Positions 1-64,000 of a stretch of 64,000 nucleotides of DNA are shown piece by piece. Below the pieces are notes generated by a model. It saw only the letters and a list, made by a program, of their open reading frames with translations, did no database searches and was not told the origin of the DNA. Made by a program: the position numbers and the translations under genes. How positions within the stretch are numbered: the first letter of the stretch is position 1; the number at the start of each line of letters is the position of its first letter. This DNA comes from Candidatus Saccharimonadota bacterium (GTDB lineage: Bacteria > Patescibacteriota > Saccharimonadia > Saccharimonadales > JAXHNE01). The stretch is from positions 22,073 through 86,072 of the forward strand of contig JAXHNE010000003.1 of NCBI GenBank assembly GCA_034520885.1, in the 5' to 3' direction.

Positions 1-534
1 CAAGTCTTTGCGCTCACGCCGTTGGCTGGCCGTTAAACGTTCAATGATTGCGCCCACGGCTCCAAGCAATCCGATGGTCATCAGGGATTGATACAAAGAG
101 CCCCCTTGAACGACTAATCTAATCATGAGTACCGCGTAAAAGTATGAAAAGCTGAGCGCGTAGCCCTTGAGCCCGAACCAAAACACCGCCTCCGTGACGG
201 CGTATAACAGTATCAAATCGTACGGTGAGCCGGGCGGTATTACCAACGCGAATAAAAATCCCAGTAGCAAGTGGTTGCCGAGGAACTCGACCAAGTCATC
301 ACTCAGGAATCTTAAGGCTTTGCTGGATACCAGCGCGATCTGGAACAAAAAGGAACCGGCCATTATTACGTAAAACCAGTTACCGATGGAGCTATTAAGA
401 TTGTCGAAAAACGCGTAATCAGCAATCATGGCGACAATCATGCCGATCAATAACACTAGCGACCAATAGTTGTCGTAGAACTTCTTAAACAGACTTTTAT
501 GCGTAACGAGGGGTATATCTTGTTTGCGTGCCAT
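1..534 (-). CDS. integral membrane protein, C-terminus cut by window edge, function unknown
   Basis: Own reverse-strand translation from ATG at 534-532 (MARKQDIPLVTHKSLFKKFYDNYWSLVLLIGMIVAMIADYAFF...) stays open to position 1. It has several hydrophobic segments and is absent from the ORF track because it runs off the window. Confidence 0.5.
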   Translation of the reverse strand, partial: MARKQDIPLVTHKSLFKKFYDNYWSLVLLIGMIVAMIADYAFFDNLNSSIGNWFYVIMAGSFLFQIALVSSKALRFLSDDLVEFLGNHLLLGFLFALVIPPGSPYDLILLYAVTEAVFWFGLKGYALSFSYFYAVLMIRLVVQGGSLYQSLMTIGLLGAVGAIIERLTASQRRERKDL

Positions 535-712
535 AAGCGGTTTCCTCGTTACGTAGTATGCCACGATACGGAAGTAATTAATAGTTTAGGCGGGTTATTC
601 GTAAAAAAGACCGACACGACTTTGTCGTATTTCACGGTAGGCCAAGTAGTGAGCCTTCGAGACATTCACTTCGTGAATGAGAAGGAAGATCTCGAAGATC
701 TACTACTTGCCC

Positions 713-785
713 GTGGGTACCAGGATTCGTCCAGCCCATTAAATCCATTCAGGTGGCAGGGGCGGAGGGACTCGTCCAGCCCTTG
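713..785 (-). repeat. two tandem degenerate copies of the tRNA-Trp 3' end (785-754 and 737-713)
   Basis: Minus strand reads CAAGGGCTGGACGAGTCCCTCCGCCCCTGCCA, then ...GGGCTGGACGAATCCTGGTACCCAC. Compare the genuine 3' end GGCCGGGTTCGAATCCTGGTACCCCTGCCA. No cloverleaf can be drawn. Confidence 0.5.
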
Positions 786-861
786 TGGCAGGGGTACCAG
801 GATTCGAACCCGGCCTTTGGGTTTTGGAGACCCACGTGCTAGCCGCTAACACTATACCCCT
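786..861 (-). tRNA. trnW: tRNA-Trp (anticodon CCA), CCA encoded
   Basis: Minus strand AGGGGTATAGTGTTAGCGGCTAGCACGTGGGTCTCCAAAACCCAAAGGCCGGGTTCGAATCCTGGTACCCCTGCCA. Acceptor AGGGGTA/TACCCCT, anticodon stem TGGGT/ACCCA with loop CTCCAAA, T-loop TTCGAAT. Confidence 0.9.
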
Positions 862-871
862 ATCACAAGGG

Positions 872-925
872 CTGGGTTGGAGACCCGTGCTCTACATCCG
901 CTATACAGCGGAGAGCTATACCCCT
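872..925 (-). repeat. degenerate 5'-half copy of tRNA-Trp
   Basis: Minus strand AGGGGTATAGCTCTCCGCTGTATAGCGGATGTAGAGCACGGGTCTCCAACCC. It has the same acceptor and anticodon-arm words as the intact gene, but an oversized D-loop and no T-arm. Confidence 0.45.
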
Positions 926-1134
926 ATAAAATGGTTTTAACGTCCGTGCCGAACGTTGACGAATTATAGCGTATTTTACCGGCCGACGACACCCGCTTAC
1001 GGGTAAATCGTCTTTATTAATGGAGGCAAATCTGTTATACAATAGACTGACATGAGTCTCGCTAGAAATACAATTCATTGGAGTACGGAACTTTTTGGTG
1101 ACGTATTGTTTGATGTGAGAGGAGTTCTAGCGGG

Positions 1135-1797
1135 ATGAGCAAGATCCAATTACATAAACCGACACTCATAATGTTGTACGGTTACCCGGGCGCCGGCAAA
1201 ACCTATTTTGCGCGGCAGTTCTGCGAAGAAGTAGCCGCCGCTCACGTGCACGATGATAAAATTCGCCACGAAATTTTTGAACGGCCACGTTTCGACAAAC
1301 GAGAAAACCAGATATTGCAACAGCTTATGCAGTACATGACCGAGGAGTTTCTGAAAGCCAACGTGAGCGTGGTGTTCGATACCAACGCCATGCGCCTTGG
1401 CCATAGGCGACTGTTGCGGGACTTGGCCCGGAAATTTAATGCCAAACCGGAGCTGATATGGCTGCAAATTGATGCCGAGTCGGCGTACCAACGTTCCAGC
1501 AAGCGGGATCGGCGCAAAGCCGACGACAAGTACGGGGTGGAGATAAACAAGGACATGTTCGCCAAAGTCGCTAACTTTATGCAAAACCCTTCCCTTACCG
1601 AAGAATATATCGTGTTAAGTGGCAAACATACCTACGATACGCAATCCAAAATGCTTTTAAAGAAATTCTATGACGGCGGTTTATTGGACGCCCAAAACGC
1701 TTCCAGTAAGCTGGCAAGACCGGAGTTAATGAATCGTATCCCGAACCCGCTGGCCGGACGAGTGGATAACTCGCGCCGCAACATTCGCATCCGTTAA
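1135..1797 (+). CDS. P-loop kinase-like ATP-binding protein (AAA_33 / zeta-toxin-like fold)
   Basis: Walker A motif YGYPGAGKTYF close to the N-terminus; 220-aa ORF with an AGGAG-like RBS upstream. Confidence 0.55.
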   Translation: MSKIQLHKPTLIMLYGYPGAGKTYFARQFCEEVAAAHVHDDKIRHEIFERPRFDKRENQILQQLMQYMTEEFLKANVSVVFDTNAMRLGHRRLLRDLARKFNAKPELIWLQIDAESAYQRSSKRDRRKADDKYGVEINKDMFAKVANFMQNPSLTEEYIVLSGKHTYDTQSKMLLKKFYDGGLLDAQNASSKLARPELMNRIPNPLAGRVDNSRRNIRIR

Positions 1798-1799
1798 GC

Positions 1800-2498
1800 A
1801 TGCCTTATAAAAACATAAACATTGAAAACATCGGAACCGTAAAAATCTATAAACGGCGCGGCGTACGCAGTATTCGCCTGAGTATTGTCGGTGACGGTTC
1901 GGTGCGCGTCACGCAACCCAAGTGGCTTCCCTATAAAGCCGGTATTGAATTCGCCCAAAGCCGGAAACAATGGATTTCTAAAAACCAAAAACCCAGGGAA
2001 GAGCTGATTAATAACCAGCGCGTGGGTAAATCCTATAAATTGGCGTTCGGGCGTGGCCAGGGGCTTACGGCTCCCAAGACACGCGTGCAAAACGGATACG
2101 TTACCGTCACTCTCCCTCCTCGTATGTATCCTGGCGATCATCTCTCCCAACAGGCCGCCACCAAAGCCGTGGAACGGGCACTCAAAAAAGACGCCGAAAA
2201 GTTATTAGTTCCCCGGGCGAAGTTGCTCGCCACGCGTCACGGATTCCAATTTAAAAGCGTGCGGGTCAAAAAGCTCAAAAGCCGGTGGGGTAGCTGCTCG
2301 CAAAACAAAGACATCGTGCTAAGTAGTTACTTGATACAGTTGCCGTGGCATCTTATTGATTACGTGATCTTGCATGAGCTACAACACACGACCATGTTGG
2401 CGCACGGAAAAGACTTTTGGCTCTCCCTGGAGCGCCACGTGGAAGGGCTGGCGGATATTCGAAAAGATATGAAGAAGTTCCAGGCCAGAGTGATCTGA
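1800..2498 (+). CDS. YgjP/DUF45-type metal-dependent hydrolase (M48-like)
   Basis: C-terminal signature WGSCS...IDYVILHELQHTTMLAHGKDFW (HExxH plus H..FW), typical of the DUF45 family. Confidence 0.7.
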   Translation: MPYKNINIENIGTVKIYKRRGVRSIRLSIVGDGSVRVTQPKWLPYKAGIEFAQSRKQWISKNQKPREELINNQRVGKSYKLAFGRGQGLTAPKTRVQNGYVTVTLPPRMYPGDHLSQQAATKAVERALKKDAEKLLVPRAKLLATRHGFQFKSVRVKKLKSRWGSCSQNKDIVLSSYLIQLPWHLIDYVILHELQHTTMLAHGKDFWLSLERHVEGLADIRKDMKKFQARVI

Positions 2499-2534
2499 TA
2501 CGTAAACAAAAGCGTTTTATTTTGCCGGTCTCGT

Positions 2535-3716
2535 GTGCATAATATTGGTATGCAGGAATCTCCCAAGCCGCCGCGTAAGACGGTGCAAAGTGCAGAGCTG
2601 GAGCGCGAACGCCTTACCAGCCTGGTTAACAGCATGGCCGACGGCGTGATTGCGATTGACGACCAACTGGATATCGTGGTGAGCAACGGCGCCGCGCTGA
2701 ATATTCTGGACGTCAATGCCACCGTTAACGGCAAATCCATTGCCGACTTTCTGCGCCTGGTGGATAAAAACGGCGAAAAAGTGGATATTAAAAAGTTCAT
2801 TCAAGACGTGAAAACTCCCTACAGTACGCGTGACTGGCGCGTCGTGTACGGGGAGAACGACGAAATAAACGTCTACGTGAGTATCGCGCCGGTGCGCTTG
2901 GGCTTCGGTCAAGAAGGAATGCACGGGTACGTAATTTTGCTTCGCGACATAACCCGGGAAAAATCGCTGGAAGAAGAGCGTGACGAGTTCATAAGCGTCG
3001 TCAGCCACGAGCTGCGTACTCCGGTTACTATCGCCGAAGGCAACATAGGTAATATGGAGTTTTTACTGGAAAAGAACGGTATCGAGGACAAAATGCTCAA
3101 CGAAGCCGTCTCGCAAGCCCATACCCAAATTACGTTTTTGGCCGGGCTGATTAACGACTTGGCAACGCTTTCACGAGCGGAACGCGGCAAACTACACGTA
3201 GAGGTGGAGTCCATAAACGTACACGAACTTATAGACGATCTGGTCGGCAGTTATAAGGCCGATGCCGAGAAAAAGGGTCTGCAGCTAAAAAATGAACAAG
3301 ACCCCAACCTGGAGTTGTTGCGGTCCAGCAGGCTGTACGTCCGCGAAATCCTGCAAAACTTCATTACCAATTCCATAAAATACACCCAAGAAGGAAGCGT
3401 ACTGATCGGAGCCAGCCAAAAAGCCGGGGGCGTTGAGTTTTATGTGACTGATACCGGGATCGGTATGAGCAAAGCCGATAAAGAAAAGGTGTTTGATAAG
3501 TTTTTCCGCAGCGAGGATTTTCGCACCCGCGCCAATAGCGGAACCGGCCTGGGCTTATACGTCACCATGAAATTGTCTCGTCTGGTGCGGGCCGATATTA
3601 GCGTGGAGAGCGAACTCAACAAAGGCTCGACATTTTCGATTTACTTTCCCAACCTCCAACCGGAGAACACGCCCCAATCCGGGAAGACCGACTCTACGCC
3701 TTCGGCAAGCGCTTGA
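2535..3716 (+). CDS. sensor histidine kinase with PAS-like N-terminal domain
   Basis: H-box SHELRTP, N-box ILQNFITNSIKYT, G1 DTGIGM, G2 GTGLGL. No response regulator is adjacent. Confidence 0.85.
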   Translation: MHNIGMQESPKPPRKTVQSAELERERLTSLVNSMADGVIAIDDQLDIVVSNGAALNILDVNATVNGKSIADFLRLVDKNGEKVDIKKFIQDVKTPYSTRDWRVVYGENDEINVYVSIAPVRLGFGQEGMHGYVILLRDITREKSLEEERDEFISVVSHELRTPVTIAEGNIGNMEFLLEKNGIEDKMLNEAVSQAHTQITFLAGLINDLATLSRAERGKLHVEVESINVHELIDDLVGSYKADAEKKGLQLKNEQDPNLELLRSSRLYVREILQNFITNSIKYTQEGSVLIGASQKAGGVEFYVTDTGIGMSKADKEKVFDKFFRSEDFRTRANSGTGLGLYVTMKLSRLVRADISVESELNKGSTFSIYFPNLQPENTPQSGKTDSTPSASA

Positions 3717-5175
3717 TAACGTGCATGGCCGGTATACAAATATTGCGGCCTTTCCACTGCACCTTGCCGAACTCGTACTTGACCATCGAAGTCAGCGTTA
3801 AACCGATTTCGGTTAAAATGGCCACCGGAAGATTAAACAACGCCACGGTGCTGTGTAAGGGGTGACTGGCGGACATGATCGCGTAATGGGTAGCCACCAG
3901 TAATATGGTAGCCAAAGCGGCCAGAATGGTCGCGGTGGTCGGTCCGCTCCATAGCCAACTTACGGTAAGCACCAAAGGTCCGAGTAACAGCAGTGTTTCG
4001 ATAAATAGTAAAAATAGTACGTTTTCTGGGCGTTTGCGTAGCGAGGGGTACTTTATTCTCACGGCGGTTTTGAGTTGCTCTTCAATGGGCTTGACGGTGT
4101 TCACCTCTAACTGCTCATCGGCTCGGATGAAAGCGTAGCCGTCGGATTTAACCATTACGCGGGCAAAAAACCTCTCAGGCAAAATGTTATGGCTGACTCC
4201 TTTGAAACGCCCGGCTTCGTTAAGTTCTTTCCGGGATATGAGCCAACAGGTACTTAAAACCGGCGGTCGATTAAACGTGCGGCGCGGTAAGGCCAATTCC
4301 CACCAGTAGCGCAACGGCTGCACCAGGGACGTGTCCACACCACCACCGATACGAAAAGGCAATACGCTCATCATGTCGCGTTTTTTGTCTTTCATGGTGG
4401 TGACCAGGGCACGAATGGCACGCGGGCCGAAGCGGACGTCCACGCCGCAAAACAGCACGATTTCGCCGCTGGCATGCGAGGCAAGCGTTTCGTAGGCCTG
4501 ATTTTTGGCCAACCAACGGTCAGCCGGCGGGTCGCCCTGAATGAAACGTACGCCGTCGTGCGCGAAATCGCGGATAACTTCCGCGGTTCGATCTTGCGAA
4601 CAGTCGTCCAGCACCAATACCTCCAACTTGGGGTAATCATTGGCCAGTACGCTGCGGATACAAGAAGCCAGGTCGTTGGTTTCATTACGCGCGGGGATAG
4701 CTACCGTCACGGTGGGCAATTCTTTGTCGGTAAAATGATGATTCGTGGCGTGGTGTTTGGTTTTTTGCAAGTTTTTGGCGGTAAACGCCAGCAGAAGAAG
4801 CGCGGCGATCACTTGCGCGGCGGCCAAGGCGGTAAGTAGCGTCGTGCCGGCGACGTTCATCACGGCTTCATGGGCACCGACCACCAGAAGTGTCGCGAGC
4901 CCCAACACCAACGAAGTACGCCTCGCGGTTCGCCACTGATAATCGGGGTGGATATCCGGCTTATTCATTTTTAGCATGTTCAAAATTCGAAACAACGCGA
5001 TCAGTCCGAGCAACCACCACAAGCCCACTTTTGGTTCGATAAGGGCAAATCCGAGCCAGACGCTTACCGCCACCAAAGGTACTACCACCAAAAAACGGCG
5101 GTAGTTCCATAAAATTCGGAGTCGTGTGAGCAAAATTTCGGCAATAATACCACCCACAAGCACAAGCATCATCAT
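3694..5175 (-). CDS. membrane-embedded family 2 glycosyltransferase
   Basis: VTVAIPARNE and LVLDDCSQD (DxD-type) motifs flanked by multiple TM helices at both ends. Confidence 0.75.
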   Translation of the reverse strand: MMMLVLVGGIIAEILLTRLRILWNYRRFLVVVPLVAVSVWLGFALIEPKVGLWWLLGLIALFRILNMLKMNKPDIHPDYQWRTARRTSLVLGLATLLVVGAHEAVMNVAGTTLLTALAAAQVIAALLLLAFTAKNLQKTKHHATNHHFTDKELPTVTVAIPARNETNDLASCIRSVLANDYPKLEVLVLDDCSQDRTAEVIRDFAHDGVRFIQGDPPADRWLAKNQAYETLASHASGEIVLFCGVDVRFGPRAIRALVTTMKDKKRDMMSVLPFRIGGGVDTSLVQPLRYWWELALPRRTFNRPPVLSTCWLISRKELNEAGRFKGVSHNILPERFFARVMVKSDGYAFIRADEQLEVNTVKPIEEQLKTAVRIKYPSLRKRPENVLFLLFIETLLLLGPLVLTVSWLWSGPTTATILAALATILLVATHYAIMSASHPLHSTVALFNLPVAILTEIGLTLTSMVKYEFGKVQWKGRNICIPAMHVIKRLPKA

Positions 5176-5204
5176 GACCTTACTATAGCAAACCGCCGTG
5201 CCTA

Positions 5205-5233
5205 TTGACTATTGCCGATCGTTTGCGTACTAT
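5205..5233 (+). promoter_or_regulatory. sigma70-like promoter upstream of secE-nusG
   Basis: TTGACT (5205-5210), 17-nt spacer, TACTAT (5228-5233). Confidence 0.35.
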
Positions 5234-5244
5234 TGACAACAGCG

Positions 5245-5271
5245 ACCTACCAATCTCATGGTAGGTTTTTT
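5245..5271 (+). terminator. intrinsic terminator/attenuator hairpin in the secE leader
   Basis: ACCTACCA / TGGTAGGT 8-bp stem with a 6-nt loop, followed by TTTTTT. Confidence 0.45.
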
Positions 5272-5327
5272 AAATGTCAAATGTTCGGGTTCATGGAGCT
5301 TGAATTCGGAAAAGGAGCATAAAGGGA

Positions 5328-5726
5328 GTGGCAGACAAAAAGAAACGGACGGTCAAAAGGAGCGAAACTTTACGCGAGCGCAGCCAAAAGGAAGCGTCCA
5401 AGTCCGACAAACCTACCAAACGGCGGCGAGTGGTCAAAACCGCTTCCAAGCCCATAAAGGGAGCTTCCAAAGCCGGACGCAAAGAGTACCACCCGTTCAA
5501 ACTTCCCGATAATAAATTCGGACGTCGGTTGAATAAGCGAGCTCACATTATGCCGAAGTACTTCCGTGAAGCCTGGGAGGAAATCAAGCAAGTGGAGTGG
5601 CCGGACGCCCGGGAAACTACCAAACTGACTACCGCGGTGATCGTGTTCGCCTTGGTGCTCGGAGCGGTCGTGTACGTACTCGACTTCGGATTGAATAAAA
5701 TATTCAGAGAGGTGTTATTAGGATAG
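5328..5726 (+). CDS. secE: preprotein translocase subunit SecE with long basic N-terminal extension
   Basis: C-terminal WPDARETTKLTTAVIVFALVLGAVVYVLDFGLNKIF (single TM). GTG start after an AGGGAG RBS; lies immediately upstream of nusG. Confidence 0.8.
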   Translation: MADKKKRTVKRSETLRERSQKEASKSDKPTKRRRVVKTASKPIKGASKAGRKEYHPFKLPDNKFGRRLNKRAHIMPKYFREAWEEIKQVEWPDARETTKLTTAVIVFALVLGAVVYVLDFGLNKIFREVLLG

Positions 5727-5802
5727 TCCCCTTAGAAGTTTCGGGATTTTGGATAAAGGTATGAATGTATGAACAAATCAGAAGGAAAGGATTTTTAACG
5801 GG

Positions 5803-6345
5803 ATGGCAAAACGATACGATTCACAAAAACAGTGGTACGCGATCCACACTTATAGCGGATACGAAGAAAAGGTCGCGGAAAGCATCCGCCAACGCGCGGA
5901 AAGCTTGGACATGAACGACAAGATCTTTCAGATTATCGTACCCAAGGAAAAGATGATCGAGGTCAAAAACGGCAAGCGCCGCGTGGTGGAGAAGAAAATC
6001 TTCCAAGGCTACGTCATCGTGGAAATGAAAATGAGCGAAGACGCCTGGTACATCGTGCGCAATACGCCGTCGGTCACCGGTTTCGTGGGCTCCGGCAGCG
6101 AACCGACGCCGATCGGGCAGGACGAAGTCGACAAAATCCTAAAACGCATGGGCCGCGAAGAACCCAAGCACAAGATCGACTTCAAAGAAGGCGAAGTGGT
6201 CAACATTACCGACGGGCCGTTCAAAGGTTTCGACGGCACCATTAACGAAGTCGACGAAGCCAAAGGTAAACTGAAAGTCCTAGTCAACATGTTCGGCCGC
6301 GAAACACCGGTAGAACTCGACAGCTTACAAGTAAAGCGAGTGTAA
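5803..6345 (+). CDS. nusG: transcription termination/antitermination factor NusG
   Basis: NGN domain (WYAIHTYSGYEEKV) and KOW motif (GEVVNITDGPFKGFDGTINEVD). Confidence 0.95.
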   Translation: MAKRYDSQKQWYAIHTYSGYEEKVAESIRQRAESLDMNDKIFQIIVPKEKMIEVKNGKRRVVEKKIFQGYVIVEMKMSEDAWYIVRNTPSVTGFVGSGSEPTPIGQDEVDKILKRMGREEPKHKIDFKEGEVVNITDGPFKGFDGTINEVDEAKGKLKVLVNMFGRETPVELDSLQVKRV

Positions 6346-6349
6346 AATG
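6308..6349 (+). repeat. nusG 3'-end repeat, copy 1 (the functional nusG end plus the next ATG)
   Basis: CGGTAGAACTCGACAGCTTACAAGTAAAGCGAGTGTAAAATG, identical over 42 bp to 7147-7188. Confidence 0.9.
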
Positions 6350-6637
6350 AGCCAAGAAAAACCTACTAGTCTAAATGGTGCACTACATTTACGTTTTATG
6401 ACACCTTCTAGCGAAGAGTTTGAGTATTGTGATACGGACTCTGTAATAATTGGAGCACTCCAGAAAGATCCTGAGCAAACTCTAGATACGATTACAGGTG
6501 TTCGCAACTGGGCTGAAGAACATGCCTGCACTACAGATGCAGGGATTCGTATAATTTCAAGGTTGATCGATGCCAGTATCGGTAACTATGAAGGCAGTAG
6601 AACTCGACAGCCTCCAAGTAAAACGAGTTTAGCATGA
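6347..6637 (+). CDS. hypothetical protein (orphan, 96 aa)
   Basis: ATG lies 1 nt after the nusG stop. More AT-rich than flanks by eye; no recognisable motif. Confidence 0.4.
   Translation: MSQEKPTSLNGALHLRFMTPSSEEFEYCDTDSVIIGALQKDPEQTLDTITGVRNWAEEHACTTDAGIRIISRLIDASIGNYEGSRTRQPPSKTSLA
6597..6636 (+). repeat. nusG 3'-end repeat, copy 2 (diverged)
   Basis: GTAGAACTCGACAGCCTCCAAGTAAAACGAGTTTAGCATG. There are six differences from copy 1. In the NusG frame it still reads VELDSLQVKRV-stop, preceded by ATG AAG GCA. Confidence 0.85.
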
Positions 6638-6873
6638 ATATATTGAATAGAAATCTTGAAAGAGACCCACGCAGTGGTTTTTCGTGGCGTGAAGCCCGAA
6701 TCGAGGCTGAGGTCGGAGCTATAGCAATCGCAATGTCGCCATTAGGGCTCGTTGAAGGAGGTGGTGGTCCTATCGCCACTGTTTTAATGGCAGGGGTGGG
6801 TGCGCTAGCTATTGGCCACGGTCTAAACCAGCTGCGGAATCTCGATGAATGGGATAGAAGACAGCGGGGGTAA
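6634..6873 (+). CDS. hypothetical small membrane protein (79 aa, Gly/Ala-rich helices)
   Basis: ATGA stop-start overlap with the previous ORF; hydrophobic core AIAIAMSPLGLVEGGGGPIATVLMAGVGALAIGHG. Confidence 0.4.
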   Translation: MNILNRNLERDPRSGFSWREARIEAEVGAIAIAMSPLGLVEGGGGPIATVLMAGVGALAIGHGLNQLRNLDEWDRRQRG

Positions 6874-6875
6874 AA

Positions 6876-7184
6876 ATGGCAAATTCTGCTGATATTTTAG
6901 AAAAAGCCAAAGGTTATCTGATGAGCATGGAGTATGAAAACAGGGGTCGCCCGGGTGAAACTTATGAGCGCGCTATGGGTATCAGTGACATATGGCTTTG
7001 TGAGGAAATTGATGATGCATTCGAGAGAGGCGACTTAGATGCAATTAGGAACATCGGAGCGGCTGCATTCACCCGTCGATTTCAGACGGATTCTTCACCA
7101 AGTATTATCCGAACCGGTGCCGCGTTTAGTTTAGCAACTAAGAAGGCGGTAGAACTCGACAGCTTACAAGTAAAGCGAGTGTAA
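6876..7184 (+). CDS. hypothetical protein (102 aa) ending in the NusG C-terminal peptide
   Basis: The C-terminus ...KKAVELDSLQVKRV is encoded by repeat copy 3. Confidence 0.4.
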   Translation: MANSADILEKAKGYLMSMEYENRGRPGETYERAMGISDIWLCEEIDDAFERGDLDAIRNIGAAAFTRRFQTDSSPSIIRTGAAFSLATKKAVELDSLQVKRV

Positions 7185-7188
7185 AATG
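7147..7188 (+). repeat. nusG 3'-end repeat, copy 3
   Basis: 42/42 identical to 6308-6349, including TAA-A-ATG. Confidence 0.9.
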
Positions 7189-7548
7189 CCGTACCCAGAA
7201 GGCCCTCCTATTCGTAAAGAGGTTCATCAAAATGATTTTGAGATTCCTGACTGGGTGAACCAAGGCAGCACTCTTGACTTTGAAGAGCTGGAGTTTGGAG
7301 ATTTATGGAACGAACTTTCTACTAACCGTCAAAGAGCATTAAAGATATTTGGCAGTGCTGTTACCACATTTGCTGGCTTTACTATGATCTACTATGACGT
7401 CATGAATGATGGTGTGCTATCTGCCGTTTCTGGTTCAATAGGTAGTCCAACTGTGTTCGGGAGTACGGTGTATGGTATGTGGCACGGATGTATCTTACTG
7501 GCAGACAAGATGGCTGACTTCACTAGCCAAGATCGCAAACATGGATGA
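7186..7548 (+). CDS. hypothetical membrane protein (120 aa)
   Basis: ATG lies 1 nt after the preceding stop (same context as after nusG); hydrophobic segments FGSAVTTFAGFTMIYY and GSTVYGMWHGCILL. Confidence 0.4.
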   Translation: MPYPEGPPIRKEVHQNDFEIPDWVNQGSTLDFEELEFGDLWNELSTNRQRALKIFGSAVTTFAGFTMIYYDVMNDGVLSAVSGSIGSPTVFGSTVYGMWHGCILLADKMADFTSQDRKHG

Positions 7549-7888
7549 AGCGTATAGGAATACGCTCGAGAATGTAGAGGCATACTTTGCAGACGTTTTT
7601 CCAGGTGCATTTATAAATATCGAGGACATTCCAATGCCTGCCGCGCAATTAATTAACCTAACCCAAGCTGGGTTCGGTGCAGCTGAGGTTGTTCTTCCGA
7701 GTGGTGACGAAGTTATAGCAACATTCGTGATCGATGAAGAAACAATCGCCGCGAAGGCAATTTCAAGCATCTATGATGCTGAACAAGAAGGCTTGCTTGC
7801 TCCAGGTATTCACGACAAAGCTATGGATGACATCGCAAGAGGCACATTTCACTCACGCTGGGCTGACTTTATCTCCCACAAACAGTAA
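7541..7888 (+). CDS. hypothetical acidic protein (115 aa)
   Basis: In-frame ATG at 7541 gives an ATGGATGA overlap with the previous stop; the ORF track gives a longer version from 7472. Confidence 0.4.
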   Translation: MDEAYRNTLENVEAYFADVFPGAFINIEDIPMPAAQLINLTQAGFGAAEVVLPSGDEVIATFVIDEETIAAKAISSIYDAEQEGLLAPGIHDKAMDDIARGTFHSRWADFISHKQ

Positions 7889-8066
7889 GTAACTAGAGTG
7901 AATATATGTGCACGAGGCTAGACAACGGGGGTGATTTGTAGTACAATTGTGCAGTTACGCACCAGCGACATAGATGTCGCCGTTGTCAGTTGTCTGTCGT
8001 CAGTTATCTGTGAACTAACTGAATACGGAGTACTGATTACTGACTACTAACTTACGGAGTAAATTT

Positions 8067-8498
8067 ATGGCAAAAAAGATCACCGCCAATTTAAAGATGA
8101 AAATTCCCGCTGGGAAGGCCAATGCCGGTCCGCCCGTGGGTTCCACGCTCGGGCAATACGGCGTGAATATGATGGATTTCGTAAATCCGTTCAATGAACA
8201 AACCAAAGACATGGGGAACATCACCGTCACGGCACACATCACCGTGTACGAGGACCGCAGCATGGATTTCCGCATAGTCGGCGAACCGACGGACGATAAA
8301 ATCCGTCGCGTATTAGGCGTGGACAAAGGCTCCGGTACGCCCAATACCGAGAAATTGGATAAAAAGCTTACCGACGCCCAAGTGACCGAAATCGCCGAAG
8401 AAAAGGCCGAGGACATGAACACCACCGATGTAGAAGCCGTAAAGAAAATGGTCGCCGGAACCGCCCGCAGCATGGGCGTGGTGATTGAGGGTAGATGA
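8067..8498 (+). CDS. rplK: 50S ribosomal protein L11
   Basis: MAKKITANLKMKIPAGKANAGPPVGSTLGQYGVNMMDF... matches the canonical L11 N-terminus. Confidence 0.95.
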   Translation: MAKKITANLKMKIPAGKANAGPPVGSTLGQYGVNMMDFVNPFNEQTKDMGNITVTAHITVYEDRSMDFRIVGEPTDDKIRRVLGVDKGSGTPNTEKLDKKLTDAQVTEIAEEKAEDMNTTDVEAVKKMVAGTARSMGVVIEGR

Positions 8499-9232
8499 CT
8501 CACGAAGTAAACTCACCAGAATTTTTTGGGCTTCACCCAGGAGACGAAGGTTATGATACTTTCGCGGACGATTTTCCAGTCGGAGAGAACGGTGTTGCCG
8601 ACTACCGCACCTCTGATTTCGAGATGGGACATGACGTTGGAACGATGGTGTTACGCGATATAGTGCATCAGCACTGGAGTATTGCTAATGTCCACTTTGG
8701 TTACGCGGATATGGATACAAGCCAATACGAGTTCAATAATGGCACTGGTTTCCAGGTGCCACCACTTAGGCCAGAAACGAAGCAAGAGTTCGATAAAATT
8801 CGAAGGGAAATAGATCAACAAAGCCAGGAAATTCACGCACGTCGAAAAGGGCCGGGTTTCAGGTTTGTCCAAGAACGACCAACTCAACACGAAGCACTTT
8901 TGTTGAAAGCAAATAGGCTGCTTGAGAGAATTCAGGCTTTAGACGATCCCGAAGAACGGTCACCCGAGTTAACTGAGATCATTAAAAAAGAACTCAAGCA
9001 GCGAGGGGTGGATTATCTTGAGAAATTGTATGGTTGCGATGTAGCGCAACTTTCAGACGAAGACCGGGAAGTCTTGACAGCAACGAAAAATGCGCTGCGT
9101 ACAAGGGGCGTGTACTTAAAACCAGATTATCTTATGACCGTTAAAGCAAATCAGAAACCTGGAAAACCCGTTGGTAAGGAGCACGAACCCGTCTCTGACG
9201 ATTTAGCTTGGGAACTGATTTATCAAGATTAA
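8495..9232 (+). CDS. hypothetical protein (245 aa) inserted between rplK and rplA
   Basis: ATGA overlap with the rplK stop; no recognisable domain; more AT-rich than neighbours by eye. Confidence 0.45.
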   Translation: MTHEVNSPEFFGLHPGDEGYDTFADDFPVGENGVADYRTSDFEMGHDVGTMVLRDIVHQHWSIANVHFGYADMDTSQYEFNNGTGFQVPPLRPETKQEFDKIRREIDQQSQEIHARRKGPGFRFVQERPTQHEALLLKANRLLERIQALDDPEERSPELTEIIKKELKQRGVDYLEKLYGCDVAQLSDEDREVLTATKNALRTRGVYLKPDYLMTVKANQKPGKPVGKEHEPVSDDLAWELIYQD

Positions 9233-9339
9233 TAAATAATTTTTGTGGGAGCCGTCCTATGCGTAAAGCTACGGAGGCGATTGAACCACGACCCCAGTAG
9301 TAAGCCATGCTACGTACGGGGCAGGAAGGAGTAATAATT

Positions 9340-10302
9340 ATGGCAAAGACGAAAGCGGACTTACTGGCCGAGGCGAAAGAGCTGGGGCTGGATTTGAGTG
9401 AAAAATTAAAGGTAGCGGAAATTGCCGCCGAAATAAAAGCCGCGAAGACCGTGCCGACCGCCAAAGCCGGAAAGCGCAGTAGCAAAGGCATCAAAGAGGC
9501 CGCGGAAAAAGAAGCCAAGCTGGAGCTTCAACAAGAAGGCGACAAAGAAGCCGACGAAGAAGCAGGCAAACCTAAGCAGCCCGTAAAACCGGCGCGGCCT
9601 AAGCTGGAACGCCAAGGCAAGAAGCATCGCGAAGCCGCAAAACTAGTAGAAAAGGGCAAAAACTACGCCCTGAAACCGGCCGCCGAACTTTTACCCAAAA
9701 TTTCTACCGCTAAATTCGACGCGACCGCGGAACTGCACATTCGTTTGAACGTTGATCCCAAGCAGTCCGATCAAAACATTCGTGATCAAGTCGTTTTACC
9801 GGCCGGAACCGGAAAAGACGTTCGCGTGGCGGTATTCGGTGAAGACGCCGAAGTTGCCACGGCCAAAAAAGCCGGGGCGGAAGTAGCCGGGGGAGACAGC
9901 TTGCTTGCTAAACTCGATAAAGGTGAATTTGACTTCGATGTGTTAATTGCCAGCCCGAAAGTAATGGCCAAACTGGGCAAATATGCCCGCCAACTCGGAC
10001 CGAAAGGTTTAATGCCCAACCCGAAGAGCGGTACGGTTTCTACCGATATTGAAAAGGCCGTCACGGAAGCCAAGGCCGGGCGCGTGGAGTACCGGGTAGA
10101 CGAAGCCGGTATCGTACACGTCGCTTTCGGAAAAGTGAGTTTCGGTGCCGATAAATTGCTGGAAAACCTCCAGGCCATCCTGCGCAGCATTAAAAACAAT
10201 AAGCCGGGAAGCATCAAAGGTTCGTATATTTCCAGCGCTTTCGTAACCGTAAGCATGGGGCCGTCCGTGAAGCTGGACATCAGCGAAATAAACGCTTTGT
10301 AA
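9340..10302 (+). CDS. rplA: 50S ribosomal protein L1 with about 95-aa Lys/Ala/Glu-rich N-terminal extension
   Basis: Start chosen at the ATG after GGAAGGAG (the track ORF starts at 9307). Canonical L1 core from ...GKKHREAAKLVEKGKNYALKPAAELLPKISTAKFDATAELHIRL. Confidence 0.9.
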   Translation: MAKTKADLLAEAKELGLDLSEKLKVAEIAAEIKAAKTVPTAKAGKRSSKGIKEAAEKEAKLELQQEGDKEADEEAGKPKQPVKPARPKLERQGKKHREAAKLVEKGKNYALKPAAELLPKISTAKFDATAELHIRLNVDPKQSDQNIRDQVVLPAGTGKDVRVAVFGEDAEVATAKKAGAEVAGGDSLLAKLDKGEFDFDVLIASPKVMAKLGKYARQLGPKGLMPNPKSGTVSTDIEKAVTEAKAGRVEYRVDEAGIVHVAFGKVSFGADKLLENLQAILRSIKNNKPGSIKGSYISSAFVTVSMGPSVKLDISEINAL

Positions 10303-10306
10303 TAAC

Positions 10307-10330
10307 TGTTATATAACTAGTTATATAACA
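10307..10330. repeat. 24-bp perfect palindrome TGTTATATAACTAGTTATATAACA, copy 1
   Basis: Self-complementary by inspection; starts 5 nt after the rplA stop. Confidence 0.9.
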
Positions 10331-10445
10331 GTTTATAGTTGTCAGTCTTCAGTTGTCCGTTCTCAGTCTTCAATCAGCAGATTACAGACAACAAATCACG
10401 GATAACAATTCAAAATATGAAAACTGGCGCCAAACGGTTCAAATA

Positions 10446-10487
10446 AATAATACTAGAATTAATACTAGCATTAATTCTAGTATTATT
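10446..10487. repeat. AT-rich perfect hairpin (18-bp stem, 6-nt loop)
   Basis: AATAATACTAGAATTAAT-ACTAGC-ATTAATTCTAGTATTATT; all 18 pairs checked by hand. Confidence 0.85.
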
Positions 10488-10813
10488 GCTCTGCAACAGG
10501 GGTTAGACAACTGTAACTATAAGATCAATATCGTAGGCAGTAACGAATTATATGAAGCTGACTGGTCAGCTTCCCGTCAGCAATCTTTTGAGTCGGCAAA
10601 AGATTGCAACAAAAGCCGACAGGCGGCTGAAACAACAGCTACGGCCGTTGTCACAATCAGGCTTACTGTGAAACTCACAAAAATAGTCCCACTGGCACTA
10701 TTTTTGCTCAGACAGTCCTCGTACCCAAGGGCGCCTAATTCCCACAACGCCCGTCCAGGTTGTTCCAGAGCCTGGAGCCCAGGTGAACAACTGCCGAGGG
10801 CAGTTGTAACTAC

Positions 10814-10840
10814 ATAAAAAAACAAGCTTGAGGCTTGTTT
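10814..10840 (-). terminator. terminator-like hairpin (T-run on minus strand)
   Basis: A7 followed by AACAAGC-TTGAG-GCTTGTT. Confidence 0.35.
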
Positions 10841-10904
10841 GCCCAAACAGTTCGGTCAGAGCCCGGAACAACGCAACTACCGAAGACGGAGGACGGACAA
10901 CTGA

Positions 10905-11165
10905 CAACTACCACCCCTCATCTATCGCCTATCATCCATCAACTATCAATCCTCATCTATTGCGACGAAGTCGCTCGCCATCTTCCACCTTCCAAATTCC
11001 ATCTTCCACCTACCAACTACCACCTACTAACTACCACTCATCTATCATCCATTGCGACGAAGTCGCCTACCACCTACTAACTTCCATATTCCAACTTCTA
11101 CCCTCTAACCTCTAACCTCTAACGTCTACCCTCTAGCATCTAACCCTTAAAACCTATAAACTAAC
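10905..11165 (+). repeat. G-depleted tract with 7-nt periodicity, interrupted by two GCGACGAAGTCGC hairpins
   Basis: CCA recurs every 7 nt from 10978 to about 11036. CTA recurs every 7 nt from 11098 to 11163. ATTGCGACGAAGTCGC occurs twice (about 10959-10974 and about 11051-11066). Confidence 0.8.
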
Positions 11166-11169
11166 CAAC

Positions 11170-11649
11170 ATGGGGCATATTCACGAACTCTACGATTTTA
11201 CGGCCAGCGCGTTTATCGTGAATGATCAGCGAGTATTGCTTATACACCATAAAAAAATTGGCAAGTGGCTCCAGCCCGGAGGGCATATTGAGCTTGATGA
11301 AGACCCTTTGCAGGCGCTATACCGTGAAATCAAGGAGGAAACTGGCTTAACCAAAGACGCGCTTTCGATCATTGAGACGACACAGCATAAACGAAGTCGG
11401 GGCAAGAAAGGCAACAACAAAATATTGCCGCTACCGTTTGACATCAACGTGCATCCTTTTAACGACACTCATAAACATATTGATCTTTGCTACTTATTAA
11501 CCGCTAGTCACGACACTGTCGTAAATGAAGAGGATAAAGCCCATGATATTGGGTGGTTCACGCTGACAGAAATAAAACGATTAACTGCGCGCGGTCTGGC
11601 GTTCCCCGATACGCTGGAACTGGCTACCTTCGCGCTTAAATACGCCTGA
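11170..11649 (+). CDS. Nudix hydrolase
   Basis: Nudix box GGHIELDEDPLQALYREIKEETGL. Confidence 0.85.
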   Translation: MGHIHELYDFTASAFIVNDQRVLLIHHKKIGKWLQPGGHIELDEDPLQALYREIKEETGLTKDALSIIETTQHKRSRGKKGNNKILPLPFDINVHPFNDTHKHIDLCYLLTASHDTVVNEEDKAHDIGWFTLTEIKRLTARGLAFPDTLELATFALKYA

Positions 11650-11728
11650 AGTTCTGCTACAATAAACTTATGATTATGCTGGCAATTCGACGCTGGGTTC
11701 CGTATTTGGATGAAATGCAAGAAAGGGT

Positions 11729-12502
11729 GTGTTTTTCAAAATGATCGTACTGGGAATGACCGGGCCGATTAGTCACGGCAAAACCACCTTCGCCGAAGCC
11801 CTTGAAGAACTGGAGCCCAAAACCATCCACCTGGAGTCCAGTATCGTGATCGCGCGGGTGGCCAATGCCATGCACGCCGTTTTGGAGCGCGTGCCCGATC
11901 CGTACGATATCCAAGATTTGAACGAATGGCTGAAGCATCTGCCCCGAATTTTAAAAGAAACCGTCCACACCGACGCTACTTTCGAGCAACTTCGCCTGGA
12001 TCAAGCCAGTATCGAACAGCACCCGGTAGAGTATCAAAAACTGATTATTCACGTTGAACAACTGCGTAAAGACCCGGGGCTAGCGCGCCAGGCAATAACG
12101 ATTGACAATAAAGAAACGTATCGACCGTTTTTGCAGTGGCTGGGCGGTTATCTCGTGCAAAAAGTCGATTCCGACATCTGGTTCAACGAAATCGTTCGCA
12201 TGATGTACGAGGCCGAGTCCACCGGTGTGAAGCTGTGTATTATTGGTGGTTTACGTTTTCCCAACGATGCCGCGGCCATTCGCCACGCCGGCGGGCAAAT
12301 CGTAAAAGTCTATCGGCCCGGACATTTGCAAAACGACATGCTGGATCCGACGGAACGGGAACGTGATAATATTCCGGTGGACTGTACGATTATGAGTAAC
12401 GGCACCGTAGAAGACGTTAAAGTCTGTGCCAAACACGTACTGGAAGATATTCGCAATAATCGCTTGTCCTCGTTATACCAAACCAAACGCGAAAATACCT
12501 AA
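11729..12502 (+). CDS. P-loop nucleotide/nucleoside-monophosphate kinase-like protein
   Basis: N-terminal MIVLGMTGPISHGKTTFAE Walker A; sits inside a deoxypyrimidine gene cluster. The start could be the internal ATG at 11741. Confidence 0.45.
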   Translation: MFFKMIVLGMTGPISHGKTTFAEALEELEPKTIHLESSIVIARVANAMHAVLERVPDPYDIQDLNEWLKHLPRILKETVHTDATFEQLRLDQASIEQHPVEYQKLIIHVEQLRKDPGLARQAITIDNKETYRPFLQWLGGYLVQKVDSDIWFNEIVRMMYEAESTGVKLCIIGGLRFPNDAAAIRHAGGQIVKVYRPGHLQNDMLDPTERERDNIPVDCTIMSNGTVEDVKVCAKHVLEDIRNNRLSSLYQTKRENT

Positions 12503-12603
12503 GCATAAGCTTATTGGATAATATTACAACGCTTTTGACAATTTTTTACTTGCCGATTCCTCTGTTAGTTAGCTACACTGGTAGTCAAACGCGGAGGTAA
12601 CGT

Positions 12604-13317
12604 TTGGGAGTTTATAGTAATAAACAAATTCGTGAGGCGATAGAAAACGAGCATATTGTCTGCGTGCCGTTTAATCCGAGACACGTCAGCCATGCCAGTA
12701 TGGACGTAACACTGGGGTATTACTTTTATCAAACCGACCAGGCCAAAAAAGGCTATGTCTACAATCCGTTCGATGAAGCCGACGTCCGGCGCTATTTCGG
12801 AGAGGTACAGCAAGCAGTGCCGCACAAGGACTGGTGTGCCGCCAACGGCGTACGTTTACTCGAAGGCGTCCCGGGAGATCACCCGGTAATCCCGCTCGGC
12901 CCGGGAGAGCGAATCCTGGCTCACACCCACGAGTTCTTCGGTATCAAGCCGCCGGGAGCGTACGAGGTGAAATCCCGTTCCAGCTGGGGGCGCAACGGCA
13001 TCGCGGTATGTTTTGACGCCGGCTGGGTCGACCCGGGGTATATTAATCGCTTAACCCTGGAAATTTATAACTTGAACGAACACGAAACAGTGCTGCTTCC
13101 GGTCGGCGAACGAATCGCCCAGGCGGTCTTCTTAGAAACCGGTGAGGTCGAAGGCAACTACGGCGAAGGGCGTGACGACGGTATGAGCGGTAAGTACCAA
13201 ACCGGCACCAACCTGGAAGAGCTGATTTCCGGATGGACGCCGGAGCAGATGCTTCCCAAAGCGTACAAGGACAAGCGTTCTCTCCCGGGAGTGATAAAGG
13301 GTTTAAAAGCCCGGTAA
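12604..13317 (+). CDS. dcd: dCTP deaminase (dUTPase-fold)
   Basis: TTG start; motifs SMDVTLG, GWVDPGYINRLTLEIYN, VGERIAQAVF typical of the Dcd family. Confidence 0.8.
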   Translation: MGVYSNKQIREAIENEHIVCVPFNPRHVSHASMDVTLGYYFYQTDQAKKGYVYNPFDEADVRRYFGEVQQAVPHKDWCAANGVRLLEGVPGDHPVIPLGPGERILAHTHEFFGIKPPGAYEVKSRSSWGRNGIAVCFDAGWVDPGYINRLTLEIYNLNEHETVLLPVGERIAQAVFLETGEVEGNYGEGRDDGMSGKYQTGTNLEELISGWTPEQMLPKAYKDKRSLPGVIKGLKAR

Positions 13318-13394
13318 CCCCCGTTAAAAACGGTGATGGAGATTTATATGAGTCAGGACACGAGCAAACAAACACGGAAAGGGCCTTTAGCGGG

Positions 13395-15740
13395 ATGACA
13401 CAAGCCGAGGAACAAGGTGTGTTTTTTGTTATTGAAGGAACTGACGGTTCCGGCAAAGGTACTCAGTTTCAAAAATTAGCGGAACGGTTAAGCGGTGAAG
13501 GCTACGACGTCGCCACCTTTGACTTTCCGCGGTACGACCAACCCTCCAGCTATTTCGTACGTGAATATTTAAACGGCAATTACGGCTCCGCGGAAAATGT
13601 CGGCCCTTACACCGGTTCACTGTTTTACGCTTTGGATCGTTACGCGGCCGCCCGGCACATACGCGAAGCGTTAAACCAAGGCAAGATCGTACTGGCCAAC
13701 CGTTTCAGCGGCTCTAACATGGCGCACCAAGGAACGAAGTTCCAACACAGCGAAGAACGGCGCGGCTATTTCATTTGGCTGGATAATTTGGAATTCCAGA
13801 TGCTGGACATTCCGCGCCCGACCAAGTCGTTCGTGCTGCGCGTTCCGGCGGATATCGCCCAAAAACTGGTCGACCAAAAGGGCAAGCGCGAATATACCGA
13901 CAAAAAACGCGATTTGCACGAGGCAGATATTGACCACTTGCGAAAATCGGTAGAGGTGTTCGACGAACTGTGCGAACTCTTCCCCAGGGATTTTCAGCGG
14001 ATAGATTGCGTGCGGGATAAAAAGTTGATGGACGTTGAGCGGGTACACGAACAACTGTATAAAACCATTGAGTCGTATCTGCCCAAACCGAACGAAAAGC
14101 CTGGCTCTCAAGACTCCAAAGCGGCAAAAACGGAAGTCAAAACTACCAAGGGCGACGTTGAATACGTCACCAAGGATGACGAAGGCATTTACCGCATGAC
14201 GAAAGCCGGCGAGGATTACTTAAGTGATATCGTTACCAGCACCGAAGATAACGTCTACGCTTTTACCGAGGAACTGCCGCCATTGACCATTTCCGCGGCC
14301 ATGGCCCGCCTCTCACGCCGGGGTGACGATATGCGCGTGACCATTTTGGACGAGTTCACGCACGCCGCGCAAAAGGACGAAAAACTGCTTAAAAAGGTGA
14401 TCACCGCTTACGGGGACGACTCCGTGCAGCAGCTCGTCGGGCAACACGTCGTGGTGGAGGAAGCCTCCAACCTGCTGACAAAAAAGCTGGAATGGGGGCG
14501 TTTGGCGGCCTATTTGGAGCAGTCCACGCGCTACATTTACTTTGATCAGAAGGATCGCCGCGGTAAATACAAATATGTCGTACCCGATCACTTCGATGAA
14601 CCCACCAAAACGGCGTACGTAAAATCCATGGACACTATTTTTGACGGGTATTCCAAGCTGGTACGCCAACTGACCGATTATATTCGCGGCAAGGACAAAA
14701 CGCCGGAAAAAGAGCGTGACGGGGCGTGGAAAGGCGCGACGCGAGCCCAGGCCTGTGATGCCGCCCGCCCGCTGTTACCGGTGGCCACCAAGTCCACGGT
14801 GGGTATTTACGCCTCCGGACAGGCACTGGAAAGCCTGATCATGCACTTAATGGCCGACGAACTCCCGGAAGCCAAACGAACCGGTGAAAAACTCCTCAAG
14901 CACGCCCGCGAAGTCATCCCCACGTTTTTGGAAAGAGCCGACAAGCCGGATCGTGGCGGAGCCACCATTGCTTATTTGGCGAACACGCGAAAAGGCGTTG
15001 CCGAACTAGCCAAAAAAGAACTCCCGGAAAACTATGCCCCGGAAACCGAGGCGGTCACTCTTAATTCGCACTGGCCGAAAAATGAGCTCGACCTGGTGCC
15101 GGATATGCTTTATGAACACAGCAGCTTGCCGCTGGAAGACATTAAAAACGAAGTCCGCACCTGGCCGATCGATAAAAAATACGAAGTGTTCGACGCTTAC
15201 GTGGGCGAACGCCTGAATCGGCGGCACAAGCCGGGGCGAGCCATTGAAAAAGCGCATTACAGTTGGGATTTGGTGTGTGATTACGGGATTTTCCGTGATT
15301 TGCAGCGGCACCGCATGGTGGATGATTTGAATTGGCAAATACTTACGCCGCGTTACGGATATGACACGCCAAATATCGTGGAAGAAGCCGGTTTGAGCGA
15401 TCTGTTCCTGGCTTGTTTCGACGAAAGCCTAAAACTCTACAGCGCGCTACAATCCGCCGGTTACGAGCACGAAGCGCAATACGCCACGCTACTGGGGCAC
15501 AAAATGCGCTGGAAAGTGACTTACAACGCCCGTGAGGCCTTCCACTTGCACGAACTACGCACCAGCCCGCAAGGACACCCCGGGTATCGCAAACTCGTAA
15601 AAGAAATGCACGACAAGCTGTGCGAAGTCCACCCCGTACTTGGCGAAGCCATGAAATTCGTCAACAAAGGCGAAGATCCCGAATTATCGCGTCTAGCCGC
15701 GGAGCGCTACACCCAATTCAAGCTAAAAAACCTGTCTTAG
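13395..15740 (+). CDS. fusion protein: thymidylate kinase (N-terminal) plus duplicated ThyX-like FAD-dependent thymidylate synthase (C-terminal)
   Basis: The Tmk part carries FFVIEGTDGSGKGTQ and DRY. The ThyX-like halves carry AAYLEQSTRY, LQRHRMV...TPRYG and HLHELRTSPQGHPGYR. Start set at the in-frame ATG 13395 because the track ORF (13233) overlaps the dcd end. Confidence 0.7.
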   Translation: MTQAEEQGVFFVIEGTDGSGKGTQFQKLAERLSGEGYDVATFDFPRYDQPSSYFVREYLNGNYGSAENVGPYTGSLFYALDRYAAARHIREALNQGKIVLANRFSGSNMAHQGTKFQHSEERRGYFIWLDNLEFQMLDIPRPTKSFVLRVPADIAQKLVDQKGKREYTDKKRDLHEADIDHLRKSVEVFDELCELFPRDFQRIDCVRDKKLMDVERVHEQLYKTIESYLPKPNEKPGSQDSKAAKTEVKTTKGDVEYVTKDDEGIYRMTKAGEDYLSDIVTSTEDNVYAFTEELPPLTISAAMARLSRRGDDMRVTILDEFTHAAQKDEKLLKKVITAYGDDSVQQLVGQHVVVEEASNLLTKKLEWGRLAAYLEQSTRYIYFDQKDRRGKYKYVVPDHFDEPTKTAYVKSMDTIFDGYSKLVRQLTDYIRGKDKTPEKERDGAWKGATRAQACDAARPLLPVATKSTVGIYASGQALESLIMHLMADELPEAKRTGEKLLKHAREVIPTFLERADKPDRGGATIAYLANTRKGVAELAKKELPENYAPETEAVTLNSHWPKNELDLVPDMLYEHSSLPLEDIKNEVRTWPIDKKYEVFDAYVGERLNRRHKPGRAIEKAHYSWDLVCDYGIFRDLQRHRMVDDLNWQILTPRYGYDTPNIVEEAGLSDLFLACFDESLKLYSALQSAGYEHEAQYATLLGHKMRWKVTYNAREAFHLHELRTSPQGHPGYRKLVKEMHDKLCEVHPVLGEAMKFVNKGEDPELSRLAAERYTQFKLKNLS
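15711..15739 (+). repeat. 3'-end repeat of the tmk-thyX gene, copy 1 (functional end)
   Basis: ACCCAATTCAAGCTAAAAAACCTGTCTTA. Confidence 0.9.
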
Positions 15741-15874
15741 CTTCGTGGATTATTAGAGCAAAATTTTTAACTCCAGCGCGAAACATATCGAGTGATACGT
15801 TGAGCAAAGAGTTGGGAATTTTGGCTGATAAGGCCGGAGGTAAGGTGGTTATTTTGGTTTGACTTGGGTGTATG

Positions 15875-15903
15875 ACCCAATTCAAGCTAAAAAACCTGTC
15901 TTA
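15875..15903 (+). repeat. 3'-end repeat of the tmk-thyX gene, copy 2 (orphan)
   Basis: Identical 29 bp, preceded by ATG and followed by A, giving the mini-ORF MTQFKLKNLS-stop. Confidence 0.9.
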
Positions 15904-15912
15904 AGCCACTTT

Positions 15913-16371
15913 TTAGTCAGCTAGAGTAAGCAGGTCTTCGCGGACGCTTTCACTGGTTTCTGGTAATCGATGTGACAATACGGAAAAATTGGATGCATCG
16001 TCGATGAATCCCGTTTGGGTTGCCATTGGGCCGATACATTCAATTACTCTGAGCGTTCTTTCGCTTTCCGGATCGTAAAGATCAATCGCACCGGATATTG
16101 TGGATGGAGCTTCGAAAGTGTTTTCAGCTTCCTCGATTCCGTGAGATCGAAGATTCATGATCAAAGAAAGCCACACCTTATTGGAGACTGCTTCCGGATT
16201 GGCTACCCGAGGAAAGTGCCCAATATTAGCACTGGCTTGTTTCGTTTGGTCATTTCTAATTGCCTTAACGACTCTGTCAATTCGTTCATGCAATGGGGAA
16301 ATGTCGATTTCACCTTCCGGAGACGGTATTTCAATGCCATATTGTAGATACGGGTCATTCTCGATATTCAT
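15913..16371 (-). CDS. hypothetical protein (152 aa)
   Basis: ORF with a GAGGAAG RBS; no recognisable motif. Confidence 0.45.
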   Translation of the reverse strand: MNIENDPYLQYGIEIPSPEGEIDISPLHERIDRVVKAIRNDQTKQASANIGHFPRVANPEAVSNKVWLSLIMNLRSHGIEEAENTFEAPSTISGAIDLYDPESERTLRVIECIGPMATQTGFIDDASNFSVLSHRLPETSESVREDLLTLAD

Positions 16372-16383
16372 TGCTTCCTCATG

Positions 16384-16420
16384 AAAAAACCGGATCCCTT
16401 TTCTCGGAGATCCGGTTTTT
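16384..16420. terminator. bidirectional terminator-like hairpin
   Basis: AAAAAA-CCGGATC...GATCCGG-TTTTT. Confidence 0.45.
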
Positions 16421-16780
16421 GTCTTTCTTGATTCTTATCTATTTAAACCGTTTCCGAGTGAATTAAATGCGCACCTTCACGAATGCGTACATACGCACCG
16501 GAAGAATGTTGCAGGTAATTTGATGGATTCGGTTCATCACGTAGACAATCCTACTCTGGTAAAAAAACCTTGTCAAGTGCAAATTTTTGTACTATGGTGT
16601 GAATATTATGGCATTTAACCAATTGCGAAACTTGCTACTACTTCTCGGCCTTCGCGGGTCGTGCTTCGCAATGGTTGAAGCCGAGATCTCTTAAGAAAAA
16701 CAAAAAGATCTTGAAGACACGACCGATACAGCAAAGGCTTCAACTGTCTACGTATTAATTAAGTAAACAGGAGCTATGAA

Positions 16781-17050
16781 GTGAAGTTTGAATATGATCG
16801 ATGCGGAATACCCGAGGACGTTGATGTAGAATGGAGAGCAGTGCGCGTGGAGAATAACGACCCTGGAAGAGTGGCTCATTTTGAAGCAAGGATCCCAGAA
16901 GGTAGGCCTATTCCACACGAAGAAGCAGTACGCAAAGAGAGTGCAGAAATTCATCAACGTCGTGTTGAGGCTGATATTGTAGCTGGTGAGGAAGTTTCAG
17001 CTGAGCAAGTTGGCGTCGGTTCCATTGCCTCTCGAGTTTATGGTTCATAA
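16781..17050 (+). CDS. hypothetical protein (89 aa, GTG start)
   Basis: AGGAG RBS 7 nt upstream; no motif recognised. Confidence 0.35.
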   Translation: MKFEYDRCGIPEDVDVEWRAVRVENNDPGRVAHFEARIPEGRPIPHEEAVRKESAEIHQRRVEADIVAGEEVSAEQVGVGSIASRVYGS

Positions 17051-17051
17051 C

Positions 17052-17079
17052 TTGACAAATTAAAACAACGGCGTACTAT
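17052..17079 (+). promoter_or_regulatory. sigma70-like promoter
   Basis: TTGACA, 16-nt spacer, TACTAT. Confidence 0.4.
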
Positions 17080-17085
17080 TTTTGG

Positions 17086-17195
17086 TATGACTCTAGCGAG
17101 CACTATCATTATTACGATTGATGGAGCACACCCGAGCGGGCGCTAGGTTTATATTTGTCAAAAAAAACGAAACGGCCCCGCAAGGGGTCGTTTTT
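17086..17195 (+). ncRNA. candidate small RNA (promoter-to-terminator unit of about 110 nt)
   Basis: Bounded by the promoter at 17052-17079 and the terminator at 17173-17195; contains no ORF. Confidence 0.25.
17173..17195 (+). terminator. intrinsic terminator
   Basis: CGGCCCC-GCAA-GGGGTCG stem with a GCAA tetraloop, followed by TTTTT; an A-run precedes it. Confidence 0.6.
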
Positions 17196-17215
17196 AGTGA
17201 GAAAGGAAATAAGTT

Positions 17216-17728
17216 ATGACAACTGTACTCCCATCATCAAGAGAAGTATTAGAGAGTCAAGACCCTGGAGACTTCAAGGTAAAACAAAAAACACCAACCG
17301 AAAGATTGCTAGAAGACGATCCCATGCTGATTTTTAAATTGACGAAGCTAGCGGGTTTGGCAGGTTTTCGTGTTGAACCCACGAGAAACAACGACGGCAT
17401 GTCTAAACAGCAGCGACACGGCCAAAACGAACACAGGAGAAAATACGCGCAGGTTAGCTCCGTAACGGACCGAGTTCATGAAAGACTTGAGGGGTTTGCG
17501 TTATCGGACGACCAAATGGATCAGATCCGTCAGTTTGAAAACGGTTTTTTTCCAGCGGGCTGCGATTTTGACGATAAGGAACGTGAAACGGTGAGAAGTG
17601 GGGCCGAAAATGACGAGTTCTTGGCCTTGAGCTACGAATACTTGCCAGAGCCACAATTAGAACCGCGGGTAAATAAGTCGATTTCACACGCGGCACGGTT
17701 GGCGATAATCAATCAACACAGTGATTAA
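17216..17728 (+). CDS. hypothetical protein (170 aa)
   Basis: GAAAGGAAA RBS; no motif recognised. Confidence 0.45.
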   Translation: MTTVLPSSREVLESQDPGDFKVKQKTPTERLLEDDPMLIFKLTKLAGLAGFRVEPTRNNDGMSKQQRHGQNEHRRKYAQVSSVTDRVHERLEGFALSDDQMDQIRQFENGFFPAGCDFDDKERETVRSGAENDEFLALSYEYLPEPQLEPRVNKSISHAARLAIINQHSD

Positions 17729-17882
17729 GCGTTGATTAATAAGCGATTTTTTGCTACACTCACGATGTTACCAAAGACAGCGACCGTCTTTAGGACTTAA
17801 TCCGCCGAATGGCGAAGTCGCCGAGGAATAACTAGTGATTAGGGCTTAGGGTCTAGGATCTAGATTATGCAAGAACTTGATA

Positions 17883-17912
17883 AGTCTTTGGGTTACACCA
17901 AAGGCTTTTTTT
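17883..17912 (+). terminator. intrinsic terminator/attenuator upstream of rplJ
   Basis: AGTCTTTGG-GTTACA-CCAAAGGCT (9 bp including one G-U pair), followed by T7. Confidence 0.55.
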
Positions 17913-17925
17913 ATGGTAACGAATA

Positions 17926-17990
17926 GTGCAAAGAATGTTTGGTCGATCTTCTTTGCACGCAGCTCGTAGTTCCTACGAAATATGAGCTGC
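17926..17990 (+). promoter_or_regulatory. structured rplJ 5' leader (possible L10 autoregulatory leader)
   Basis: Hairpins GTGCAAAGAA...TTCTTTGCAC and GCAGCTC...GAGCTGC directly upstream of rplJ. Confidence 0.3.
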
Positions 17991-18024
17991 TAAATACTAA
18001 ATACGAAACTCCAAAGGAGTTTAA

Positions 18025-18549
18025 ATGGCTTTAACTAAAGCAAAAAAGAAGGAAGTCGTTGAGGAAGTCTCTCAGCTTTTGAAAGATTCCAAGATGACGA
18101 TCATTGCTTCTTACCAAGGAACGCCCGTGAAGGCCATGCAAGCGCTTCGTGCGCAAGGCAGGGAAAACGGAACGGAGCTTAAGGTGATCAAGAACCGTTT
18201 GGTTATCCAGGCGCTAAAAGACACCGACTCCCATAAGGACGCCGATACGTCCGCACTGGAAGGTATGTTGTTATACGCTTTTAACGAGGGTGATGAAGTC
18301 GCTCCCGCGCAAACCATTGCCAATTTTGCCAAAAAGCAAAAGACGCTGCAGTTCGTCGGAGCGTACACCGCGGACGGAAAGTTTCTTCCGGCGGATGAAG
18401 TACGCGAACTTTCCGAATTGCCAAGCCAAACCCAGTTGATCGCACAAGTGATGAGCACGCTTTCGTCACCGCTGGACGGTTCAATCAGCGGATTGGCCGA
18501 TGGACTATCGGGAATTCTTTCCGGGTTAGAAGAAAAAGCGGCGAACTAA
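18025..18549 (+). CDS. rplJ: 50S ribosomal protein L10
   Basis: MALTKAKKKEVVEEVSQLLKDSKMTIIASYQGTPVKAMQALR...; followed by rplL. Confidence 0.95.
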   Translation: MALTKAKKKEVVEEVSQLLKDSKMTIIASYQGTPVKAMQALRAQGRENGTELKVIKNRLVIQALKDTDSHKDADTSALEGMLLYAFNEGDEVAPAQTIANFAKKQKTLQFVGAYTADGKFLPADEVRELSELPSQTQLIAQVMSTLSSPLDGSISGLADGLSGILSGLEEKAAN

Positions 18550-18655
18550 GTTCGCATGTAAAACGTCCAAAGTTTAAAGTTCAAAGAATCCATGAGCTTC
18601 ATAACTTTCTACTTTTAAACATTTAACTAGTAATTTTCACGAAAGGAAAATTTCA

Positions 18656-19042
18656 ATGGCAACTGATTTAAAGAAATTAGCCGAGCAACTGACAGGACTT
18701 ACCGTTCTGGAAGTAAACGAACTAAAGAACATCCTAAAAGACGAATACGGCATTGAGCCGGCCGCTGCCCCCGTAGCAGTCGCTGGTGCTCCCGCTGCCG
18801 GCGGTGAAGACGAAGGCGGTGAGGAAGAAAAGAGCGAATACGACGTCGTTCTGAAGGACGCCGGCGCTCAAAAGGTCGCCGTTATCAAGGCCGTCAAAGA
18901 CATGACCGGTCTCGGACTCGGTGAAGCCAAGGCTATCGTTGATGGCGCACCAAAGGCCGTCAAGGAAAAGGCTCCGAAAGAAGAAGCCGAAGAAGCCAAG
19001 AAGACGCTCGAAGAAGCCGGAGCTACAGTCGAGTTAGGATAA
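18656..19042 (+). CDS. rplL: 50S ribosomal protein L7/L12
   Basis: Ala/Pro hinge and C-terminal domain [29 protein letters not shown]. Confidence 0.95.
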
Positions 19043-19195
19043 CTCGACTAGGCGTAGATCCCGCCGCATTTCTGAGTGGAGCGATAAGCAATCTGATCGT
19101 GAAACTTCACGAAATGCAGCGGTGACCGGAGCGACCGTAGAACTAGCGTAGCTAGTTCAGCAACTAGTAACTAGAAATTAGGAACTAGCCAAAAA

Positions 19196-19221
19196 CCGCT
19201 CGGAAACCCCGGGCGGTTTTT
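19196..19221 (+). terminator. intrinsic terminator after rplL
   Basis: CCGCTCGG-AAACC-CCGGGCGG, followed by TTTTT. Confidence 0.6.
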
Positions 19222-19367
19222 ATATTATTCGATTATGAAGCGGAATATCACCACGTGTGCCGTTATTTATCCACAGGTTTGGTGTCTGTTTTGACTTCTC
19301 TGAGAAAAGGTGATAGTTTTATGTCAGAAGTGTGCCAAATAAAAACACTTTGAGAGAGACGAATAAA

Positions 19368-19880
19368 ATGGCAGACATTCCAGACAAACAGATAAAACGC
19401 CTGAAAGCTCTAATTCAAGAATCAGAGACATCCTTGGCAGCGGCCAAAGAATTGTTATTGAGTTTGGTCGGTGAAGAACCGGTAGCAGAGAAGCTCTCCG
19501 AAGAAGAACAGCAAACCGGAAAGATCATTGAAGGTGTATTTGACGGCCAAAATATGGTCGGATCGGACGGCAAAACCTATCCCGTTCCGGCGAACTATGC
19601 CAGCAAATCCAAGCTCGTCCAGGGTGACATTTTGAAACTGACTATCGCGGACGACGGGTCATTCATGTACAAGCAAATCGGTCCGATTCCCCGTAAACAG
19701 GTTGTCGGTGAACTGGTGCAGGAAAACGGCCATTATTACGTAAAAGTCGGTGACCGCGACTACCGTGTTCTGCTCGCCAGCGTAACGTACTTTAAAGCCA
19801 AGCCGGGCGATCAGGTGAGCGTGAATATTCCGGAAGATGATGCCCACGCGGAATGGGCAGCTTTGGAAGCAGCGCTTTAG
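19368..19880 (+). CDS. hypothetical protein (170 aa)
   Basis: Start at MADIPDK; no motif recognised. Confidence 0.5.
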   Translation: MADIPDKQIKRLKALIQESETSLAAAKELLLSLVGEEPVAEKLSEEEQQTGKIIEGVFDGQNMVGSDGKTYPVPANYASKSKLVQGDILKLTIADDGSFMYKQIGPIPRKQVVGELVQENGHYYVKVGDRDYRVLLASVTYFKAKPGDQVSVNIPEDDAHAEWAALEAAL

Positions 19881-20109
19881 CGCAGCTTCCAATTTTCAAT
19901 TTTCAAGTCTCAATTTTCAAACGCAGCGTTTAAATTCTTCTTGTGGTTTGTTCGAAGAAACTCGCAACTTAAAACGCAGTAAAAAAACCTTGAAGAATAT
20001 GAAGTTGTTGCTGTTGTTTTGACCTGGAATCGCGTGCCGTAGAACGTTATAATTGGGCAAGCAAAGGAGGTTGGCTAGTTTCTATTTTCTCGTTGCTAGT
20101 TACTAATAT

Positions 20110-21639
20110 ATGGGGCAAGCACTATACCGGCGTTATCGGTCGAAAAATCTTGGCGAAATTGTCGGCCAGGAACACATTACGCGCACGTTGGATAACACCA
20201 TAAAACGCGGCGCGGTCGGTCATGCGTACCTGCTTACCGGACCGCACGGGGTCGGGAAAACCAGTATCGCTCGTATTTTGGCGCATGAAATTAACGAATT
20301 ACCGTATGAAACCGAGCAAGTTCACCTGGACATCATTGAAATTGACGCCGCCAGTAACCGACGAATCGATGAAATTCGTGATTTACGCGACAAAGTGCAT
20401 ATCGCACCCACCAGCGCCAAGTATAAAGTGTATATCATCGACGAAGTCCACATGCTCACCAAGGAGGCGTTCAACGCGCTTCTAAAAACATTGGAAGAGC
20501 CGCCCAAGCACGTGATCTTTATATTGGCGACGACCGACGTGCACAAACTACCCGAAACGATTATTAGCCGCACACAACACTTTACTTTCCGCCCCATTCC
20601 GGCGGCCAAGATCGTAAGTCACCTGGAAGAGATCGCCAAAAACGAAAACGTGGCAATAGATAAAGAGGCGTTGGAGCTAATCGCGGAGCATGGCAACGGG
20701 TCGTTTCGCGACAGTATCGGTTTACTGGAGCAAGCGTCCAGGCTCTCCGACAAGGTGACCGGCGAGCAAGTGCGGGAGATGATCGGCGCGCCGCCGAAAG
20801 AGCTGGTGAGCGAACTGGTCGATCTGCTCCGTGAGGGCGATCCGAGGCAACTGGTCAATAAACTGGAGGCTTTGAGCGTTCAGGGGTATTTGGCGGAAGA
20901 AATTGCCCACCAAATGAGCGGACAACTGCGTGAGAGCGTGCTGGCCGGAGACACTCAGCAGCATGAGGAGATGATCTCGCTGATTGCCGAATTGATTGAA
21001 GTTCCCGCTTCGCGTGATCCGGAAACCTTGCTGGAGGTGACCTTGCTAAAACACTGTGTGCCGAGTAAAAGTTCCGCGCCGGCGCGAGTCGCGAAAAGCT
21101 CGGTGAGCGCCGATCCGAAACCGCCACAAACGCCGCCAAAACCATCCGAGCCGAGCAAGTCACGATCCACGAAAGCGGAGGCACAAAAAAACAAACAAGA
21201 AAAATCCGAAAAATCCCGAACTCCTAAAAAAACGAAGCAAGAGCCTAAAGAACAAAAAAAACCCGAGCAACCGGCTCCACCGACGGACGCGCAGTTAAAT
21301 GACGAAGCTTGGGAGCAAACCTTGGCCAAACTAAAAACCTCCCATTCGACGTTGTATAGCATTGCTCGCATGGCGACGTTTCGCACCAACGGAACATCGG
21401 TGACTCTGGCATTTAAGTTTCCTTTTCATAAAAAACGCATGGAAACCGCCAAGAACAAAGCGTTATTACAAGAATTACTACACGGCTACAGCGGTATTTC
21501 CGCGGAAATTACCTGCGAGGTATTGGAAAAACAACCCGAACGAGAAAACTACACTCCTGCCCCGGCGCAGCCGGTTGATAACGGATCCCTGGAAGCCGTA
21601 AGCAATATCTTCGGTGGCGGAGAAGTGCTAGAATCGTAA
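20110..21639 (+). CDS. dnaX: DNA polymerase III subunit gamma/tau
   Basis: YRSKNLGEIVGQEHI, Walker A GPHGVGKTS, IDEVHML, SRTQHF; Lys/Pro/Glu-rich linker. Confidence 0.9.
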   Translation: MGQALYRRYRSKNLGEIVGQEHITRTLDNTIKRGAVGHAYLLTGPHGVGKTSIARILAHEINELPYETEQVHLDIIEIDAASNRRIDEIRDLRDKVHIAPTSAKYKVYIIDEVHMLTKEAFNALLKTLEEPPKHVIFILATTDVHKLPETIISRTQHFTFRPIPAAKIVSHLEEIAKNENVAIDKEALELIAEHGNGSFRDSIGLLEQASRLSDKVTGEQVREMIGAPPKELVSELVDLLREGDPRQLVNKLEALSVQGYLAEEIAHQMSGQLRESVLAGDTQQHEEMISLIAELIEVPASRDPETLLEVTLLKHCVPSKSSAPARVAKSSVSADPKPPQTPPKPSEPSKSRSTKAEAQKNKQEKSEKSRTPKKTKQEPKEQKKPEQPAPPTDAQLNDEAWEQTLAKLKTSHSTLYSIARMATFRTNGTSVTLAFKFPFHKKRMETAKNKALLQELLHGYSGISAEITCEVLEKQPERENYTPAPAQPVDNGSLEAVSNIFGGGEVLES

Positions 21640-21667
21640 AGAAGAGATTCGAGCGAAGGGAGAATAC

Positions 21668-23026
21668 GTGCCACCGAACCAACCGAACATACCGCCACAA
21701 AACGCGGAAGCCGAAGCTTCGCTACTCGGCGCTATTTTGCTGGATCCCGACGCCATCGTAAAAATCGCGGATACCGTGTCCGCCGATGATTTTTACGAAG
21801 AGAGGCATCGGCACATTTTTACCGCCATTCGTTCCTTGTACGAAAAACACAGCCCCATTGACGTGCTTACGTTAAGTGACGAACTGAAATCCACCGGTTT
21901 TTTGGATACCGTGGGCGGTGCTTCGTACCTTACCGAGCTTACCAACTTCGTGCCGACGGCCGCCCACGTGGAGCGATACGCCCAAATCGTTTCGCAAAAG
22001 GCCACTCGCCGCCGCCTCATTAAGGTTTCACAGGATATTACCGGTTTGGGGTATGACGAAAACCAAAGCTTGCAGGCCTTGATTGAAGCCGCGGAATCCA
22101 AACTATTCGAAGTAAGCCAAACGCATATCAAGCAAGATGTCACCAGCCTGGAGGAAATTCTAAGCGACAGCTTTGAGCGGTTGGATGATTTACACCGCGA
22201 CAAAGGAAAAATCCGCGGCGTCCCCACCGGATTCAAAGATTTGGATAACATTTTGGCCGGCCTGCAGCGCAGTGACTTGTTCGTGCTGGCCGCCCGACCG
22301 TCCATGGGAAAAACCGCTTTGGCGCTTAACTTGGCACATAACGTGGCGGTAAAATCCGAACTGCCGGTACTGCTGTTCAGCCTGGAAATGAGCAAAGAAC
22401 AACTGGTTGATCGCATGCTATCCATGGAATCCGGCGTGGATGCCTGGGCACTTCGCACCGGGAACTTATCGGATAGTGATTTTGAAAAGATCGGGCACGC
22501 CATGGGGACGCTTTCCGAAGCCCAGATTTACATTGACGACACGCCCGGCATAACCGTCAGCGAAATGCGTACCAAAGCCCGGCGTGAAGCGCACCAACGC
22601 CCCCTGGGATTGATTATCGTGGACTACCTGCAGCTTATGAGCGGAGGTGTGCGTTTTTCCGGTGAAAGCAACCGGGTTCAGGAAATTTCGGAAATTTCCC
22701 GCGGCTTAAAAGGCATCGCCCGGGAACTGAACGTGCCGCTGGTATCACTCAGCCAGTTGAGCCGTTCCGTGGAAAGCCGTCATCCACAAATTCCCCAACT
22801 CGCCGACTTGCGTGAATCCGGATCCATCGAACAGGACGCCGATGTCGTGGCCTTTATTTACCGCGAGGAATACTATAATCCGGAAACCGAGCGGCGCAAT
22901 ATTACCGACATCTTAGTCAAAAAGCATCGAAACGGGCCGACCGGTGGCGTAGAATTATACTTTGATCAGGAAAAGCAACGATTCCGCAGCCTGGATACCA
23001 AACATAGTACGCCATTCGCACAGTAA
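21668..23026 (+). CDS. dnaB: replicative DNA helicase DnaB
   Basis: PQNAEAEASLLGAILLD, Walker A ARPSMGKTA, IVDYLQLM, SQLSR, DADVV. Confidence 0.95.
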   Translation: MPPNQPNIPPQNAEAEASLLGAILLDPDAIVKIADTVSADDFYEERHRHIFTAIRSLYEKHSPIDVLTLSDELKSTGFLDTVGGASYLTELTNFVPTAAHVERYAQIVSQKATRRRLIKVSQDITGLGYDENQSLQALIEAAESKLFEVSQTHIKQDVTSLEEILSDSFERLDDLHRDKGKIRGVPTGFKDLDNILAGLQRSDLFVLAARPSMGKTALALNLAHNVAVKSELPVLLFSLEMSKEQLVDRMLSMESGVDAWALRTGNLSDSDFEKIGHAMGTLSEAQIYIDDTPGITVSEMRTKARREAHQRPLGLIIVDYLQLMSGGVRFSGESNRVQEISEISRGLKGIARELNVPLVSLSQLSRSVESRHPQIPQLADLRESGSIEQDADVVAFIYREEYYNPETERRNITDILVKKHRNGPTGGVELYFDQEKQRFRSLDTKHSTPFAQ

Positions 23027-23057
23027 CGCTTATGTTTATGTATAATACGCATAGGAA

Positions 23058-24245
23058 ATGACAAAACCCAAGATAAGCACCGTGATTAGGGATAGGTGGC
23101 AGTCGGTAGTACTGGCGCTCGTCGCGTTAGTGGGGCTTTTTGGCGTGTTCTTTTATCAATTCGGGACGATCGCCCCGAGCGTACGCCCGGAAGAACTGAA
23201 CGTTTTGGGAAGCGGCCTGAGCGATATTTTGCGTTCGCCGCTACATTTGCACCAGCAAATCGTACAAAAAGTCGCCACGCTTTTGGGCGCCAGTGACTTG
23301 TTGGCCGTGAGGCTCACGCCGGCTATCAACGCCGTTATCAGCGTGGGAGCGTTTTACTTGATCGTTCGTTCCTGGTTTACCCGTCGAATCGCATTGATGG
23401 GCAGCGCGCTGTTTTTGTCTTCCTCATGGTTGCTACATACCGCGCGCATGGGAACGACGGACGCCAACTACTTGCTGATCGTGGTTCCGGTGCTGGCACT
23501 TACCATGTTATTAAAGAATAAATTTTCTTTGCGCGGTAGTATACTTTTGCTGCTTAGCGGAATCGTACTTTTGTACGTTCCGGGGTTCATCTGGTTAGTG
23601 GTTCCGGCTCTTATACTCCGGCGCAAACTAATAATTGATAGCGTTCGGGTTTTGCCGCCGTGGGCAATCGGTCTCGTTTCGCTGTGCGTGGTATTCGGGT
23701 TACTCCCGCTCGTTGTGGCCGCAACTGCCGACCCGCGTTTTTTGTGGGAGATTACCGGTCTTCCCAGTGATTTTTCGCGGCTATCCGAAGTTCCGGCCTC
23801 TCTCGTGGAAGGCCTAAAAGCGCTATTTGTTGCCCGGGAGTTCAATCCATTGTTCGGGATAGGCACGTTGGCGTATCTGAACATTGCTACCATGGCTTTG
23901 ATAGTTTTGGGCATGGCGCAATCGTACCGCGAAAGGCGGCTCGAGCGGAACAAAGCCCTGGCCATTATTTGTCTGGTGGGTGTCGTGTTACACGGGCTCA
24001 GCCTCGGGGCGATCTCCTTGGCGTTCGTGATGCCGTTTTTATTCATGTACGCCACCAAAGGATTGGCCTATCTACTGCAAAATTGGCGGGCGGTATTCCC
24101 GAAAAATTTCCTTGCCGAAAAACTGGCGGTCGTGGCGTTAATAGCCGTACTGGTAGGCATTGGCACGTACGAAACCATCCGCTATTTCGAAGCGTGGCCG
24201 CATTCCGACGGCTACGCGGAAATTTTTAAAACCACTGACACGTGA
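23058..24245 (+). CDS. polytopic membrane protein (possibly GT-C/ArnT-like glycosyltransferase)
   Basis: More than 8 predicted TM helices; the function call rests on topology only. Confidence 0.4.
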   Translation: MTKPKISTVIRDRWQSVVLALVALVGLFGVFFYQFGTIAPSVRPEELNVLGSGLSDILRSPLHLHQQIVQKVATLLGASDLLAVRLTPAINAVISVGAFYLIVRSWFTRRIALMGSALFLSSSWLLHTARMGTTDANYLLIVVPVLALTMLLKNKFSLRGSILLLLSGIVLLYVPGFIWLVVPALILRRKLIIDSVRVLPPWAIGLVSLCVVFGLLPLVVAATADPRFLWEITGLPSDFSRLSEVPASLVEGLKALFVAREFNPLFGIGTLAYLNIATMALIVLGMAQSYRERRLERNKALAIICLVGVVLHGLSLGAISLAFVMPFLFMYATKGLAYLLQNWRAVFPKNFLAEKLAVVALIAVLVGIGTYETIRYFEAWPHSDGYAEIFKTTDT

Positions 24246-24280
24246 CATCTGTTACAATGGAACAATGAATATAAGGAGGA

Positions 24281-24577
24281 ATGATGGGTAAATTCGATCA
24301 GGCCAAAACGCTCATGCAGGCCAAGAAGTTGCAAAAAGAACTAAAAAAGATGGTCATAGAAGTGGAAAAAGGTGAGGGAGCCGTAAAGGTTGCCATTACC
24401 GGCGAGCAAAAAATTAAAAAAATCAGTATCGATCCCGAATCGGTCAACTTGGATGACATCAGTGAACTGGAACGATGGGTCGAAGAAGCCGTAAAAGAGG
24501 CGATCGCCGAAAGCCAAAAAGTCGCGGCCGAGAAAATGCAGCCCATGATGGGTATGCTCGGCGACCTTGGAATGTAA
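24281..24577 (+). CDS. ybaB: nucleoid-associated protein YbaB/EbfC
   Basis: 98 aa; KKLQKELKKM...GEGAVKVAITGEQKIKKISIDPE; located upstream of recR as usual. Confidence 0.85.
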   Translation: MMGKFDQAKTLMQAKKLQKELKKMVIEVEKGEGAVKVAITGEQKIKKISIDPESVNLDDISELERWVEEAVKEAIAESQKVAAEKMQPMMGMLGDLGM

Positions 24578-24586
24578 GGCGGACTC

Positions 24587-25192
24587 ATGTCGGTTTTGCC
24601 GCCCGCACTACAAAAAACCATTGAAGCGCTCGGATCTTTGCCGGGCGTCGGGCCGCGCACTGCCGAACGTTACGCGTATCATTTGCTAAAAGGGCATGAA
24701 AGCAAAGCCCAAGACATTGCCAAACGGTTGCAATCTTTGCACGAAGGTATCGATTACTGCCAAAAAACCTTCGCTTTGGTGGAAAAAGGGCAAAAGCTTT
24801 CGCCGCTGTACACTGATACCAGCCGGGATAAAACCCTGGTCGCGGTAGTGGCCGAACCTTTCGACGTGGTAGCACTGGAAAACGCGCACGGATTCAGCGG
24901 CACGTACCACGTACTCGGCGGACTTATTTCCCCGATAGACGGCATCGGGCCGGAGCATCTGCACATTAAGGAGTTGATCGAGCGGGTCAACCAAGACGGA
25001 GTCAAGGAGATCATTCTGGCGACCAACGCCAGCGTGGAAGGCGAATCCACGGCACTTTACATTCAAAAGCAGCTTGATGGCCTTGAGGTTAAGATTTCAC
25101 GTTTGGCACGCGGATTGCCGGTCGGGATCGACCTGGAATATGCCGATCAAGTTACCTTGAGCCGCGCCCTTGAGGGAAGGACACGCGTGTGA
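24587..25192 (+). CDS. recR: recombination protein RecR (zinc-finger cysteines mostly absent)
   Basis: HhH LPGVGPRTAERYAYHLL and a Toprim domain. Only one Cys remains where CxxC...CxxC is expected. Confidence 0.9.
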   Translation: MSVLPPALQKTIEALGSLPGVGPRTAERYAYHLLKGHESKAQDIAKRLQSLHEGIDYCQKTFALVEKGQKLSPLYTDTSRDKTLVAVVAEPFDVVALENAHGFSGTYHVLGGLISPIDGIGPEHLHIKELIERVNQDGVKEIILATNASVEGESTALYIQKQLDGLEVKISRLARGLPVGIDLEYADQVTLSRALEGRTRV

Positions 25193-26199
25193 TTTCCAGC
25201 GATAACGTTACCCGGATACGCTCAATTATCGAGGCCGCCAATCACGTTTTGGTGATTCAGGCCGATAATCCCGACGCGGACAGCTTGGGCTCGGCGCTGG
25301 CACTGGAAGAACTATTAGAAGAACAAGGAAAACGCGTCACACTTTATTGCGGGGTAAACATCCCGGGTTACCTGGGTTATGTGGAAGGATACGACCGCGT
25401 TACCGGGGAAGTGCCGCGATCTTTCGATGCCGGCGTCATCGTTGACGCCTCTACCACCACGTTGCTACAAAAATTACAAGAAGGCGGCGAGCTGTCCTGG
25501 GTGGCCGCCAAACCGTGCATCGTGCTGGATCACCACGAAAGCGTGCAGAACGTTATTGATTTTGCCGAAGTAAGCGTAGTGCACCCCGAAGCGGCCTCTA
25601 CCGGAGTAATTATTACCGAGCTGGCTAGAAAGCTGGGGTGGAAAGTAACACCCGTCGCCGCGGTCGCTCTTATGGTCTCCGTTCTGGGCGACACCCAAGG
25701 ATTGACCAACAATCTGGCTTCCGCGGATACGTACCGGGATATGGCGGAACTGATTGAAGCCGGCGCGGATCGCCCCGCGTTGGAAGAAAAACGCCGTGCC
25801 CAATCCAAGATGACCCGCGACATTCTGGCCTACAAAGCCACGTTGATTCAAAAAGTCGTATTTTCGGCGGAAAACCGGGTTGCCAGCGTTGTTGTTCCCC
25901 AGGACGAAATCGTTACTTATAGCCCGCAATATAACCCCGCACCGCTGATACAAGGAGATTTACTGCAAACCGAGGACGTACGCGTAGCGATCGTATTCAA
26001 GGTGTACGATAACGGCCGTGTGACCGGATCGATCCGCTGCAATAACACCGCGCCGATTGCTAACACTTTGGCGGAAGCGTTTGGCGGCGGCGGCCATCCT
26101 TTTGCCGCCGGATTTAAACGGGAAGACGTGTCCGATCCCCAAAAACTCGTCGACGAAGTACGCGCCAAAGCAACGAAGTTACTGGGGAATGAATCATGA
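25189..26199 (+). CDS. DHH-family phosphoesterase (NrnA-like)
   Basis: DADSLGS, VLDHHES and GGGGHPFAAGF motifs. Confidence 0.8.
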   Translation: MISSDNVTRIRSIIEAANHVLVIQADNPDADSLGSALALEELLEEQGKRVTLYCGVNIPGYLGYVEGYDRVTGEVPRSFDAGVIVDASTTTLLQKLQEGGELSWVAAKPCIVLDHHESVQNVIDFAEVSVVHPEAASTGVIITELARKLGWKVTPVAAVALMVSVLGDTQGLTNNLASADTYRDMAELIEAGADRPALEEKRRAQSKMTRDILAYKATLIQKVVFSAENRVASVVVPQDEIVTYSPQYNPAPLIQGDLLQTEDVRVAIVFKVYDNGRVTGSIRCNNTAPIANTLAEAFGGGGHPFAAGFKREDVSDPQKLVDEVRAKATKLLGNES

Positions 26200-27566
26200 A
26201 GCTATATAACACGCTTTCTCGGAAAATTGAGCAAGTAGCACCCCTAAGCGATAAAAGCTTATCACTCTACACCTGCGGTTTAACGGTGTATAGCCGGCCG
26301 CATATCGGCAACTGGGTGGCGTATATCTACTGGGACGTATTAGAACGCACGCTCCGCGCCGAAGGCTACGAGGTAAATCGCGTGCAAAATATAACCGACG
26401 TCGGGCATTTGGTCAGCGACGAGGACGAAGGCGAAGACAAATTGCAAAAAGGCGCCGACCGTGAAGGCGTGACCGCCTGGGAAATTGCCAAAAAGTACGC
26501 GCGAATTGCCGATAAAGAGGCCTTTGAGGAGCTCGGGTTGCGGCGTCCGGAGCATATGCCCAAAGCAACTGATTATATTAAACAGCAAATTGATTTCGTG
26601 CGCGAACTGGAAAACAAAGGGTTTACCTATCAAATTGAAGACGGTATTTACTTCGATACGAGCAAGCTTGACGATTATGGCAAGCTGGCCAAGTTGGATA
26701 TTGAGGGATTGCAAAGCGGTGCGCGGGTGGCGGACGCCGGCAAAAAAAACGTCACCGATTTTGCGCTGTGGAAGTTTTCGCCCCGGGATCAAAAGCGAGA
26801 CATGGAGTGGGACAGTCCTTGGGGCAAAGGTTTTCCCGGATGGCATTTGGAGTGCAGTGTCATGGCCCGGGAACTACTCGGCGATCAAATAAACATTCAC
26901 ACCGGCGGCGTCGACCATATTCCAGTGCACCACACCAATGAAATCGCCCAAACCGAAGCGCTTACGGGCAAGCAATTCTCACAGTTTTGGCTTCATGCCA
27001 ACCATATAAAAGTCGACGGCGCCAAAATGAGCAAATCGCTAGGGAATATCTACACTCTTGACGATATCAAAAACAAGGGATTTTCCCCGCAGGCTTTCAA
27101 ATTACTCGTGTTAAGCAAGCATTACCGCACGGAGGGAAACTTCACGTGGGACATACTGGAAGCCGCCCAAAATCGGCTCAACAACTGGCGAGCAATGTTT
27201 AATCGGCGTTGGCAGCTCGCGGTGTTGTCGAACGATCAGCCGGACATCTCCAGCGAAATTCTCGCAGCGTTACACAACGACATCGATACGCCGGCCGCGT
27301 TGGCCAGAATAGATACGTACTTTGACGACGTTGACAAGTCGCGGGCAATGCCCAACCGCGACACACTACTGACCATTCGGGATGTGCTTGGTATGGATTT
27401 GCTTGAATACGATATAACTGACGAGCAAAAGCAGCTTATCCAGCAGCGCCAAGAAGCCAAAGCCAAAAAAGAATTCGAGGCGGCGGATACGATCCGGGGC
27501 CAACTAGAAGAGCAGGGAATACTTTTAAAGGATACTCAGCACGGAACAATTTGGTCGCGAAAATAA
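26196..27566 (+). CDS. cysS: cysteine--tRNA ligase
   Basis: HIGN and KMSKS class I motifs; WHLECS zinc site. Confidence 0.95.
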   Translation: MKLYNTLSRKIEQVAPLSDKSLSLYTCGLTVYSRPHIGNWVAYIYWDVLERTLRAEGYEVNRVQNITDVGHLVSDEDEGEDKLQKGADREGVTAWEIAKKYARIADKEAFEELGLRRPEHMPKATDYIKQQIDFVRELENKGFTYQIEDGIYFDTSKLDDYGKLAKLDIEGLQSGARVADAGKKNVTDFALWKFSPRDQKRDMEWDSPWGKGFPGWHLECSVMARELLGDQINIHTGGVDHIPVHHTNEIAQTEALTGKQFSQFWLHANHIKVDGAKMSKSLGNIYTLDDIKNKGFSPQAFKLLVLSKHYRTEGNFTWDILEAAQNRLNNWRAMFNRRWQLAVLSNDQPDISSEILAALHNDIDTPAALARIDTYFDDVDKSRAMPNRDTLLTIRDVLGMDLLEYDITDEQKQLIQQRQEAKAKKEFEAADTIRGQLEEQGILLKDTQHGTIWSRK

Positions 27567-27571
27567 ATCGG

Positions 27572-28648
27572 CTAAGCTTCTTTGGTCTCGGACGGGTCGG
27601 GATAGCGATCCAAAATCCATACGCGAATACAGCCGGCAACCGGAATGGCCGCGAGCGCGCCCAGTAGTCCGCCAAAGCCGGCGCCCACGATAGCCGCCAC
27701 GAATACCGTCAACGGAGTGAGTTGATTGCTACGGGCTTGTATGTAAGGCTGCAAGGAAGCGTTTTCTACCTGCTGATAGACGATAAAGAACACGGCCATG
27801 ATCAACGCCAAGGTCGTAGAAGCGAATAAACTGAAAAGAACCACCAACGAGGCGGCCAAAATATTACCTATCAGCGGAATCAAGCCGAAGATAAACACAA
27901 TCGCGGCCATGGCCACCACGTTAACGTTGGCTCCCACAATGGAAGAGGCGATCAACAGCGCTATCAAGGCAAAGCTGGCGGCAATCGCGGCAATCAATAC
28001 TTGTCCGTTCACGTAGCCGGTGACTACTCCGTACATTTTTTGCAGCAGGTTCCGCCGCCGTTTTTGTTGTTTGGGATCCGTGTAATGAAACAGCTTATCG
28101 ATTGTCCCCGGGCCTTCGACTAGCATCATAAAGGTCAACACCAGTACCGTAATAATGGAGACTAACGTGCCACCTACCCGGCTGGCGGTATTCAGGACAT
28201 CACCACCCCCGAACTGGTTGCTAAAATCGCTGGCGGCTTGGTTGAGCCTTCCGTCCAGATCGTTTTCGCGAACGAACTCGGCCAGGGCGGTATCTTGCGC
28301 CTGAAACTCACGCACCGTTTGCGGGACGTTTTCTATGAACTGTGAGCTTTGGTTTACGAGCGGAGGTACAATCAACACCAAAAAACCGATCAAAATAGAA
28401 ATTACCGCCACGTAAGCTATGCCCGCCGCTTTTATACGGCTTTTGAGCTTCAAGCGTTTGGTGAACCAGGAAACGGCCGGGTTAAGCGCCATGGCCAAAA
28501 ACGCGGAGACTAAAATTAAACGAATCTGGTGGGTGACCTGGGAGGCGAACTCTAAAACCAGTACCGCCAAAATGGTATATACGATAGCCCGGATGATAGT
28601 GTCCGAACTGATGCTAATGGCGTGATCCGATCGTCTAAAAAATCCCAT
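27572..28648 (-). CDS. AI-2E family transporter (PerM-like)
   Basis: Polytopic; motifs IPLIGNILAA and AIPVAGCIRV are typical of UPF0118. Confidence 0.75.
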   Translation of the reverse strand: MGFFRRSDHAISISSDTIIRAIVYTILAVLVLEFASQVTHQIRLILVSAFLAMALNPAVSWFTKRLKLKSRIKAAGIAYVAVISILIGFLVLIVPPLVNQSSQFIENVPQTVREFQAQDTALAEFVRENDLDGRLNQAASDFSNQFGGGDVLNTASRVGGTLVSIITVLVLTFMMLVEGPGTIDKLFHYTDPKQQKRRRNLLQKMYGVVTGYVNGQVLIAAIAASFALIALLIASSIVGANVNVVAMAAIVFIFGLIPLIGNILAASLVVLFSLFASTTLALIMAVFFIVYQQVENASLQPYIQARSNQLTPLTVFVAAIVGAGFGGLLGALAAIPVAGCIRVWILDRYPDPSETKEA

Positions 28649-28671
28649 GGTATTTTATGCCTTCCATTATG

Positions 28672-29796
28672 CTAATCTTTGTCGTGTTTTGCAATTACTT
28701 CTTGATAAATTCGTTCGATGGATCGCGTAACTTTGGGGAGCGTAAAATCACGGACACGCTTTTGTTGCCACTGCCGTGATTTTTGGCGGTCTTTCGGAGT
28801 GGTTAAATAGTGAATAAGCAAGGCGGAGAATGTCTTTTTGTCACTCGGGTCAATTAAATGTTGTTCTCGGCCGTCCATAACGAAACGGTAGCCCGGGTTA
28901 TCGCCGGCTATCACTACTTCCGATCCCGCGGCCATGGCTTCAATGAGTACGATGCCAAAGCTTTCGCCCCCTGTACTGGGAAACACGGCGATGGTTGCCG
29001 TTTGCAGGTGACGGATCTTTTCGTCTTCCTTTACCCGCCCGGCAAACGTCACGATATCTTCCAAGTGGTGAGAGTTTACGAATCGCCACAGTTGTTTTTT
29101 GAGCGGTCCGTCCCCGCAAATGGTCACCTTGGTATCACGCAAGAAATCGCGATCGTGCATCCAAGCCAAAGCTTCCAGCAACTTGTGGCAGCCTTTCCGT
29201 TCCACTAAACGCCCCACGAATACGATACGTTTTTGTTTCGGCGTGTTTTTTAACGGTTTATAGCGTGAAACGTCAACCGGATTAGGAATGACCTTGGCCT
29301 TGATATTAAAAATGTCTTCAAAGCACTGCCTGGCCGGTTCGGAAACCGCGATAACCCGTGACATTGACCGTAATGTTGGTTTTTGCGCGGCGGCCAACAG
29401 CTTCAGGCCACGTTTTTCCAGTGAGCTCGCCGGCAGGATATGAAAAGTGCCAACGGTAGGGATGCCGAGTTTTTTCGCCCGGCTGAGTACGCGGCCGCCC
29501 AAAGACGGGCTGTAAGGCATTTGTATGTGTAAAATGTCGAATTTTTCACGGGTGAGTAATCGCTTTATCCTACGTGGCGGGGCTAACACCGGCATGGACA
29601 GGCGATTCTTGTTAAAGCTGACCTTTACGTTTCGTCCCAGACTGTGTATGTGCGGAATATCGGTTCTCTCGGATTGCCCTACGAGGTAATGAACTTCGTG
29701 GCCGTGTTTGCCAAGTTGACGGCCGAGCCCCAGGACGTATTGTTGTACGCCGTCCGTAGAATCCAGCGTATCGTCCAGTACGAAACCGATTTTCAT
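28672..29796 (-). CDS. family 4 glycosyltransferase
   Basis: GT-B signature GGESFGIVLIEAMAAGSEVV. Confidence 0.8.
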   Translation of the reverse strand: MKIGFVLDDTLDSTDGVQQYVLGLGRQLGKHGHEVHYLVGQSERTDIPHIHSLGRNVKVSFNKNRLSMPVLAPPRRIKRLLTREKFDILHIQMPYSPSLGGRVLSRAKKLGIPTVGTFHILPASSLEKRGLKLLAAAQKPTLRSMSRVIAVSEPARQCFEDIFNIKAKVIPNPVDVSRYKPLKNTPKQKRIVFVGRLVERKGCHKLLEALAWMHDRDFLRDTKVTICGDGPLKKQLWRFVNSHHLEDIVTFAGRVKEDEKIRHLQTATIAVFPSTGGESFGIVLIEAMAAGSEVVIAGDNPGYRFVMDGREQHLIDPSDKKTFSALLIHYLTTPKDRQKSRQWQQKRVRDFTLPKVTRSIERIYQEVIAKHDKD

Positions 29797-30956
29797 TCGT
29801 CAAGCAACCTTTGATAAAAGTCTTCGTAGTGGGACACTACTTCTTCGTAATCAAACCGTTTTACGTAAGTTTTCGCCCAGTTTTGCCAGGTGTCTCTTAA
29901 TTGCTCGTTTTCCGCGAACACCAACAAGCGGCGAGTGAACTCCTCAGTATCTTTGGGATTCACCACGGAAATGGCACCTAAATCTTGTAGCACACCGGTG
30001 TAACCCGGGTTGTTACCGGCAACGAGCGGCAGGCCGTAGGCCATGGCCTCCAAAAGCACGATTCCGAAACTTTCGCCATACATCGCCGGTGAACAAAACA
30101 CGCGCGACGTTTTAAAAAGCCGATCTTTCTCTTCCTCGCTCACGAATCCGGCGAAGTGCACGTCGTCGCTAATTTCCAGCTGCTGGCATAGTAGTTCGAG
30201 TTTGGGCCGGTCGGGGCCGTCGCCGGCAATGACCAACTTGGCATCCGGTAAGGAATCGACCAATCCGGCGAAAGCCTTAATAAGATACTTCACGCCTTTG
30301 CGCCGCTCCAAACGGCCAACGTACAAAAACGTGTTATGCCCGTTATCGCGTTTGCCCGTAAAGTTTTGCAAATGAATGCCATTGGGAATGATTTCAATCG
30401 GTTCGTCGGTGATTGAAGCCACGTACTCCGCCGCGGCGTCGGAAACGGCGGTGTAGCCGTCCAGGTAACTAATGATGGATTTGGTATAGGGCGTAATGAC
30501 TCGTTCGATGGTTTTGGACATCATGGTATCGGGTAATTTGGCATGAAAGGTCGCAACATTTTTGGCGGTGGAGCGGGAAAGTATCTGCCGGCTGACGATG
30601 GGCACCCACGGTTCGTGGAAATGCAAAATATCGAACCGTTCTTTTTCGAGCACACTTTCCATGGCCTTGGTGTTAATGCTGACCGAAATTTGTCCGACGG
30701 TCGCGAACGGCGATTTAAAGTCACGCGCGCGGCCGACGTAAATGACATCTTTCTCCTCCACGACGTTGTTTTGGCGGGGAAGCGGAGTAATGATTTTTAC
30801 CGCGTGGCCGCGTTTGGCCAGCCCGTCGCGCAAGGCGCGGACGCATTCTTGTACGCCACCACCTTTGGTCATGTTATAGGGGCAGACTAAGCCAATTCGC
30901 ATTGGATTCTTCATGATTACGTCCAGTATAACAGGTGCACGTTTTACTGGCTCCAT
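29793..30956 (-). CDS. family 4 glycosyltransferase
   Basis: YGESFGIVLLEAMAYGLPLV; an alternative start is at 30914 (MKNPMRIGLV). Confidence 0.8.
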   Translation of the reverse strand: MEPVKRAPVILDVIMKNPMRIGLVCPYNMTKGGGVQECVRALRDGLAKRGHAVKIITPLPRQNNVVEEKDVIYVGRARDFKSPFATVGQISVSINTKAMESVLEKERFDILHFHEPWVPIVSRQILSRSTAKNVATFHAKLPDTMMSKTIERVITPYTKSIISYLDGYTAVSDAAAEYVASITDEPIEIIPNGIHLQNFTGKRDNGHNTFLYVGRLERRKGVKYLIKAFAGLVDSLPDAKLVIAGDGPDRPKLELLCQQLEISDDVHFAGFVSEEEKDRLFKTSRVFCSPAMYGESFGIVLLEAMAYGLPLVAGNNPGYTGVLQDLGAISVVNPKDTEEFTRRLLVFAENEQLRDTWQNWAKTYVKRFDYEEVVSHYEDFYQRLLDE

Positions 30957-30962
30957 CCGGAG

Positions 30963-31934
30963 TTATTGTTTGGCCAGAATACGCCGCATTTTTTGCGGGA
31001 TAAACGCTGCCGCTTCCTTGGCTTCGGCGATTACCGAAGGCGCGTGAGCCGGCATGGTCGTCGGAATGACCGTAACTTTATCAAAAATCACGCCGAGGTG
31101 CTGCTTTACGATGTTGTTGTCGAAATAGCGGTCATCTTCCACGGCTACGTGATACACCTTAAGCGGCACCCGGCTATTACACAAGTCCACGGTAAGCATT
31201 TGTTTGCCGGTGTACATGTAGGTACGCACGTCATTACATTGCCACAAGGTTATTTCAAAGTTGACCCGGCGGCGTATTTCCGCGCTGTCGGCATTACGAA
31301 ACTTGGAATGGTTCTTTTCGGACATTTTGTAGGCGAGACGAATCATTGGCTTGGTAAGGAGCGTGCGCCGTACGAAACGGGCCGGCCACTTGCGCGAAAA
31401 CAACGATGCGCCGATTCTTAGTAACCAGTAATTGCTCCGTTTGAACTTAAAATCTTCGTGGTGGGAAAAGCCCACGATACTTACTAACGTATCCACTTTT
31501 TTAATGATGTCCGGGTGGCGCTGTAACATGCGGGTCACCACCAACGAGCCGAACGACATACCGGCAATGGTTACGCGGCGCCGTTTGTAACGGAGTTTCA
31601 CGAACGCGGCCAGGTAATCGGCCAGGTTATCCAGCGTGGGCTTTTCGCCGATGCTATAAAACGTATCCATGCCGCCAAAGCCGGGAAGATCGGGCATGGT
31701 AACCGCACCGTACTTGTTCATGTATTCCGCAAAGCCGAACATGCGCTCCAGGCTGCAGTGATGTCCGTACACCAGAAGTATTTGCCGTCGCTTGCCTTTC
31801 GGAGCCGGCATATGCAGCATGCGCCCGCGCAAGCCGTCCATATTCAAGGGTGAAATATAAGCACTGGCCTGACTATTATCAGTTTTCTTTTTCATCTTAA
31901 TACTTACTTTACGGTGTTGGCGTAGTTTGGGCAA
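30963..31934 (-). CDS. alpha/beta hydrolase
   Basis: Nucleophile elbow AGMSFGS; HG-type oxyanion region LLVYGHH. Confidence 0.6.
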   Translation of the reverse strand: MPKLRQHRKVSIKMKKKTDNSQASAYISPLNMDGLRGRMLHMPAPKGKRRQILLVYGHHCSLERMFGFAEYMNKYGAVTMPDLPGFGGMDTFYSIGEKPTLDNLADYLAAFVKLRYKRRRVTIAGMSFGSLVVTRMLQRHPDIIKKVDTLVSIVGFSHHEDFKFKRSNYWLLRIGASLFSRKWPARFVRRTLLTKPMIRLAYKMSEKNHSKFRNADSAEIRRRVNFEITLWQCNDVRTYMYTGKQMLTVDLCNSRVPLKVYHVAVEDDRYFDNNIVKQHLGVIFDKVTVIPTTMPAHAPSVIAEAKEAAAFIPQKMRRILAKQ

Positions 31935-31946
31935 GCAATAGCTCGT

Positions 31947-32831
31947 TTATTCGTAGAGCTGCAAAGTGCCTACCCAAATGAATTCCCATGGTTCCGGCCG
32001 TGGGCCTTGGCCGGACGCTTCTTCGGGGTAACCGGGTACCCAGCCATGTTGTTTGGCCGCTTTGAAATTATCCTTACTGATCCATTCGTAGCAGCTGGTG
32101 TTCTTGAATCCGTGCAGTCCAACGCCGTCACACGCCAGGTCAATGGTATAGCCGTTGTGGTGGCGCGAATAACCAGGAGGCGCGACCTCGTTCATGACCC
32201 GGTTAATCGCTTCGTCGGAATAGCCGTCCGCGACGCCGTTTTCGGTAATGCCAGCGTTGCGCATTCTGCTTAAGAACAAGCTGCGCTGAAGCTCGATAGA
32301 ACGATAGGCGGAGGTGATTTGCAGGGGCACGCCGGCTTTATCGGCGGCTTCGGACAATCCGTCCCATCCGATTTTGGCGTTTTGCTGCAGGAGGTCGTCG
32401 TCCGTCAAATATGGTTCATCAATTTTTACTATATTGGACACCGGCACGGCGCTGAGCACGTAGCCGCGTGCTTCGGCCAAACGCTGAATCCGATCGTCCG
32501 CCACTTCGTTCCCGGTAATCGCCGGAGCTTCGGTAAGCGGTTGCGTGTTGGGGTAGGCGAAGGAGGTGTAGAGCTCCTTAAACTGCTTATCACTGAATCT
32601 TTTCAAGCTCAATTGTTGGCTCGATGGCGGGGAGACCGATTGGGAGCTTTCGTCGGAGTCGCTTGGCGTACCGTTGGTGCCGGGCTTATGAACCAGTTCC
32701 TGCCCGTAAAACACGTAAGCTAGCACCCCGGCCGTAAGCAAAATCGGTATCAATAAAGTAGCCCGCGGGAGGTGTTTCTTCTTGCGTTTGTGCTTTATCT
32801 TATTAAATTGGTGTGGTTCAACGACGCGCAT
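31947..32831 (-). CDS. VanY/M15-family D-alanyl-D-alanine carboxypeptidase, membrane anchored
   Basis: SAYRS, PGYSRHHNGYTIDL and WEFIWVG motifs; N-terminal TM. Confidence 0.75.
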   Translation of the reverse strand: MRVVEPHQFNKIKHKRKKKHLPRATLLIPILLTAGVLAYVFYGQELVHKPGTNGTPSDSDESSQSVSPPSSQQLSLKRFSDKQFKELYTSFAYPNTQPLTEAPAITGNEVADDRIQRLAEARGYVLSAVPVSNIVKIDEPYLTDDDLLQQNAKIGWDGLSEAADKAGVPLQITSAYRSIELQRSLFLSRMRNAGITENGVADGYSDEAINRVMNEVAPPGYSRHHNGYTIDLACDGVGLHGFKNTSCYEWISKDNFKAAKQHGWVPGYPEEASGQGPRPEPWEFIWVGTLQLYE

Positions 32832-32949
32832 ATACTCGTTAGTATACCGTATGACGCTTGTGGATAACTCATTGACAAACTAAAAAACAGGAGCATAGTA
32901 GTTACCAGAGGCTTAAATTACAACAAAAACACTCTAGAAAAGAGGCGAA

Positions 32950-33453
32950 ATGACTACAATAGAAATCGGCAGCCTTGTCGAATTAAATCAATCTCAACGA
33001 GACAGTCGGGCTACCGGGCTTATCGACCCGCAAGAGTTTGAGTTTTTTGTCGAGGAAGACCCGGAAAAGGTTAAAGAGGCTCGTGAACTGTTCCAAACAA
33101 CACTGCACTCAGTCGGAAGAAGCGCCTTGTATCCCGTCTCTCGTCAACTTGTCAGTCTCCATGAATACTCCGAAGGGCCTCTGGACGCGACGATTGAAAG
33201 TTTTTCAATTCACACCGAGAGGAAAGGAAATGGAATCGTCCGCGAAAACCTATGTATGGTGACCACTAGTGAGGGTACGGGCTTTGAACATCATCAAGAT
33301 TTTGTCGTTCCGGGCAGAACACTCAAAGAACCCGCGGTTGGCGACCCTGAACTCGTACGACATTGGAGCGACATCCAGTGGAAAAAGTTTATGGAGATCG
33401 GAAAAACCGCCGTTCCGGTGCGTGGACGAACTCGCGCTCTCTCTGTTGCTTAA
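32950..33453 (+). CDS. hypothetical protein (167 aa)
   Basis: ORF with a GAAAAGAGG RBS; no motif recognised. Confidence 0.4.
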   Translation: MTTIEIGSLVELNQSQRDSRATGLIDPQEFEFFVEEDPEKVKEARELFQTTLHSVGRSALYPVSRQLVSLHEYSEGPLDATIESFSIHTERKGNGIVRENLCMVTTSEGTGFEHHQDFVVPGRTLKEPAVGDPELVRHWSDIQWKKFMEIGKTAVPVRGRTRALSVA

Positions 33454-33481
33454 AAGTGCCAATTACGTTAGAATCAATCTG

Positions 33482-35020
33482 TTAATTTACGGTTAATGGG
33501 GCGTGGCCAAGTGGTAAGGCACCAGTTTTTGGTACTGGCATTCGCAGGTTCGAATCCTGCCGCCCCAGCCAAGAAGGATTTTCAGATTTTTCAGACAGAA
33601 CGCGCCAGCGATCGCCAAAGGCGAGGCTGGCGTTTTTGTTGGTCAGGTGGCGGTTCGTTCCGATTTTTCCGACAAACGATTTGATTTCATCATAATCGTT
33701 TGAAACAGCCAGTTTTTCAGCGTGGTGAGCGTCTCGAACCCATTGTTTCAATGGTTCGATCCAATTGTTCCCCTTTTGCCCAAAATCGGCTTTCTTTTGT
33801 TTCAAAGCCAATTTCTGCTTGATAAGCTCGTCTTTCTTGGCGAGGTAAACTTGTTTTTCAATGTTGCCGTCCAAGAATTCATTGACGAGCTTGTCCAGCT
33901 TGGTTTCGGTGGCTTTGATGCGTTCTTCAAGATTTTGAGCAAAAGCCTGCGAAGACTGGCTATTTTCCTTTCCCCAGACATCAATCTGCGCCAGCATCTT
34001 TTCTTGCCAGTCTTCGCTGATAGCAACTTTTGAGATTAACGACTTTAACTGCTCCAGCAATTTATCATCTCGCACATAGCCCTGCGAGCAAGGCACAAGC
34101 CGTTTCGAACAGCGATAGTAGGCATAAGTCCCACCGTTGCCACGAGCATATTGCGCCGTGATTGCCGCACCGCACTCACCACAAGTAAAAAGTCCGGTAA
34201 ACGGAAAGTTATGACTACGCTTGCTCTTTCTCGGCTTGGCCTTGGTCTTTAACACCTTTTGCACTTTCTCAAAAGTTGCTATGGGAACAATTGGCGGAAA
34301 ATCGCCCTCGTATACTTCGCCATTTCGCTTGATAAGCCCGATATACACAGGATTTATTAGGGTCCTCTGCATCATCGATTGGCTAAGCGGTTTTCCGCTG
34401 GCGCTCACCACGCCCCAAAAACTCAGGCGCTGGCGCAGACTCTCCAGACTGTGTCTGCCATCAGAATATTCTTCAAAAGCTCGTTTGAGTATGCGAGCCT
34501 TCACAGAGTCAAGTTCAATGTTGTGTGTCTTGAGATTGTTGACATAACCAATGGGAGCTTTACCAGGCCACTCGCCGCGCCTGAGTTTTTGGCGAATCCC
34601 ACGCTTTACATTCTCCGACAGGTTGTCGGAGTAATATTTACTTTGTCCAAAGGCCACTTGGAGCATAAACAAGCCTTGCGGAGTTGGCTCAAACCAAAAG
34701 GTTGGAAAGCGCAAAGCAACAATTTTGCCAGTGTCTATGCTGTAAATGATCTGCCCGCCATCCATACTATTTCTAGCTAGTCGGTCAGGATGCCAGGCCA
34801 GTATCCCGACTGGCTGTTTACTCTCGTGTATTTTAGCGATCATTTCGTTAAAGACAGGTCGGCCTGGTTGCTTTGCGCTTCTGCTCTCGGTGAAAGTTTC
34901 GGCAATGGCGATATTCTCTCGCTTAGCAAAGTCCGCCAACTCCGCAAGCTGCGCCTCTATGCTCATAACCTGGCGTTCTTCGTCCTCGCTGGACTTTCTG
35001 GCATAGAGAAAATACTTCAT
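33482..35020 (-). CDS. large serine recombinase (true C-terminus uncertain)
   Basis: Catalytic N-terminus MKYFLYARKSSEDEERQ, recombinase domain, Zn-ribbon CGECG...YYRCS, then a coiled coil. The last roughly 55 codons are read from IR-A and antisense tRNA-Gln. Confidence 0.85.
   Translation of the reverse strand: MKYFLYARKSSEDEERQVMSIEAQLAELADFAKRENIAIAETFTESRSAKQPGRPVFNEMIAKIHESKQPVGILAWHPDRLARNSMDGGQIIYSIDTGKIVALRFPTFWFEPTPQGLFMLQVAFGQSKYYSDNLSENVKRGIRQKLRRGEWPGKAPIGYVNNLKTHNIELDSVKARILKRAFEEYSDGRHSLESLRQRLSFWGVVSASGKPLSQSMMQRTLINPVYIGLIKRNGEVYEGDFPPIVPIATFEKVQKVLKTKAKPRKSKRSHNFPFTGLFTCGECGAAITAQYARGNGGTYAYYRCSKRLVPCSQGYVRDDKLLEQLKSLISKVAISEDWQEKMLAQIDVWGKENSQSSQAFAQNLEERIKATETKLDKLVNEFLDGNIEKQVYLAKKDELIKQKLALKQKKADFGQKGNNWIEPLKQWVRDAHHAEKLAVSNDYDEIKSFVGKIGTNRHLTNKNASLAFGDRWRVLSEKSENPSWLGRQDSNLRMPVPKTGALPLGHAPLTVN
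33497..33571 (+). tRNA. trnQ: tRNA-Gln (anticodon TTG), CCA encoded
   Basis: TGGGGCGTGGCCAAGTGGTAAGGCACCAGTTTTTGGTACTGGCATTCGCAGGTTCGAATCCTGCCGCCCCAGCCA. Anticodon stem CCAGT/ACTGG with loop TTTTGGT, T-arm GCAGG-TTCGAAT-CCTGC. Confidence 0.9.
33566..33657. repeat. IR-A left arm (92 bp)
   Basis: Perfect reverse complement of 35139-35230 by hand comparison; includes the last 6 nt of tRNA-Gln. Confidence 0.9.
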
Positions 35021-35138
35021 TTGTTTATGCTCCTAGTCCGTAAAGCGTGGGGTTAAAAACTGTCTGTTTAGTGTCGCTTGCGACGCTTTGGAAAAATCGG
35101 AATACAAAAACTTGTTTTTGTGCGTTGCCCGGCAACGC

Positions 35139-35230
35139 CGAACCGCCACCTGACCAACAAAAACGCCAGCCTCGCCTTTGGCGATCGCTGGCGCGTTCTG
35201 TCTGAAAAATCTGAAAATCCTTCTTGGCTG
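35139..35230. repeat. IR-A right arm (92 bp)
   Basis: Reverse complement of 33566-33657. It is an inverted copy of the recombinase 3' end placed upstream of the recombinase start. Confidence 0.9.
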
Positions 35231-35404
35231 CAGTTGTTGAATGAAGCTCGAACCCTGTTCGAGCGAGATAATTAAATCCCGCCCTGCGGCTCCGCCCGCT
35301 GGCATAGCCAGCGGCCCAAACCAAAAGATTTTTCTTCATGATTGTTTTGAATTTCGGCGGGTGGTTTTTTCTTTTTAATTGAATTCGAAAAATATTTTGG
35401 TTTG
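35225..35404. repeat. IR-B left arm (180 bp)
   Basis: Perfect reverse complement of 39099-39278; its outer end TGGCTG overlaps the IR-A right arm. Confidence 0.9.
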
Positions 35405-35507
35405 ACGAGCCGACCTTACAATAGTCCCATTCTTCTGGTAACATTGTAATGTAGTTTGAGGCCAATTTTCTCATTCCACCCATACAATTTAATGTTACTA
35501 TTTCAAT

Positions 35508-35699
35508 ATGATTAAATCAACTAAAATAAAGCAATTACGAGAAGATTTAGGGCTATCACGAGAAAAGCTAGCTCGACTGGCGGATGTTTCTAATAATACT
35601 CTCATCAACATAGAGTCTGGCAAACAACAAAATCCAACTATTGAAACTATGAAAAAAATAGCAAAAGCGCTTAATGTGTCGATTGAGGAGTTAGTTTAA
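35508..35699 (+). CDS. XRE-family helix-turn-helix transcriptional regulator (63 aa)
   Basis: IKQLREDLGLSREKLARLADVSNNTLINIESGKQQNPTIETMKKIAKALNVSIEEL is a typical HTH_3 sequence. Confidence 0.8.
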   Translation: MIKSTKIKQLREDLGLSREKLARLADVSNNTLINIESGKQQNPTIETMKKIAKALNVSIEELV

Positions 35700-35701
35700 T
35701 T

Positions 35702-36337
35702 ATGAAATTCGATTCACAAAAAACAATAGAGCAACTTGTGGACTATCTCATGCCAGAGTTAACGCCGTATGAGGTGGCGATGTATATACTGCTGTTCCGC
35801 AACACATATTTAAGGAGTGCAAAATCCGAAATACGAATAGGAAAAAGAACAATAGCTGATCTTTATGGTAAAGGCTCGCGTGGAGAAAAAACGAATTATG
35901 CACATGTAACAAAGCTCGTGAAGGGGCTCCAATCAAAAGATTGCATCCACATTGGCGATACAAACCGAGACGGTACCCTATATACGATATTTCTCCCAAG
36001 TGAAATACCACTGGTGAAGGAAAAATTATCCATTACTGCAGATCCAGCAGAAGAAGATTACTATACTGATCCTGAAAAAAGAAAAGAAATACTTGAAAGG
36101 GATAACTATACCTGCCACTACTGTGGTGAGAAAGTGACCGAAGATAATGCAACATTGGATCATCTATTTCCACAACATAAAGGCGGCAAACACGGAAAAG
36201 ACAACCTAAAGACAAGTTGTTTGATTTGCAATAGTATTAAGTCTGGCAAGACCTATGAAGAAGCTGCTCCACACCTGTTAAAAAGCATTCAAGATAGAAG
36301 ACAAAAACAAGTCGATCGAACAAAGTCTGGAAAGTAA
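35702..36337 (+). CDS. HNH endonuclease with N-terminal winged-helix-like domain (211 aa)
   Basis: CHYCGEKV...DHLFPQHKGGKHGKDNLKTSCLICNSIK (HNH, Cys4 type). Starts 2 nt after the HTH stop. Confidence 0.8.
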   Translation: MKFDSQKTIEQLVDYLMPELTPYEVAMYILLFRNTYLRSAKSEIRIGKRTIADLYGKGSRGEKTNYAHVTKLVKGLQSKDCIHIGDTNRDGTLYTIFLPSEIPLVKEKLSITADPAEEDYYTDPEKRKEILERDNYTCHYCGEKVTEDNATLDHLFPQHKGGKHGKDNLKTSCLICNSIKSGKTYEEAAPHLLKSIQDRRQKQVDRTKSGK

Positions 36338-36339
36338 TA

Positions 36340-38976
36340 ATGTCGGTTTCGGTGAAGACACATGCAAAAGATTATCTTCTTGAATATAAAACCAAGAATG
36401 ATATGCCTCAATGGTTAGCGTTGTTAATCCAGAAGACAATTGACACAAATGCAAAACTCTCTGATGGAGAGAAGAATCTAGTGTTCCAAAAACTACTCGA
36501 AGAAAATGGAATTAATACTCAGCAAGGCCTTGAAGAGACCAAGAGCGACAAAGGAATAGACAATAAAGAAACAATAGCCAGTTCAAAAGAACAAAAGCTT
36601 ACTTTGCAAAAAATTACTCATGTAAAAGGTGTTAATGCTCTTATTCCGAATCAGTCAATTACTCTAAGTTCAGCGTGTACTGTAATCTTTGGACTTAACG
36701 GCGCTGGTAAAAGTGGATACTTTAGAATACTCCATGAACTTGCAGGTGGAATTAAATCTAAAAACATTTTAGACAATATTCATAACCAAGGCGACGGTTT
36801 AGAAGTTAATGTGGATTTTTTATTAGATAACAGAACGCAAAAACCCTTCAAATGGGATGATAAAACACTGCGCGGTATTGCTCCGTTTGATCGGGTAAAA
36901 GTTTTTGATACGGAATATTTACCAATTTTCTTAAATGAGCGTGAAAGCTCAGTAAATATAGAGCCGCTTGGGCTTAATTTTTTTCAGACAATTGCAACAG
37001 TTATCGACGGATTTAAGGAAAAGCTAGACCAAGATCGACAGCAAGAACAAAACACGTCCCCTGACCTACAAACATTAATAGAAGTTATTCACTCTAATGA
37101 ATTGAAAATATTACTTGACAAGGATTCATTAACAAAGCAGGAAGAACAACTATTAAATAGCAATAAGCACTTTTCAAATGATGACACAGAAAAACTCACT
37201 AAATTGAAAAACGACAAGACTTTACTTGAAAAAAACAATACGGAAGACAGTAGAAAAGTGTTAAATCAAGAAAAGAAGGAGATTGATGATCTCGATAATC
37301 ACTTATCTTGCCTAAAAACAAACCTTGAAAAACTAACCAAGGATATCTCATCTGCCATAAATAATTATCTAAAAACTAAGAAAATAAGGGATGAGCGGCT
37401 AAAACAATTTGAGGTTTTAAAAAACATACCTTCTCAAGACAGTGAGGAGTGGCAAGGTTTTGTTGAGTCAGCGAAAGAATACGGTACAGAAATTGACCAG
37501 TCCACGTTTAACAGTGACGAAAAATGTATCTATTGCCATCAGCCATTGAGTGATGAGGCAATGAAGCTCATTCAGGCGTATGCTCAATATCTGGATGATC
37601 AGTCTCAACAAAATTTTAAAGACTCTGTTGATAAAGTTACCGAGCTGAAAGAAGAAATTGATGATTTAATCACGGATTTTGCTTTTTCTGAAAATTTGGA
37701 AAAAGCATTGGCCAAGATACACAATGCTCAGGAACAAGACTACAAGACGTTGGTTGCTCAAATTTTAACAGCAGCAAAGAGCCAAAAAGGAGGTTTAGAT
37801 AAAGCACTAAATGAAAAAACTGCTGTAGCTGAAAAGTATACGCTAGATTTATTTAGCGCAGACGAAAAACTTGAAAAGCTGTCAGAATCAAAGCAAAAAG
37901 AGCTGGATGGCTTGCAGCAATCATATGCGCAAAAATCTAAAAAAATAAATGAGATTGTAGTAGAGATTAACAGGCTTGAAGACAAGCGAAATATTACAAA
38001 ATGGAAAACAAAGATTGAAAATTATTTCTCAACTAGCAAGTGTGTACAAAAATATTCAGCCCTTAATCAAGCAATTAGCACAAGGGGAATTACAGAGCTG
38101 GGCTCAAAAGCACATGATGAGCTTTTGACAGATTCAATAAAAAAATCTTTTGAGGAGGAGTTAAAGGCTCTTGGCAAAGATATAGAAGTTAGTCCTGAAA
38201 CAACAGGAGCAGGAAAGGGTTCTGTGCGCACAGGACTTAAAATTTTAGGAAAAGATGTGCGTACTATCCTAAGTGATGGCGAGCAAAAAGCAGTTGGCCT
38301 TGCACTATTTCTAGCAGAGATTGAAAGCCAAAATGATAAAAGCCCTATTGTGTTCGATGACCCTGTTACAAGTATTGATCATGAAGTAGCCGATGCATTA
38401 GCAAAAAAACTTATGAGTTTGTCATCTGACAGACAAATCATTGTCTTTACTCACAACAAACTGTTCTATGACTCATTAGTCTATTGGGGAGGAAGTCTTA
38501 AGGATGAAAAAGATAATAAAACTCATCATGTGTGCAAAAACTACACTCAAAAAGGTTGTAGCGGCCAAGGTTGTCACGTTTACACTTATAAAGTCGATAG
38601 AGAAGCAAAGGATAAAACGGGTAAAATATTTGAAGCACAGAACGAATCATGCAGTTATTTTATTGAAAAAGCCGAGAAAGAGATGAAGGGCAATTACTCG
38701 TTAAGCAGTGTTTCTGGTTACTTAAAGTCAGCAATCGAATATTATATTGATGAGAAAGTGCTATTAAAAACCGGCTTGATGAAGGATCGACTTCGCGGCA
38801 TTGGAGTGCCCTGGGAAAATCTTAAAAAAATCGATAATAAAGAAGAAATCATCAATAAACCTGAGGCCTACTGGAGTAATTTAAGTAATCGCGGAACTCA
38901 TGTCACTCAAAATTCAAATGAGAACCCTTTGAAAACCGAAGACTTAAATAACATCATTGATTTTTTAAAATCTTAG
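36340..38976 (+). CDS. Rad50/SMC-like ABC ATPase with coiled-coil CxxC hook, AAA_13 / RloC-like (878 aa)
   Basis: Walker A GLNGAGKSG, long Lys/Glu-rich coiled coil with CIYCHQPL in the middle, signature LSDGEQKAV, Walker B IVFDDPVTSID, H-loop VFTHN. The C-terminal tail has LKSAIEYY...NRGTH, reminiscent of the PrrC/RloC nuclease motif. Confidence 0.65.
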   Translation: MSVSVKTHAKDYLLEYKTKNDMPQWLALLIQKTIDTNAKLSDGEKNLVFQKLLEENGINTQQGLEETKSDKGIDNKETIASSKEQKLTLQKITHVKGVNALIPNQSITLSSACTVIFGLNGAGKSGYFRILHELAGGIKSKNILDNIHNQGDGLEVNVDFLLDNRTQKPFKWDDKTLRGIAPFDRVKVFDTEYLPIFLNERESSVNIEPLGLNFFQTIATVIDGFKEKLDQDRQQEQNTSPDLQTLIEVIHSNELKILLDKDSLTKQEEQLLNSNKHFSNDDTEKLTKLKNDKTLLEKNNTEDSRKVLNQEKKEIDDLDNHLSCLKTNLEKLTKDISSAINNYLKTKKIRDERLKQFEVLKNIPSQDSEEWQGFVESAKEYGTEIDQSTFNSDEKCIYCHQPLSDEAMKLIQAYAQYLDDQSQQNFKDSVDKVTELKEEIDDLITDFAFSENLEKALAKIHNAQEQDYKTLVAQILTAAKSQKGGLDKALNEKTAVAEKYTLDLFSADEKLEKLSESKQKELDGLQQSYAQKSKKINEIVVEINRLEDKRNITKWKTKIENYFSTSKCVQKYSALNQAISTRGITELGSKAHDELLTDSIKKSFEEELKALGKDIEVSPETTGAGKGSVRTGLKILGKDVRTILSDGEQKAVGLALFLAEIESQNDKSPIVFDDPVTSIDHEVADALAKKLMSLSSDRQIIVFTHNKLFYDSLVYWGGSLKDEKDNKTHHVCKNYTQKGCSGQGCHVYTYKVDREAKDKTGKIFEAQNESCSYFIEKAEKEMKGNYSLSSVSGYLKSAIEYYIDEKVLLKTGLMKDRLRGIGVPWENLKKIDNKEEIINKPEAYWSNLSNRGTHVTQNSNENPLKTEDLNNIIDFLKS

Positions 38977-39098
38977 ATAGAATTTATAGTGCCTGATTTG
39001 GTTAAATTTAGCATCACATTTACAAGTTTGCCACTAGGCCCGCGCCGAAGGCGCGGCTGGGGTGGGAGCGGCTCCCTTACTTGCTTTAGCAAGGGAGA

Positions 39099-39278
39099 CA
39101 AACCAAAATATTTTTCGAATTCAATTAAAAAGAAAAAACCACCCGCCGAAATTCAAAACAATCATGAAGAAAAATCTTTTGGTTTGGGCCGCTGGCTATG
39201 CCAGCGGGCGGAGCCGCAGGGCGGGATTTAATTATCTCGCTCGAACAGGGTTCGAGCTTCATTCAACAACTGCAGCCA
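39099..39278. repeat. IR-B right arm (180 bp)
   Basis: Reverse complement of 35225-35404. Ends ...GGGTTCGAGCTTCATTCAACAACTGCAGCCA, which resembles a tRNA 3' end. Confidence 0.9.
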
Positions 39279-39757
39279 TTCGACCCTGAAAACCATCCGG
39301 CTCAGGGCGAAGCAGGCTCATGGCTGTAAGCCATCAGACGAAATCATGATTTTTTCAGCCGGAGACTGGAGAATGTCCTGAGCAACGTCGAAGGACTATT
39401 CATGTACTATCTATACATTCTGCGCAATGCGCACAACCGACTATACATTGGGCATACGAACAACCTGGAACGTCGCCTCCAAGATCATAGCAGTCAGTCA
39501 GGCGCTAAGTTTGTTAAAGATTATGGCGATTTTGAATTAGTTTATTTTGAAGAATTTGCCAGTAGAGCCAAAGCCATGAAACGGGAAAAACAAGTAAAAG
39601 GTTGGTCAAGAGCCAAAAAAGAAGCCTTGATTTCAGCCGATATTGAAACCTTAAAGAGTCTTTCAAGAACTCGTGGCAGTAAGGAGGCTCGCCAAAATAC
39701 ACCTTCGTAATCCTATCTACCGCCCTAAGCCTGACGCGATAAAGGACTACACCAATC
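39273..39757 (+). mobile_element. GIY-YIG element: conserved 5' flank, GIY-YIG ORF, conserved 3' flank
   Basis: The flanks recur without the ORF at 42000-42177. The 5' flank and a gene stub recur at about 40660-40789. Confidence 0.45.
39402..39710 (+). CDS. GIY-YIG nuclease family protein (102 aa)
   Basis: MYYLYILRNAHNRLYIGHTNNLERRLQDH...E...KREKQVKGWSRAKKEALI is the classic small GIY-YIG (UPF0213-like) pattern. Confidence 0.85.
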   Translation: MYYLYILRNAHNRLYIGHTNNLERRLQDHSSQSGAKFVKDYGDFELVYFEEFASRAKAMKREKQVKGWSRAKKEALISADIETLKSLSRTRGSKEARQNTPS

Positions 39758-39974
39758 ACTATAAATTCGAGGTTAAAGCAAATATGTACTCACGCAACTT
39801 TGTTATAATTAAAGTGCCTGGTTGCCCGTAAAACTATGGTCAGGCGAGCAACTTGACTGTGTCGAGCTGCTCGCCGGGCCATAGAAACCAGCTTATTACA
39901 AGGAAGGTTGGGCAACGGTATCCAGGCTTTGGACCTGTATGCCCTAGCCAAGTATTGCAACAAAGGAGACCAGG

Positions 39975-40637
39975 GTGTCAAAGAGAAACAAATTCCAGAA
40001 AATTAGGAAATGGTTAGAACATGACATCAATAACAGAGTTAAGCGAAAGACCAGTCAAGATCTTTTCGACTGGCTTATGCTTGCCATATGGGCAGTTGTA
40101 ACCTTATTAATTGCCTTATTCTCTGAAGACGATCTTCTAAACAACTTGATTTTATGGTTTACCGCCTATGCAGTTATCAGATATACAAAAGAGACATACT
40201 GGCTAAAGGTAATTGCACAGAAAGATCTGGAAAGTAACAAGGTGTCTCAAAAAAATGAGTTTATGCCAATCTTAACGTTTAGTGGAGAAGGGTCAATAAT
40301 TCAAGGCCGTAACTTGAACATAAAATTAACAAATATCGGCAAAGGCTTGGCTAGAAATATCACTATCTGGGTTGAGGGACATAAGATCACTGATGGATTT
40401 GATATGGCTCCCGACATTAATAATTATTCACCCGGTGTATCTCCAGAGATAAGTGACGCAATAAATGCATTGACTGCAGAAGAAGGGCGAACAGAGCTCA
40501 ATATGTCTATAGACTATTATGATATATTCGAGAGACACTTCAAGTTAACTGGAGTTAAGTTTCTTAAAGATGATGACATCTCTGGGAATCGATATGTGTT
40601 GCAAAGGTTCACTGGTAAAAGTAAGTTTCCATTTTAA
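39975..40637 (+). CDS. hypothetical membrane-anchored protein (220 aa, GTG start)
   Basis: Two N-terminal TM helices; no motif recognised. Confidence 0.4.
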   Translation: MSKRNKFQKIRKWLEHDINNRVKRKTSQDLFDWLMLAIWAVVTLLIALFSEDDLLNNLILWFTAYAVIRYTKETYWLKVIAQKDLESNKVSQKNEFMPILTFSGEGSIIQGRNLNIKLTNIGKGLARNITIWVEGHKITDGFDMAPDINNYSPGVSPEISDAINALTAEEGRTELNMSIDYYDIFERHFKLTGVKFLKDDDISGNRYVLQRFTGKSKFPF

Positions 40638-40744
40638 ATAAATTCTTATCTCTAATCTAGACCGCAATGCTCAGCCATCAGACAAAATCATCAACTTTCA
40701 GCCATCAGGTTGGAGAATGTTCTGAGCAAAGCCGAAGAACGATC

Positions 40745-40789
40745 ATGTTTGTATATGTCCTTAGGTGTACGAGGCTTGTACAGGATTGA
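40745..40789 (+). pseudogene. truncated GIY-YIG gene remnant
   Basis: The same leader as the intact copy (GGAGAATGTTCTGAGCAAAGCCGAAGAACGATC) precedes ATG. It reads MFVYVLRCTRLVQD-stop, against MYYLYILRNAHNRLYIGHT in the intact gene. Confidence 0.4.
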
Positions 40790-40898
40790 ATATCGAAAAA
40801 CTACCTCTTAGTCTTGAGAGACGAAATCCGTGCAAGCGAAGCGCATCCTGCATCCCCGGCCATTCATTATGTTATAATTTTAATATTAACAATTTGAC

Positions 40899-40996
40899 AA
40901 TATAAAGAGTGCGGGGAGAGACTTGCTTGTTGATCCGCCAGCAACCTATCTAACGACAAGGTGCTCCATCAAGCCCTGTATAGGGAAAGATATACA
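40899..40996 (+). promoter_or_regulatory. SAM-I (S-box) riboswitch aptamer
   Basis: Hand alignment to the S-box consensus. AAGAG junction, kink-turn-like GGAG/UGAU in P2, CAGCAACC...GGUGCU (P3), CCCU-GUAU-AGGG (P4), AAAGAUAU closing P1. GGGAAAG can alternatively pair with the terminator 5' arm. Confidence 0.6.
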
Positions 40997-41006
40997 CAAT
41001 TCTTAC

Positions 41007-41032
41007 ACCTTTCCTTGTACGGAAAGGTTTTT
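41007..41032 (+). terminator. riboswitch expression-platform terminator
   Basis: ACCTTTCC-TTGTAC-GGAAAGGT followed by TTTT, ending 3 nt before the metA ATG. Confidence 0.6.
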
Positions 41033-41034
41033 AA

Positions 41035-41958
41035 ATGCCCATCGTTACGCCAGAATATAGCACAGACACACACCTATTTGAACGTCTCCAAGATTGTGGA
41101 GCAATAGTTATTGATCAAGAGGAAGCAGAGACACAAGACATACGTCCGGCAAAAATTGGCTTATTGAATCTTATGCCGGCACAAGTCATGGAAGCAACAG
41201 AACTTAGATGGCTTAGATTTATTAGTCATACTGTCCTTCAGATTGAACCGGTATTATTGAAGTTTGATGATGACAAACGAGAACTGCCTAATTCAAGTCG
41301 CAGAAACGTTCTTAAAAGATATCATCCATTTTCAGCTGCTACTGAGGATGGCTTAGATGGTCTTATTGTAACTGGGGACAACCAGGAGCGTCAGCAGGAT
41401 GGCACACCACTACCTATGAATGAACTACATTACGCCGAAGATCTAAAAGAGGTTATCGACTGGGCAAACAGCAATATTAGCGCCTCAATCTATTCCTGCC
41501 TTGCAAGCCACTATGCCCTCAACTACCAATACGGACTGTGTCGAGATATTAAAAACAGGAAATTTTTTGGTGTCTACGATCACCATGTTATGAAAGAGTC
41601 AGAAATAACTTTTGCAATGGATGATCTGATAAGGGCGCCACACTCTCGATGGGGGACTATTGCCACAGAGCATCTTGAAGCAGCAGGCTTGGATGTGTTA
41701 GCAGTAAGCGAAGAAGCAGGATGGCTTATTGCAGAAGATGTCTCATTAAGTGGCAACACAAATACTTATCTACAAGGTCATCCAGAATATTGGCGCTACG
41801 ATTTACATGATGAGTACGTAAGAGACAGGCAGTATGTGCCGGAAAATTACTACCCAGGCGACAATCCAGAGTTGCAGCCTATTTTATCGTGGTCTGGTGA
41901 CGCACGATCACTACTCTCGAACTGGATTCAAGGGATATATAAGAGCTATTCTTCGTAG
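41035..41958 (+). CDS. metA: homoserine O-acyltransferase, MetA family
   Basis: IRPAKIGLLNLMP, VLLKFDDD, LDGLIVTG, HSRWG motifs match MetA/HTS. Confidence 0.8.
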   Translation: MPIVTPEYSTDTHLFERLQDCGAIVIDQEEAETQDIRPAKIGLLNLMPAQVMEATELRWLRFISHTVLQIEPVLLKFDDDKRELPNSSRRNVLKRYHPFSAATEDGLDGLIVTGDNQERQQDGTPLPMNELHYAEDLKEVIDWANSNISASIYSCLASHYALNYQYGLCRDIKNRKFFGVYDHHVMKESEITFAMDDLIRAPHSRWGTIATEHLEAAGLDVLAVSEEAGWLIAEDVSLSGNTNTYLQGHPEYWRYDLHDEYVRDRQYVPENYYPGDNPELQPILSWSGDARSLLSNWIQGIYKSYSS

Positions 41959-41999
41959 CTTCTCATTTTACGCCGCAAGAGGTTTCAGACCACAACGCT

Positions 42000-42177
42000 C
42001 AGCCATTCGACCCTGAAAACCATCCGGCTCAGGGCGCGCAGGCTCATGGCTTGCGGCCCAGCCAGCAAGAAATGAGATTGAGAATGTCCTGAGCAACACC
42101 GAATGACTTAGAAGAATATACCTTCGTAATCCTATCTACCACCCTAAACTTCACGTAATAGAGGGCTACCCCAACCA
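42000..42177 (+). repeat. ORF-less copy of the GIY-YIG element flanks, including a tRNA-Gln 3'-end-like segment
   Basis: The 5' flank CAGCCATTCGACCCTGAAAACCATCCGGCTCAGGGC...GAGAATGTCCTGAGCAAC joins the 3' flank ACCTTCGTAATCCTATCTACC through only about 12 nt. 42038-42064 GCAGGCTCATGGCTTGCGGCCCAGCCA resembles the tRNA-Gln T-arm/acceptor. Confidence 0.6.
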
Positions 42178-42189
42178 ATTTTGTAAAAC

Positions 42190-42375
42190 GTGTATTATAG
42201 AAATATGAAATGTCCGGTTTGTATTAAAGAAATGAAAAAAGTTCGTTGGCACATTAGCTATAATCCCGACGAGAACAATAAGGAATACGACTACACCACA
42301 TATCAATGCGTTGATGACGATGTTTGGGTTAATACTGAAATCCCAAAAAATGATTCAAATGAGCACAACGGCTAA
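42190..42375 (+). CDS. hypothetical small Cys-containing protein
   Basis: MKCPVC...YQCVDDD suggests a zinc ribbon; short and uncertain. Confidence 0.3.
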   Translation: MYYRNMKCPVCIKEMKKVRWHISYNPDENNKEYDYTTYQCVDDDVWVNTEIPKNDSNEHNG

Positions 42376-42599
42376 AAGGTTCCTGACCCAGACGCTTAGC
42401 CATGATTTGCACCAAAGGAGATTCGGATGCCTTTTATTCAGGCTTTTACTTTGTGGCTTGTCGTAAGTGCAACAAAAAGTTCTGGTGCTAATTTAAGTCA
42501 GGGTACACACAAGAAAATCTGCGCTTTCTTCTGTCTATTTGCGCCAAGCTGTAAACTAAATGTAAACTGTCTATATATTTCAGAATAGGAGGCACAACA

Positions 42600-43211
42600 T
42601 TGGCTAACGAGGACAGAAAACAAGCCAAAACAGAAGCTAATGCCACCAAAGCTAAATCAAAGGCAATGCGACCATGGTACAAAAAGAAACGCTTCATAAT
42701 TCCAGGCATCTTTTTGGCGTTATTGTTTTTAGCTCCAACTGAGGACACATCACCCACTTCGCAGGGAAATGGTAGTGAAACGACCATAGAAGAGCCAAGT
42801 GAAATGGGGGTAATTCCACCAGGAGAAACCACTTCCTTCGCTGAGTGGGACTACAAAGTAGTAGATATTGAAACTCACAACGTTCTTGGCGATGAAAGGC
42901 CAAGAGGTCAATTCGTTACATTTATAGTTGAAGTTACGAATAATGCGAATACTGAAAGAGAAATCGGTGACTTATTCTATGCGGAAGACAGCCAGGAAAG
43001 AGTGTTCAACTTTAACTCAAGTGCATCATTGGCGCACCATCACACATACGAAGTCGACACTTGGCATTACGAAGCCATAGGTGCATCTTTCTCGGCGAAA
43101 CTGCCTGTAACGTTTGATGTCCCTGAAGATGTTGAAGAACTATATCTTTACCCTCAAGATATCGAGGAAAGAGATTTCGACACCACGAAAGCCATTCACG
43201 TTAAACTTTGA
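42600..43211 (+). CDS. membrane-anchored DUF4352-like protein
   Basis: TTG start after TAGGAGG; N-terminal basic region plus TM, then a beta-rich domain (FVTFIVEVTNNANTEREI). Confidence 0.5.
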   Translation: MANEDRKQAKTEANATKAKSKAMRPWYKKKRFIIPGIFLALLFLAPTEDTSPTSQGNGSETTIEEPSEMGVIPPGETTSFAEWDYKVVDIETHNVLGDERPRGQFVTFIVEVTNNANTEREIGDLFYAEDSQERVFNFNSSASLAHHHTYEVDTWHYEAIGASFSAKLPVTFDVPEDVEELYLYPQDIEERDFDTTKAIHVKL

Positions 43212-43314
43212 TGGCTATTTCTTGAACTGGGTAGTTGCGGACTCTTTTTTTACAAAGTAAAGCAAGCCCACATCACAAATTCGGAGTAATAGCTTATTTT
43301 GATATACTACCCGA

Positions 43315-43863
43315 ATGAAAATTACGTTTGTGACCGGCAATCCACGTAAACTCGGTGAGGCCAAGGAGGCTTGTAAACCTTTCGGCATCGAGGTAGGACA
43401 AACAAAACTGGACATACACGAAATCCAACATCACAACCCAATACAAATTTCAAAACATAAGGCCAACGAAGCGTATGACCTCATAAAAACCCCCTTGGTT
43501 ATCAATGATGCGACCTGGAAAATACCCGCCCTGAACGGTTTTCCCGGCGGCTACATGAAAGATGTTGCGGAGTGGTTCTCACCGGAGGACTTCATTGCAT
43601 TAATGAAGAATAAACGCGACAAACGACTGTGCTGCGTCGAAACTGTAATTTATAAAGATAAAAATGTGGAAAAGATATTCCACAGGGAATTTTGGGGAGA
43701 AGTCTCAAATAACCCCAAAGGAAGCGGCAACTCAATTGAGCAAATAGCTAAGTTTAACGGTAAAACGATCGGCGAACACCGCGATCAGGGGCGTTTTGCG
43801 TTCGATGCCAAAGATTATATCTGGCACGATTTCGCCAAATGGTACTCGGAGTCGAGTCACTAA
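43315..43863 (+). CDS. non-canonical purine NTP pyrophosphatase (Ham1/RdgB family)
   Basis: MKITFVTGNPRKLGEAKE and ALNGFPGGYMKD motifs. Confidence 0.75.
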   Translation: MKITFVTGNPRKLGEAKEACKPFGIEVGQTKLDIHEIQHHNPIQISKHKANEAYDLIKTPLVINDATWKIPALNGFPGGYMKDVAEWFSPEDFIALMKNKRDKRLCCVETVIYKDKNVEKIFHREFWGEVSNNPKGSGNSIEQIAKFNGKTIGEHRDQGRFAFDAKDYIWHDFAKWYSESSH

Positions 43864-43883
43864 AAAGTTATTCTAGGTATTAC

Positions 43884-43906
43884 TGTACAAGGTTGAACCT
43901 TGTACA
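43884..43906. repeat. 23-bp palindrome TGTACAAGGTTGAACCTTGTACA, copy 1
   Basis: 11-bp arms; the second copy lies at 45446-45468. Confidence 0.85.
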
Positions 43907-43974
43907 AAAGCACAAAATGTTATTGACCCAGTTAACACTTGGTGTCATAATAAAGCTTCAGGAAAGGAGACAGA

Positions 43975-44424
43975 ATGCCTGATTTATCACAACCTCAGTA
44001 TTTTATCGCCCAAGCCGAAAGCATGGAAGGTCTAAGATTGAGCGTCTACTATGCTCCACATAGTGAAAATTTTATTGTGCCACAAGAAGTGCTACGTGCC
44101 GAAAGCGCAGACACGCTAGCATCAGGAGCGCTCTGGAAGCTACTAACAGGTAAGTTGACACCAAACCAAGATGATCCGGAAACTACAATTGAACCGAGCA
44201 CTCCTGAAGACGTAAAAGCTAGACTGGATAGCTTTTTACGAACCCAGCCAGCTGATGAGATATTTGTAGACGAAAACGCACCGGAAGGCATCAAAGAGGC
44301 TCTGGAGTCAGTGCAGACTGCTCTCGCAAGTGAAGCACAAACAATGCTTGGAGAAATGTTGGGATTGAAGCTTCCACCTCCTGTAGAAGACGACGACAGG
44401 CCATACCCCGGCCAATACCTGTAA
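43975..44424 (+). CDS. hypothetical acidic protein (149 aa)
   Basis: GGAAAGGAG RBS; no motif recognised. Confidence 0.45.
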   Translation: MPDLSQPQYFIAQAESMEGLRLSVYYAPHSENFIVPQEVLRAESADTLASGALWKLLTGKLTPNQDDPETTIEPSTPEDVKARLDSFLRTQPADEIFVDENAPEGIKEALESVQTALASEAQTMLGEMLGLKLPPPVEDDDRPYPGQYL

Positions 44425-44509
44425 CTGTTCAGCTTTCTTACCTATTCTTTTCATCACCCCGTAAAAGTAGGTCAAAGGCCGCGCCGAAACAGCTTTTTTA
44501 ACACTTAGG

Positions 44510-44533
44510 TGTTATATAACTAGTTATATAACA
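44510..44533. repeat. 24-bp palindrome, copy 2
   Basis: TGTTATATAACTAGTTATATAACA. Confidence 0.9.
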
Positions 44534-44616
44534 AAACCAAGCCAAATGGTGCGCTGTTATGCCAAGCGGCAGTATTTTCAGTATTTAATGTGGTAAGTAC
44601 ATGTTATGTTTAAACC

Positions 44617-45378
44617 ATGAAGAAAAACACCCAACGCTCATTACAAAAGCTAAATATAATTGCCGGAACTTTCCACTCAGTACTTGCTCTAGGAATATTG
44701 TATTTTTCCAATTCATTTTCGCTCCCCGTTACCGCGACGTACTTGGCGGGCCCGCCCGGCTCGGCTTTCACGGATCCTGTCGTACTGTTTAGCGTCCGAA
44801 TTGGCTACGCGGTTGCGTTGTTTTTGGCGCTGTCGGCTACCTTTCACTTTATTGTTGCTTCTAAAACCTTTTTTAAGCGTTATATCGGCGGCTTACATAA
44901 CAAAATCAATGTTTTTCGGTGGGTAGAATACTCAATTAGTTCTACGCTGATGATCTTGCTGATTGCCCAAATTACTGGAATTAGTAATTATGGGGCGTTA
45001 CTAGCAATTGCCGGTGCGAACGCCTCTATGATTTTATTTGGCTGGCTGCAGGAAAAATATGAATCTCCAGGGTCTGGTGGGTGGTTGCCGTTTATTTTTG
45101 GGTGTATAGCCGGGATTGTCCCATGGTTAGTTGTTCTTATTGCCGTGCTTTCACCAGGCTCACCATCAAGCGCTACGCCGCCGGCCTTTGTCTACGGGAT
45201 AATCGTTTCTATTTTTGTGCTGTTTAACTCTTTTGCGCTAATACAGTACAAGCAGTACAAAGCCAAAGGGAAGTGGAAGGACTACCTAAGGGGTGAGCGA
45301 GCCTACGTTATCTTGAGCTTTACCGCCAAAGCTGCGCTTGCTATCCAGATTTTTGCCAACACCCTGATACCGAACTAA
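44617..45378 (+). CDS. heliorhodopsin
   Basis: 7-TM protein. Long stretches match my recollection of the 48C12 prototype: FHF.V.S..FFKRY, FRWVEYS, NASMILFGWLQEKY, FGCIAGIVPW, FVYGII, FNSFAL, KGKW..YLRGERAY. The retinal lysine lies in SFTAKAALAIQIF. Confidence 0.85.
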   Translation: MKKNTQRSLQKLNIIAGTFHSVLALGILYFSNSFSLPVTATYLAGPPGSAFTDPVVLFSVRIGYAVALFLALSATFHFIVASKTFFKRYIGGLHNKINVFRWVEYSISSTLMILLIAQITGISNYGALLAIAGANASMILFGWLQEKYESPGSGGWLPFIFGCIAGIVPWLVVLIAVLSPGSPSSATPPAFVYGIIVSIFVLFNSFALIQYKQYKAKGKWKDYLRGERAYVILSFTAKAALAIQIFANTLIPN

Positions 45379-45445
45379 ATAACATAGGTGGGTAAACCTA
45401 CCGTGTTGGTACAAGAATTAATGTTTTTGTTCCAAATATAACTAG

Positions 45446-45468
45446 TGTACAAGGTTCAACCTTGTACA
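45446..45468. repeat. 23-bp palindrome, copy 2 (centre C instead of G)
   Basis: TGTACAAGGTTCAACCTTGTACA, preceded by an ATATAACTAG half-site of the 24-bp palindrome. Confidence 0.85.
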
Positions 45469-45493
45469 TGTATGTGGGTATCGTTGGGAAAAG

Positions 45494-45517
45494 TGTTATA
45501 TAACTAGTTATATAACA
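45494..45517. repeat. 24-bp palindrome, copy 3
   Basis: Identical sequence, between convergent gene ends. Confidence 0.9.
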
Positions 45518-45527
45518 ACGAAATTCA

Positions 45528-46343
45528 CTATGTGAGTTCGTAGAGTTTTGACAGGGAAGGGGGTTGGCAGATTTTGTCGTGGTTGCCGGTGATGAGCTTC
45601 AACCGGTGCGGTTTGACGGCATTTTCCGTGATCTCCCGCCTGTCTTGGGCACGGTGCACGTGGCTGTCTTTGGATAGTACCAACGTAAGCGGCGGGTTGC
45701 TGCTATCGGCAACGTACTCCATGACTTGCTTTTTAAAGCGATCACTGGCCCAGTAACGGGCTCGTTTTTCGAACATACTACCCGTGGCGAAGTACTGCTC
45801 ACGATCCATGGGTGTCCACCACCCGCGCGAAATTCGGTGCCGATACGCCACGACATGCTTTAAGAAGGCATGCGGTACGGCCAATACGTTGTTGAGCATC
45901 CCGTGAGGTCGCAACCCGCTGGGTTCGACCAAAACGACTCCGGAGCATCCACTTCCCGACGCGGAAGCCGCGGCCAGTGCCGCGCTGCCACCGGCCGACG
46001 ACCCGCCAAGAACGTAGTTCCCACTTTGGTGGTTAGCAGCGAGGATCCGTTCAACCGCCTGGTGGTAGATTTGGGCGAACTGAAAATCACCCACACGGGA
46101 CATACGCTTTTTTTCGGCTTTGGATAATTGGTTGTCGCTGGCGCCGCCGGACGCAATGCGATCCGCGAACAACACCGCTCCGTACACCTTACGCTCCAGC
46201 ACCATATCGGCCAGATACTCGGAAAAAATTGAGCTCGCGCCGGACCGCCACTGATTAAATAACACTAGCGTGGGTTTATTTCCGTTTTGGGACGCGTATA
46301 ACGTCCCGGCGACTCGTTCGTGTTTAACTTTTTTTGCTTTCAC
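45528..46343 (-). CDS. alpha/beta hydrolase-like protein
   Basis: GGSSAGGSAA nucleophile-elbow-like motif. Confidence 0.5.
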   Translation of the reverse strand: MKAKKVKHERVAGTLYASQNGNKPTLVLFNQWRSGASSIFSEYLADMVLERKVYGAVLFADRIASGGASDNQLSKAEKKRMSRVGDFQFAQIYHQAVERILAANHQSGNYVLGGSSAGGSAALAAASASGSGCSGVVLVEPSGLRPHGMLNNVLAVPHAFLKHVVAYRHRISRGWWTPMDREQYFATGSMFEKRARYWASDRFKKQVMEYVADSSNPPLTLVLSKDSHVHRAQDRREITENAVKPHRLKLITGNHDKICQPPSLSKLYELT

Positions 46344-46398
46344 CCCACTTATACTAGCATTTTACCGCCCGCGTGAAACGAGCTGTTATTATGAAAGC

Positions 46399-46740
46399 AT
46401 GCGAAACCTAGATAAACTTTCTTTCGAGCCGGCCGGGTCTTACGCCCGGGCACCACTGTATGACGAGGGCGGTAATCGGGTTCAAGTCGTCAAGGTTCCG
46501 CCGAAAGCGACCGTCCGCCCGCATTACCACGAGCAACGTACGGAAGTATTCATTATTCTGCGGGGCCAGGGAAGGATTATGATCAACGACCAAATAGCAG
46601 CCCGAAACGTCCATGATTTTGCGATATGCCGCCCACAAGACGTACACGCCGTAGTTAACGAAGGTGACGACGACATGCTTATCGGTGTCAGCGCGTTCGG
46701 CTACCAACAAGGCGACTCCACGGCGGCAAAGGAGGAGTAA
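46399..46740 (+). CDS. cupin domain protein
   Basis: HYHEQRTEVFIILRGQG...H cupin motifs. Start set at the in-frame ATG 46399 (MRNLDK) rather than the track start, which overlaps the upstream gene. Confidence 0.7.
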   Translation: MRNLDKLSFEPAGSYARAPLYDEGGNRVQVVKVPPKATVRPHYHEQRTEVFIILRGQGRIMINDQIAARNVHDFAICRPQDVHAVVNEGDDDMLIGVSAFGYQQGDSTAAKEE

Positions 46741-47120
46741 TGGAAATTTCAGTTAAAACCACCCAAAAACGCGAGATGATTGATATTACCGATCAAATTG
46801 CCAGGCACGTCTCGCAAAAAAACGGTGTATTGCATATGTTCGTTCGCCATACCACGGCGGCAATTTCCACGGCGGACATGGATCCCGGTGGTACGGATTT
46901 GGATTACCTGGACGCTTTCGACAAAATTATCCCACGGCTGGAATATCGCCACCCGCATGACCCGGCGCACATGCCCGATCACATACTGGCTACGATTATC
47001 GGCCCGTCACTTTCCGTACCCGTGGTGGACGGTAAGCTTCAACTGGGAACGTGGCAGCGATTGGTGCTCATAGAGTGCGACGGCCCGCGCGAACGATCCG
47101 TCGTCATTACCGAGTCGTAA
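46740..47120 (+). CDS. YjbQ/UPF0047 family protein
   Basis: HTTAAISTADMDPG, YRHPHDPAHMPDH and LQLGTWQRLVLIECDGPRER motifs. Confidence 0.85.
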   Translation: MEISVKTTQKREMIDITDQIARHVSQKNGVLHMFVRHTTAAISTADMDPGGTDLDYLDAFDKIIPRLEYRHPHDPAHMPDHILATIIGPSLSVPVVDGKLQLGTWQRLVLIECDGPRERSVVITES

Positions 47121-48024
47121 ACTCGTCCTGATCCTTGGCAATACCGCGTTTTTCCAGAAAGATAATGAGCGAGTAGCCCACCAGGAACAAGCCGACGGCC
47201 ACTAAAAGCGACCAATTTGCCGAAGGCAAGTAGGGGTGAAAGCTCGCGTAGCCGTCACCGGTTTGCCACGGCCACACCCGGCGTAATGATCCCAACATAA
47301 CGCCCACCAAAAACACCAAAGTCGCCGCGTGGTACTTCTTGAGCAACCAACTGAGCGCGCGCGAGAATACCGCCAACCCCGCTAACGCTCCCAAGGCGAA
47401 AACACCCATCAGTAAAACGTCCAGCCGGCTGACGGCGTTAATCACCGTTTCGTACTGCCCGAGCAACACCATAATTAATGACCCTGAAATACCGGGTAAG
47501 ATCATGGCGCTAATCGCGATCATGCCGGTCGCGAATATCGCGGCTTCTCCTTCCGATCCGCCCAAAGCCGGTAGCCCTACGATAAAATAGGTTATGAAAA
47601 ACCCGGCGGCGAGTAGCAAAACCCGGGAGCCGTTCCAGGCGGCAACCCGCCGGGACACCACGTACGCCGAGCCCAGAATCAGTCCGAAAAACAGCGACCA
47701 CACCAACACCGGATGAGCCTCCAACAGATAAGAGATAATGCGCACCAAACTAAAAATAGCCAATAAAATACCCATGAATAGCGGTAACAAGAACCCCAGT
47801 GGTACGGCACGGAGCGCTGCCTTGAACTTGCCTCGCAGTAATAACCGCGGCACGTCGCCGGTCACAATTTTAATGCTTTTTAACAGTTCTTCGTATACGC
47901 CGTACAAGAGCGCGATGGTGCCGCCGGAAACTCCGGGCACTAGGTCGGCCAGTCCCATGGAAAATCCGGTAAACACCAACTTTCCGCGCCGGTCGTTTTT
48001 TGCGGGTTTTTTGGCTTTTTTCAT
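47107..48024 (-). CDS. DUF368 family membrane protein (PopT-like polyprenyl-phosphate transporter family)
   Basis: LVPGVSGGTIALLYGVYEEL and LPGISGSLIMVLLG repeats. Confidence 0.75.
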   Translation of the reverse strand: MKKAKKPAKNDRRGKLVFTGFSMGLADLVPGVSGGTIALLYGVYEELLKSIKIVTGDVPRLLLRGKFKAALRAVPLGFLLPLFMGILLAIFSLVRIISYLLEAHPVLVWSLFFGLILGSAYVVSRRVAAWNGSRVLLLAAGFFITYFIVGLPALGGSEGEAAIFATGMIAISAMILPGISGSLIMVLLGQYETVINAVSRLDVLLMGVFALGALAGLAVFSRALSWLLKKYHAATLVFLVGVMLGSLRRVWPWQTGDGYASFHPYLPSANWSLLVAVGLFLVGYSLIIFLEKRGIAKDQDEFTTR

Positions 48025-48102
48025 ACCTGTTTGCCAGTATACAGCACTTTACGATCCGAGACATTTGCTATTATGTAGTTACGATTAAACGAGGAGGGTG
48101 AA

Positions 48103-48294
48103 ATGTCCAAAGCCAAGAAAGCCAGTGAAAGCTCCGGCGGAATGTTGTATTTCGTGGGATTTATCGGCGCGTTTTTGTATTACATGCAGGCGGCAACCGG
48201 TATCGTTACGGTGTTAACCGGGTTATTAAAAGCTCTTGTTTGGCCGGCGATTATCGTCTATAAGTTTTTGGAAAACTTTTACGGCCTGGTATAA
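48103..48294 (+). CDS. hypothetical small membrane protein (63 aa)
   Basis: GAGGAGGG RBS; two hydrophobic helices. Confidence 0.35.
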   Translation: MSKAKKASESSGGMLYFVGFIGAFLYYMQAATGIVTVLTGLLKALVWPAIIVYKFLENFYGLV

Positions 48295-48313
48295 ACACAG
48301 GAAGGGGGCGGCT

Positions 48314-48871
48314 TTGCACCGAATTGACGAAGCCTTCGCGGCGGTAAAACGCCGTCATTTTTTGCCGAAAACCAAACGGGCGTTGAGTTTTGCGGACGCA
48401 CCGCTTTCTATCGGGTACGGGCAAACCAATTCGCAACCGTACACCGTGCGTTTATTGTTGGAGTGGCTCGACCCTCGTCCGGGAGAAAAAGTGCAAGACA
48501 TCGGTTCCGGCTCCGGCTGGACGACGGCGCTACTGGCTCACCTGGTGGGGAGCCAAGGCTACGTCCATGCCGTGGAAAAAGTACCGGAGCTCGTGCAGTT
48601 CGGCCGGGAAAACTGCCAAAAAGCCGGCATCAAAAACGCCACCTTTTATCAGGCGGGCGATGAACTCGGCTTGCCGGACAAAGCACCCTTTGATCGAATT
48701 TTAGTCAGTGCCGCCGCGGACAAGCTCCCCGGACGGCTTCTCGAGCAACTGGCCGCTCCCGGAAGACTCGTGGTGCCCGTCCAAAACGATGTTTACGTCG
48801 TAGACAAGAACGCTTCGGGGCGGGTCAGTAAAACCTCCCACGGGGGTTTTGCGTTCGTACCGCTACGGTAA
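48314..48871 (+). CDS. pcm: protein-L-isoaspartate O-methyltransferase
   Basis: GYGQTNSQPYTV and VQDIGSGSGWTTALLAHLVG motifs. TTG start after GAAGGGGG was chosen instead of the overlapping track start at 48236. Confidence 0.8.
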   Translation: MHRIDEAFAAVKRRHFLPKTKRALSFADAPLSIGYGQTNSQPYTVRLLLEWLDPRPGEKVQDIGSGSGWTTALLAHLVGSQGYVHAVEKVPELVQFGRENCQKAGIKNATFYQAGDELGLPDKAPFDRILVSAAADKLPGRLLEQLAAPGRLVVPVQNDVYVVDKNASGRVSKTSHGGFAFVPLR

Positions 48872-48879
48872 TCTACCCG

Positions 48880-49260
48880 TTAACGTATATATTGAAAAAC
48901 CTCAAGGGCGACCACTATCGCCCAAACGCTGAGCCCAATGGCGATGACGTTAAATAAGGCCTTTTTGGAGGCTTTGAAGTGGCGCAAACGAAACGCCGCC
49001 ATAAGCACGGTAAGGCCGCCGAAAAAGAACGCGATAACCACCACCGGCAAGGCCAATAATCCGCCGACGGCACTCCCGCCGAACTCGGAAATTCGTGCTT
49101 CCGCGTCCGAAGAACCCTCCGTTACTCCCGGTTTTCTCGTAAGCAGGGTAGCAATGCCGGCGGCGGACAGCGCAATAAAGGAAAGAAAAATGGTCAGTAA
49201 CCCGCCTTTGTGCCGCTTGGGAAGCTCGGGAGCTCCCGCCTCCGCAGTGTGCTCACTCAT
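48880..49260 (-). CDS. hypothetical membrane protein (126 aa)
   Basis: Four hydrophobic helices; no motif recognised. Confidence 0.45.
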   Translation of the reverse strand: MSEHTAEAGAPELPKRHKGGLLTIFLSFIALSAAGIATLLTRKPGVTEGSSDAEARISEFGGSAVGGLLALPVVVIAFFFGGLTVLMAAFRLRHFKASKKALFNVIAIGLSVWAIVVALEVFQYIR

Positions 49261-49338
49261 ATACCCATAATACCACCAAAATAAGCGAAAGGGGTATTTC
49301 GTAAAAAGCCCTCCTCATCTACAATACACTCCATACAT

Positions 49339-50256
49339 ATGAAAACCGTACTCGCCTTACTTACCGTCACCCTGGCCGAAGCGACTATCGGTGTTTTCGT
49401 AAAATTAGTGAGCGATGACGTGCCCATTTTGGCACTGAACTTTTACCGCGTGCTGTTCGCGACCGTATTTTTGGCGATCGCCTTGGCGGTAACAGGTAAG
49501 AAGTTTTGGAAGTTTCCCGATCACAACGCCAGAGACGTACTTTTGATCGCCGCTTTGATCGGCTCCCAAATCAGCTTATACAACTGGGCGATTAGCCTCA
49601 CCACCATTGCCAACGCCGTGGTGTTTTGGAGTATCGCGCCGTTTTTCGTGTTTATATTTTCCTGGGCGTTCTTGGACGAACCCGCCAAAAAACAATACGT
49701 ACTGATATTTTTGGTGGCTTTCCTGGGACTCTTTATCGCCGAGCCGTTCGGTGGCGGGCATGTTACCGGCAACCTCATTGCTTTGTTGACGGGCGCGGTT
49801 TACGCCGGAGCGATCACCTACATGCGCCACGAGGGCAAGGAAGAGACGGGTACCGACGTGTTCTGGTATTTACTAATCGCCGTGGTGTATTTGCTCCCGG
49901 GTATATTCATAAGCGGCACCGGACCGATCACCGAAATAAGCAAGCACGGTTTGTTCGGCCTTCCGGTTCCCATTATTTTTTGGGCGGTATGTTTGGGCGT
50001 AATTTCTACCGGTTTGGCCTACTTTTTCATCAGCGTGGTGTTGCGAACCGTCAGTGCGAACGTCTACTCCTTAGTGGACATTATTGTGTCGCCGCTAGTC
50101 GCGGCATTGCTGGGTTACTTGGTGTTGGCCGAAGTACCTTCCGTCGAGTTGGTTTATGGTGGCGTTCTTTTACTGGGATCGGGCTTTTGGCTCACCCGGG
50201 CCATGTCTCAGGCGGAAAAGAAGAAAATGCCGCCACCAACTAGTAACCCGCGTTAG
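49339..50256 (+). CDS. EamA/DMT-family transporter
   Basis: 10-TM duplicated EamA-like topology. Confidence 0.75.
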   Translation: MKTVLALLTVTLAEATIGVFVKLVSDDVPILALNFYRVLFATVFLAIALAVTGKKFWKFPDHNARDVLLIAALIGSQISLYNWAISLTTIANAVVFWSIAPFFVFIFSWAFLDEPAKKQYVLIFLVAFLGLFIAEPFGGGHVTGNLIALLTGAVYAGAITYMRHEGKEETGTDVFWYLLIAVVYLLPGIFISGTGPITEISKHGLFGLPVPIIFWAVCLGVISTGLAYFFISVVLRTVSANVYSLVDIIVSPLVAALLGYLVLAEVPSVELVYGGVLLLGSGFWLTRAMSQAEKKKMPPPTSNPR

Positions 50257-50280
50257 TGTTATATAACTAGTTATATAACA
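50257..50280. repeat. 24-bp palindrome, copy 4
   Basis: Starts at the base after the EamA stop codon. Confidence 0.9.
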
Positions 50281-50338
50281 ACGTATGAAGATGCGCGCGG
50301 ATTCGTATAATTTTTCATATAAGTCCGAACACCGGGCG

Positions 50339-50722
50339 TTATTTGCGCCAACGTTTTTCAATGGCGTGGATGTGCTCGTGATCCAGCCCGTAGTAGTGAG
50401 CGATTTCGTGCCACAGCGTATGCTTAACGTTGGATTTGAGCTGAACTTCGTCGGCGCTTACGTGCAAAATCGGCTTTTTAAACAGCGTAATTTTATCCGG
50501 TAACACCAAGTTATTTATGCCGCCGCGGCTGGTACGGGGAACGCCTTCGTACAAGCCGAAAAGCAGGGAATCGCAGCGGAGTTTGAGTTTTTCGCGTTGC
50601 CCGGGACTAGGCTCGTCTTCGTAGGTAATGGCCACATTATCCAGTCCGGCAATGTACTTTTGAGGCAACTCATCCATGGTCAGGTTAATAATTTCTTCGA
50701 ACCGTTCGTCGCTTACGTGCAT
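50339..50722 (-). CDS. zincin-like metallopeptidase family protein (DUF1025-like)
   Basis: HTLWHEIAHYYGLDHEHI motif. Confidence 0.7.
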   Translation of the reverse strand: MHVSDERFEEIINLTMDELPQKYIAGLDNVAITYEDEPSPGQREKLKLRCDSLLFGLYEGVPRTSRGGINNLVLPDKITLFKKPILHVSADEVQLKSNVKHTLWHEIAHYYGLDHEHIHAIEKRWRK

Positions 50723-50735
50723 GGATTATACTCGG

Positions 50736-51386
50736 TTACTCTTCATTTTGGTTGGTTTCCGCGTGTTTGCGCTTGCCGCGTATCGCGAGCAAAGCCAATA
50801 AGCCGAGGATCCCGGCTCCGACCACAAGGATTACACCGATATTTATGCCGGAGTCCCCCGTGCTGGCCGCATGAGGACTCACTACGCCTTGACCGACCGT
50901 GTCGGCTCGTACGTTGCCCCCGTCCGGCCGTTCACGCACCGACCCGTCTTCATTTAGTGTGACAACTTCAAGCCGCGAAGGTCGGCCTTCCTCCGGTGTT
51001 GTCACCGTTATACGCCGTACGTCAGTTCGCTTGGCAGTGCCGTTATTCGTGGCACGTAGAGAATACTCGTAAGCGCCATCTTCCGGCACTTCGACGCGGA
51101 ATTCGCCGTCTCCGCCACCACGGGGCGCGGTTTCCGACTGAACGCGGTCATCACCCCGCAGTAAATCGACGCGTATTTCCAGGAATTCGTCCGTCACCAG
51201 TACGTTGTACGGTAGTATAAAAGAGCGGGAGCCGACATTCACTACCGGGTCATTCATAACGATCTTCCAGTATGCTTGAGCCGACACGCCAGGGTGCAGC
51301 AATCCGGCACTGAGCAGTACGGCCACCGCAACCGTAGTGAACCGGCTGAAAAATCCCCGTAGGCTTACCGTGTTCATGGTTTTCAT
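50736..51386 (-). CDS. exported protein with C-terminal membrane anchor
   Basis: N-terminal signal-like segment; C-terminal INIGVILVVGAGILGLLALLAIRGKRK. Confidence 0.45.
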   Translation of the reverse strand: MKTMNTVSLRGFFSRFTTVAVAVLLSAGLLHPGVSAQAYWKIVMNDPVVNVGSRSFILPYNVLVTDEFLEIRVDLLRGDDRVQSETAPRGGGDGEFRVEVPEDGAYEYSLRATNNGTAKRTDVRRITVTTPEEGRPSRLEVVTLNEDGSVRERPDGGNVRADTVGQGVVSPHAASTGDSGINIGVILVVGAGILGLLALLAIRGKRKHAETNQNEE

Positions 51387-51564
51387 ATGGGTTTAGTATA
51401 CAAGTTATCGCCTACCGTATTCCACTATGAATTATAAAAATCCGACACGACGCGATCACACCCAACTCAGATTTTCATTGCAGTTTTAGGGTAGATTGAG
51501 AATCTTTTGCAGTTTAATGCGTGAATGATTATCGTAAATCCATGAACATAATTCAGGAGAACAC

Positions 51565-52482
51565 ATGGCAGATTACATAGACGTACTACTTTTTTCCGCG
51601 GCGGGAGGACTTATCTCCTTGGTCGGCGGACTATTTTTACTACGCAATAACAAACGGGCCACTCACATGGTGTCCTACGCGACCCCATTTGCCGCCGGCG
51701 CGTTACTGGCCGCGGCGTTTTTGGACTTACTCCCCGAGGCCGCGCATCAAGGCAACATTGAACACGCACTGCGGGCGACCGTGGCGGGAATTATTTTGTT
51801 CTTTTTGTTGGAGCGGTTTTTACGCTGGTTCCACCACCATCACGACGAAAAAGACAAACCGCACAAAGACGCCAACGCCAGCCTCATCGTCGCCGGCGAC
51901 ACCCTGCACAACTTCATTGATGGTATCGCCATTGCCGCCGGCTTTTTGGTCAGCGTGCCGAGCGGTATTATCGTAACGCTGGCCGTCGCGGCGCACGAAA
52001 TACCCCAAGAGATCGGCGATTTCGCGTTGCTTCTTAAAAAAGGGTACAGCAAACGGAAGGTGGTTATCGTAAACTTGCTTTCCGCGGTGGCAACCGTGGT
52101 GGCCGCACTGGCCTTCTTCCGTATCGGTGAGGCGGGGCTAAGTTACTTGGACATCGTACTGGGGCTTACCGCCGGGTTCTTCATCTACATAGCCGTGAGC
52201 GACATTATTCCCGAAATACATAGACACGAAACCCGCCGAATCGCCGGTCCGCACACTTTGTTGCTCATTGGAGGGCTCTTGACCGTCGGATTGGTGACCA
52301 CCACGCTACACGATTACATTGACACCCACCGTCATGAACACGAGTCAAGCCAACACGAACGCGAGGAAGCACATCATGATGAACATGAAGCGGGTGAAGA
52401 GCACCATGAAGAGCATAATGAAGACCACGAAGCTCACGATGAAGCGCATGAGCCGGAGCCCCCACACGAACACCAACATTAA
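51565..52482 (+). CDS. ZIP-family metal transporter with His/Glu-rich C-terminal tail
   Basis: HNFIDGIAIAAGF and HEIPQEIGDFALL motifs; tail HEHESSQHEREEAHHDEHEAGEEHHEEH... Confidence 0.85.
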   Translation: MADYIDVLLFSAAGGLISLVGGLFLLRNNKRATHMVSYATPFAAGALLAAAFLDLLPEAAHQGNIEHALRATVAGIILFFLLERFLRWFHHHHDEKDKPHKDANASLIVAGDTLHNFIDGIAIAAGFLVSVPSGIIVTLAVAAHEIPQEIGDFALLLKKGYSKRKVVIVNLLSAVATVVAALAFFRIGEAGLSYLDIVLGLTAGFFIYIAVSDIIPEIHRHETRRIAGPHTLLLIGGLLTVGLVTTTLHDYIDTHRHEHESSQHEREEAHHDEHEAGEEHHEEHNEDHEAHDEAHEPEPPHEHQH

Positions 52483-52530
52483 ACCGTAAGTTGCGTGTTT
52501 GGCCGACGAACGCTAGTATAAAGCGTAAGC

Positions 52531-53169
52531 ATGTCCGCCGAAGAACCATTCGAAGAACAATTCAGCGATATTGACCGCGTCCCATTGAATGTCATAGAAC
52601 ACATGAGCGGGTACTGGAAGTTGGTCGCCGAACGAAAAAAACGCCAACATGACGTCAGCATTAAACGTATCGTGCTCGGGCAAATCATCACCATAGTGGT
52701 GGTCGGCCTGAGCGCGCTGTTAATTGAAGACCGGCAAGGCTTTTTGCTGATCGGTTCCACCTTGCTTTTGTACCCGGCATTGACGGATTTACTGCTGTCC
52801 AGCGGCGCGGTGCTCAGCGCCAACGTGCACCACGAACTCGATATCCAAGACGAGTCGCCGTATCGATTCGGCTTATTCGCCATTCTCAGGTCTATTTTTA
52901 GTACTACCGTGGCCGGCTTGGTCGTCGGATCGGTAGCCGGAGCGATCGGCTTATTCGTCCTGGACATCGCCTTCTTGGAAACCATCAAGCTGGCCTTGCT
53001 CGCCACGAGTATCTCCGCGGCCTTCGGGCTACCGCTGGTACTTTTTATGACGTTTATCATACGCAAGGCACGCGCCAATCCCGATGACATAATTCCCGCG
53101 CTCCAAAGCAGCGTTTTTAACGTACTTATGTTGTTTTCAATCGCCATCTCGGCCAGGATTTTGGCATGA
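52531..53169 (+). CDS. MgtE-like divalent cation transporter, membrane domain only (subunit 1)
   Basis: LLLYPALTDLLLSSGAVLSA and NPDDIIPALQSSVFNVL resemble the MgtE TM domain. Confidence 0.55.
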   Translation: MSAEEPFEEQFSDIDRVPLNVIEHMSGYWKLVAERKKRQHDVSIKRIVLGQIITIVVVGLSALLIEDRQGFLLIGSTLLLYPALTDLLLSSGAVLSANVHHELDIQDESPYRFGLFAILRSIFSTTVAGLVVGSVAGAIGLFVLDIAFLETIKLALLATSISAAFGLPLVLFMTFIIRKARANPDDIIPALQSSVFNVLMLFSIAISARILA

Positions 53170-53702
53170 AACCGGCCATTCCGCACAACAAACTGATCGC
53201 CGCGATTATACTTTCCGGCGTGCTGGCCTCCGTCGGGCTTATCGGCGGGCTGGGAATTCAGTTGGTACGGCGGGAAATATTGAGCTTTCTGCCGCTGTTA
53301 ATCGCTTTGCCGGCCATGAACGCCATGGCGGGGGACTACGCCACCTTAACGGCCTCCCACTTGGGCGACCCGGAGAATTATAAGAAACGCACGCAAAAAC
53401 TGGTTATCGCCCTTTTGGTGAGTTTTCCGGTAAGCGCTTTGGGCGTCAGCGGCTTGAGCCTGGGAGTGGCGCATCTGAAAGGCTTCGTTATCACTACCGA
53501 ACTGGCATTGGAATATACACGACTGATTTTTACGACCCTGGGCGTGGTGATCGTGGCAATGTTCGCCATTATCTATCTGGCCAAACTGCTTTTGGAGCAC
53601 CAGCGAATCAACATTGACGACACCTTAATTCCCATAGCCAACACCATTGCTTCGGTACTATTGCTGACCGGATTTGCCATAATGAGCGCCCGTCTCGTTT
53701 AG
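53166..53702 (+). CDS. MgtE-like divalent cation transporter, membrane domain only (subunit 2)
   Basis: LIALPAMNAMAGDYATL and IDDTLIPIANTIASVL motifs; ATGA overlap with subunit 1. Confidence 0.55.
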   Translation: MKPAIPHNKLIAAIILSGVLASVGLIGGLGIQLVRREILSFLPLLIALPAMNAMAGDYATLTASHLGDPENYKKRTQKLVIALLVSFPVSALGVSGLSLGVAHLKGFVITTELALEYTRLIFTTLGVVIVAMFAIIYLAKLLLEHQRINIDDTLIPIANTIASVLLLTGFAIMSARLV

Positions 53703-53731
53703 TTTTCCGCGTACACTGCTAAAATACCCGT

Positions 53732-56700
53732 ATGGATTTTACCCAAAGCTACCGAACGCTTAACGCCGAGCAGAAACGTGCGGTCGACCTCATTGACGGC
53801 CCGCTTCTGGTGTTAGCGGGGCCGGGGACCGGGAAAACGCAGCTACTCAGTACCCGGGTCGCCAACATTTTACGCCGAACCGACGCGGCGGCCAGCAATA
53901 TTTTATGCCTGACATTTACGGAATCCGGCGCGCAAACCATGCGGGAACGTTTACGCGGACTAATCGGTGATGACGCCTATAACGTCACTATCAGCACCTA
54001 CCACGGCTTCGGCAGTGACATCATTAAAAACTATGCCGAACACTTTCAACGAATCGGCCTGGAGCGTTCCGAGGACATTCGCCTGGAACGCCCGGTGGAC
54101 GAACTTACGCAAGTACGGATTATTGAAGATATCGTCGCCAAACTTCCGTTCGACAGCCCATTGATAAGCGCCCGTTACTACGTAAAAAGCGTGGTCAGCA
54201 CCATAAGCGATCTCAAACAACACCTTATCCGGCCGGATGACTTGCGCGATATCGCCAAAGAGAATTTACGCCACATCGAAACCGCGCAGCGGCTCATCGA
54301 CGACGTGGTTAACCAAGCGGGCGGCATCTCCAAGAAAAAAGCCCAAAAGTACGCCCAATACGAAAAACTACTAAACGGCCTACGCGATCTTGATGGCGAG
54401 CTAATCGACCGGGCCGCCACCGATCTGGAGGAAGCGCACCAAGAGGCCGACGAAGCGCAATCACCCACGCCCTTGCGCGAATGGAAAGACGCCTGGCTTT
54501 ACAAGGACGAAAACGATCGTTTCACCCTGACGGATCCGCAAAAAAGCCGGCGCATGACCGAGCTGGCCAAGGTGTACGAAGCGTACGAACGGGCGTTGCG
54601 CGAGCGGGCGGCCTACGATTTTGACGACATGATTTTACACGCCATACACGGGTTAAAAACCAACGACGAACTGCGTTTTAATTTACAAGAACGGTATCAA
54701 TACATTCTGTTGGACGAATTTCAAGACACTAATCCGTCGCAGTTCGAACTGGTCAAGCGCATTGCCGACCACCCGGTACACGAAGGCCGCCCGAACGTTA
54801 TGGCGGTAGGGGATGACGACCAAGCCATTTTCGCGTTCCAGGGCGCCAACGTCGGTAACATGAGGGATTTTTTACAAAGCTTTCAGGACGTAAAAGTAAT
54901 CAACTTGGTCGATAACTACCGCTCGCATCCCGATATTTTGCACGTGGCCGGTAACGTCGCCGGGCAAATTGAAGACCGTTTACACCAACGAATCCCGGAT
55001 ATCGATAAAACCTTGCGCGCCAGCAATCGGAATCTGCCCGATTCCGTGCAGGTGAACCGCCGCTCCTTTACCGCGGAAGCCAGTGAAAACGCCTGGGTCG
55101 CCGAACGAATTACGGACTTGATCCACGACCATGGAATAAAACCCAAGGAAATCGCCGTACTGGCTCCCAAACACAAAATCCTGGAAGGTTTGGTACCGTT
55201 CTTAAAAGACAAAGACATCCCCATTACGTACGAAAAACGCGAGAACATCCTGGAAACCGAAATCGTTCAAGGGCTGCGTTTATGCGCCCGGCTTTTGGAC
55301 GCGCTGTTTCATAAGGACCTTGCGCGAGCCAACGAATACTTCCCATTGGTGCTTAGCTTGCCGTACTGGCACATCCGCGCCCGTGATATCTGGAAGGTCA
55401 ACTGGCAGTTCGCCAAGCGCGCCGAAACGCGGGACTGGGCGGAAATCGCCCTGGAAACCCCGGAACTCGGGCACGCGGTAGAGTTTTACCTGTACTTGAG
55501 CGCCACCGCCGGTATCGAACCGCTGGAACTCACACTGGACAAACTCAGTGGTACCTTGCCGGTAAAAGTCGACGGCAAAGACGTTTATGCGCCGCTTAAG
55601 AGCCATTACTTCGACGAAAAAAACCGCGACAAGGATCCGCTAGCCTACTACGAAGCCATTTCCCACCTCAGTGTTATTCGCTCCCGTTTGCGTGACCACC
55701 AGGCGAACGCCGACGCGCCCTTAACGCTCCGGGATTTTTTGGATCTGTTCATTATGTACGAATCGGCCGAAACACCACTCATAAATTCGCATCCCATCGC
55801 TCAAAAGCCCGATTCCGTACAATTAATGACCGCGTACAAGGCCAAGGGGCTGGAATTTGAAAACGTCTTTTTATTGCAAGCGCACGATGACGTGTGGGGA
55901 AGCGCCAGCCGCGGAGGCAACAACAAACTGGCTTTGCCGCCGAACCTGGAACACATCCGCTACGTAAATTCCAGTGACGATGAACGGCGGCGGCTGTTGT
56001 TCGTGGCCATTACGCGCGCCAAACACAACTTATACATTACTTCTCACTCCACCAAGGACAGCGGCAAACGGACAGTACCGCTCAATTATTTGCCGGAAGC
56101 GGACGGCGAATCAACACTCTTGCCCGAAAAGTCCCGGCGGATTATCGTGCACGAAACCGACGCCAAGCATCTGGCCGCCGATACCGAAAAGCTATGGCAA
56201 GCCGGCCAGGTAAGCCTGCCGGCCGACTTCCGCAGCCTCCTGGCCGAGCGTCTCAAGAGTTATCAAATGAACCCCACGCATTTGAATACCTTCGTTGATT
56301 TGGAGCGTGGCGGGCCGGAAAGCTTTTTAGTGCAAACTCTTCTTCGGTTTCCGCAAGCGCCGAATGCCAGCGGCGAGTTCGGTACCGCCATACACAACAC
56401 GCTGGAGTGGTACCAAAACCGAATTAACGCGGGTGAAACCCCTACGACGGACGACGCGCTCGGTTATTACGACAAACAGCTGGACAGGCGCTACTTAACC
56501 GACATCGACCGCGAACAAGCCCGGGACAAAGGCCACGCCTGCCTGCGAAAATACCTTGCCGCCCGCAAAGACATGTTCACGAAACAAGCCAAAGCGGAAG
56601 TCAACTTTTATAGCGAAGGCGTGGTGCTGGGCGACGCCAAGCTCAGCGGTAAAATTGACCGGTTGGAGGTAGACCAAAAAAACAAAACCGTGAATATCGT

Positions 56701-57046
56701 GGATTATAAAACCGGCAAGCCGCTCACCAAGTGGGGGAGTGATATGAAATCCCTCAAGTACAAACAACAACTCTACTTTTACAAGCTACTCATAGAGGGA
56801 AGTTCCAGTTGGCGCGATTACAGCGTCAACGAAGCCCGGTTGGAATTCGTGGAAGCCGACAAAAACGGAGCGGGGAAAATCGTAGAACCTTTGTTGATTA
56901 CGTTTGACCGAAACGAACTCCTTGAGTTAAAAGACCTCATAAAAGAGGTGTGGAACAGAATTATGCGGCTTGACCTGCCCGACGTCGACACCTACGCCCA
57001 AACCGCCAAAGATTCCAAGAAATTCATTAAGGATTTGCTCGCCTAG
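53732..57046 (+). CDS. UvrD/PcrA-type helicase fused to C-terminal PD-(D/E)xK nuclease (AddA/RecB-like)
   Basis: AGPGTGKTQ, LLDEFQDTN, VGDDDQAIFAFQGA, YRS, MTAYKAKGLEFENVF, TRAK; C-terminal GKIDRL...IVDYKTGK. Confidence 0.85.
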   Translation: MDFTQSYRTLNAEQKRAVDLIDGPLLVLAGPGTGKTQLLSTRVANILRRTDAAASNILCLTFTESGAQTMRERLRGLIGDDAYNVTISTYHGFGSDIIKNYAEHFQRIGLERSEDIRLERPVDELTQVRIIEDIVAKLPFDSPLISARYYVKSVVSTISDLKQHLIRPDDLRDIAKENLRHIETAQRLIDDVVNQAGGISKKKAQKYAQYEKLLNGLRDLDGELIDRAATDLEEAHQEADEAQSPTPLREWKDAWLYKDENDRFTLTDPQKSRRMTELAKVYEAYERALRERAAYDFDDMILHAIHGLKTNDELRFNLQERYQYILLDEFQDTNPSQFELVKRIADHPVHEGRPNVMAVGDDDQAIFAFQGANVGNMRDFLQSFQDVKVINLVDNYRSHPDILHVAGNVAGQIEDRLHQRIPDIDKTLRASNRNLPDSVQVNRRSFTAEASENAWVAERITDLIHDHGIKPKEIAVLAPKHKILEGLVPFLKDKDIPITYEKRENILETEIVQGLRLCARLLDALFHKDLARANEYFPLVLSLPYWHIRARDIWKVNWQFAKRAETRDWAEIALETPELGHAVEFYLYLSATAGIEPLELTLDKLSGTLPVKVDGKDVYAPLKSHYFDEKNRDKDPLAYYEAISHLSVIRSRLRDHQANADAPLTLRDFLDLFIMYESAETPLINSHPIAQKPDSVQLMTAYKAKGLEFENVFLLQAHDDVWGSASRGGNNKLALPPNLEHIRYVNSSDDERRRLLFVAITRAKHNLYITSHSTKDSGKRTVPLNYLPEADGESTLLPEKSRRIIVHETDAKHLAADTEKLWQAGQVSLPADFRSLLAERLKSYQMNPTHLNTFVDLERGGPESFLVQTLLRFPQAPNASGEFGTAIHNTLEWYQNRINAGETPTTDDALGYYDKQLDRRYLTDIDREQARDKGHACLRKYLAARKDMFTKQAKAEVNFYSEGVVLGDAKLSGKIDRLEVDQKNKTVNIVDYKTGKPLTKWGSDMKSLKYKQQLYFYKLLIEGSSSWRDYSVNEARLEFVEADKNGAGKIVEPLLITFDRNELLELKDLIKEVWNRIMRLDLPDVDTYAQTAKDSKKFIKDLLA

Positions 57047-57088
57047 CCGGTTACCACCCGATACACGGCTTAACGGTTGGCTTGGGGG

Positions 57089-57112
57089 TGTTATATAACT
57101 AGTTATATAACA
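57089..57112. repeat. 24-bp palindrome, copy 5
   Basis: Between the convergent helicase and MIP channel genes. Confidence 0.9.
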
Positions 57113-57199
57113 AAACGAAAAACCCTTTCGCACTTAAAAAAGCGCCCGCTCTCGGCGGACGCTTTATTAAGTAATAGCGTTGAAGTGACGTAGGCGTTA

Positions 57200-57892
57200 T
57201 TACTTACGTTTTTTGGGTGATTTTTTGCTCGATTTTTTAACGGACTTTTTGGCTTGCTTGGCGCTACGGGCGTCCATGGCTTGCATCATCGGTACGACGT
57301 TCATACCAATGAAACCGCCGGCCAGTGGTCCGAGAACGAACGTCCAACTCCACGATTGAATACCGAGTGCCAGTGCGGGGTTAATGATACCGAACGCACC
57401 TTGTGGCATAGAAGCGATCAGCATGCCCACGGTAAGCGCGGCGAATCCGACCAAGTACAGCTTGCCGTCGTCCAATTTTTTACTGAAAAGCACTAAGGAG
57501 AGCAAGAAGGTAAACACGAATGCCCCGAGCAACTCCGCGGTGAAAATTGACCAATTGAACTTATCGCCGGCCAAACTACTGAGCGGTCGGTCAAGTATAA
57601 GTTCGCTTAAACGCCAAGCCACCAGCCCACCGAGCATTTGCACGCCGATAGTCACCAGCGTTCGTAAAGTGGAAAGTTTGCGTGCCATCCAAAGCCCTAA
57701 CGTCACGATAGGGTTTAGCTGCGCCACGTAGTTCGGGCGAGCCGCGGCGTTCACACCGGCGAAAAGCAGTCCCGCCGCAATGGCGCCGAAGACTTGGCCC
57801 GACCTTAACAGTGCCGCGTAAAGCACCATTGATGTTGCTGCCACACCCACGAACTCCAAGAGCAAGGGCATCGCCCGCTCTGATTTTTTCAT
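57200..57892 (-). CDS. MIP-family channel (aquaporin/glycerol facilitator-like)
   Basis: Two NPx motifs (NPIVTLG, NPALALG). Start at MKKSERA after a CAAAGGAGGG RBS; Lys-rich C-terminal tail. Confidence 0.75.
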   Translation of the reverse strand: MKKSERAMPLLLEFVGVAATSMVLYAALLRSGQVFGAIAAGLLFAGVNAAARPNYVAQLNPIVTLGLWMARKLSTLRTLVTIGVQMLGGLVAWRLSELILDRPLSSLAGDKFNWSIFTAELLGAFVFTFLLSLVLFSKKLDDGKLYLVGFAALTVGMLIASMPQGAFGIINPALALGIQSWSWTFVLGPLAGGFIGMNVVPMMQAMDARSAKQAKKSVKKSSKKSPKKRK

Positions 57893-57948
57893 AAACCCTC
57901 CTTTGTTATGCCTCCAGCATAGTAGTTTTTGCGGTCGTGTCAAATAGT

Positions 57949-58941
57949 TTACGCCGTAACCGCCGCCGGCTCCGCGGAAACACGATACACCGGCAGGTCG
58001 CCTTTGGTGAGTGTCGCGGCGGTCGCCAAGGTGTAAATAAGCATACTTTGCAAAGCTTTTTGTTCACCGGTTCGGTCGCTTGGGCACAGGCGCCGTGCCA
58101 AATTTTGCAAGCGCCAGATATCCACCGCGAACACTTGCAGGGAGTCATTGCTCAACTCCCGCACCTTGGATTGATTAACCGTGTAGCCGCTGACGTCGTT
58201 AAGAATGACCGCGACTTCACGGTGGCCGCCGGCCAGTTCCTTGACGACCTTTTGATTACCAATAATATCGTGCATCACCTTTTGTCCGGCGTAGGTTTGG
58301 GTGTTCGCTCGCCGCGACAGTTCCCGGTAGGAATCAAAAATGGATTCCACGCCATCCGTGGGCACTCCGAGCGCGCTAAGCGAATCGGTAATTTCACCTT
58401 GGAACGTAACGGCGTTTCGCACGATGGCCGGGGCGTTATCGATTGCGCCGCAGCCGGACTTTTCTTCACTGGCGTGGCCGTCGGTATGGCCGCCGAAATC
58501 AATTTCGTAAGCTTGCAAGCGGTCAATCCCGGCCAAAAACAAGGCTTCTACCGATGATGGAACCTCGCTTTCGTTAGCCAATAGCGACGCGCCGGCCATC
58601 ACCGGACCGCCGCCAAAAATTTTGGCACGGTGGAGTGAACGGGACTTGTGTTCCAGCTGGTCACCGTTTTTCACGAACGTTGTATTGACGCCGCGACCGT
58701 CCCCGCAGCCATCGTCGTCCAGTTGGATTTTCGGGTCTACCGCGTCAACTCGCACCAATACGTCGGGCGAGTGGATGAAATTCTCCAGTTTAATAAGTTG
58801 CAATTCCTGAACGTGCTCGCTGTCCTTCGCCGGCAAACCCAAGCGATCGTTGAGTGAAATTGATCCGGTGCCGTATCCCAAACCGTCCGGAGCAACAACC
58901 TCCACCTTTACGTCGCCGATTTCATTAATTTCATTCGCCAT
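57949..58941 (-). CDS. conserved hypothetical protein with CxDxR...H...CG motif set
   Basis: DDDGCGDGRG and GGHTDGHASEEKSGCGAID motifs. Start chosen at MANEINE after AAAGGA; the track ORF extends to 58965. Confidence 0.45.
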   Translation of the reverse strand: MANEINEIGDVKVEVVAPDGLGYGTGSISLNDRLGLPAKDSEHVQELQLIKLENFIHSPDVLVRVDAVDPKIQLDDDGCGDGRGVNTTFVKNGDQLEHKSRSLHRAKIFGGGPVMAGASLLANESEVPSSVEALFLAGIDRLQAYEIDFGGHTDGHASEEKSGCGAIDNAPAIVRNAVTFQGEITDSLSALGVPTDGVESIFDSYRELSRRANTQTYAGQKVMHDIIGNQKVVKELAGGHREVAVILNDVSGYTVNQSKVRELSNDSLQVFAVDIWRLQNLARRLCPSDRTGEQKALQSMLIYTLATAATLTKGDLPVYRVSAEPAAVTA

Positions 58942-59028
58942 AAAATATCCTTTTTCTATAATCATCTCGTTTTTTATTTAACAAATATAAAAGTATGCTA
59001 CGCCTTCGCGCGGCGGTTTACAAGGGGA

Positions 59029-59457
59029 TTAGCCGCGGCGTTTACGGTGTTTAAGTTCCGCTACCTTGAGTTGCGTGTGCGTTCGTTGTACCAGCGTGTG
59101 CGCTTTGTCCAGCGACAGCTGGTCTTTGGCGTTCTTACGTAGCTCCAGGGCTTCTTGGTGGGCTTTTTTGATTGATGCTTCGTCAATCTCGTCCTCGGTG
59201 TCCGCCGCGTCGACTAATACGCGCACCGTGTTATCTTCTACGTCGACCACGCCACCACTAGTAGCAATGAGTTCCTGCTGGGCGTCCGATTCGTTGGATT
59301 TATGTCGAATCTTAATAATACCGGTATCCGCCAGCGTTACCAACGGCATGTGATCCTTGAAAATTCCCACGTAGCCTTCGGTGGTGGGTAACTGAACCTC
59401 GTAGACTTCCTGCGAAAACTTTACGCCGTCCAGCGTAACCAACTCAAAGTGAATCAT
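59029..59457 (-). CDS. atpC: F0F1 ATP synthase subunit epsilon
   Basis: MIHFELVTLDGVKFSQEVYEVQLPTTEGYVGIFKDHMPLVT. Confidence 0.9.
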   Translation of the reverse strand: MIHFELVTLDGVKFSQEVYEVQLPTTEGYVGIFKDHMPLVTLADTGIIKIRHKSNESDAQQELIATSGGVVDVEDNTVRVLVDAADTEDEIDEASIKKAHQEALELRKNAKDQLSLDKAHTLVQRTHTQLKVAELKHRKRRG

Positions 59458-59714
59458 TGGTCGTATCCTCGGCCTTTCAGACTAAGAAGGCGATCAATCC
59501 CGGTGATTGCGGCATGCCCGGCTTTGCGCGCTATGGTCGAAAGGGTCGACTGATTACCGTACTGCCCACGTTCGGGACGCGGCATAATATCTAACGCGTG
59601 TGGATCCTCTCCCAATGGGTCAAGCCCACCTTCGTGGGGCACGCCCAATTCATCACTCACCTTGGCGCTCTCATCCAACTCAACTTTTTCCAGCGCTTCT
59701 TCGAACCGTGACAT
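59454..59714 (-). CDS. hypothetical small protein (86 aa) between atpD and atpC
   Basis: Start MSRFEEALEK with a TAATG overlap to the upstream mini-ORF; its stop overlaps the atpC ATG (ATGA). Confidence 0.4.
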   Translation of the reverse strand: MSRFEEALEKVELDESAKVSDELGVPHEGGLDPLGEDPHALDIMPRPERGQYGNQSTLSTIARKAGHAAITGIDRLLSLKGRGYDQ

Positions 59715-59883
59715 TACGTCGTCCCTTCCTGAGCCGGTAAGCATTCAACGAATGCCTTTAAACCTTCAAGGCCAAGTTCGCCTTTTAAATGCAGTACCTC
59801 GGAGACGACCTCCCACTCCGCATCGTGCGCCGCGGAGATGTCTTCTCTAAAACTTGAAGCGGATGGCTCTTCAAGAAACGGCA

Positions 59884-59884
<1 letters not shown>
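59714..59884 (-). CDS. hypothetical small protein (56 aa) between atpD and atpC
   Basis: Own translation gives MPFLEEPSASSFREDISAAHDAEWEVVSEVLHLKGELGLEGLKAFVECLPAQEGTT. TAATG overlap with the atpD stop. Below the ORF-track size cutoff. Confidence 0.35.
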
Positions 59885-61524
<1,640 letters not shown>

Positions 61525-61532
<8 letters not shown>

Positions 61533-62256
61533 CGGCTTCCTCCATAGTTTCGTCCAAATCTTCCGTTTTGGATGTACTAATCGCAGCCGCAAAGCGTGCG
61601 CCTTCGACAAACTCATCATAATAATTACCGACTAACTGCGCTGAAGCAAACCTGCCTCTCTTACGAATATGCTCCTCTTCTTTGGTGCGTACATAGTCCT
61701 CGGCCGCCTCGACAAACTCGAGCGCCCCAGGGGCGAGACACGCAAGGTCAACTTCTGGGAATGCTCGTGACAGAATACCTTTATTTTCAACGGCTGGCCC
61801 CGGTTCATCCGCACCCGAACTTTCCTCAGGCGCGGTTACTAACTCGCCGTGCAAGACATCTTCAGCATTTTGAGATTCAACGTATTCATTATGCTTTGCC
61901 TGCATCGCTTCCATTATTAACAGCTCTTGGCGCGTCGACAAACATTGCGGTTCAATACCGCCTTGATCCGCGCGGCCACAAATAATATTTACGAGCTCGT
62001 TCCTTTCAAGCTGGGAAAGTTCAGTAGTGTCAACCGGCGCGTCAAGTAAGCCCACGTAGTGATAGGCGCTCACCACAAGTTCAGCTTCTTGTTCGCTCAA
62101 TCCAAGATATCGAGGAGTCGAGTCATCATCCTCATAACCAAGAATACCTATCGCCTCCTTAAAAGGGGGGAGGGAGTCGGTTTCTGAGGTCGCTGGAGAA
62201 GGCGGCATGTATGGCAAATCCGGATCAACTGGAAAATGCATGCTTTCAATACCCAT
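61525..62256 (-). CDS. hypothetical acidic protein (243 aa)
   Basis: ORF of good length; no motif recognised. Confidence 0.45.
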
Positions 62257-62275
62257 TACGCGTCCTCCATGTCTT

Positions 62276-62461
62276 CTATGTCAGGAAAGATATCACCCCC
62301 AATAAGTCCTGCGGCATCCCCATTTTTAAGCGCGAGCATGTACGCACCAAGTTGCCGCGACGTTTGTTCTGGACGCCGCCGGATAAGTCGCTCGGAACAT
62401 TGGGTAGTGGAGTAGGTACCGTAATGGACGTTTTATCCGAACCAAAAACTTCGCCTCTCAT
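62276..62461 (-). CDS. hypothetical small protein (61 aa)
   Basis: ATGA overlap with the stop of the preceding ORF, in the same context as the atpG stop. Confidence 0.3.
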   Translation of the reverse strand: MRGEVFGSDKTSITVPTPLPNVPSDLSGGVQNKRRGNLVRTCSRLKMGMPQDLLGVISFLT

Positions 62462-62489
62462 TTCATGGCCTCCACTGCACCTGTTAGCT
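62457..62489 (-). repeat. atpG 3'-end repeat, orphan copy
   Basis: CTCATTTCATGGCCTCC (plus strand) is identical over 17 nt to 62885-62901, followed by about 16 nt of partial identity. Confidence 0.8.
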
Positions 62490-62889
62490 CCACGTAACGG
62501 TGAACTTTTCTTGCGCTTGCTAAAACATCCCCAAAAACACGAATTGCTTGTACTCTTGTTATTGCTGCCTCGTCAGGGAACTCAACATCAACCATATCTT
62601 TAAGTAGATTACCCGTAAATAATTCTACTGCTGTTTCTTTGTACTCGGTGTCCGCTGTCGTATCAAGGACGCCGACAGCACCCTGAAACGCAGCACAGAG
62701 TATTTGCTCAGGATCGATTTCTATGTCATAGACACCTTGTGTTTCAAGTCGTTCATCACACGTTGCAGCAAAAAACTCCCGTGCTATTCCATCCATTTGC
62801 TCCACTAATGTATCCGTAAAGTACGTCTGCGGCATCAACCTTTCATATGTATGCCTTAATTGAAACAACGTTGTGTCCCCGTCACTCAT
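62458..62889 (-). CDS. hypothetical protein (143 aa) ending in an AtpG-like C-terminal peptide
   Basis: C-terminus ELTGAVEAMK, compared with AtpG EITGGAEAMK; ATGA overlap with the atpG stop. Confidence 0.45.
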   Translation of the reverse strand: MSDGDTTLFQLRHTYERLMPQTYFTDTLVEQMDGIAREFFAATCDERLETQGVYDIEIDPEQILCAAFQGAVGVLDTTADTEYKETAVELFTGNLLKDMVDVEFPDEAAITRVQAIRVFGDVLASARKVHRYVELTGAVEAMK

Positions 62890-62917
62890 TTCATGGCCTC
62901 CGCTCCGCCGGTTATTT
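62885..62917 (-). repeat. atpG 3'-end repeat, functional copy
   Basis: See the orphan copy at 62457-62489. Confidence 0.8.
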
Positions 62918-63752
62918 CGGCCAGTTCTTGGGTGATCGCCGCTTGCCGGGCGGTGTTGAATTCCAGCGTTAAATCATCCACCAAATCGTTAGCGTTATCC
63001 GTGGCGTTCTTCATGGCGTTGCGGCGCATGGATTGCTCGCTGGCCTGCGCTTCGTAAAACGCTTGGCTCAAAAGCAGTTCGATAAATCGTTCGGTGACCG
63101 CGTCCAGGACTTTGTCCGGGCTCGGTTCAAAAATGGCTTTTTCTTCCTGGTCTTCTTTTGTGGTGGGTTCGAACACCGCGGGGAGCAAGCGAAGCGTTTC
63201 GACTTCCTGCAGTAAGCTGGTTTTAAAATCGGTATAGGTTACGTCCACGGCGTCGGCTCGTTCTTCTTTGAAGGCCGCCAGTAACTCCTTAAGAATCGGG
63301 CGAATGTCCGCGGCTGTGGGCTTTTCGGGGAAGCCGTCGTAAGCCGCTATTACCTCAACGCCGTCCAGCTTGGCCACGAAACGCTGGCCTTGTTTGCCAA
63401 TAACAATGACTTGGCTTTTGCGTCCTAAGTCGCGATCTTCCACCAACTCTTTGGTGAAGGCTTTGAACAGGTTACTGTTGAGCGCTCCGGCCAGGCCGCG
63501 ATCCGAGCTGATCAAAATGTGCAGGCGAGTGTTAATGGCGCGTTGCTTGTACAGCGGGTGCTGCGTGACGTCGGTTAGCTCGCTCAAACGATTTAACAAA
63601 TCAATAGCCATATTACGGAACGCGCGGGAACGCGCGGCATGTTCTTGCGCCCGGCGCATTTTGCTAGCGGACACCAGCTCCATGGCCTTCGTTATCTGTT
63701 TGGTGTTTTTGACTGACGTGATTCGCCTTTTTAGAGCCGTTGTATTAGCCAT
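62886..63752 (-). CDS. atpG: F0F1 ATP synthase subunit gamma
   Basis: MANTTALKRRITSVKNTKQITKAMELVSASKMRRAQ...ITQELAEITGGAEAMK. Confidence 0.95.
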   Translation of the reverse strand: MANTTALKRRITSVKNTKQITKAMELVSASKMRRAQEHAARSRAFRNMAIDLLNRLSELTDVTQHPLYKQRAINTRLHILISSDRGLAGALNSNLFKAFTKELVEDRDLGRKSQVIVIGKQGQRFVAKLDGVEVIAAYDGFPEKPTAADIRPILKELLAAFKEERADAVDVTYTDFKTSLLQEVETLRLLPAVFEPTTKEDQEEKAIFEPSPDKVLDAVTERFIELLLSQAFYEAQASEQSMRRNAMKNATDNANDLVDDLTLEFNTARQAAITQELAEITGGAEAMK

Positions 63753-63766
63753 TTTGGCCTCCGGCC

Positions 63767-63808
63767 ATAGGTGATAGATGATAGTTGATAGGTGATAGGT
63801 GATAAGTT
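63767..63808. repeat. six tandem heptamers ATAGNTG (plus strand), equal to CANCTAT on the atpG sense strand
   Basis: ataggtg atagatg atagttg ataggtg ataggtg ataagtt, directly upstream of the atpG RBS. Confidence 0.85.
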
Positions 63809-64000
63809 ATTCATTGGAAACCATTTTGCCTTGACTTACAGATTCCACTGCGAAATCAAATCTACTGGGCAATAAGCCATCACGATGTAAAGCTGCACCA
63901 ACAATTATGCCGATTTGTAGAATTTGATCACGCTTTAACCCATGAGGTAAAAGGCCATTCACTGCTAAAAAATTCTCAGCATCTGAATCGATCGAGCCTG
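63807..64000 (-). CDS. hypothetical protein, N-terminus outside window (not AtpA-like)
   Basis: Own translation gives ...GSIDSDAENFLAVNGLLPHGLKRDQILQIGIIVGAALHRDGLLPSRFDFAVESVSQGKMVSNE-stop; AT-rich by eye. Confidence 0.4.
   Translation of the reverse strand, partial: GSIDSDAENFLAVNGLLPHGLKRDQILQIGIIVGAALHRDGLLPSRFDFAVESVSQGKMVSNE

What the first reader, a model, noticed from the sequence alone, without database searches (positions are those of the whole stretch)
33482..35230. Large serine recombinase abutting tRNA-Gln, flanked by perfect 92-bp inverted repeats that contain its own 3' end
The recombinase ORF runs on the minus strand toward the tRNA. Its last roughly 55 codons are read from IR-A and then antisense through tRNA-Gln, so its functional C-terminus depends on the junction.

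IR-A (33566-33657) starts with the tRNA's final CAGCCA and recurs, inverted and perfect, at 35139-35230, upstream of the recombinase start. An extra TTCCGATTTTTCC match further in is displaced by about 34 bp. Read on the minus strand, the junction 35404-35139 is a pseudo-tRNA end (…GGGTTCGAGC…CTGCAGCCA) followed by IR-A. That mirrors the genuine tRNA-end/IR-A junction and looks like an inverted internal attP-like site.

Possible explanations are a Hin-like invertible segment carrying its own recombinase, a transposon-like unit with long terminal inverted repeats, a rearranged integration product, or an assembly or MDA chimera.
Basis: partly seen in the sequence, partly recalled or inferred. 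Interest (0 to 1): 0.6.

Follow-up and report, generated by a model that had tools for sequence, protein, structure and literature searches.

The report
tRNA-targeting recombinase island with inner attP
A small mobile defence island sits at the end of a tRNA-Gln gene, inserted by a large serine recombinase that appears to recognise the universal tRNA T-loop, and, like well over a hundred relatives in other bacteria, it keeps a complete inverted spare copy of its own attachment site inside itself, which no published description we could find explains.

Summary

The repeat is one link in a chain. All four junctions share the hexamer CAGCCA, the tRNA 3' end:
- tRNA|A (33566)
- P|A, inverted (35225)
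- P|D (39273)
- E|D (42000)

I read this as attL, an internal inverted attP ("J"), and attR of a 5.7-kb island. The island carries the LSR, an HTH regulator and defence cargo (an HNH nuclease and a PDC-S06 ATPase).

It is not an artefact. An inverted repeat brackets the LSR gene in 131 of 162 related loci from several phyla, including long-read contigs.

The P arm is conserved across the family. Its GTTCG motif lies 5 bp (38 loci) or 6 bp (13 loci) further from the crossover than the tRNA T-loop GTTCRA. That matches the published attP/attB offset rule for LSRs.

The LSR reading frame always runs through the crossover. Read across attP, it gains a conserved tail (…LLNEARTFFE) that evolves like coding sequence.

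What J is for remains inferred. I found no prior description in the searchable literature, and I rate it a new variant of a known kind.

The parts
33497..33571 (+). tRNA-Gln(ttg). Its 3' part (T arm plus acceptor 3' strand) is the B half-site of attL.
   Evidence: ARAGORN. Rfam RF00005 at 66 bits. The T-loop GGTTCGA starts 25 nt from the CCA end, read directly from the sequence.
33566..33571 (+). Core CAGCCA at attL (tRNA nt 71-76). The predicted crossover lies in CAG (nt 71-73).
   Evidence: The same hexamer sits at all four junctions. The minimal common core across the family is 3 nt, at tRNA nt 71-73.
33572..33657 (+). Arm A, the P' arm at attL. On the - strand it encodes LSR residues ~456-484. 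On the + strand it folds as a terminator-like hairpin plus U-run just downstream of the tRNA.
   Evidence: Inverted repeat I1, 100%. ORF translation. RNA fold -32.8 kcal/mol, z = -5.7.
33482..35020 (-). Large serine recombinase gene (512 aa, catalytic Ser10). The ORF runs through arm A and the core, then 28 codons antisense into tRNA-Gln.
   Evidence: Pfam PF00239, PF07508 and PF13408. Distant match to the A118 integrase C-terminal domains. 7338 homologues; R8, K9 and S10 are invariant.
35090..35138 (-). A remnant of the LSR 3' end (35090-35102) followed by a 36-nt in-frame insertion carrying two palindromes (35103-35138). It lies between the LSR promoter region and arm A'.
   Evidence: Comparable displaced extra repeats occur in L008, L038 and L058.
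35139..35404 (-). J, a complete internal attP in inverted orientation. It comprises arm A' (35139-35224), the core (35225-35230) and the P arm (35231-35404). It lies between the divergent LSR and HTH genes.
   Evidence: Inverted repeats I1 and I2. P-arm motif match at 35225-35253. Present in essentially all relatives that have upstream sequence.
35508..35699 (+). HTH_3 (Cro/CI-type) regulator. A conserved backbone gene that is always the first gene next to J.
   Evidence: Pfam. tblastn finds it next to J and divergent from the LSR in at least 17 loci.
35702..38976 (+). Variable cargo: an HNH nuclease (35702-36337, PtuB-like) and an 878-aa AAA_13 / PDC-S06 ATPase (36340-38976).
   Evidence: Pfam. 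PADLOC PDC-S06 at E = 2.6e-198. Relatives carry other cargo at this position, mostly restriction-modification systems.
39099..39278 (+). attR left side: P arm (39099-39272) plus core CAGCCA (39273-39278).
   Evidence: 180-nt perfect inverted repeat with 35225-35404. P-arm motif at 39250-39278. The arm is conserved over its full length, with covarying hairpins, in related Saccharibacteria elements.
39279..39309 (+). D, the presumed original sequence downstream of tRNA-Gln (the B' side of attR). It has a hairpin, CCCTGA...TCAGGG.
   Evidence: Repeated exactly at 42006-42036. B' sides are not conserved between loci.
42000..42036 (+). Second copy of core plus D. It is preceded by a degenerate arm (E) whose GGTTT motif has tRNA-type (25-nt) spacing. 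Probably a remnant of an older event at the same tRNA.
   Evidence: Direct repeat D3, 37 nt at 100%. Sequence.

Best explanation
**What it is.** Window 33572-39272 is an integrated mobile island of a Candidatus Saccharibacteria genome. A large serine recombinase inserted it into the extreme 3' end of tRNA-Gln. Three sites share the core CAGCCA:
- attL = tRNA|A (33566)
- attR = P|D (39273)
- J = P|A (35225), a complete inverted attP between the recombinase gene and the cargo

Both long inverted repeats exist simply because J repeats the two arms that sit at the island's ends.

**How the recombinase targets (inferred from sequence rules).** It appears to recognise the universal T-loop sequence GTTCRA on the tRNA side. 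It recognises the same motif, set 5 bp further out, on the element's P arm. The crossover falls at tRNA nt 71-73. The few bases at the tip of the P arm match whichever tRNA is targeted.

**The reading frame.** The recombinase ORF crosses the crossover point. From the excised or inverted form the protein ends in a conserved P-arm-encoded tail (…LLNEARTLFERDN). After integration, that tail is replaced by an antisense-tRNA peptide.

**What J does (inferred, not shown).**
- It is a live second attP. It lets the element enter in either orientation, or lets the recombinase segment flip.
- It can occasionally capture a second tRNA gene.
- Its position between the divergent recombinase and HTH genes also makes it a plausible binding site for recombinase autoregulation.
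- Its arms stay identical to the terminal arms through gene conversion.
For: **Shown in the window**
- Domain architecture of the recombinase.
- Two perfect inverted repeats and one direct repeat, all bounded by CAGCCA.
- GC falls from about 0.50 to 0.35-0.41 inside the island.

**Shown across the family**
- An inverted repeat surrounds the LSR gene in 131 of 162 loci. Of the 31 without one, 25 lack the necessary flank sequence.
- 65 loci plus the window were classified automatically as P arm | IR | LSR | IR | tRNA.
- In 20 loci a second inverted repeat begins exactly at the core and brackets 1.1-8.9 kb of cargo. In each, the junction triplet reads T|A, P|A, P|D.
- Long-read contigs of 0.6-6 Mb show the same structure (L003, L061, L063, L072).
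- The P arm is conserved from -14 to +20 whichever tRNA is targeted.
- The GTTCG offset relative to the T-loop is +5 in 38 loci and +6 in 13. This matches the rule that the zinc-ribbon-domain motif lies 5 bp nearer the centre in attB than in attP, and the 25-bp attP half-site (PMC3783163).

**The ORF crossing the site**
- Antisense-tRNA tails or P-arm tails appear in all 120 homologues inspected.
- The P-arm tail is conserved in about 75 loci.
- Variability by codon position follows 2nd < 1st < 3rd.
- Pooled pN/pS is 0.50 in the LSR frame against 0.62-1.44 in the other five frames.

**J appears to be used**
- L078 has the opposite orientation, and its arms are only 91% identical, so the assembly is unambiguous.
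- In L041 the recombinase segment sits between two genuine tRNA-Pro genes.

**Concerted evolution of the arms:** L072 versus L078.

**Backbone and cargo:** the HTH gene next to J is conserved in at least 17 loci. Cargo varies and is mostly defence genes.
Against: - No excised circle, empty tRNA-Gln site or attP-only contig was found. There were no circular contigs among about 165 loci and no relatives in the viral collection. Mobility is therefore inferred from architecture and from multiple copies per genome.
- Canonical LSRs do not recombine attP with attL or attR. J should then be inert once the element is integrated, unless a free attB exists.
- Orientation is strongly biased, about 20:1 among reliable loci, and the HTH gene is always next to J. 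Frequent use of J, or frequent flipping, is therefore not supported.
- The P' arm shows only a weak motif and the B' side none. That is atypical for LSR sites and leaves the exact crossover dinucleotide uncertain.
- De Bruijn-graph assemblies collapse identical arms, so many short-read contigs cannot be trusted for arrangement (L163-L165).
- The coding signal in the P arm is modest, and it cannot be fully separated from constraint imposed by protein binding to the DNA.
Confidence: 0.7

Rival explanations
1. **Phase-variable switch.** The recombinase itself flips the 1.5-kb segment that carries its own gene, by recombining attL with J. This would be Hin-like, but with an LSR. Flipping would toggle the protein's C-terminal tail (antisense-tRNA tail versus the conserved P-arm tail) and reverse the gene's direction relative to the tRNA promoter and the cargo. 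It overlaps partly with the best explanation.
For: - The segment is bracketed by inverted, identical sites.
- Inversion would regenerate the same two site types, so it would be reversible.
- Both tail types occur among database homologues, about 80% and 17%.
- L078 is reliably in the opposite orientation to its relative L072.
- The P-arm tail evolves like coding sequence.
Against: - Reliable loci favour one orientation by about 20:1.
- Most P-arm-tail proteins come from short contigs where the assembler could have taken the wrong branch.
- attL x attP recombination is not a known LSR reaction (PMC3783163).
- Consensus assemblies cannot reveal minority orientations.
Confidence: 0.25
2. **J is a relic.** An ancestral inverted duplication of the recombinase 3' end plus attP persists only because gene conversion keeps repeats alike and because deleting it is difficult. 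It has no function.
For: - J still carries a fragment of the recombinase 3' end and an insertion, as expected of a duplication scar.
- The mini-ORF in J has no conserved start codon.
- Orientation is essentially fixed.
Against: - J is retained, with an intact and consensus-like P arm, across elements whose recombinases are only 53-90% identical. These come from Patescibacteria, Omnitrophota, Bacteroidota and other groups.
- Streamlined genomes such as these rarely keep 270 bp of useless DNA for that long.
- L041 looks like a product of J recombining with a second tRNA.
Confidence: 0.15
3. **Autonomous transposon.** The recombinase segment is an IS-like transposon with 92-bp terminal inverted repeats that inserted between a tRNA and a pseudo-tRNA.
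For: Long perfect terminal inverted repeats flank a single recombinase gene.
Against: - The two cores are inverted copies of a non-palindromic sequence, so a serine recombinase can invert the segment but cannot excise it.
- There is no target-site duplication.
- The segment was never found away from a tRNA on one side and a P arm on the other.
- The outer flank is the conserved P arm, which itself recurs at the far end of the cargo.
Confidence: 0.04
4. **Artefact.** The inverted repeats are an assembly or MDA chimera.
For: Perfect inverted repeats can arise from chimeric reads or from path errors in an assembly graph. Many short-read contigs of relatives break in these very arms.
Against: - The same order, orientation and repeat boundaries occur in many independent assemblies from different studies. 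These include Nanopore-based contigs of 0.6-6 Mb (L003, L061, L063, L072) and loci whose arms have diverged to 81-96% identity.
- The repeat boundaries coincide with the recombination core in every case.
Confidence: 0.02

Closest known systems
Phage-type large serine integrases (A118/LI, phiC31, Bxb1, SPbeta SprA)
   Same: - The same three-domain protein: resolvase catalytic domain with an N-terminal serine, a recombinase domain, and a zinc ribbon with a coiled coil.
- A short common core.
- An element-side half-site about 25 bp long and a host-side half-site about 20 bp long, with the outer recognition motif shifted 5 bp.
   Different: - Under 30% identity to any recombinase in the phage or plasmid collections.
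- The target is the 3' end of many different tRNA genes, read through the T-loop, rather than one protein-coding gene.
- The right-hand half-sites are weakly conserved or not conserved.
- The ORF runs through attP.
- A second, inverted attP is carried inside the element.
- No candidate directionality factor is present; the conserved backbone is only the recombinase and an HTH protein.
Hin/Gin/Cin DNA invertase systems (Salmonella H segment)
   Same: A segment bounded by inverted recombination sites carries its own serine recombinase gene, as hin does.
   Different: Those enzymes are about 190-aa invertases that use 26-bp sites plus a Fis-bound enhancer, and they switch frequently. Here the enzyme is a 512-aa integrase-type protein, the 'sites' are full att arms of 92 and 180 nt, and one orientation predominates.
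Tn3 / gamma-delta res site
   Same: A serine-recombinase site lies in the control region between two divergent genes. In Tn3 the site also serves as the operator for autoregulation (own knowledge).
   Different: res is the only recombination site and it resolves cointegrates. J is a spare copy of a site whose working copies are the element's ends, and no regulatory role for J has been shown.
tRNA-targeting genomic islands with tyrosine integrases, including tycheposons
   Same: Small cargo-carrying islands inserted at tRNA 3' ends, often several per genome, with variable adaptive or defence cargo (10.1101/2020.12.28.424599).
   Different: - Tyrosine integrases use a long identity block inside the tRNA and leave direct repeats.
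- Here the shared core is 3-7 nt at tRNA nt 71-76.
- The enzyme is a serine recombinase.
- The repeats are inverted.
Yeast 2-micron plasmid (FLP/FRT)
   Same: The predicted excised circle would contain two inverted copies of the recombinase's site. These would split it into two unique segments, one of which encodes the recombinase (own knowledge).
   Different: That is a tyrosine recombinase on a eukaryotic plasmid with its own replication origin. No circle and no replication genes were found here.
SSV1-type integrases whose attP lies inside the int gene
   Same: Integration changes the recombinase's own coding sequence (own knowledge).
   Different: In SSV1 a tyrosine integrase gene is split in two. 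Here only the last 15-28 residues are exchanged.

Membership tests
Large serine recombinase (serine integrase) | N-terminal resolvase catalytic domain with the nucleophilic serine | tested here: met
   PF00239, E = 5e-21, residues 4-151. R8, K9 and S10 are invariant in 18 homologues.
Large serine recombinase (serine integrase) | C-terminal recombinase domain plus a zinc ribbon with an inserted coiled coil | tested here: met
   PF07508 and PF13408. Residues 191-414 align to the A118/LI integrase C-terminal domains, 4KIS and 6DNW.
Large serine recombinase (serine integrase) | attP and attB share only a short core, and the outer (ZD) motif is about 5 bp closer to the centre in attB than in attP | tested here: met
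   Core of 3-7 nt. GTTCG offset of +5 in 38 loci and +6 in 13 loci. Rule taken from PMC3783163. This is an in-silico test only.
Large serine recombinase (serine integrase) | Pseudo-palindromic sites, with both half-sites recognised | tested here: inconclusive
   The P and B arms are strongly defined. P' has only a weak AAACTTT motif and a T-run. B' (D) is not conserved.
Large serine recombinase (serine integrase) | Unidirectional attP x attB reaction, with excision requiring a directionality factor | not testable with these tools
   No RDF candidate sits in the conserved backbone, which is the LSR plus the HTH gene. A biochemical assay is needed.
Integrative genomic island at a tRNA gene | Junctions attL and attR that combine host and element arms around a common core | tested here: met
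   T|A and P|D with core CAGCCA in the window. The same logic holds in 20 loci.
Integrative genomic island at a tRNA gene | An empty site in related genomes, or an excised circular form | tested here: inconclusive
   The flanking gene has no homologue other than the source genome itself. No circular contigs were found. No empty site was located.
Integrative genomic island at a tRNA gene | Atypical composition and variable cargo between relatives | tested here: met
   GC of 0.35-0.41 against about 0.50. Cargo differs completely between the window and L001 despite 88% LSR identity.
Hin/Gin-type invertible segment | A small (~190 aa) serine invertase with a C-terminal HTH, acting on ~26-bp sites with an enhancer | tested here: not met
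   The protein is a 512-aa integrase type. The repeats are 92 and 180 nt.
Hin/Gin-type invertible segment | Both orientations present in a population | tested here: inconclusive
   Between relatives, one reliable inverted case (L078) stands against about 20 in the usual orientation. No read-level data are available for a single population.
IS / transposon with terminal inverted repeats | Target-site duplication, and insertion at varied sites | tested here: not met
   There is no duplication. The unit is always flanked by a tRNA 3' end and a P arm.

The most novel reading that the evidence does not exclude
This recombinase family may control its own directionality without a separate directionality factor.

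- The gene spans attP, so integration swaps a conserved C-terminal tail for a junk antisense-tRNA peptide. That would disarm the enzyme.
- The internal inverted attP stores the conserved tail together with a second site. Flipping the recombinase segment, or binding of recombinase at the third site, could then re-arm the enzyme or unlock attL and attR.
- If this is so, the T-loop-reading enzyme would also be a natural way to retarget a serine integrase to almost any tRNA gene by changing three bases at the tip of the P arm.
Probability: 0.18. Interest if true: 0.85.

Novelty: new variant of a known kind. Interest (0 to 1): 0.72.

Why it matters
- **An unusual target.** Serine integrases are prized genome-engineering tools, but each normally has one fixed target. 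Most characterised ones insert into protein-coding genes rather than tRNA genes. This family seems to read the universal T-loop, and it sets its specificity with a few bases at the tip of the P arm. That would explain how its members colonise at least 11 different tRNA species across several phyla, and it points to a simple retargeting rule.
- **An unexplained architecture.** The three-site layout (attL, inverted attP, attR) and the reading frame that crosses the recombination site are conserved features that current models of serine-integrase directionality do not explain.
- **A practical consequence for genomics.** These elements appear to be a major vehicle for restriction-modification and other defence genes in Patescibacteria and similar small-genome bacteria. 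Their inverted repeats systematically break short-read assemblies next to tRNA genes. They also create recombinase protein entries that end in antisense-tRNA peptides.

Tried and rejected
- **Exact-protein look-up of the recombinase:** not on record.
- **Viral contig scan:** no relatives, so the family is not evidently phage-borne.
- **Phage and plasmid collections:** only hits below 30% identity.
- **Circular contigs among about 165 loci:** none.
- **Empty-site search through the upstream flanking gene:** failed, because its only homologue is the source genome itself.
- **Consensus promoter and terminator scan:** no better than shuffled sequence, so uninformative.
- **Rfam on the island:** nothing in the arms, only the tRNA and an unrelated SAM riboswitch.
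- **P arm as a small gene:** rejected, because indels shift the frame between relatives.
- **The mini-ORF at J as an independent small protein:** rejected, because it has no conserved start codon.
- **Contigs L163-L165, with the recombinase running into a P arm:** first considered as evidence for inversion or for circles. I then set them aside. They begin and end inside the repeat arms, and in L165 the second arm lacks the P site.
- **The end of the Logan contig inside the core:** considered as evidence for a crossover point. I did not rely on it, because a shared tRNA 3' half in co-occurring strains would explain it equally well.
- **Literature:** nine searches found no description of this architecture. 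Subscription-only papers were not searchable.
Full report
**1. Checking the observation**

- tRNA-Gln(ttg) occupies 33497-33571 on the + strand (Rfam 66 bits).
- A 512-aa ORF runs on the - strand from 35020 to 33482. It carries the Resolvase, Recombinase and Zn_ribbon_recom domains of a large serine recombinase, or LSR.
- The inverted repeat 33566-33657 / 35139-35230 is 92 nt long and 100% complementary.
- The last 58 or so codons of the ORF come from the repeat arm, the hexamer CAGCCA and 84 nt antisense to the tRNA.
- The additional TTCCGATTTTTCC match is real (33658-33670 and 35090-35102). It is displaced by 36 nt because of an in-frame 36-nt insertion at 35103-35138 that carries two palindromes.

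**2. The repeat is one link in a chain**

A wider repeat search found two more repeats:
- a second perfect inverted repeat of 180 nt, 35225-35404 / 39099-39278;
- a perfect 37-nt direct repeat, 39273-39309 / 42000-42036.

Every repeat boundary falls on CAGCCA, the last six bases of the tRNA. I name the flanks as follows:
- T = the tRNA 3' part
- A = 33572-33657
- P = 39099-39272, whose reverse complement is 35231-35404
- D = 39279-39309

The junctions then read T|A at 33566, P|A on the minus strand at 35225, P|D at 39273, and E|D at 42000. T|A and P|D are what integration of a circle carrying attP = P|A into attB = T|D would produce. The element is therefore 33572-39272. The P|A site in the middle, which I call J, is a complete attP in inverted orientation. 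It lies between the recombinase gene and the cargo, and both long inverted repeats follow from its presence.

GC content falls from about 0.50 to 0.35-0.41 inside the element. The cargo consists of:
- an HTH_3 regulator;
- an HNH nuclease (PtuB-like);
- an 878-aa AAA_13 ATPase that matches the candidate defence family PDC-S06 at E = 2.6e-198.

**3. It is not an artefact, and it is not unique**

The recombinase has 7338 database homologues. The two closest ones on long contigs show the same 92-nt repeat against tRNA-Gln. One, on a 640-kb contig, also shows the second repeat around entirely different cargo: a restriction-modification system and an AAA ATPase.

Scans of one-genome-per-species and metagenome collections gave 160 more loci. 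They come from Saccharibacteria and other Patescibacteria, and from MAGs labelled Omnitrophota, Bacteroidales, Planctomycetia and other groups.

An automated survey found the following.
- An inverted repeat of 30-273 nt, mostly 97-100% identical, surrounds the recombinase gene in 131 of 162 loci.
- Of the 31 loci without one, 25 simply lack the flanking sequence.
- 65 loci plus the window were classified as P arm | repeat | LSR | repeat | tRNA.

In 20 loci the second repeat begins exactly at the core and brackets 1.1-8.9 kb of cargo, and the junction triplet T|A, P|A, P|D holds in each.

Long-read contigs of 0.6-6 Mb (L003, L061, L063, L072) share the structure, as do loci whose arms have drifted to 81-96% identity. 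That rules out an assembly or MDA chimera.

Most short-read contigs end 100-450 bp upstream of the recombinase. That is what a repeat does to a de Bruijn graph. A raw-run Logan contig from the source sample ends inside the core.

**4. Anatomy of the sites**

The P arm is conserved across the whole family from about -14 to +20, numbering from the G of an invariant GTTCG. Its consensus is TCAAAATAG-GTTCGAGCTTCGTTCAGTAATTG. The next 3-7 bases match the end of whichever tRNA is targeted: CAG(CCA) for Gln, CGA(CCA) for Pro, and CCAC, CAAC or GCAC for Ala, Met and Arg.

The block of identity between the tRNA side and the P side always starts at tRNA nucleotide 71. The smallest common core is nucleotides 71-73 (L025), so the crossover lies there. 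I favour nucleotides 72-73, because the alternative would be palindromic (CG, GC) for Pro and Arg.

GTTCG in the P arm lies 5 bp (38 loci) or 6 bp (13 loci) further from the core than the T-loop GTTCRA of the tRNA. This is the signature described for serine integrases. In those enzymes the zinc-ribbon-domain motif is shifted 5 bp toward the centre in attB relative to attP, and the attP half-site is 25 bp long (PMC3783163).

The inference is that this family reads the universal T-loop as its host-side motif. That would explain why at least 11 tRNA species serve as targets.

The right-hand sides are atypical. P' (arm A) has only a weak AAACTTT motif and a T-run, and B' (D) is not conserved at all.

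Arm A also has two other roles. On one strand it encodes residues ~456-484 of the recombinase. On the other it folds into a GC hairpin followed by UUUUUGUU directly after the tRNA (-32.8 kcal/mol, z = -5.7), which probably replaces the displaced tRNA terminator.

**5. The reading frame crosses the site**

In all 120 homologues inspected, the ORF stays open through arm A and the core. The codon opposite CCA, usually Trp, is in frame.
- About 80% end in an antisense-tRNA peptide of the form W-S/L-G-R-x-D-S-N-x-R.
- About 17% end in W-S-Q-L-L-N-E-A-R-T-F-F-E-x(2-8)-stop. That is the P arm read in the same frame.

In about 75 loci the J copy encodes this tail with a stop 14-20 codons after the Trp. 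Three observations suggest the tail is translated:
- variability along the P arm follows the coding pattern 2nd < 1st < 3rd codon position;
- pooled pN/pS is 0.50 in the recombinase frame against 0.62-1.44 in the five other frames;
- between the window and L001, four of the five changed codons are synonymous.

I take this as moderate evidence that a recombinase carrying the P-arm tail is a real protein. It would be the form encoded by the excised circle, or by the segment in the flipped orientation. Integration would then exchange the tail for a junk peptide. The mini-ORF at J has no conserved start codon, so it is not an independent gene.

**6. What the internal attP may do**

The facts are these.
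- J is universal in the family.
- It always sits between the recombinase and a conserved HTH gene that diverges from it. The HTH gene is next to J in at least 17 loci.
- The arms of J evolve in concert with the terminal arms. In L072 and L078 the outer ~140 nt are homogenised within each element, while the inner ~50 nt have diverged and travel with the 5' or 3' side of the gene.
- J retains a scar of the recombinase 3' end, so it began as an inverted duplication of the gene end plus attP.

Two observations suggest that J is used.
- L078 carries the recombinase segment in the opposite orientation to its relative L072, and its arms are distinguishable.
- In L041 the segment lies between two genuine tRNA-Pro genes. 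That is the expected product of J recombining with a second attB.

Three observations argue against frequent use.
- Among loci whose arrangement can be trusted, about 20 have the usual orientation and one does not.
- The HTH gene is never at the far end of the cargo.
- No circles or empty sites were recovered.

Contigs in which the recombinase runs into a P arm and then into the HTH gene or the cargo (L163-L165) start and end within repeat arms. They could be graph-path artefacts, so I did not count them.

My best reading has three parts. J is a functional second attP that allows entry in either orientation and rare flipping or capture events. It may also act as a recombinase-binding site in the divergent control region, as res does in Tn3. 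Gene conversion keeps it identical to the ends. All three parts are inference. Canonical LSRs do not recombine attP with attL or attR (PMC3783163), so either J is silent once the element is integrated, or this family departs from that rule.

**7. Comparison with known systems, and novelty**

The protein is a member of the large serine recombinase family by every sequence test. It is under 30% identical to any recombinase in the phage or plasmid collections. The element works like a serine-integrase island. It differs from every described case I could find in four respects:
- it targets tRNA 3' ends through the T-loop;
- its half-sites are asymmetric;
- its ORF spans attP;
- it carries an obligatory inverted internal attP.

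It resembles the Hin system only in that the recombinase lies inside an inverted-repeat-bounded segment, and it fails the defining tests for that family. Nine literature searches found no description, although subscription-only papers were not searchable.

I rate it a new variant of a known kind, with interest 0.72.

**8. Source**

A flanking protein is 100% identical to a protein of a Candidatus Saccharibacteria MAG (locus tag U5L95_01150). It also occurs in run SRR26473340.

Noticed in passing
window 40897-40996 (+), with ORF 41035-41958: A SAM riboswitch (Rfam RF00162, 47 bits, above the gathering score) lies upstream of a 307-aa ORF. It sits inside the low-GC region to the right of the element. 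From the sequence alone I suspect a homoserine O-acyltransferase (MetA-like) gene, but I did not test this.
   Followed up: no
window 39273-39309 and 42000-42036: A perfect 37-nt direct repeat (core CAGCCA plus 31 nt of the tRNA downstream hairpin) brackets 2.7 kb holding a GIY-YIG gene, an unknown ORF and the riboswitch/MetA-like pair. The arm before the second copy (…GAGGTTTCAGACCACAACGCT) has tRNA-type 25-nt spacing. It looks like a decayed tRNA-Gln 3' end, and so like the scar of an older insertion or duplication at the same tRNA.
   Followed up: partly
window 39369-39397, 40713-40741, 42080-42108; and 39696-39758 / 42115-42177: There are three copies of a 29-nt motif (GAGAATGTCCTGAGCAAC…, 83-90% identical) and two copies of a 63-nt segment (83%). 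In the first copy the GIY-YIG gene (39402-39710) sits between the two repeat types, which are adjacent in the last copy. This is consistent with a homing-endonuclease-type insertion.
   Followed up: no
window 44505-44534 and 45493-45522: A 26-29-nt palindromic sequence (GTGTTATATAACTAGTTATATAACA) occurs twice, flanking a 253-aa membrane-protein ORF (44617-45378). A similar TTATATAACTA-containing repeat occurs twice on the host side of the tRNA in L001 (12273 and 13391).
   Followed up: no
L079 6384-8108 and 8156-11586; L061 and L063; L104 and L119: Several genomes carry more than one element. L079 has two in neighbouring tRNA-Ser and tRNA-Ala genes. One 6.2-Mb Bacteroidales contig has copies at tRNA-Pro(tgg) and tRNA-Pro(ggg). 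So the family multiplies within genomes.
   Followed up: partly
L041 940-2937: Here the recombinase segment lies between two complete, convergent tRNA-Pro genes (ggg and cgg), with arms only 81% identical. This is the expected product of the internal attP recombining with a second tRNA gene, which would imply a chromosomal rearrangement.
   Followed up: partly
L131, L137-L146, L152, L157-L161: A sub-family of 13 loci, targeting Glu, Lys, Arg, Ser, Ala and Ile tRNAs and with recombinases about 55% identical to the window's, has a 6-bp rather than 5-bp offset between the P-arm GTTCG and the T-loop.
   Followed up: no
Protein database entries P0001-P0120: Public protein records for this family end in peptides such as GRxDSNxRxxxPKxxALP. 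These are translations of the antisense strand of tRNA genes. Whether translated or not, such tails are a recognisable marker of these elements in annotation.
   Followed up: partly
L166 (Logan contig of SRR26473340), end = window ~33567: The raw-run contig carrying the upstream flanking gene stops inside the core (…GCCGCCCCA), about 30 nt earlier than a simple repeat-entry break would predict. Strain variants that share the tRNA 3' half could explain this. I did not resolve it.
   Followed up: no

Follow-up and report, generated by a model that had tools for sequence, protein, structure and literature searches.

The window analysed here (the whole 64-kb stretch of DNA) contains a tRNA-Gln(UUG) gene, a low-GC island behind it and three related copies of a short unit, at 39273-39758 (A), 40659-40862 (C) and 41987-42177 (B) (Table 1). 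Copy A has an intact GIY-YIG ORF of 102 aa, copy C a truncated leader followed by a 14-codon stub, and copy B no ORF. A profile HMM of the structured element that opens the unit, trained on 24 elements with copy A among them, gave exactly three nhmmer matches in the window, to A at E 4.4e-11 and to B and C at the values in Table 1, and this profile search of the 64 kb found no fourth copy. The copies also share direct identities: 39273-39309 and 42000-42036 are the same over 37 nt (100%); GAGAATGTCCTGAGCAACGTCGAAGGACT at 39369-39397 recurs at 40713-40741 (83%) and 42080-42108 (90%); 39329-39399 matches 40673-40743 at 75%; the 3' flank of A (39696-39758) matches that of B (42115-42177) at 83%; and the left flanks of C and B (40659-40683 and 41987-42011) are 84% alike. 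These identities and the three matches bear out the initial annotation, which had described intact, decayed and ORF-less states of one GIY-YIG gene, and the profile E-values (4e-11, 7e-10 and 5e-4 for A, B and C) give statistical support to the flank similarity it had noted. Between the copies stand orf220 and a SAM riboswitch-metA, which simple successive insertion of cassettes leaves unexplained.

Table 1. Positions in the window of the tRNA-Gln locus and of the parts of copies A, C and B.
Feature	Position	Strand	Evidence or remarks
tRNA-Gln(UUG), ending ...CCGCCCCAGCCA	33497..33571	+	ARAGORN; Rfam tRNA 66 bits
Low-GC island between tRNA-Gln and copy A	33572..39272	.	CAGCCA at both ends
Large serine recombinase gene in island	33658-35020	minus
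HNH gene in island	35702-36337
AAA_13/PDC-S06 gene in island	36340-38976
Copy A structured element	39276..39396	+	regex parse, nhmmer, covariation, fold z-score about -2.4
Copy A element layout			CCA-TTCGAC, then GCTCATGGCTGTAAGCC, then GAATG-TCCTGAGC, then GTCGAAGGAC
Copy A intact single-domain GIY-YIG ORF, 102 aa	39402..39710	+	Pfam, homologues, alignment, PDB match
Copy A right flank	39704..39758	+	decayed tRNA-Gln 3'-end copy, then ~27 nt common to B
Decayed tRNA-Gln 3'-end copy TTCGTAATCCTATCTACCGCCCTAAGCC in A right flank	39704-39731
Copy C element	40659..40741	+	left flank AGACCGCAATGCTCAGCCA; repeat families D1, D14; E 4.9e-4
Copy C ORF stub MFVYVLRCTRLVQD, stop (MFVYVLRC...)	40745..40789	+	~210 nt of ORF gone
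Copy C right remnant ATCCTGCATCCCCGGCCA	40845..40862	+	15/18 to tRNA-Gln 3' end
Copy B left flank and ORF-less element	41987..42108	+	E 7e-10
Copy B deletion junction TAGAAGAATAT, decayed tRNA-Gln 3' copy TTCGTAATCCTATCTACCACCCTAAAC, shared right flank	42109..42177	+

We analysed how B and C differ from A. The element of copy C lacks 56 nt, comprising hp1, the GCTCATGG core and hp2, a loss that falls between the direct repeats AGCCATTCGAC and AGCCATCAGAC; a separate deletion lies inside the ORF, leaving the stub that had been noticed earlier, at the corrected position given in Table 1. In copy B the first 37 nt of the element are identical to A, and the rest is of the type found in the relative L019 with 5 extra nt that create CCCAGCCA. 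The flanks of B had been described as joined by about 12 nt; they are indeed nearly joined, with about 11 nt separating the leader from the 3' flank, 5 of which match the sequence directly preceding the 3' flank of A, and about 290 nt have gone, from just past the leader into the spacer before the remnant. L019 itself carries the B-type leader with an intact ORF. Judged by these boundaries in the sequence, which differ, B and C are deletion derivatives and not clean empty sites. Clean presence or absence of the ORF between identical flanks is therefore not what the window shows, and homing-style gain and loss of the ORF between fixed flanks gives way here to ragged deletion, the alternative that the initial annotation had itself named against its proposal.

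The protein of copy A has a full-length GIY-YIG domain (PF01541, E 9.8e-22, residues 1-73 of 102) and no other domain, and the alignment shows that it keeps every residue invariant in the family. Its relatives are 87-95 aa long; it exceeds those of 87-93 aa by 10-15 aa because reading continues into the spacer and the tRNA remnant. The best PDB match was UPF0213 protein BH0048 (1ZG2, E 4.5e-13), followed by EF2693 (1YWL, E 4e-07), and 36% of residues were identical to E. coli YhbQ, a protein annotated as an exonuclease of the DNA-damage response. As the nearest solved structures belong to UPF0213, the assignment of the protein to the Ssn clade (cd10448, GIY-YIG_unchar_3) or to UPF0213/YhbQ (cd10456) is uncertain. 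It had been likened to a homing endonuclease, but classical GIY-YIG homing endonucleases carry DNA-binding domains that it lacks; an enzyme of the I-TevI or Seg kind is not supported, since only the catalytic domain is present and TIGR01453 scored 24.9 bits against a cutoff of 56.05.

The element is about 120 nt long (about 100-150 nt), starts at the CCA of the tRNA and folds on the tRNA-sense strand. Its consensus is CCA-UUCGAC...GCUCAUGGCYnnnRGCC...GAAUG-YCCUGAGC...GUCGAAGGRC, in which GCTCATGGCYnnnRGCC is a core that stays invariant whichever kind of tRNA precedes it. The 5' strand CCAUUCGAC with its extension has two possible partners further downstream, ..GUCGAAUG and ..GUCGAAGG, and can pair with one or the other; further hairpins are GGCY/RGCC and GYCCU/AGGRC. 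In 20 elements, the structure made of A/A'1, hp2 and c/c' had 91.2% of cells paired, which 0 of 500 shuffles reached (slid controls, at most 44.6%), the c/c' hairpin was 98.9% paired and the alternative structure of A/A'2 and B/B' 88.5%, all percentages that are inflated by the choice of the element anchors by regular expression. Nine pairs of the first structure were doubly changed and four of the five pairs of c/c' showed compensatory change, covariation that may reflect pairing or co-variation of repeated sites and in which RNA and ssDNA are inseparable. Wobble pairs on the sense strand occur in c/c' only. GAAUGG, a strand inside the element, is the complement of the junction sequence CCAUUC. 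Compared with Rfam covariance models, the elements gave no match at gathering thresholds or at E <= 10.

To see where such elements occur, we scanned genomes with a pattern that demanded neither CCA nor an ORF. CCA stood directly before 32 of the 122 matches, with about 2 expected; the other matches are chance occurrences in coding DNA. Sixteen of 43 distinct elements directly follow an intact tRNA (Gln, Leu, Asn, Arg or Val), beginning at position 0, and in relatives the same leader starts exactly at the ...CAGCCA of an intact tRNA-Gln, which supports the earlier proposal in so far as it links the cassettes to the 3' end of tRNA-Gln. A GIY-YIG ORF follows on the same strand in 19 of the 43 elements, the element being upstream of the ORF in all 19, and 24 copies are ORF-less. 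In the subset from the unbiased scan, 11 of 33 elements have the ORF, and the phyla concerned are Patescibacteria, Verrucomicrobiota, Lentisphaerota and Planctomycetota. The elements are co-oriented with the tRNAs and sometimes stand between the tRNAs of operons (L017, L049, L070, L132); their transcription is therefore certain, and a role as RNA is possible. Elements without a nearby tRNA are also found, as are several copies on different contigs of one Armatimonadota MAG and short forms in viral contigs. An identical 93-aa protein (P0012) with its leader lies behind tRNA-Gln(CUG), behind tRNA-Gln(UUG) and in non-tRNA contexts, which indicates mobility. At one position, downstream of a DUF5679 gene, the ORF is intact in L010 and decayed in L013; an occupied/empty pair at one tRNA locus was not recovered. 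Both the link of the element to the tRNA CCA end and its architecture appear to be undescribed in the literature.

Real copies of the tRNA 3' end stand downstream of the ORF, and in relatives they form perfect repeats of 16-18 nt. Direct repeats of the 3' part of the tRNA flank the inserted DNA in L101 (18/18 nt), L149 (16 perfect, 19/21), L151 (18/18 and 12/12), L009 and L014 (21 nt) and in copy C, and in L033 a decayed tRNA remnant is followed by a second, ORF-less element. The right remnant of copy C is the sole non-tRNA match to the tRNA-Gln 3' end in the window, with 0.01 such matches by chance; that of copy A, aligned with gaps, ranks in the top 0.56% of window tiles. Derived indels (TTCG+T, +ATCTA) are common to the remnants on the right of A and B, which are copies of each other and not tRNA ends displaced independently. 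The idea of displaced tRNA ends thus holds downstream of the ORF, at C and in relatives; it fails for the 5' flank and, as independent events, for the remnants of A and B. In that 5' flank, a stem-loop and GCAGGCTCATGGCTTGCGGCCCAGCCA had been read as a remnant of the T-arm and acceptor. The likeness of GCAGGCTCATGGCTTGCGGCCCAGCCA to the tRNA-Gln 3' end is numerically real (gapped, top 0.56% of window tiles) but does not reflect homology, as the stem-loop and GCAGGCTCATGGCTTGCGGCCCAGCCA are the conserved core of the element, present also after tRNA-Leu, Asn, Arg and Val in several phyla.

Copy A is now separated from the tRNA-Gln(UUG) gene, its presumed original anchor, by the 5.7-kb serine-recombinase/defence island. 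Since relatives show TTCGAC directly after tRNA-Gln-CCA, the island is probably an insertion at CAGCCA, before which A adjoined tRNA-Gln. Two perfect inverted-repeat pairs meet at CAGCCA.

The explanation that we favour, at about even odds, is that A, B and C represent a small selfish cassette resident at the 3' ends of tRNA genes, in one intact copy and two decayed ones. The cassette has three parts: the conserved element beginning at the tRNA CCA, the gene for a single-domain GIY-YIG nuclease of UPF0213/Ssn type, and a right-end copy of the tRNA 3' end from T-loop to CCA. This anatomy is observed, as are the conservation, the position next to tRNAs, the association with the ORF, the repeats and the states of decay; the specificity of the nuclease, its ssDNA substrate and the way of copying are inferred. 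By analogy with Ssn, the most likely target of the nuclease is the folded element or the end of the tRNA gene in the form of ssDNA, and it would nick or break the DNA there. GIY-YIG nucleases hydrolyse DNA, and strand transfer is beyond them; mobility must therefore use host recombination or another enzyme. Host recombination may copy the cassette into tRNA genes with a common 3' end, the tRNA and its duplicated 3' end serving as homology arms, and ORF-less elements would spread or persist as non-autonomous copies. In this genome, A would have resided behind tRNA-Gln until the island entered at CAGCCA/TTCGAC, while B and C, paralogous and older, would stand in the same integration hotspot and have lost the ORF through deletion. 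A more specific version, which we regard as unlikely, is a minimal mobile element homing to tRNA CCA ends, in which ..GUCGAAUGG would pair with the junction CCAUUCGAC and, much as guide sequences do at IS200/IS605 ends, direct a domain-less GIY-YIG ssDNA nuclease to make its cut at the ends of tRNA genes, host recombination would complete the process, and the ORF-less copies would be MITE-like elements of many phyla.

It is also possible, if improbable, that the element is a functional RNA, acting as a 3' trailer of tRNA precursors and/or as a 5' leader that controls translation of the GIY-YIG protein, the latter being an ordinary YhbQ-like host gene on tRNA promoters and the window copies a segmental duplication in a tRNA-Gln hotspot. 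The constant co-orientation with tRNA and ORF, the start at CCA and the occurrence within tRNA operons suit such a role, as do the two alternative helices of one 5' strand, which look switch-like, the sense-strand wobble pairs of c/c' and the resemblance to YhbQ. In copy A, moreover, AAGGAC lies 6 nt upstream of the ATG, and AAGGA, which resembles a Shine-Dalgarno sequence, makes up the 3' strand of c/c'. However, besides the lack of an Rfam match, the ORF-less copies, those with no tRNA in the vicinity, those on different contigs of the Armatimonadota MAG and the short viral forms resemble dispersed repeats, identical cassettes stand behind two different tRNA-Gln genes, and the direct tRNA 3'-end repeats past the ORF are left unexplained. 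In several CPR cassettes a TGTATAAT box, read from the sequence alone, between element and ATG would place the element outside the mRNA.

Rather unlikely, in our view, is that the cassettes are passive passengers of integrases encoded elsewhere, which use the tRNA T-loop and 3' end as attB, so that the repeats are attL/attR cores and the GIY-YIG protein has no role in mobility. The repeats do span T-loop to CCA, the classical sublocation of integrase crossover in tRNA genes, and this region of the window is an integration hotspot, with low GC from 34 to 45 kb, the large serine recombinase and the perfect inverted repeats. Yet the units of L101, L149, L151 and L009 have only about 370-480 nt between the repeats, encode just the element and the GIY-YIG gene, and showed no integrase within 3-4 kb flanks; nor does this account explain the cross-phylum conservation of the element and the specific association of GIY-YIG genes with it. 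That the likeness of A, B and C to each other and to tRNA-Gln arose by chance or as an artefact of assembly is very improbable. The sequence comes from a metagenome-assembled genome, a Logan contig of this organism, assembled independently, stops at 33567, and the perfect inverted repeats of 92 and 180 nt nearby could reflect assembly problems; the profile E-values of A and B, the recurrence of the architecture in dozens of separate assemblies that span several phyla and the 15/18 tRNA match nevertheless effectively refute this reading for the cassettes themselves.

If the selfish-cassette explanation is right, single-domain GIY-YIG nucleases of the Ssn type would gain a genomic lifestyle, as parasites of tRNA gene ends, with a cognate element far larger and more elaborate than the hairpins known for Ssn. 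It would account for a widespread repeat, CCATTCGAC...GCTCATGGC...GTCGAAGG, that CPR bacteria, Verrucomicrobiota, Armatimonadota and further phyla have behind their tRNA genes and at other sites. A direct test is feasible, as the protein has 102 aa and the candidate substrates are defined to a single base. The cassettes might also be a source of nuclease/target pairs for ssDNA tools, and tRNA 3' trailers are likely trouble spots for annotation and MAG assembly.

Several known systems resemble the cassette in part. Among solved structures, UPF0213/YhbQ proteins (1ZG2, 1YWL) are closest to the A protein in sequence; their biological role is poorly defined, and we found no report of a tRNA-linked element for them. 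In integrative elements at tRNA attB sites, whose T-loop and 3'-end sublocations were reportedly classified by Williams in 2002, the inserted DNA likewise lies between an intact tRNA and a displaced T-loop-to-CCA copy, and remnant arrays accumulate in integration hotspots. The cassette unit differs in measuring 0.37-0.48 kb and encoding no integrase, the serine recombinase of the window being part of the separate 5.7-kb insert. REP/BIME-RAYT and IS200/IS605 'peel and paste' systems also have hairpin elements with and without a nuclease gene, insertion directly 3' of a short fixed sequence (CCA here), a right end that resembles the target and an internal strand (GAAUGG here) that matches the junction by complementarity. 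In contrast to them, the ORF of the cassette lies outside the element bounded by inverted repeats, and it is the sole ORF, no HUH/Y1 transposase (TnpA/RAYT) being present in the cassette; with a hydrolytic GIY-YIG enzyme in its place, covalent strand transfer is not expected.

Enzymes of the SegB type act on dsDNA and have DNA-binding modules in their C-terminal part, whereas the cassette protein is a bare catalytic domain, and we know of no report of a structured element or a tRNA-end duplication for SegB. The likeness is in setting and in spread: SegB of phage T4 is a free-standing GIY-YIG homing endonuclease in a tRNA gene cluster (PMC2330249, PMC13096335). Its gene, like that of the cassette, has tRNA genes around or in front of it, and its spread is thought to involve cleavage of DNA lacking the gene, then recombinational co-conversion.

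The closest characterised family, by analogy of architecture, is probably that of the Ssn/SRM systems. Ssn proteins, ssDNA nucleases of about 94 aa with a single GIY-YIG domain, have their own hairpin targets on either side of their genes; they bind these repeats and cut the adjoining ssDNA in a sequence-specific manner (Chenal et al., Nat Commun 2025, PMC11893778), and their authors call the arrangement IS-like. The cassette is IS-like in the same way, with a single-domain GIY-YIG protein of about 90-100 aa, without a DNA-binding domain, encoded beside a conserved hairpin-forming repeat of fixed orientation, of which ORF-less copies exist at other genomic sites. An SRM is a hairpin of 20-50 nt, and its degenerate sequence, HGTCWYN(0-2)YYVSBRHN(0-5)WNVSBRGN(0-2)RNCYNB, had 0 matches on both strands of the window, whereas the element here has 100-150 nt, several helices and an invariant GCUCAUGGC core. 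SRMs stand on both sides of the gene, the element only upstream in the loci examined. The Ssn/SRM paper does not mention tRNA (PMC11893778), whereas the element described here is fused to the CCA end of a tRNA, and the cassette bears a copy of the tRNA 3' end.

The cassette finding at tRNA-Gln is real, and it is more general than the initial annotation supposed. The repeats described there are present (Table), and the ORF of copy A encodes a complete GIY-YIG domain in which every family-invariant residue is kept. A profile built from 24 elements, copy A itself among them, found exactly three copies in the window and no further match. Copy A is intact, with an ORF 10–15 codons longer than those of its relatives because the reading frame continues into the spacer and the tRNA remnant. 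The window belongs to a Candidatus Saccharibacteria (TM7) MAG. Exact-protein look-ups returned no record for its GIY-YIG protein; an identical NCBI entry from a genome of this group was found among the homologues. About 290 nt are gone from copy B, a stretch that starts right behind the leader and reaches into the spacer before the remnant; a B-type leader followed by an intact 92-aa ORF occurs in L019, a locus from the same sequencing run as the window but from a different strain. In copy C a deletion between the direct repeats AGCCATTCGAC and AGCCATCAGAC has removed 56 nt of the leader; the ORF, too, is mostly gone. The proposed clean gain or loss of the ORF between its flanks was thus not borne out, as copies B and C are ragged deletions. 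The similarity between copies A and B stops at positions where the duplicated unit may have another CCA-like right end.

Features of the window and of related loci (window coordinates unless a locus is named)
Feature	Position	Observation
Inverted-repeat pair	33566-33657/35139-35230	92 nt, perfect
Serine recombinase gene	33658-35020	minus strand; reading frame continues through the repeat into the tRNA
Inverted-repeat pair	35225-35404/39099-39278	180 nt, perfect
HNH and AAA_13 genes	35702-38976	HNH protein with weak PtuB-like matches, then 878-aa AAA_13 ATPase matching PADLOC candidate defence family PDC-S06 (E 2.6e-198)
Repeat, copies A and B	39273-39309/42000-42036	37 nt, 100%
Repeat, copies A and C	39329-39399/40673-40743	75%
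Repeat, copies C and B	40659-40683/41987-42011	84%
3' flanks, copies A and B	39696-39758/42115-42177	83%
29-nt block GAGAATGTCCTGAGCAACGTCGAAGGACT of copy A	40713; 42080	recurs at 83% and 90%
GIY-YIG ORF, copy A	39402-39710	
Ends of A/B similarity	39750-39758; 42169-42177	..CACCAATCA; ..CCCCAACCA
tRNA end after copy C	40845-40862	15/18 against the tRNA-Gln end, 0.01 expected
Right flanks of copies A (TTCGTAATCCTATCTACCGCCCTAAGCC) and B (counterpart)		gapped matches to the tRNA-Gln end
SAM-I riboswitch, then metA	40897-41958	47.2 bits; homoserine O-succinyltransferase
Terminator-like hairpin	41007-41028	in the riboswitch/metA stretch
Palindrome GTGTTATATAACTAGTTATATAACA	10305, 44508, 45492, 50255, 57087	25-26 nt, perfect
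P0012 cassettes (identical 93-aa protein in relatives)		element at CCA end of tRNA-Gln(CUG) and tRNA-Gln(UUG)
L017		element at CCA end of tRNA-Leu(CAG)
L023, L101, L149, L151		element at CCA end of tRNA-Asn
L101		tRNA 3'-end copy 18/18 nt
L149		tRNA 3'-end copy 16 perfect (19/21)
L151		tRNA 3'-end copies 18/18 and 12/12
L009, L014		imperfect 21-nt tRNA 3'-end copies
L033		decayed tRNA 3'-end copy, then second, ORF-less element
L151 insert	2150-2316 (L151)	about 150 nt, starts TGGTTCGACAAGCTCACC
L144 repeats	1440-1480; 1812-1845 (L144)	inverted copies of CGTCGCCCCGTGCTTGACACGGGGCTTGG

Comparison with the sequence surrounding close homologues shows the '5' flank' to be a conserved element whose start coincides exactly with the CCA of an intact tRNA. 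At L017 a second tRNA-Leu bears an ORF-less element, followed directly by tRNA-Val. We scanned one genome per species with the pattern TTCGAC..GCTCATGGCYnnnRGCC, which demands neither CCA nor an ORF. CCA lay directly before 32 of the 122 matches, against about 2 expected; the remaining matches are chance hits in GC-rich coding DNA. The true ones come from Patescibacteria, Verrucomicrobiota, Lentisphaerota, Armatimonadota, Planctomycetota and proteobacterial MAGs. Among 43 distinct elements, 16 follow an intact tRNA (Gln, Leu, Asn, Arg, Val) at offset 0 and 19 are followed by a same-strand GIY-YIG ORF. A metagenome scan with a lineage-specific leader pattern gave only 3 matches, unrelated and due to chance. 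No Rfam family matched the elements at gathering thresholds or at E ≤ 10; in this region and its surroundings Rfam picked up just the tRNAs and the SAM riboswitch.

ORF-less elements without ORF debris are common outside the window (L017, Armatimonadota loci); the element is therefore able to exist alone, like a non-autonomous partner. Several occur per genome away from tRNAs (L041, L059 and L071, all in one Armatimonadota MAG), viral contigs (L154-L156) also carry them, there as short forms, and forms of only 50-60 nt are found among the ORF-less copies. This is REP/MITE-like behaviour. At L151, a different insert lies between tRNA-Asn and the 18-nt tRNA-end repeat preceding the cassette; it has the TTCGAC..GCTCA theme in common with the element, so a second kind of element uses the same site.

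The element consensus reads, in its 5' part, CCA-UUCGAC(ext), a variable hairpin, (ext)GCUCAUGG and a GGCY-nnn-RGCC hairpin, and, in its 3' part, (ext)GUCGAAUG and GYCCU-GAGC(ext) ... (ext)GUCGA-AGGRC. We counted pairs in two block alignments, one with 20 elements and one with 16. The percentages of cells paired, which are somewhat inflated because the anchors were chosen by regular expression (compensatory changes are not), were 91.2% for the 5' strand with ..GUCGAAUG plus two hairpins, 98.9% for the GYCCU/AGGRC hairpin, and 88.5% for an alternative fold joining the same 5' strand to ..GUCGAAGG and GCUCA to UGAGC. The first structure has both-side changes in 9 pairs and was reached by none of 500 shuffles, with slid controls at or below 44.6%; in the GYCCU/AGGRC hairpin four of the five pairs are compensatory. 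Both partner strands follow the variable extension of the 5' strand, a pattern that could reflect a switch or three copies of one binding site. Single-sequence folds gave z-scores of about -2.4 to -2.5 whether the sequence was treated as RNA or as one or the other DNA strand, which supports the pairing and makes RNA and single-stranded DNA indistinguishable. No known ribozyme was recognised: the CUGANGA/GAAA hammerhead core is absent by eye from the element, and Rfam gave no match. Promoter and terminator scans gave results no higher than chance, so that the TGTATAAT box before several CPR ORFs is a reading of the sequence only.

The homing-endonuclease interpretation, with the gene lying between att-like tRNA ends, was partly correct in its general idea and incorrect in its details. 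The supposed tRNA-Gln T-arm remnant in the 5' flank, GCAGGCTCATGGCTTGCGGCCCAGCCA, ranks among the best 0.56% of window tiles when scored against the 3' end of tRNA-Gln, but it is the universal element core, found behind every tRNA type, and we reject that origin. The CCCAGCCA tail of this sequence adds 5 nt that L019, with the same B-type leader, does not have. Genuine tRNA 3'-end copies sit downstream of the ORFs and span the T-loop to CCA. The perfect repeats in L101 and L151 measure exactly 18 nt and cover tRNA positions 59-76, starting directly behind A58, and the longer 21-nt copies (L009, L149, window 40842-40862) have mismatches in the T-loop, which places the junction there. Separate insertions at tRNA-Gln are also contradicted, since the remnants of copies A and B have the same derived insertions and were thus copied together with the cassette. 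The length of 18 nt is also that of a retroviral primer-binding site; the copies are same-sense and there is no reverse transcriptase, leaving an unexplained coincidence.

CAGCCA closes the tRNA-Gln gene at 33571 and opens copy A at 39273. The low-GC segment between them encodes a large serine recombinase, an HNH protein and an AAA_13 protein. In relatives tRNA-Gln-CCA is followed directly by TTCGAC, from which we infer that the island is an insertion that separated copy A from the tRNA. The HNH and AAA_13 genes are probably a defence pair carried by the island. Both inverted-repeat pairs meet at the 6-nt CAGCCA, which is also the tRNA-Gln 3' end, and bracket the recombinase gene and a second module. 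An invertible or attP-like structure could account for this layout (33566-39278), and so could an error of assembly; the arrangement could be artefactual in part because the contig of an independent assembly is broken at 33567. Upstream of tRNA-Gln lies an orphan gene; the only other contig that carries it stops inside the tRNA, so that no orthologous island-less locus was obtained. Between the decayed copies C and B, metA and its SAM-I riboswitch lie inside the low-GC island, and this metabolic gene therefore appears to be island cargo. The palindrome present five times in the window may be a regulator-binding or terminator-like site.

Literature searches found a tRNA-linked GIY-YIG element nowhere described, and any mechanism for the cassettes would rest on analogy. 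T4 SegB, tRNA-att integrative islands, and REP/RAYT or IS200/IS605 elements each have one aspect in common with the cassettes and a defining feature that the cassettes lack. Of the characterised systems, the Ssn family comes closest: its members are single-domain GIY-YIG nucleases that act on single-stranded DNA only and cut it next to the NTS/SRM hairpin repeats on either side of their own genes, an arrangement that is IS-like (PMC11893778). The window cassettes share the protein type and the logic of a gene with its cognate repeat. In contrast to Ssn, the window element is far larger, lies only upstream of the GIY-YIG gene in the loci examined, and is fused to tRNA CCA ends, tRNA being nowhere mentioned in the Ssn paper (PMC11893778); moreover, the best structural relatives of the window protein are UPF0213 proteins. 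Neither the window nor two plasmid loci contained a match to the published SRM motif. On Novosphingobium plasmid pNL2 (L144), a GIY-YIG gene whose product shares 40% identity with the window protein has on both sides inverted repeats that by eye form NTS-like hairpins; these escape the published SRM regular expression. That the window system works like Ssn, likened to it by protein type and repeat logic rather than by clade placement, is the best available inference.

Follow-up and report, generated by a model that had tools for sequence, protein, structure and literature searches.

An ordinary heliorhodopsin (HeR) gene lies here between perfect palindromes. We tentatively conclude, with slightly less than even confidence, that these palindromes are boundary elements of the genome, that the 24-bp one found on both sides of the gene is an AbrB/MazE-type binding site that has been copied to gene ends, and that a second pair, of 23 bp, is specific to this locus. 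The 24-mer is not peculiar to the HeR locus; it belongs to a dispersed family with five copies in the window (the whole 64-kb stretch of DNA that was analyzed) (Table 1). As judged from its context in other genomes, it is probably a binding site of a small AbrB/MazE-type protein rather than a terminus of a cassette carrying the rhodopsin.

Table 1. Coordinates of the palindromes, genes, and promoter elements discussed in the text (positions in the window)
Feature	Position	Strand	Context or evidence
24-bp palindrome	10307..10330		4 nt past the rplA stop; extends here to a 30-bp palindrome
23-bp palindrome, left, center G	43884..43906		21 nt past the Ham1 stop, 17 nt before the −35 element of the acidic ORF
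Predicted sigma-70 promoter of the acidic ORF, TTGACC-17-CATAAT with TG	43923..43951	+	Consensus scan only
Acidic ORF, 149 aa, not a conserved HeR partner	43975..44424	+	Homologue search, Pfam/NCBIfam/PADLOC
24-bp palindrome	44510..44533		Center ~95 nt upstream of the HeR start
Extended −10 element TGTTATGTT, HeR promoter (predicted)	44602..44610	+	6 nt before the ATG; position kept in four relative lineages
HeR gene, 253 aa	44617..45378	+	Pfam, NCBIfam, PDB alignment, residue check
Relic left half of the 24-mer, TGTT[ccaa]ATATAACTAG, 4-nt insertion	45428..45445		Abuts the right 23-mer
23-bp palindrome, right, center C	45446..45468		68 nt past the HeR stop
24-bp palindrome	45494..45517		In the convergent HeR/alpha/beta-hydrolase gap; distance to the hydrolase stop, 10 nt
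24-bp palindrome	50257..50280		Begins directly at the EamA stop; convergent gap
24-bp palindrome	57089..57112		In the convergent helicase-nuclease/MIP gap; canonical U-tract terminator ~25 nt later

The first-pass annotation had proposed, from the sequence alone, that the 253-aa ORF encodes a heliorhodopsin with the Schiff-base lysine in place, and both points were borne out. The ORF matched the Pfam family PF18761 (Heliorhodopsin) with an E value of 2e-87 and 292.9 bits (cutoff, 26.7) and the NCBIfam HeR equivalog NF038020 with 299.6 bits (cutoff, 100), and it could be aligned without gaps over its full length to HeR 48C12 (PDB 6su3; E value, 4e-98). The lysine is K238 in SFTAK (S234-F-T-A-K238), which aligned with S237/K241 of 48C12, and the helix-7 SxxxK is present. 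E104, H20, and H77 are the aligned counterparts of the counterion Glu107 and of the key residues His23 and His80 of 48C12. Compared with 48C12 and TaHeR (PDB 6su3 and 6is6), the equivalents of H23, S76, H80, E107, S237, and K241 were all kept, with a change of 48C12 W244 to L241 and a length of 253 aa versus 256 aa in the nearest relatives; otherwise, the protein was unremarkable. By these comparisons, the gene is a normal, intact heliorhodopsin. HeRs as a class are retinal-binding light sensors with an inverted membrane topology and a slow photocycle, and they are not known to transport ions. As also stated in the annotation, no genes for retinal synthesis were seen in the window, in that a Pfam scan of ~70 of its ORFs returned no families of the blh or crt type. 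The retinal for this HeR would have to be scavenged from elsewhere, and HeRs without retinal-synthesis genes are the published norm in Saccharibacteria/Saccharimonadia (PMC9296517, PMC9166423). The rhodopsin itself adds nothing new; HeRs are common in Saccharimonadia, and the identical protein already carries an NCBI HeR annotation in a Candidatus Saccharibacteria MAG.

An extended −10 motif, TGnTATnnT, was found at positions −15 to −7 from the HeR ATG both in this genome and in four independent lineages of relatives, and six further ORFs of the window that were taken as real genes have the same leaderless extended −10 layout at their starts. The HeR gene is predicted to be transcribed alone, as a leaderless mRNA, from this conserved promoter of its own, and such a promoter shared by Saccharibacterial HeR genes would be directly useful for expression studies. 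Every palindrome is located at a boundary between units with separate predicted promoters, and an insulated HeR transcription unit, one of two options raised by the annotation, appears plausible from this layout.

The 24-bp palindrome, TGTTATATAACTAGTTATATAACA, has the layout T-GTTATATAAC-TA-GTTATATAAC-A and contains two 8-bp TTATATAA boxes that are 12 bp apart. All five copies, including the two initially reported on either side of the HeR gene, are perfect, and none were obtained in shuffled sequence; degenerate copies with 1 to 5 mismatches were not found in the window. The copies are all found at 3′ ends of transcription units, 0 to 116 nt past a stop codon. They are intergenic in five of five cases (P about 2e-5), and three of the five are in convergent gaps, a class that accounts for 11% of the intergenic bases. 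Palindromes at most gene ends would, according to the annotation, make the bracketing of HeR a coincidence; this was not the situation encountered, with the 24-mer present in 4 of the 62 gaps in the window. Even so, the bracketing may be partly coincidental because the 24-mer is a genome-dispersed family: with five sites, the probability that some pair occupies adjacent gaps is 0.29, versus 0.005 for a gene chosen beforehand. An assembly artifact was ruled out, since an independent Logan assembly contains the palindromes as well, as do other samples.

In other genomes, the same sequence was located next to a small gene of the AbrB/MazE type. The exact 24-mer lies 13 to 27 nt upstream of a 55- to 62-aa PF04014 gene in Moranbacteria (L020 and L022) and in L015, and it precedes a truncated copy of a PF04014 gene in Saccharibacteria (L006). 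A 20-bp core of the 24-mer is present ~55 nt upstream of a PF04014-type gene in Parcubacteria (L013), and a variant dyad, ACTTATATAATTAATTATATAAGT, is present ~43 nt upstream of the AbrB/MazE-type gene of a member of the Saccharimonadales (L017). In L020, the boxes form an array of 3.5 tandem GTTATATAAC units with a 12-bp period. A toxin partner was not noticed adjacent to the AbrB-type genes; in L020, the ORF that comes next resembled YbeY on visual inspection. Because the dyad is positioned 13 to 55 nt upstream of this gene in other CPR genomes, the 24-mer appears most likely to be the operator of the small AbrB/MazE protein. The "alternating palindrome" at the Escherichia coli mazEF promoter is an autoregulatory operator of this kind, bound by AbrB/MazE proteins (SpoVT-AbrB fold), and the met-box arrays of MetJ are a formal analogue. 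Similar to such operators, the CPR sites consist of short palindromic boxes, up to 3.5 in tandem, directly upstream of the small gene of the regulator. In contrast, the sites in the window are perfect, dispersed, and mostly at 3′ ends, and no AbrB/MazE-like gene was found within the 64 kb. They also do not coincide with regulated promoters: three of five are in convergent gaps without a promoter, and the site on the 5′ side of HeR, at approximately −95, is off the core promoter. Outside the CPR, the same core was found upstream of a MarR gene in Rhizobiaceae and upstream of an operon containing a TetR gene in Mycobacterium, a placement typical of autoregulatory operators. Since the core goes with other families of transcription factors there, the AbrB/MazE-type protein is a candidate binding protein for the sites in the window. 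A scan of viral contigs for both palindromes and the AbrB-like protein gave no matches, a BLAST search with the palindrome cluster was negative for phages and gave a single weak plasmid match, an unannotated one from Rhizobium, and Rfam at a permissive threshold returned only chance microRNA matches for the HeR locus and the region from 10.3 to 11.2 kb.

The 23-bp palindromes, TGTACAAGGTT[G/C]AACCTTGTACA, were found where they had first been described and are nonrandom, being the only two copies in the window when up to 3 mismatches are allowed and absent from shuffled sequences. The left and right copies are exact reverse complements of each other, 1562 bp apart, and fold into a 10- to 11-bp stem of ~−13 kcal/mol (z, −2.4); the left copy has no U tract, and moderately U-rich sequence comes after the right copy on either strand. 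The described fusion of the right copy to a half-site of the 24-mer was also verified, since ATATAACTAGT (45436 to 45446) continues straight into the 23-mer and, moreover, the whole left half of a 24-mer can be traced at 45428 to 45445.

In the model that we favor, the 24-mer would be the high-affinity site of an AbrB/MazE-fold protein of several CPR lineages, where the dyad would autoregulate the gene of the protein, and analogy with AbrB/MazE proteins would place one dimer on each box. In this Saccharibacterium, the site would have been copied with identical flanks to several 3′ ends, including both sides of the HeR gene, where the bound protein may act as a boundary or a roadblock, or else the site may simply be tolerated. 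The 23-mers would be a locus-specific inverted pair of stronger hairpin dyads, placed where Ham1 and HeR/hydrolase end; one of the two would have displaced half of an older 24-mer. The identity of HeR, the positions and statistics of the palindromes, the link to the AbrB-type gene in other genomes, and the conservation of the promoter are shown directly, whereas the binding of the protein to the site, the stoichiometry, the boundary function, and the presence of the AbrB-type gene in the MAG are what we infer. The value of these observations is modest and lies in the cis elements, i.e., an exactly conserved 24-bp dyad tied to an AbrB/MazE-type gene in Moranbacteria, Parcubacteria (as the 20-bp core), and Saccharibacteria. 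The dyad and the gene would be among the first concrete regulator-operator pairs proposed for the CPR, in which gene regulation is almost unexplored, and, if true, the movement of the site to gene ends in a single lineage would help to show how very compact genomes keep their transcription units apart.

The manner of spread also suits a selfish element, and the main rival, although unlikely, treats the 24-mer and possibly also the 23-mer as a REP- or MITE-like microelement that multiplied recently and survives at harmless 3′ ends, so that the bracketing of HeR would be incidental. Four of the five copies share asymmetric flanks, G[24-mer]AA, in one orientation, and four are inside 13 kb; the identity of the copies together with the shared G...AA flanks seems easier to reconcile with copy-paste spread than with operators selected independently. 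The lack of degenerate copies, the strictly extragenic positions with enrichment in convergent gaps, the broken half-copy adjoining the right 23-mer, and the copy at 57089, which stands beside a canonical terminator instead of replacing it, all point in the same direction. REP/BIME sequences are numerous imperfect extragenic palindromes that are mobilized by a RAYT (Y1 HUH) gene flanked by REPs, and they resemble the 24-mer in being short, repeated, and placed past stop codons and in convergent gaps. However, the window copies are perfect and invariant, and the ~70 ORFs scanned included no transposase, whether RAYT, IS200-type, or other. REPs are usually imperfect and species specific, whereas the exact 24-mer recurs in distant CPR classes beside the AbrB-type gene. 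Additionally, no target-site duplication was visible, and a unit of 24 to 28 bp would be very small for a MITE.

An extension of the favored model appears improbable. It would make the tiny AbrB/MazE-fold protein and the invariant 24-bp double-box palindrome an undescribed CPR system in which the site is multiplied to 3′ ends as an insulator or roadblock, equivalently a new REP-like family with a noncatalytic partner protein, and HeR would be one such unit. Several known classes of site were compared with the 24-mer and rejected. Its likeness to parS, dif, and the NrdR, PerR, and LexA boxes is presumably limited to composition or to the outer TGTT...AACA. Saccharibacteria are reported to be naturally competent, and the identical sequence arranged as a dyad downstream of genes recalls the DUS of Neisseria and the USS of Haemophilus; this was discarded, as there are no single unpaired half-sites in the 64 kb and the density is ~1 per 13 kb versus ~1 per kb for DUS/USS. 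A promoter was also rejected, in that every internal −10 hexamer lacks the −7 T on inspection and a promoter scan was blank at the 24-mers from 41 to 59 kb.

The position of every copy shortly past a stop codon would likewise suit bidirectional hairpin terminators or mRNA-stabilizing 3′ hairpins, with the identity of the copies arising from duplication of a convenient terminator, and for the 23-mers, the stem and the U-rich surroundings of the right copy are favorable. We consider this even less probable. The RNA hairpin of the 24-mer is weak, with local folds of ~−9 to −17 kcal/mol (z, −1.2 to −2.5), a single G-C pair in the stem, and no U tract, and neither palindrome family was recovered by a terminator scan. 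The genome uses GC-rich U-tract terminators, one of them right after the copy at 57089, and a terminator function neither needs nor explains identity at 24 of 24 positions at five sites here and again in other genomes of the CPR.

The remaining proposal of the annotation, a cassette moved by its palindromes, was not supported, and we regard as very unlikely a reading in which the 23-mers are recombination sites that bound a 1.6-kb mobile or invertible module of the acidic ORF and HeR, inserted or flipped by a recombinase, possibly at the center of a 24-mer. In its favor are the exact inverted repeats found nowhere else in the window, the replacement of half a 24-mer at its CTAG center, and the neighborhood of HeR, which differed in every lineage examined (eight loci from four relative lineages, with HeRs 83 to 87% identical). 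HeR is also at the right edge of a low-GC, mobile-element-rich stretch, next to a tRNA-Gln, and this region carries a large serine recombinase. In one relative, a Ham1 domain is fused in a single ORF with the C-terminal half of the hydrolase, which suggests that the flanking genes can be neighbors. Against it, none of the eight relative loci has palindromes beside HeR, the 24-mers are dispersed, and the composition shift is confined to the right boundary, with no change in GC content at 43884. No target duplication or att-like repeat was found at the junctions or in comparison with the left end of the island (only chance 9-mers), and the only recombinase in the window is a large serine recombinase ~9 kb from the segment, with no tyrosine integrase. 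An invertible segment would have the inverted 23-mers, but an adjacent invertase is absent and a single orientation was seen in two independent assemblies of one sample; inversion would switch nothing because the promoters of the acidic ORF and HeR are inside the segment. Integron attC sites and the pdif (Xer) modules of Acinetobacter plasmids, with palindromic sites after or around genes, are the closest match to the cassette idea. Unlike an integron, the window has no integrase beside an array and no contiguous array of cassettes, the 24-mers being scattered at 10.3, 44.5, 45.5, 50.3, and 57.1 kb, with spacings of 7 to 34 kb except for the pair at HeR, and by inspection the boxes do not fit GTTRRRY.

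The two genes that would travel together in such a module are unlinked elsewhere. The acidic ORF had no matches in Pfam, NCBIfam, or PADLOC, and its AF2 model (pLDDT, 58) was too poor for a fold search. Only two homologues were found, at 56 to 57% identity, one of them on a contig without HeR nearby. A walk outward from the locus with the edge proteins reached only short Logan contigs, and the best homologue of the alpha/beta-hydrolase was 55% identical.

Judged from its sequence, ORF 44617-45378 (+) is a heliorhodopsin (HeR) by all available tests. The first-pass annotation had named it as such and had pointed to a Schiff-base lysine, and both points held: the 253-amino-acid protein matched Pfam PF18761 (E = 2e-87), scored 299.6 bits against the NCBIfam HeR equivalog (cutoff, 100), and aligned without gaps to the characterized heliorhodopsin 48C12 (PDB 6su3; E = 4e-98). 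Residues H20, S73, H77, E104, S234, and the lysine, K238, corresponded to H23, S76, H80, E107, S237, and K241 of 48C12. NCBI lists an identical protein under the name "heliorhodopsin HeR"; its source is an 88.7-kb contig of a Candidatus Saccharibacteria MAG. The reported lack of carotenoid and retinal genes was borne out as well, since Pfam scans of approximately 70 ORFs of the window found none. The gene and the missing retinal genes were thus described correctly, but both were known before; 80 HeR occurrences are on record for Saccharimonadia (PMC9166423), and rhodopsin-bearing Saccharibacteria without blh have been described, with retinal scavenging proposed (PMC9296517). HeR itself is already known. 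The palindrome families that flank it have no description in the searched literature, and the kinds of element are known.

The two palindrome families claimed around HeR are present: a reading of 43700-45700 and pattern searches of the window located the 23-mer TGTACAAGGTT(G/C)AACCTTGTACA at 43884 and 45446 and the 24-mer TGTTATATAACTAGTTATATAACA at 10307, 44510, 45494, 50257, and 57089, with all five copies of the latter perfect. No further 23-mer was found in the window with up to 3 mismatches allowed, degenerate copies of either family (1 to 5 mismatches) were likewise absent from it, and shuffled sequence contained no 24-mer. When the window was surveyed for perfect hairpins whose arms reach 9 nt or more, 37 entries were obtained, including nested ones, versus a mean of 2.45 in shuffled controls; besides the two families, they comprise single hairpins at 19027 and 22681 and a cluster at 10446-10807. 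The half-site said to be fused to the right 23-mer is also there; ATATAACTAGT continues straight into it, and, allowing a 4-nt insertion, a complete 24-mer left half, TGTT[ccaa]ATATAACTAG, occupies 45428-45445.

The 24-mer has the structure T-GTTATATAAC-TA-GTTATATAAC-A, a 10-bp palindrome occurring twice, 12 bp apart, and GTTATATAAC was not found anywhere else in the window. By a rough gene call that gave 75 genes and 62 gaps and left 11.8% of the window outside genes, all five copies were intergenic (P of about 2e-5), and three of them lay in convergent gaps, which make up 11% of intergenic bases (binomial estimate, P of about 0.01). Each palindrome was 0 to 116 nt past a stop codon, at a boundary between transcription units. 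Because any two of five sites would fall in adjacent gaps with a chance of 0.29 (0.005 around a prechosen gene), the bracketing of HeR by 24-mers, taken alone, is not compelling.

The 20-bp core TTATATAACTAGTTATATAA was scanned across 185,579 species genomes, which gave 16 loci, and JGI metagenomes contained the full 24-mer at three loci. Among the CPR loci, a recurrent position of the dyad was just 5' of a gene for a 55- to 62-amino-acid AbrB/MazE-fold protein (see the table), and PF04014 exceeded its cutoff in four of these genes. The part constant across dyad variants was TTATATAA-N4-TTATATAA, and the Saccharimonadales genome with a variant dyad (L017) carried further dispersed, intergenic core copies (L014 and L021). 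At the unclassified locus L015, a variant palindrome, AGTTATATAACCAATTATATAACT, lies beside a degenerate second copy of the C terminus of the AbrB-like gene (1048-1071 and 1081-1173), which suggests that gene and dyad were duplicated together. In a Rhizobiaceae MAG (L016, 3926-3949), the core precedes a MarR gene by approximately 21 nt, and in a Mycobacterium genome of 68% GC (L018, 3423-3446) it forms a 34-bp perfect palindrome upstream of an F420-oxidoreductase/TetR operon; these two cores look like operators that arose convergently for unrelated families of regulators. Every core beside a transcription factor gene looks like an autoregulatory operator, with the factor family varying by phylum.

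Features of the window and AbrB/MazE-associated dyads of other genomes
Feature	Window position	Strand	Description
tRNA-Gln	33497-33571		Start of low-GC stretch
Large serine recombinase	33482-35020	-	Start of low-GC stretch
92-nt perfect inverted repeat	33566-33657 / 35139-35230		Encloses serine recombinase gene
180-nt perfect inverted repeat	35225-35404 / 39099-39278		Encloses HNH + PDC-S06 candidate defense module
Direct-repeat family	39273-39399, 40659-40743, 41987-42177		
Acidic-ORF promoter	43923-43951		TTGACC-17-CATAAT; good match (promoter scan)
HeR extended -10	44602-44610		TGTTATGTT; TGnTATnnT at -15 to -7 from ATG
TGnTAnnnT-type gene starts	43315, 44617, 46399, 53732	+	
TGnTAnnnT-type gene starts	49260, 46343, 5175	-	
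L020/L022, Moranbacteria			Exact 24-mer; 3.5 tandem GTTATATAAC boxes, 12-bp period; 13 nt to gene start
L015, unclassified			Exact 24-mer; 19 nt to gene start
L006, Saccharibacteria			Exact 24-mer; about 27 nt to start, gene copy truncated
L013, Parcubacteria			20-bp core only, flanks differ; about 55 nt to gene start
L017, Saccharimonadales			Variant dyad ACTTATATAATTAATTATATAAGT; about 43 nt to gene start

We tentatively favor the reading that HeR is an ordinary unit flanked by genome-wide boundary palindromes and that the 24-mer is a putative AbrB/MazE-type binding site copied to gene ends. A small AbrB/MazE-type protein common to several CPR lineages would bind the 24-mer, which would have been copied onto gene ends in the genome of the window; in the window itself, tblastn and profile searches in all six frames found no AbrB-like gene. 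The main rival, that the 24-mer is a REP-like selfish palindrome, we consider unlikely: invariant copies, asymmetric flanks shared among them (G[24-mer]AA, found in one orientation in four of five), and placement between convergent genes would suit such an element, whereas conservation across classes beside one gene family and the lack of a transposase among the approximately 70 window ORFs scanned argue against it.

It is quite improbable that the palindromes are plain terminators. Each 23-mer forms a 10- to 11-bp RNA stem of about -13 kcal/mol; the 24-mer, with a weak RNA hairpin containing one G-C pair and no U tract, was rejected as a canonical terminator (local folds, about -9 to -17 kcal/mol; z, -1.2 to -2.5) and was absent from the terminator scan listing. 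Normal U-tract terminators do occur in the genome, one of them approximately 25 nt past the 57089 copy. The 24-mer was also rejected as a promoter, as on inspection every possible -10 hexamer lacked the final conserved T and a promoter scan of 41 to 59 kb placed no site at any copy within that range; as an uptake-sequence dyad, as unpaired half-sites were not found; and as an integron array, given the scattered sites and the lack of a tyrosine integrase in the window.

A recombination cassette or inverton is very improbable, and the earlier proposal of a cassette moved by recombination at the palindromes was not supported: the segment between the 23-mers has no target duplication, no similarity to the left end of the surrounding island was found, and no recombinase adjoins it, the nearest being approximately 9 kb away. 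The two 23-mers are exact reverse complements (center G versus center C), 1562 bp apart, the left one between the Ham1 stop and the promoter of the acidic 149-amino-acid ORF and the right one between HeR and the hydrolase gene, abutting the half 24-mer. Since both promoters are inside the segment, inversion would not switch expression. A Logan assembly made independently from the same sample showed the arrangement unchanged, and the 23-mer was not found in viral contigs.

The TGnTATnnT motif had a fixed position before HeR in the window and in four independent relative lineages (L002, L004, L030, and L032), which suggests a leaderless HeR mRNA. Within the window, the TGnTAnnnT-N5-8-start arrangement was found at the starts of ten ORFs, of which seven are taken as real genes (Ham1, HeR, a cupin gene, a helicase-nuclease, the hydrolase, and two others), and this pattern indicates a predicted extended -10 promoter with leaderless mRNA. 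With promoters of their own, the acidic ORF, HeR, and other genes would be separate transcription units.

HeR is the rightmost gene of a stretch of low GC (35.0 to 45.5 kb, or 33482-45500 when counted from the serine recombinase and tRNA-Gln) in which genes have 36 to 47% GC versus 52 to 56% immediately to the right; the GC break coincides with the palindrome cluster 3' of HeR, and there is none at the left 23-mer. On its left side, beside tRNA-Gln and the serine recombinase, are an HNH protein and a PDC-S06 defense ATPase, which form a candidate defense module (PADLOC E = 2.6e-198), several repeat families, and a GIY-YIG ORF; the stretch also includes a SAM riboswitch with metA, Ham1, and HeR. 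The whole is probably a genomic island of mosaic origin, and a plausible history is that HeR came with this larger mobile region, or entered it, and did not arrive as a 1.6-kb cassette. The 180-nt and 92-nt inverted-repeat pairs abut one another and represent a module that is invertible or mobile, or else an artifact of assembly. The direct repeats, with 37 nt at 100% identity and 63 to 71 nt at 75 to 83%, are placed around the small GIY-YIG ORF (39402-39710) and again on both sides of metA. The independent Logan contig seems to break near the 42000 repeat copy, a coordinate derived from locus offsets.

Other Saccharibacteria have HeRs that are 83 to 87% identical, with neighbors differing lineage by lineage, and none of eight relatives' loci had palindromes of the 24-mer or 23-mer kind near HeR. 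Only two homologues of the acidic ORF were found (56 to 57% identity), and HeR does not adjoin the one on a long contig; the best homologue of the hydrolase is 55% identical, and its homologues occur in other contexts. At locus L028 of a relative (815-1786), one 323-amino-acid ORF combines a Ham1 domain (34% identity to the window Ham1) with the C-terminal half of a hydrolase (54% identity to the alpha/beta-hydrolase-like protein). In the window, the genes for these two proteins flank the segment bounded by the palindromes, and the fusion is a weak hint that they can be neighbors.

Downstream of rplA, 10331-11169 comprises approximately 840 bp with no convincing ORF and no Rfam match. Perfect hairpins cluster in this region, among them a 42-bp palindrome at 10446-10487 and further ones at 10554, 10580, and 10787, and a low-complexity tract poor in G occupies 10900-11150; the region may be a structured RNA of a new type or a decayed element. 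Approximately 7 kb lies between rplK-rplA and the L10 leader with rplJL. An 835-amino-acid ORF at 13233-15740 is an unusual fusion of a thymidylate kinase domain and a ThyX (Thy1) domain, located beside dCTP deaminase-like and dNMP kinase-like genes in a nucleotide salvage cluster.
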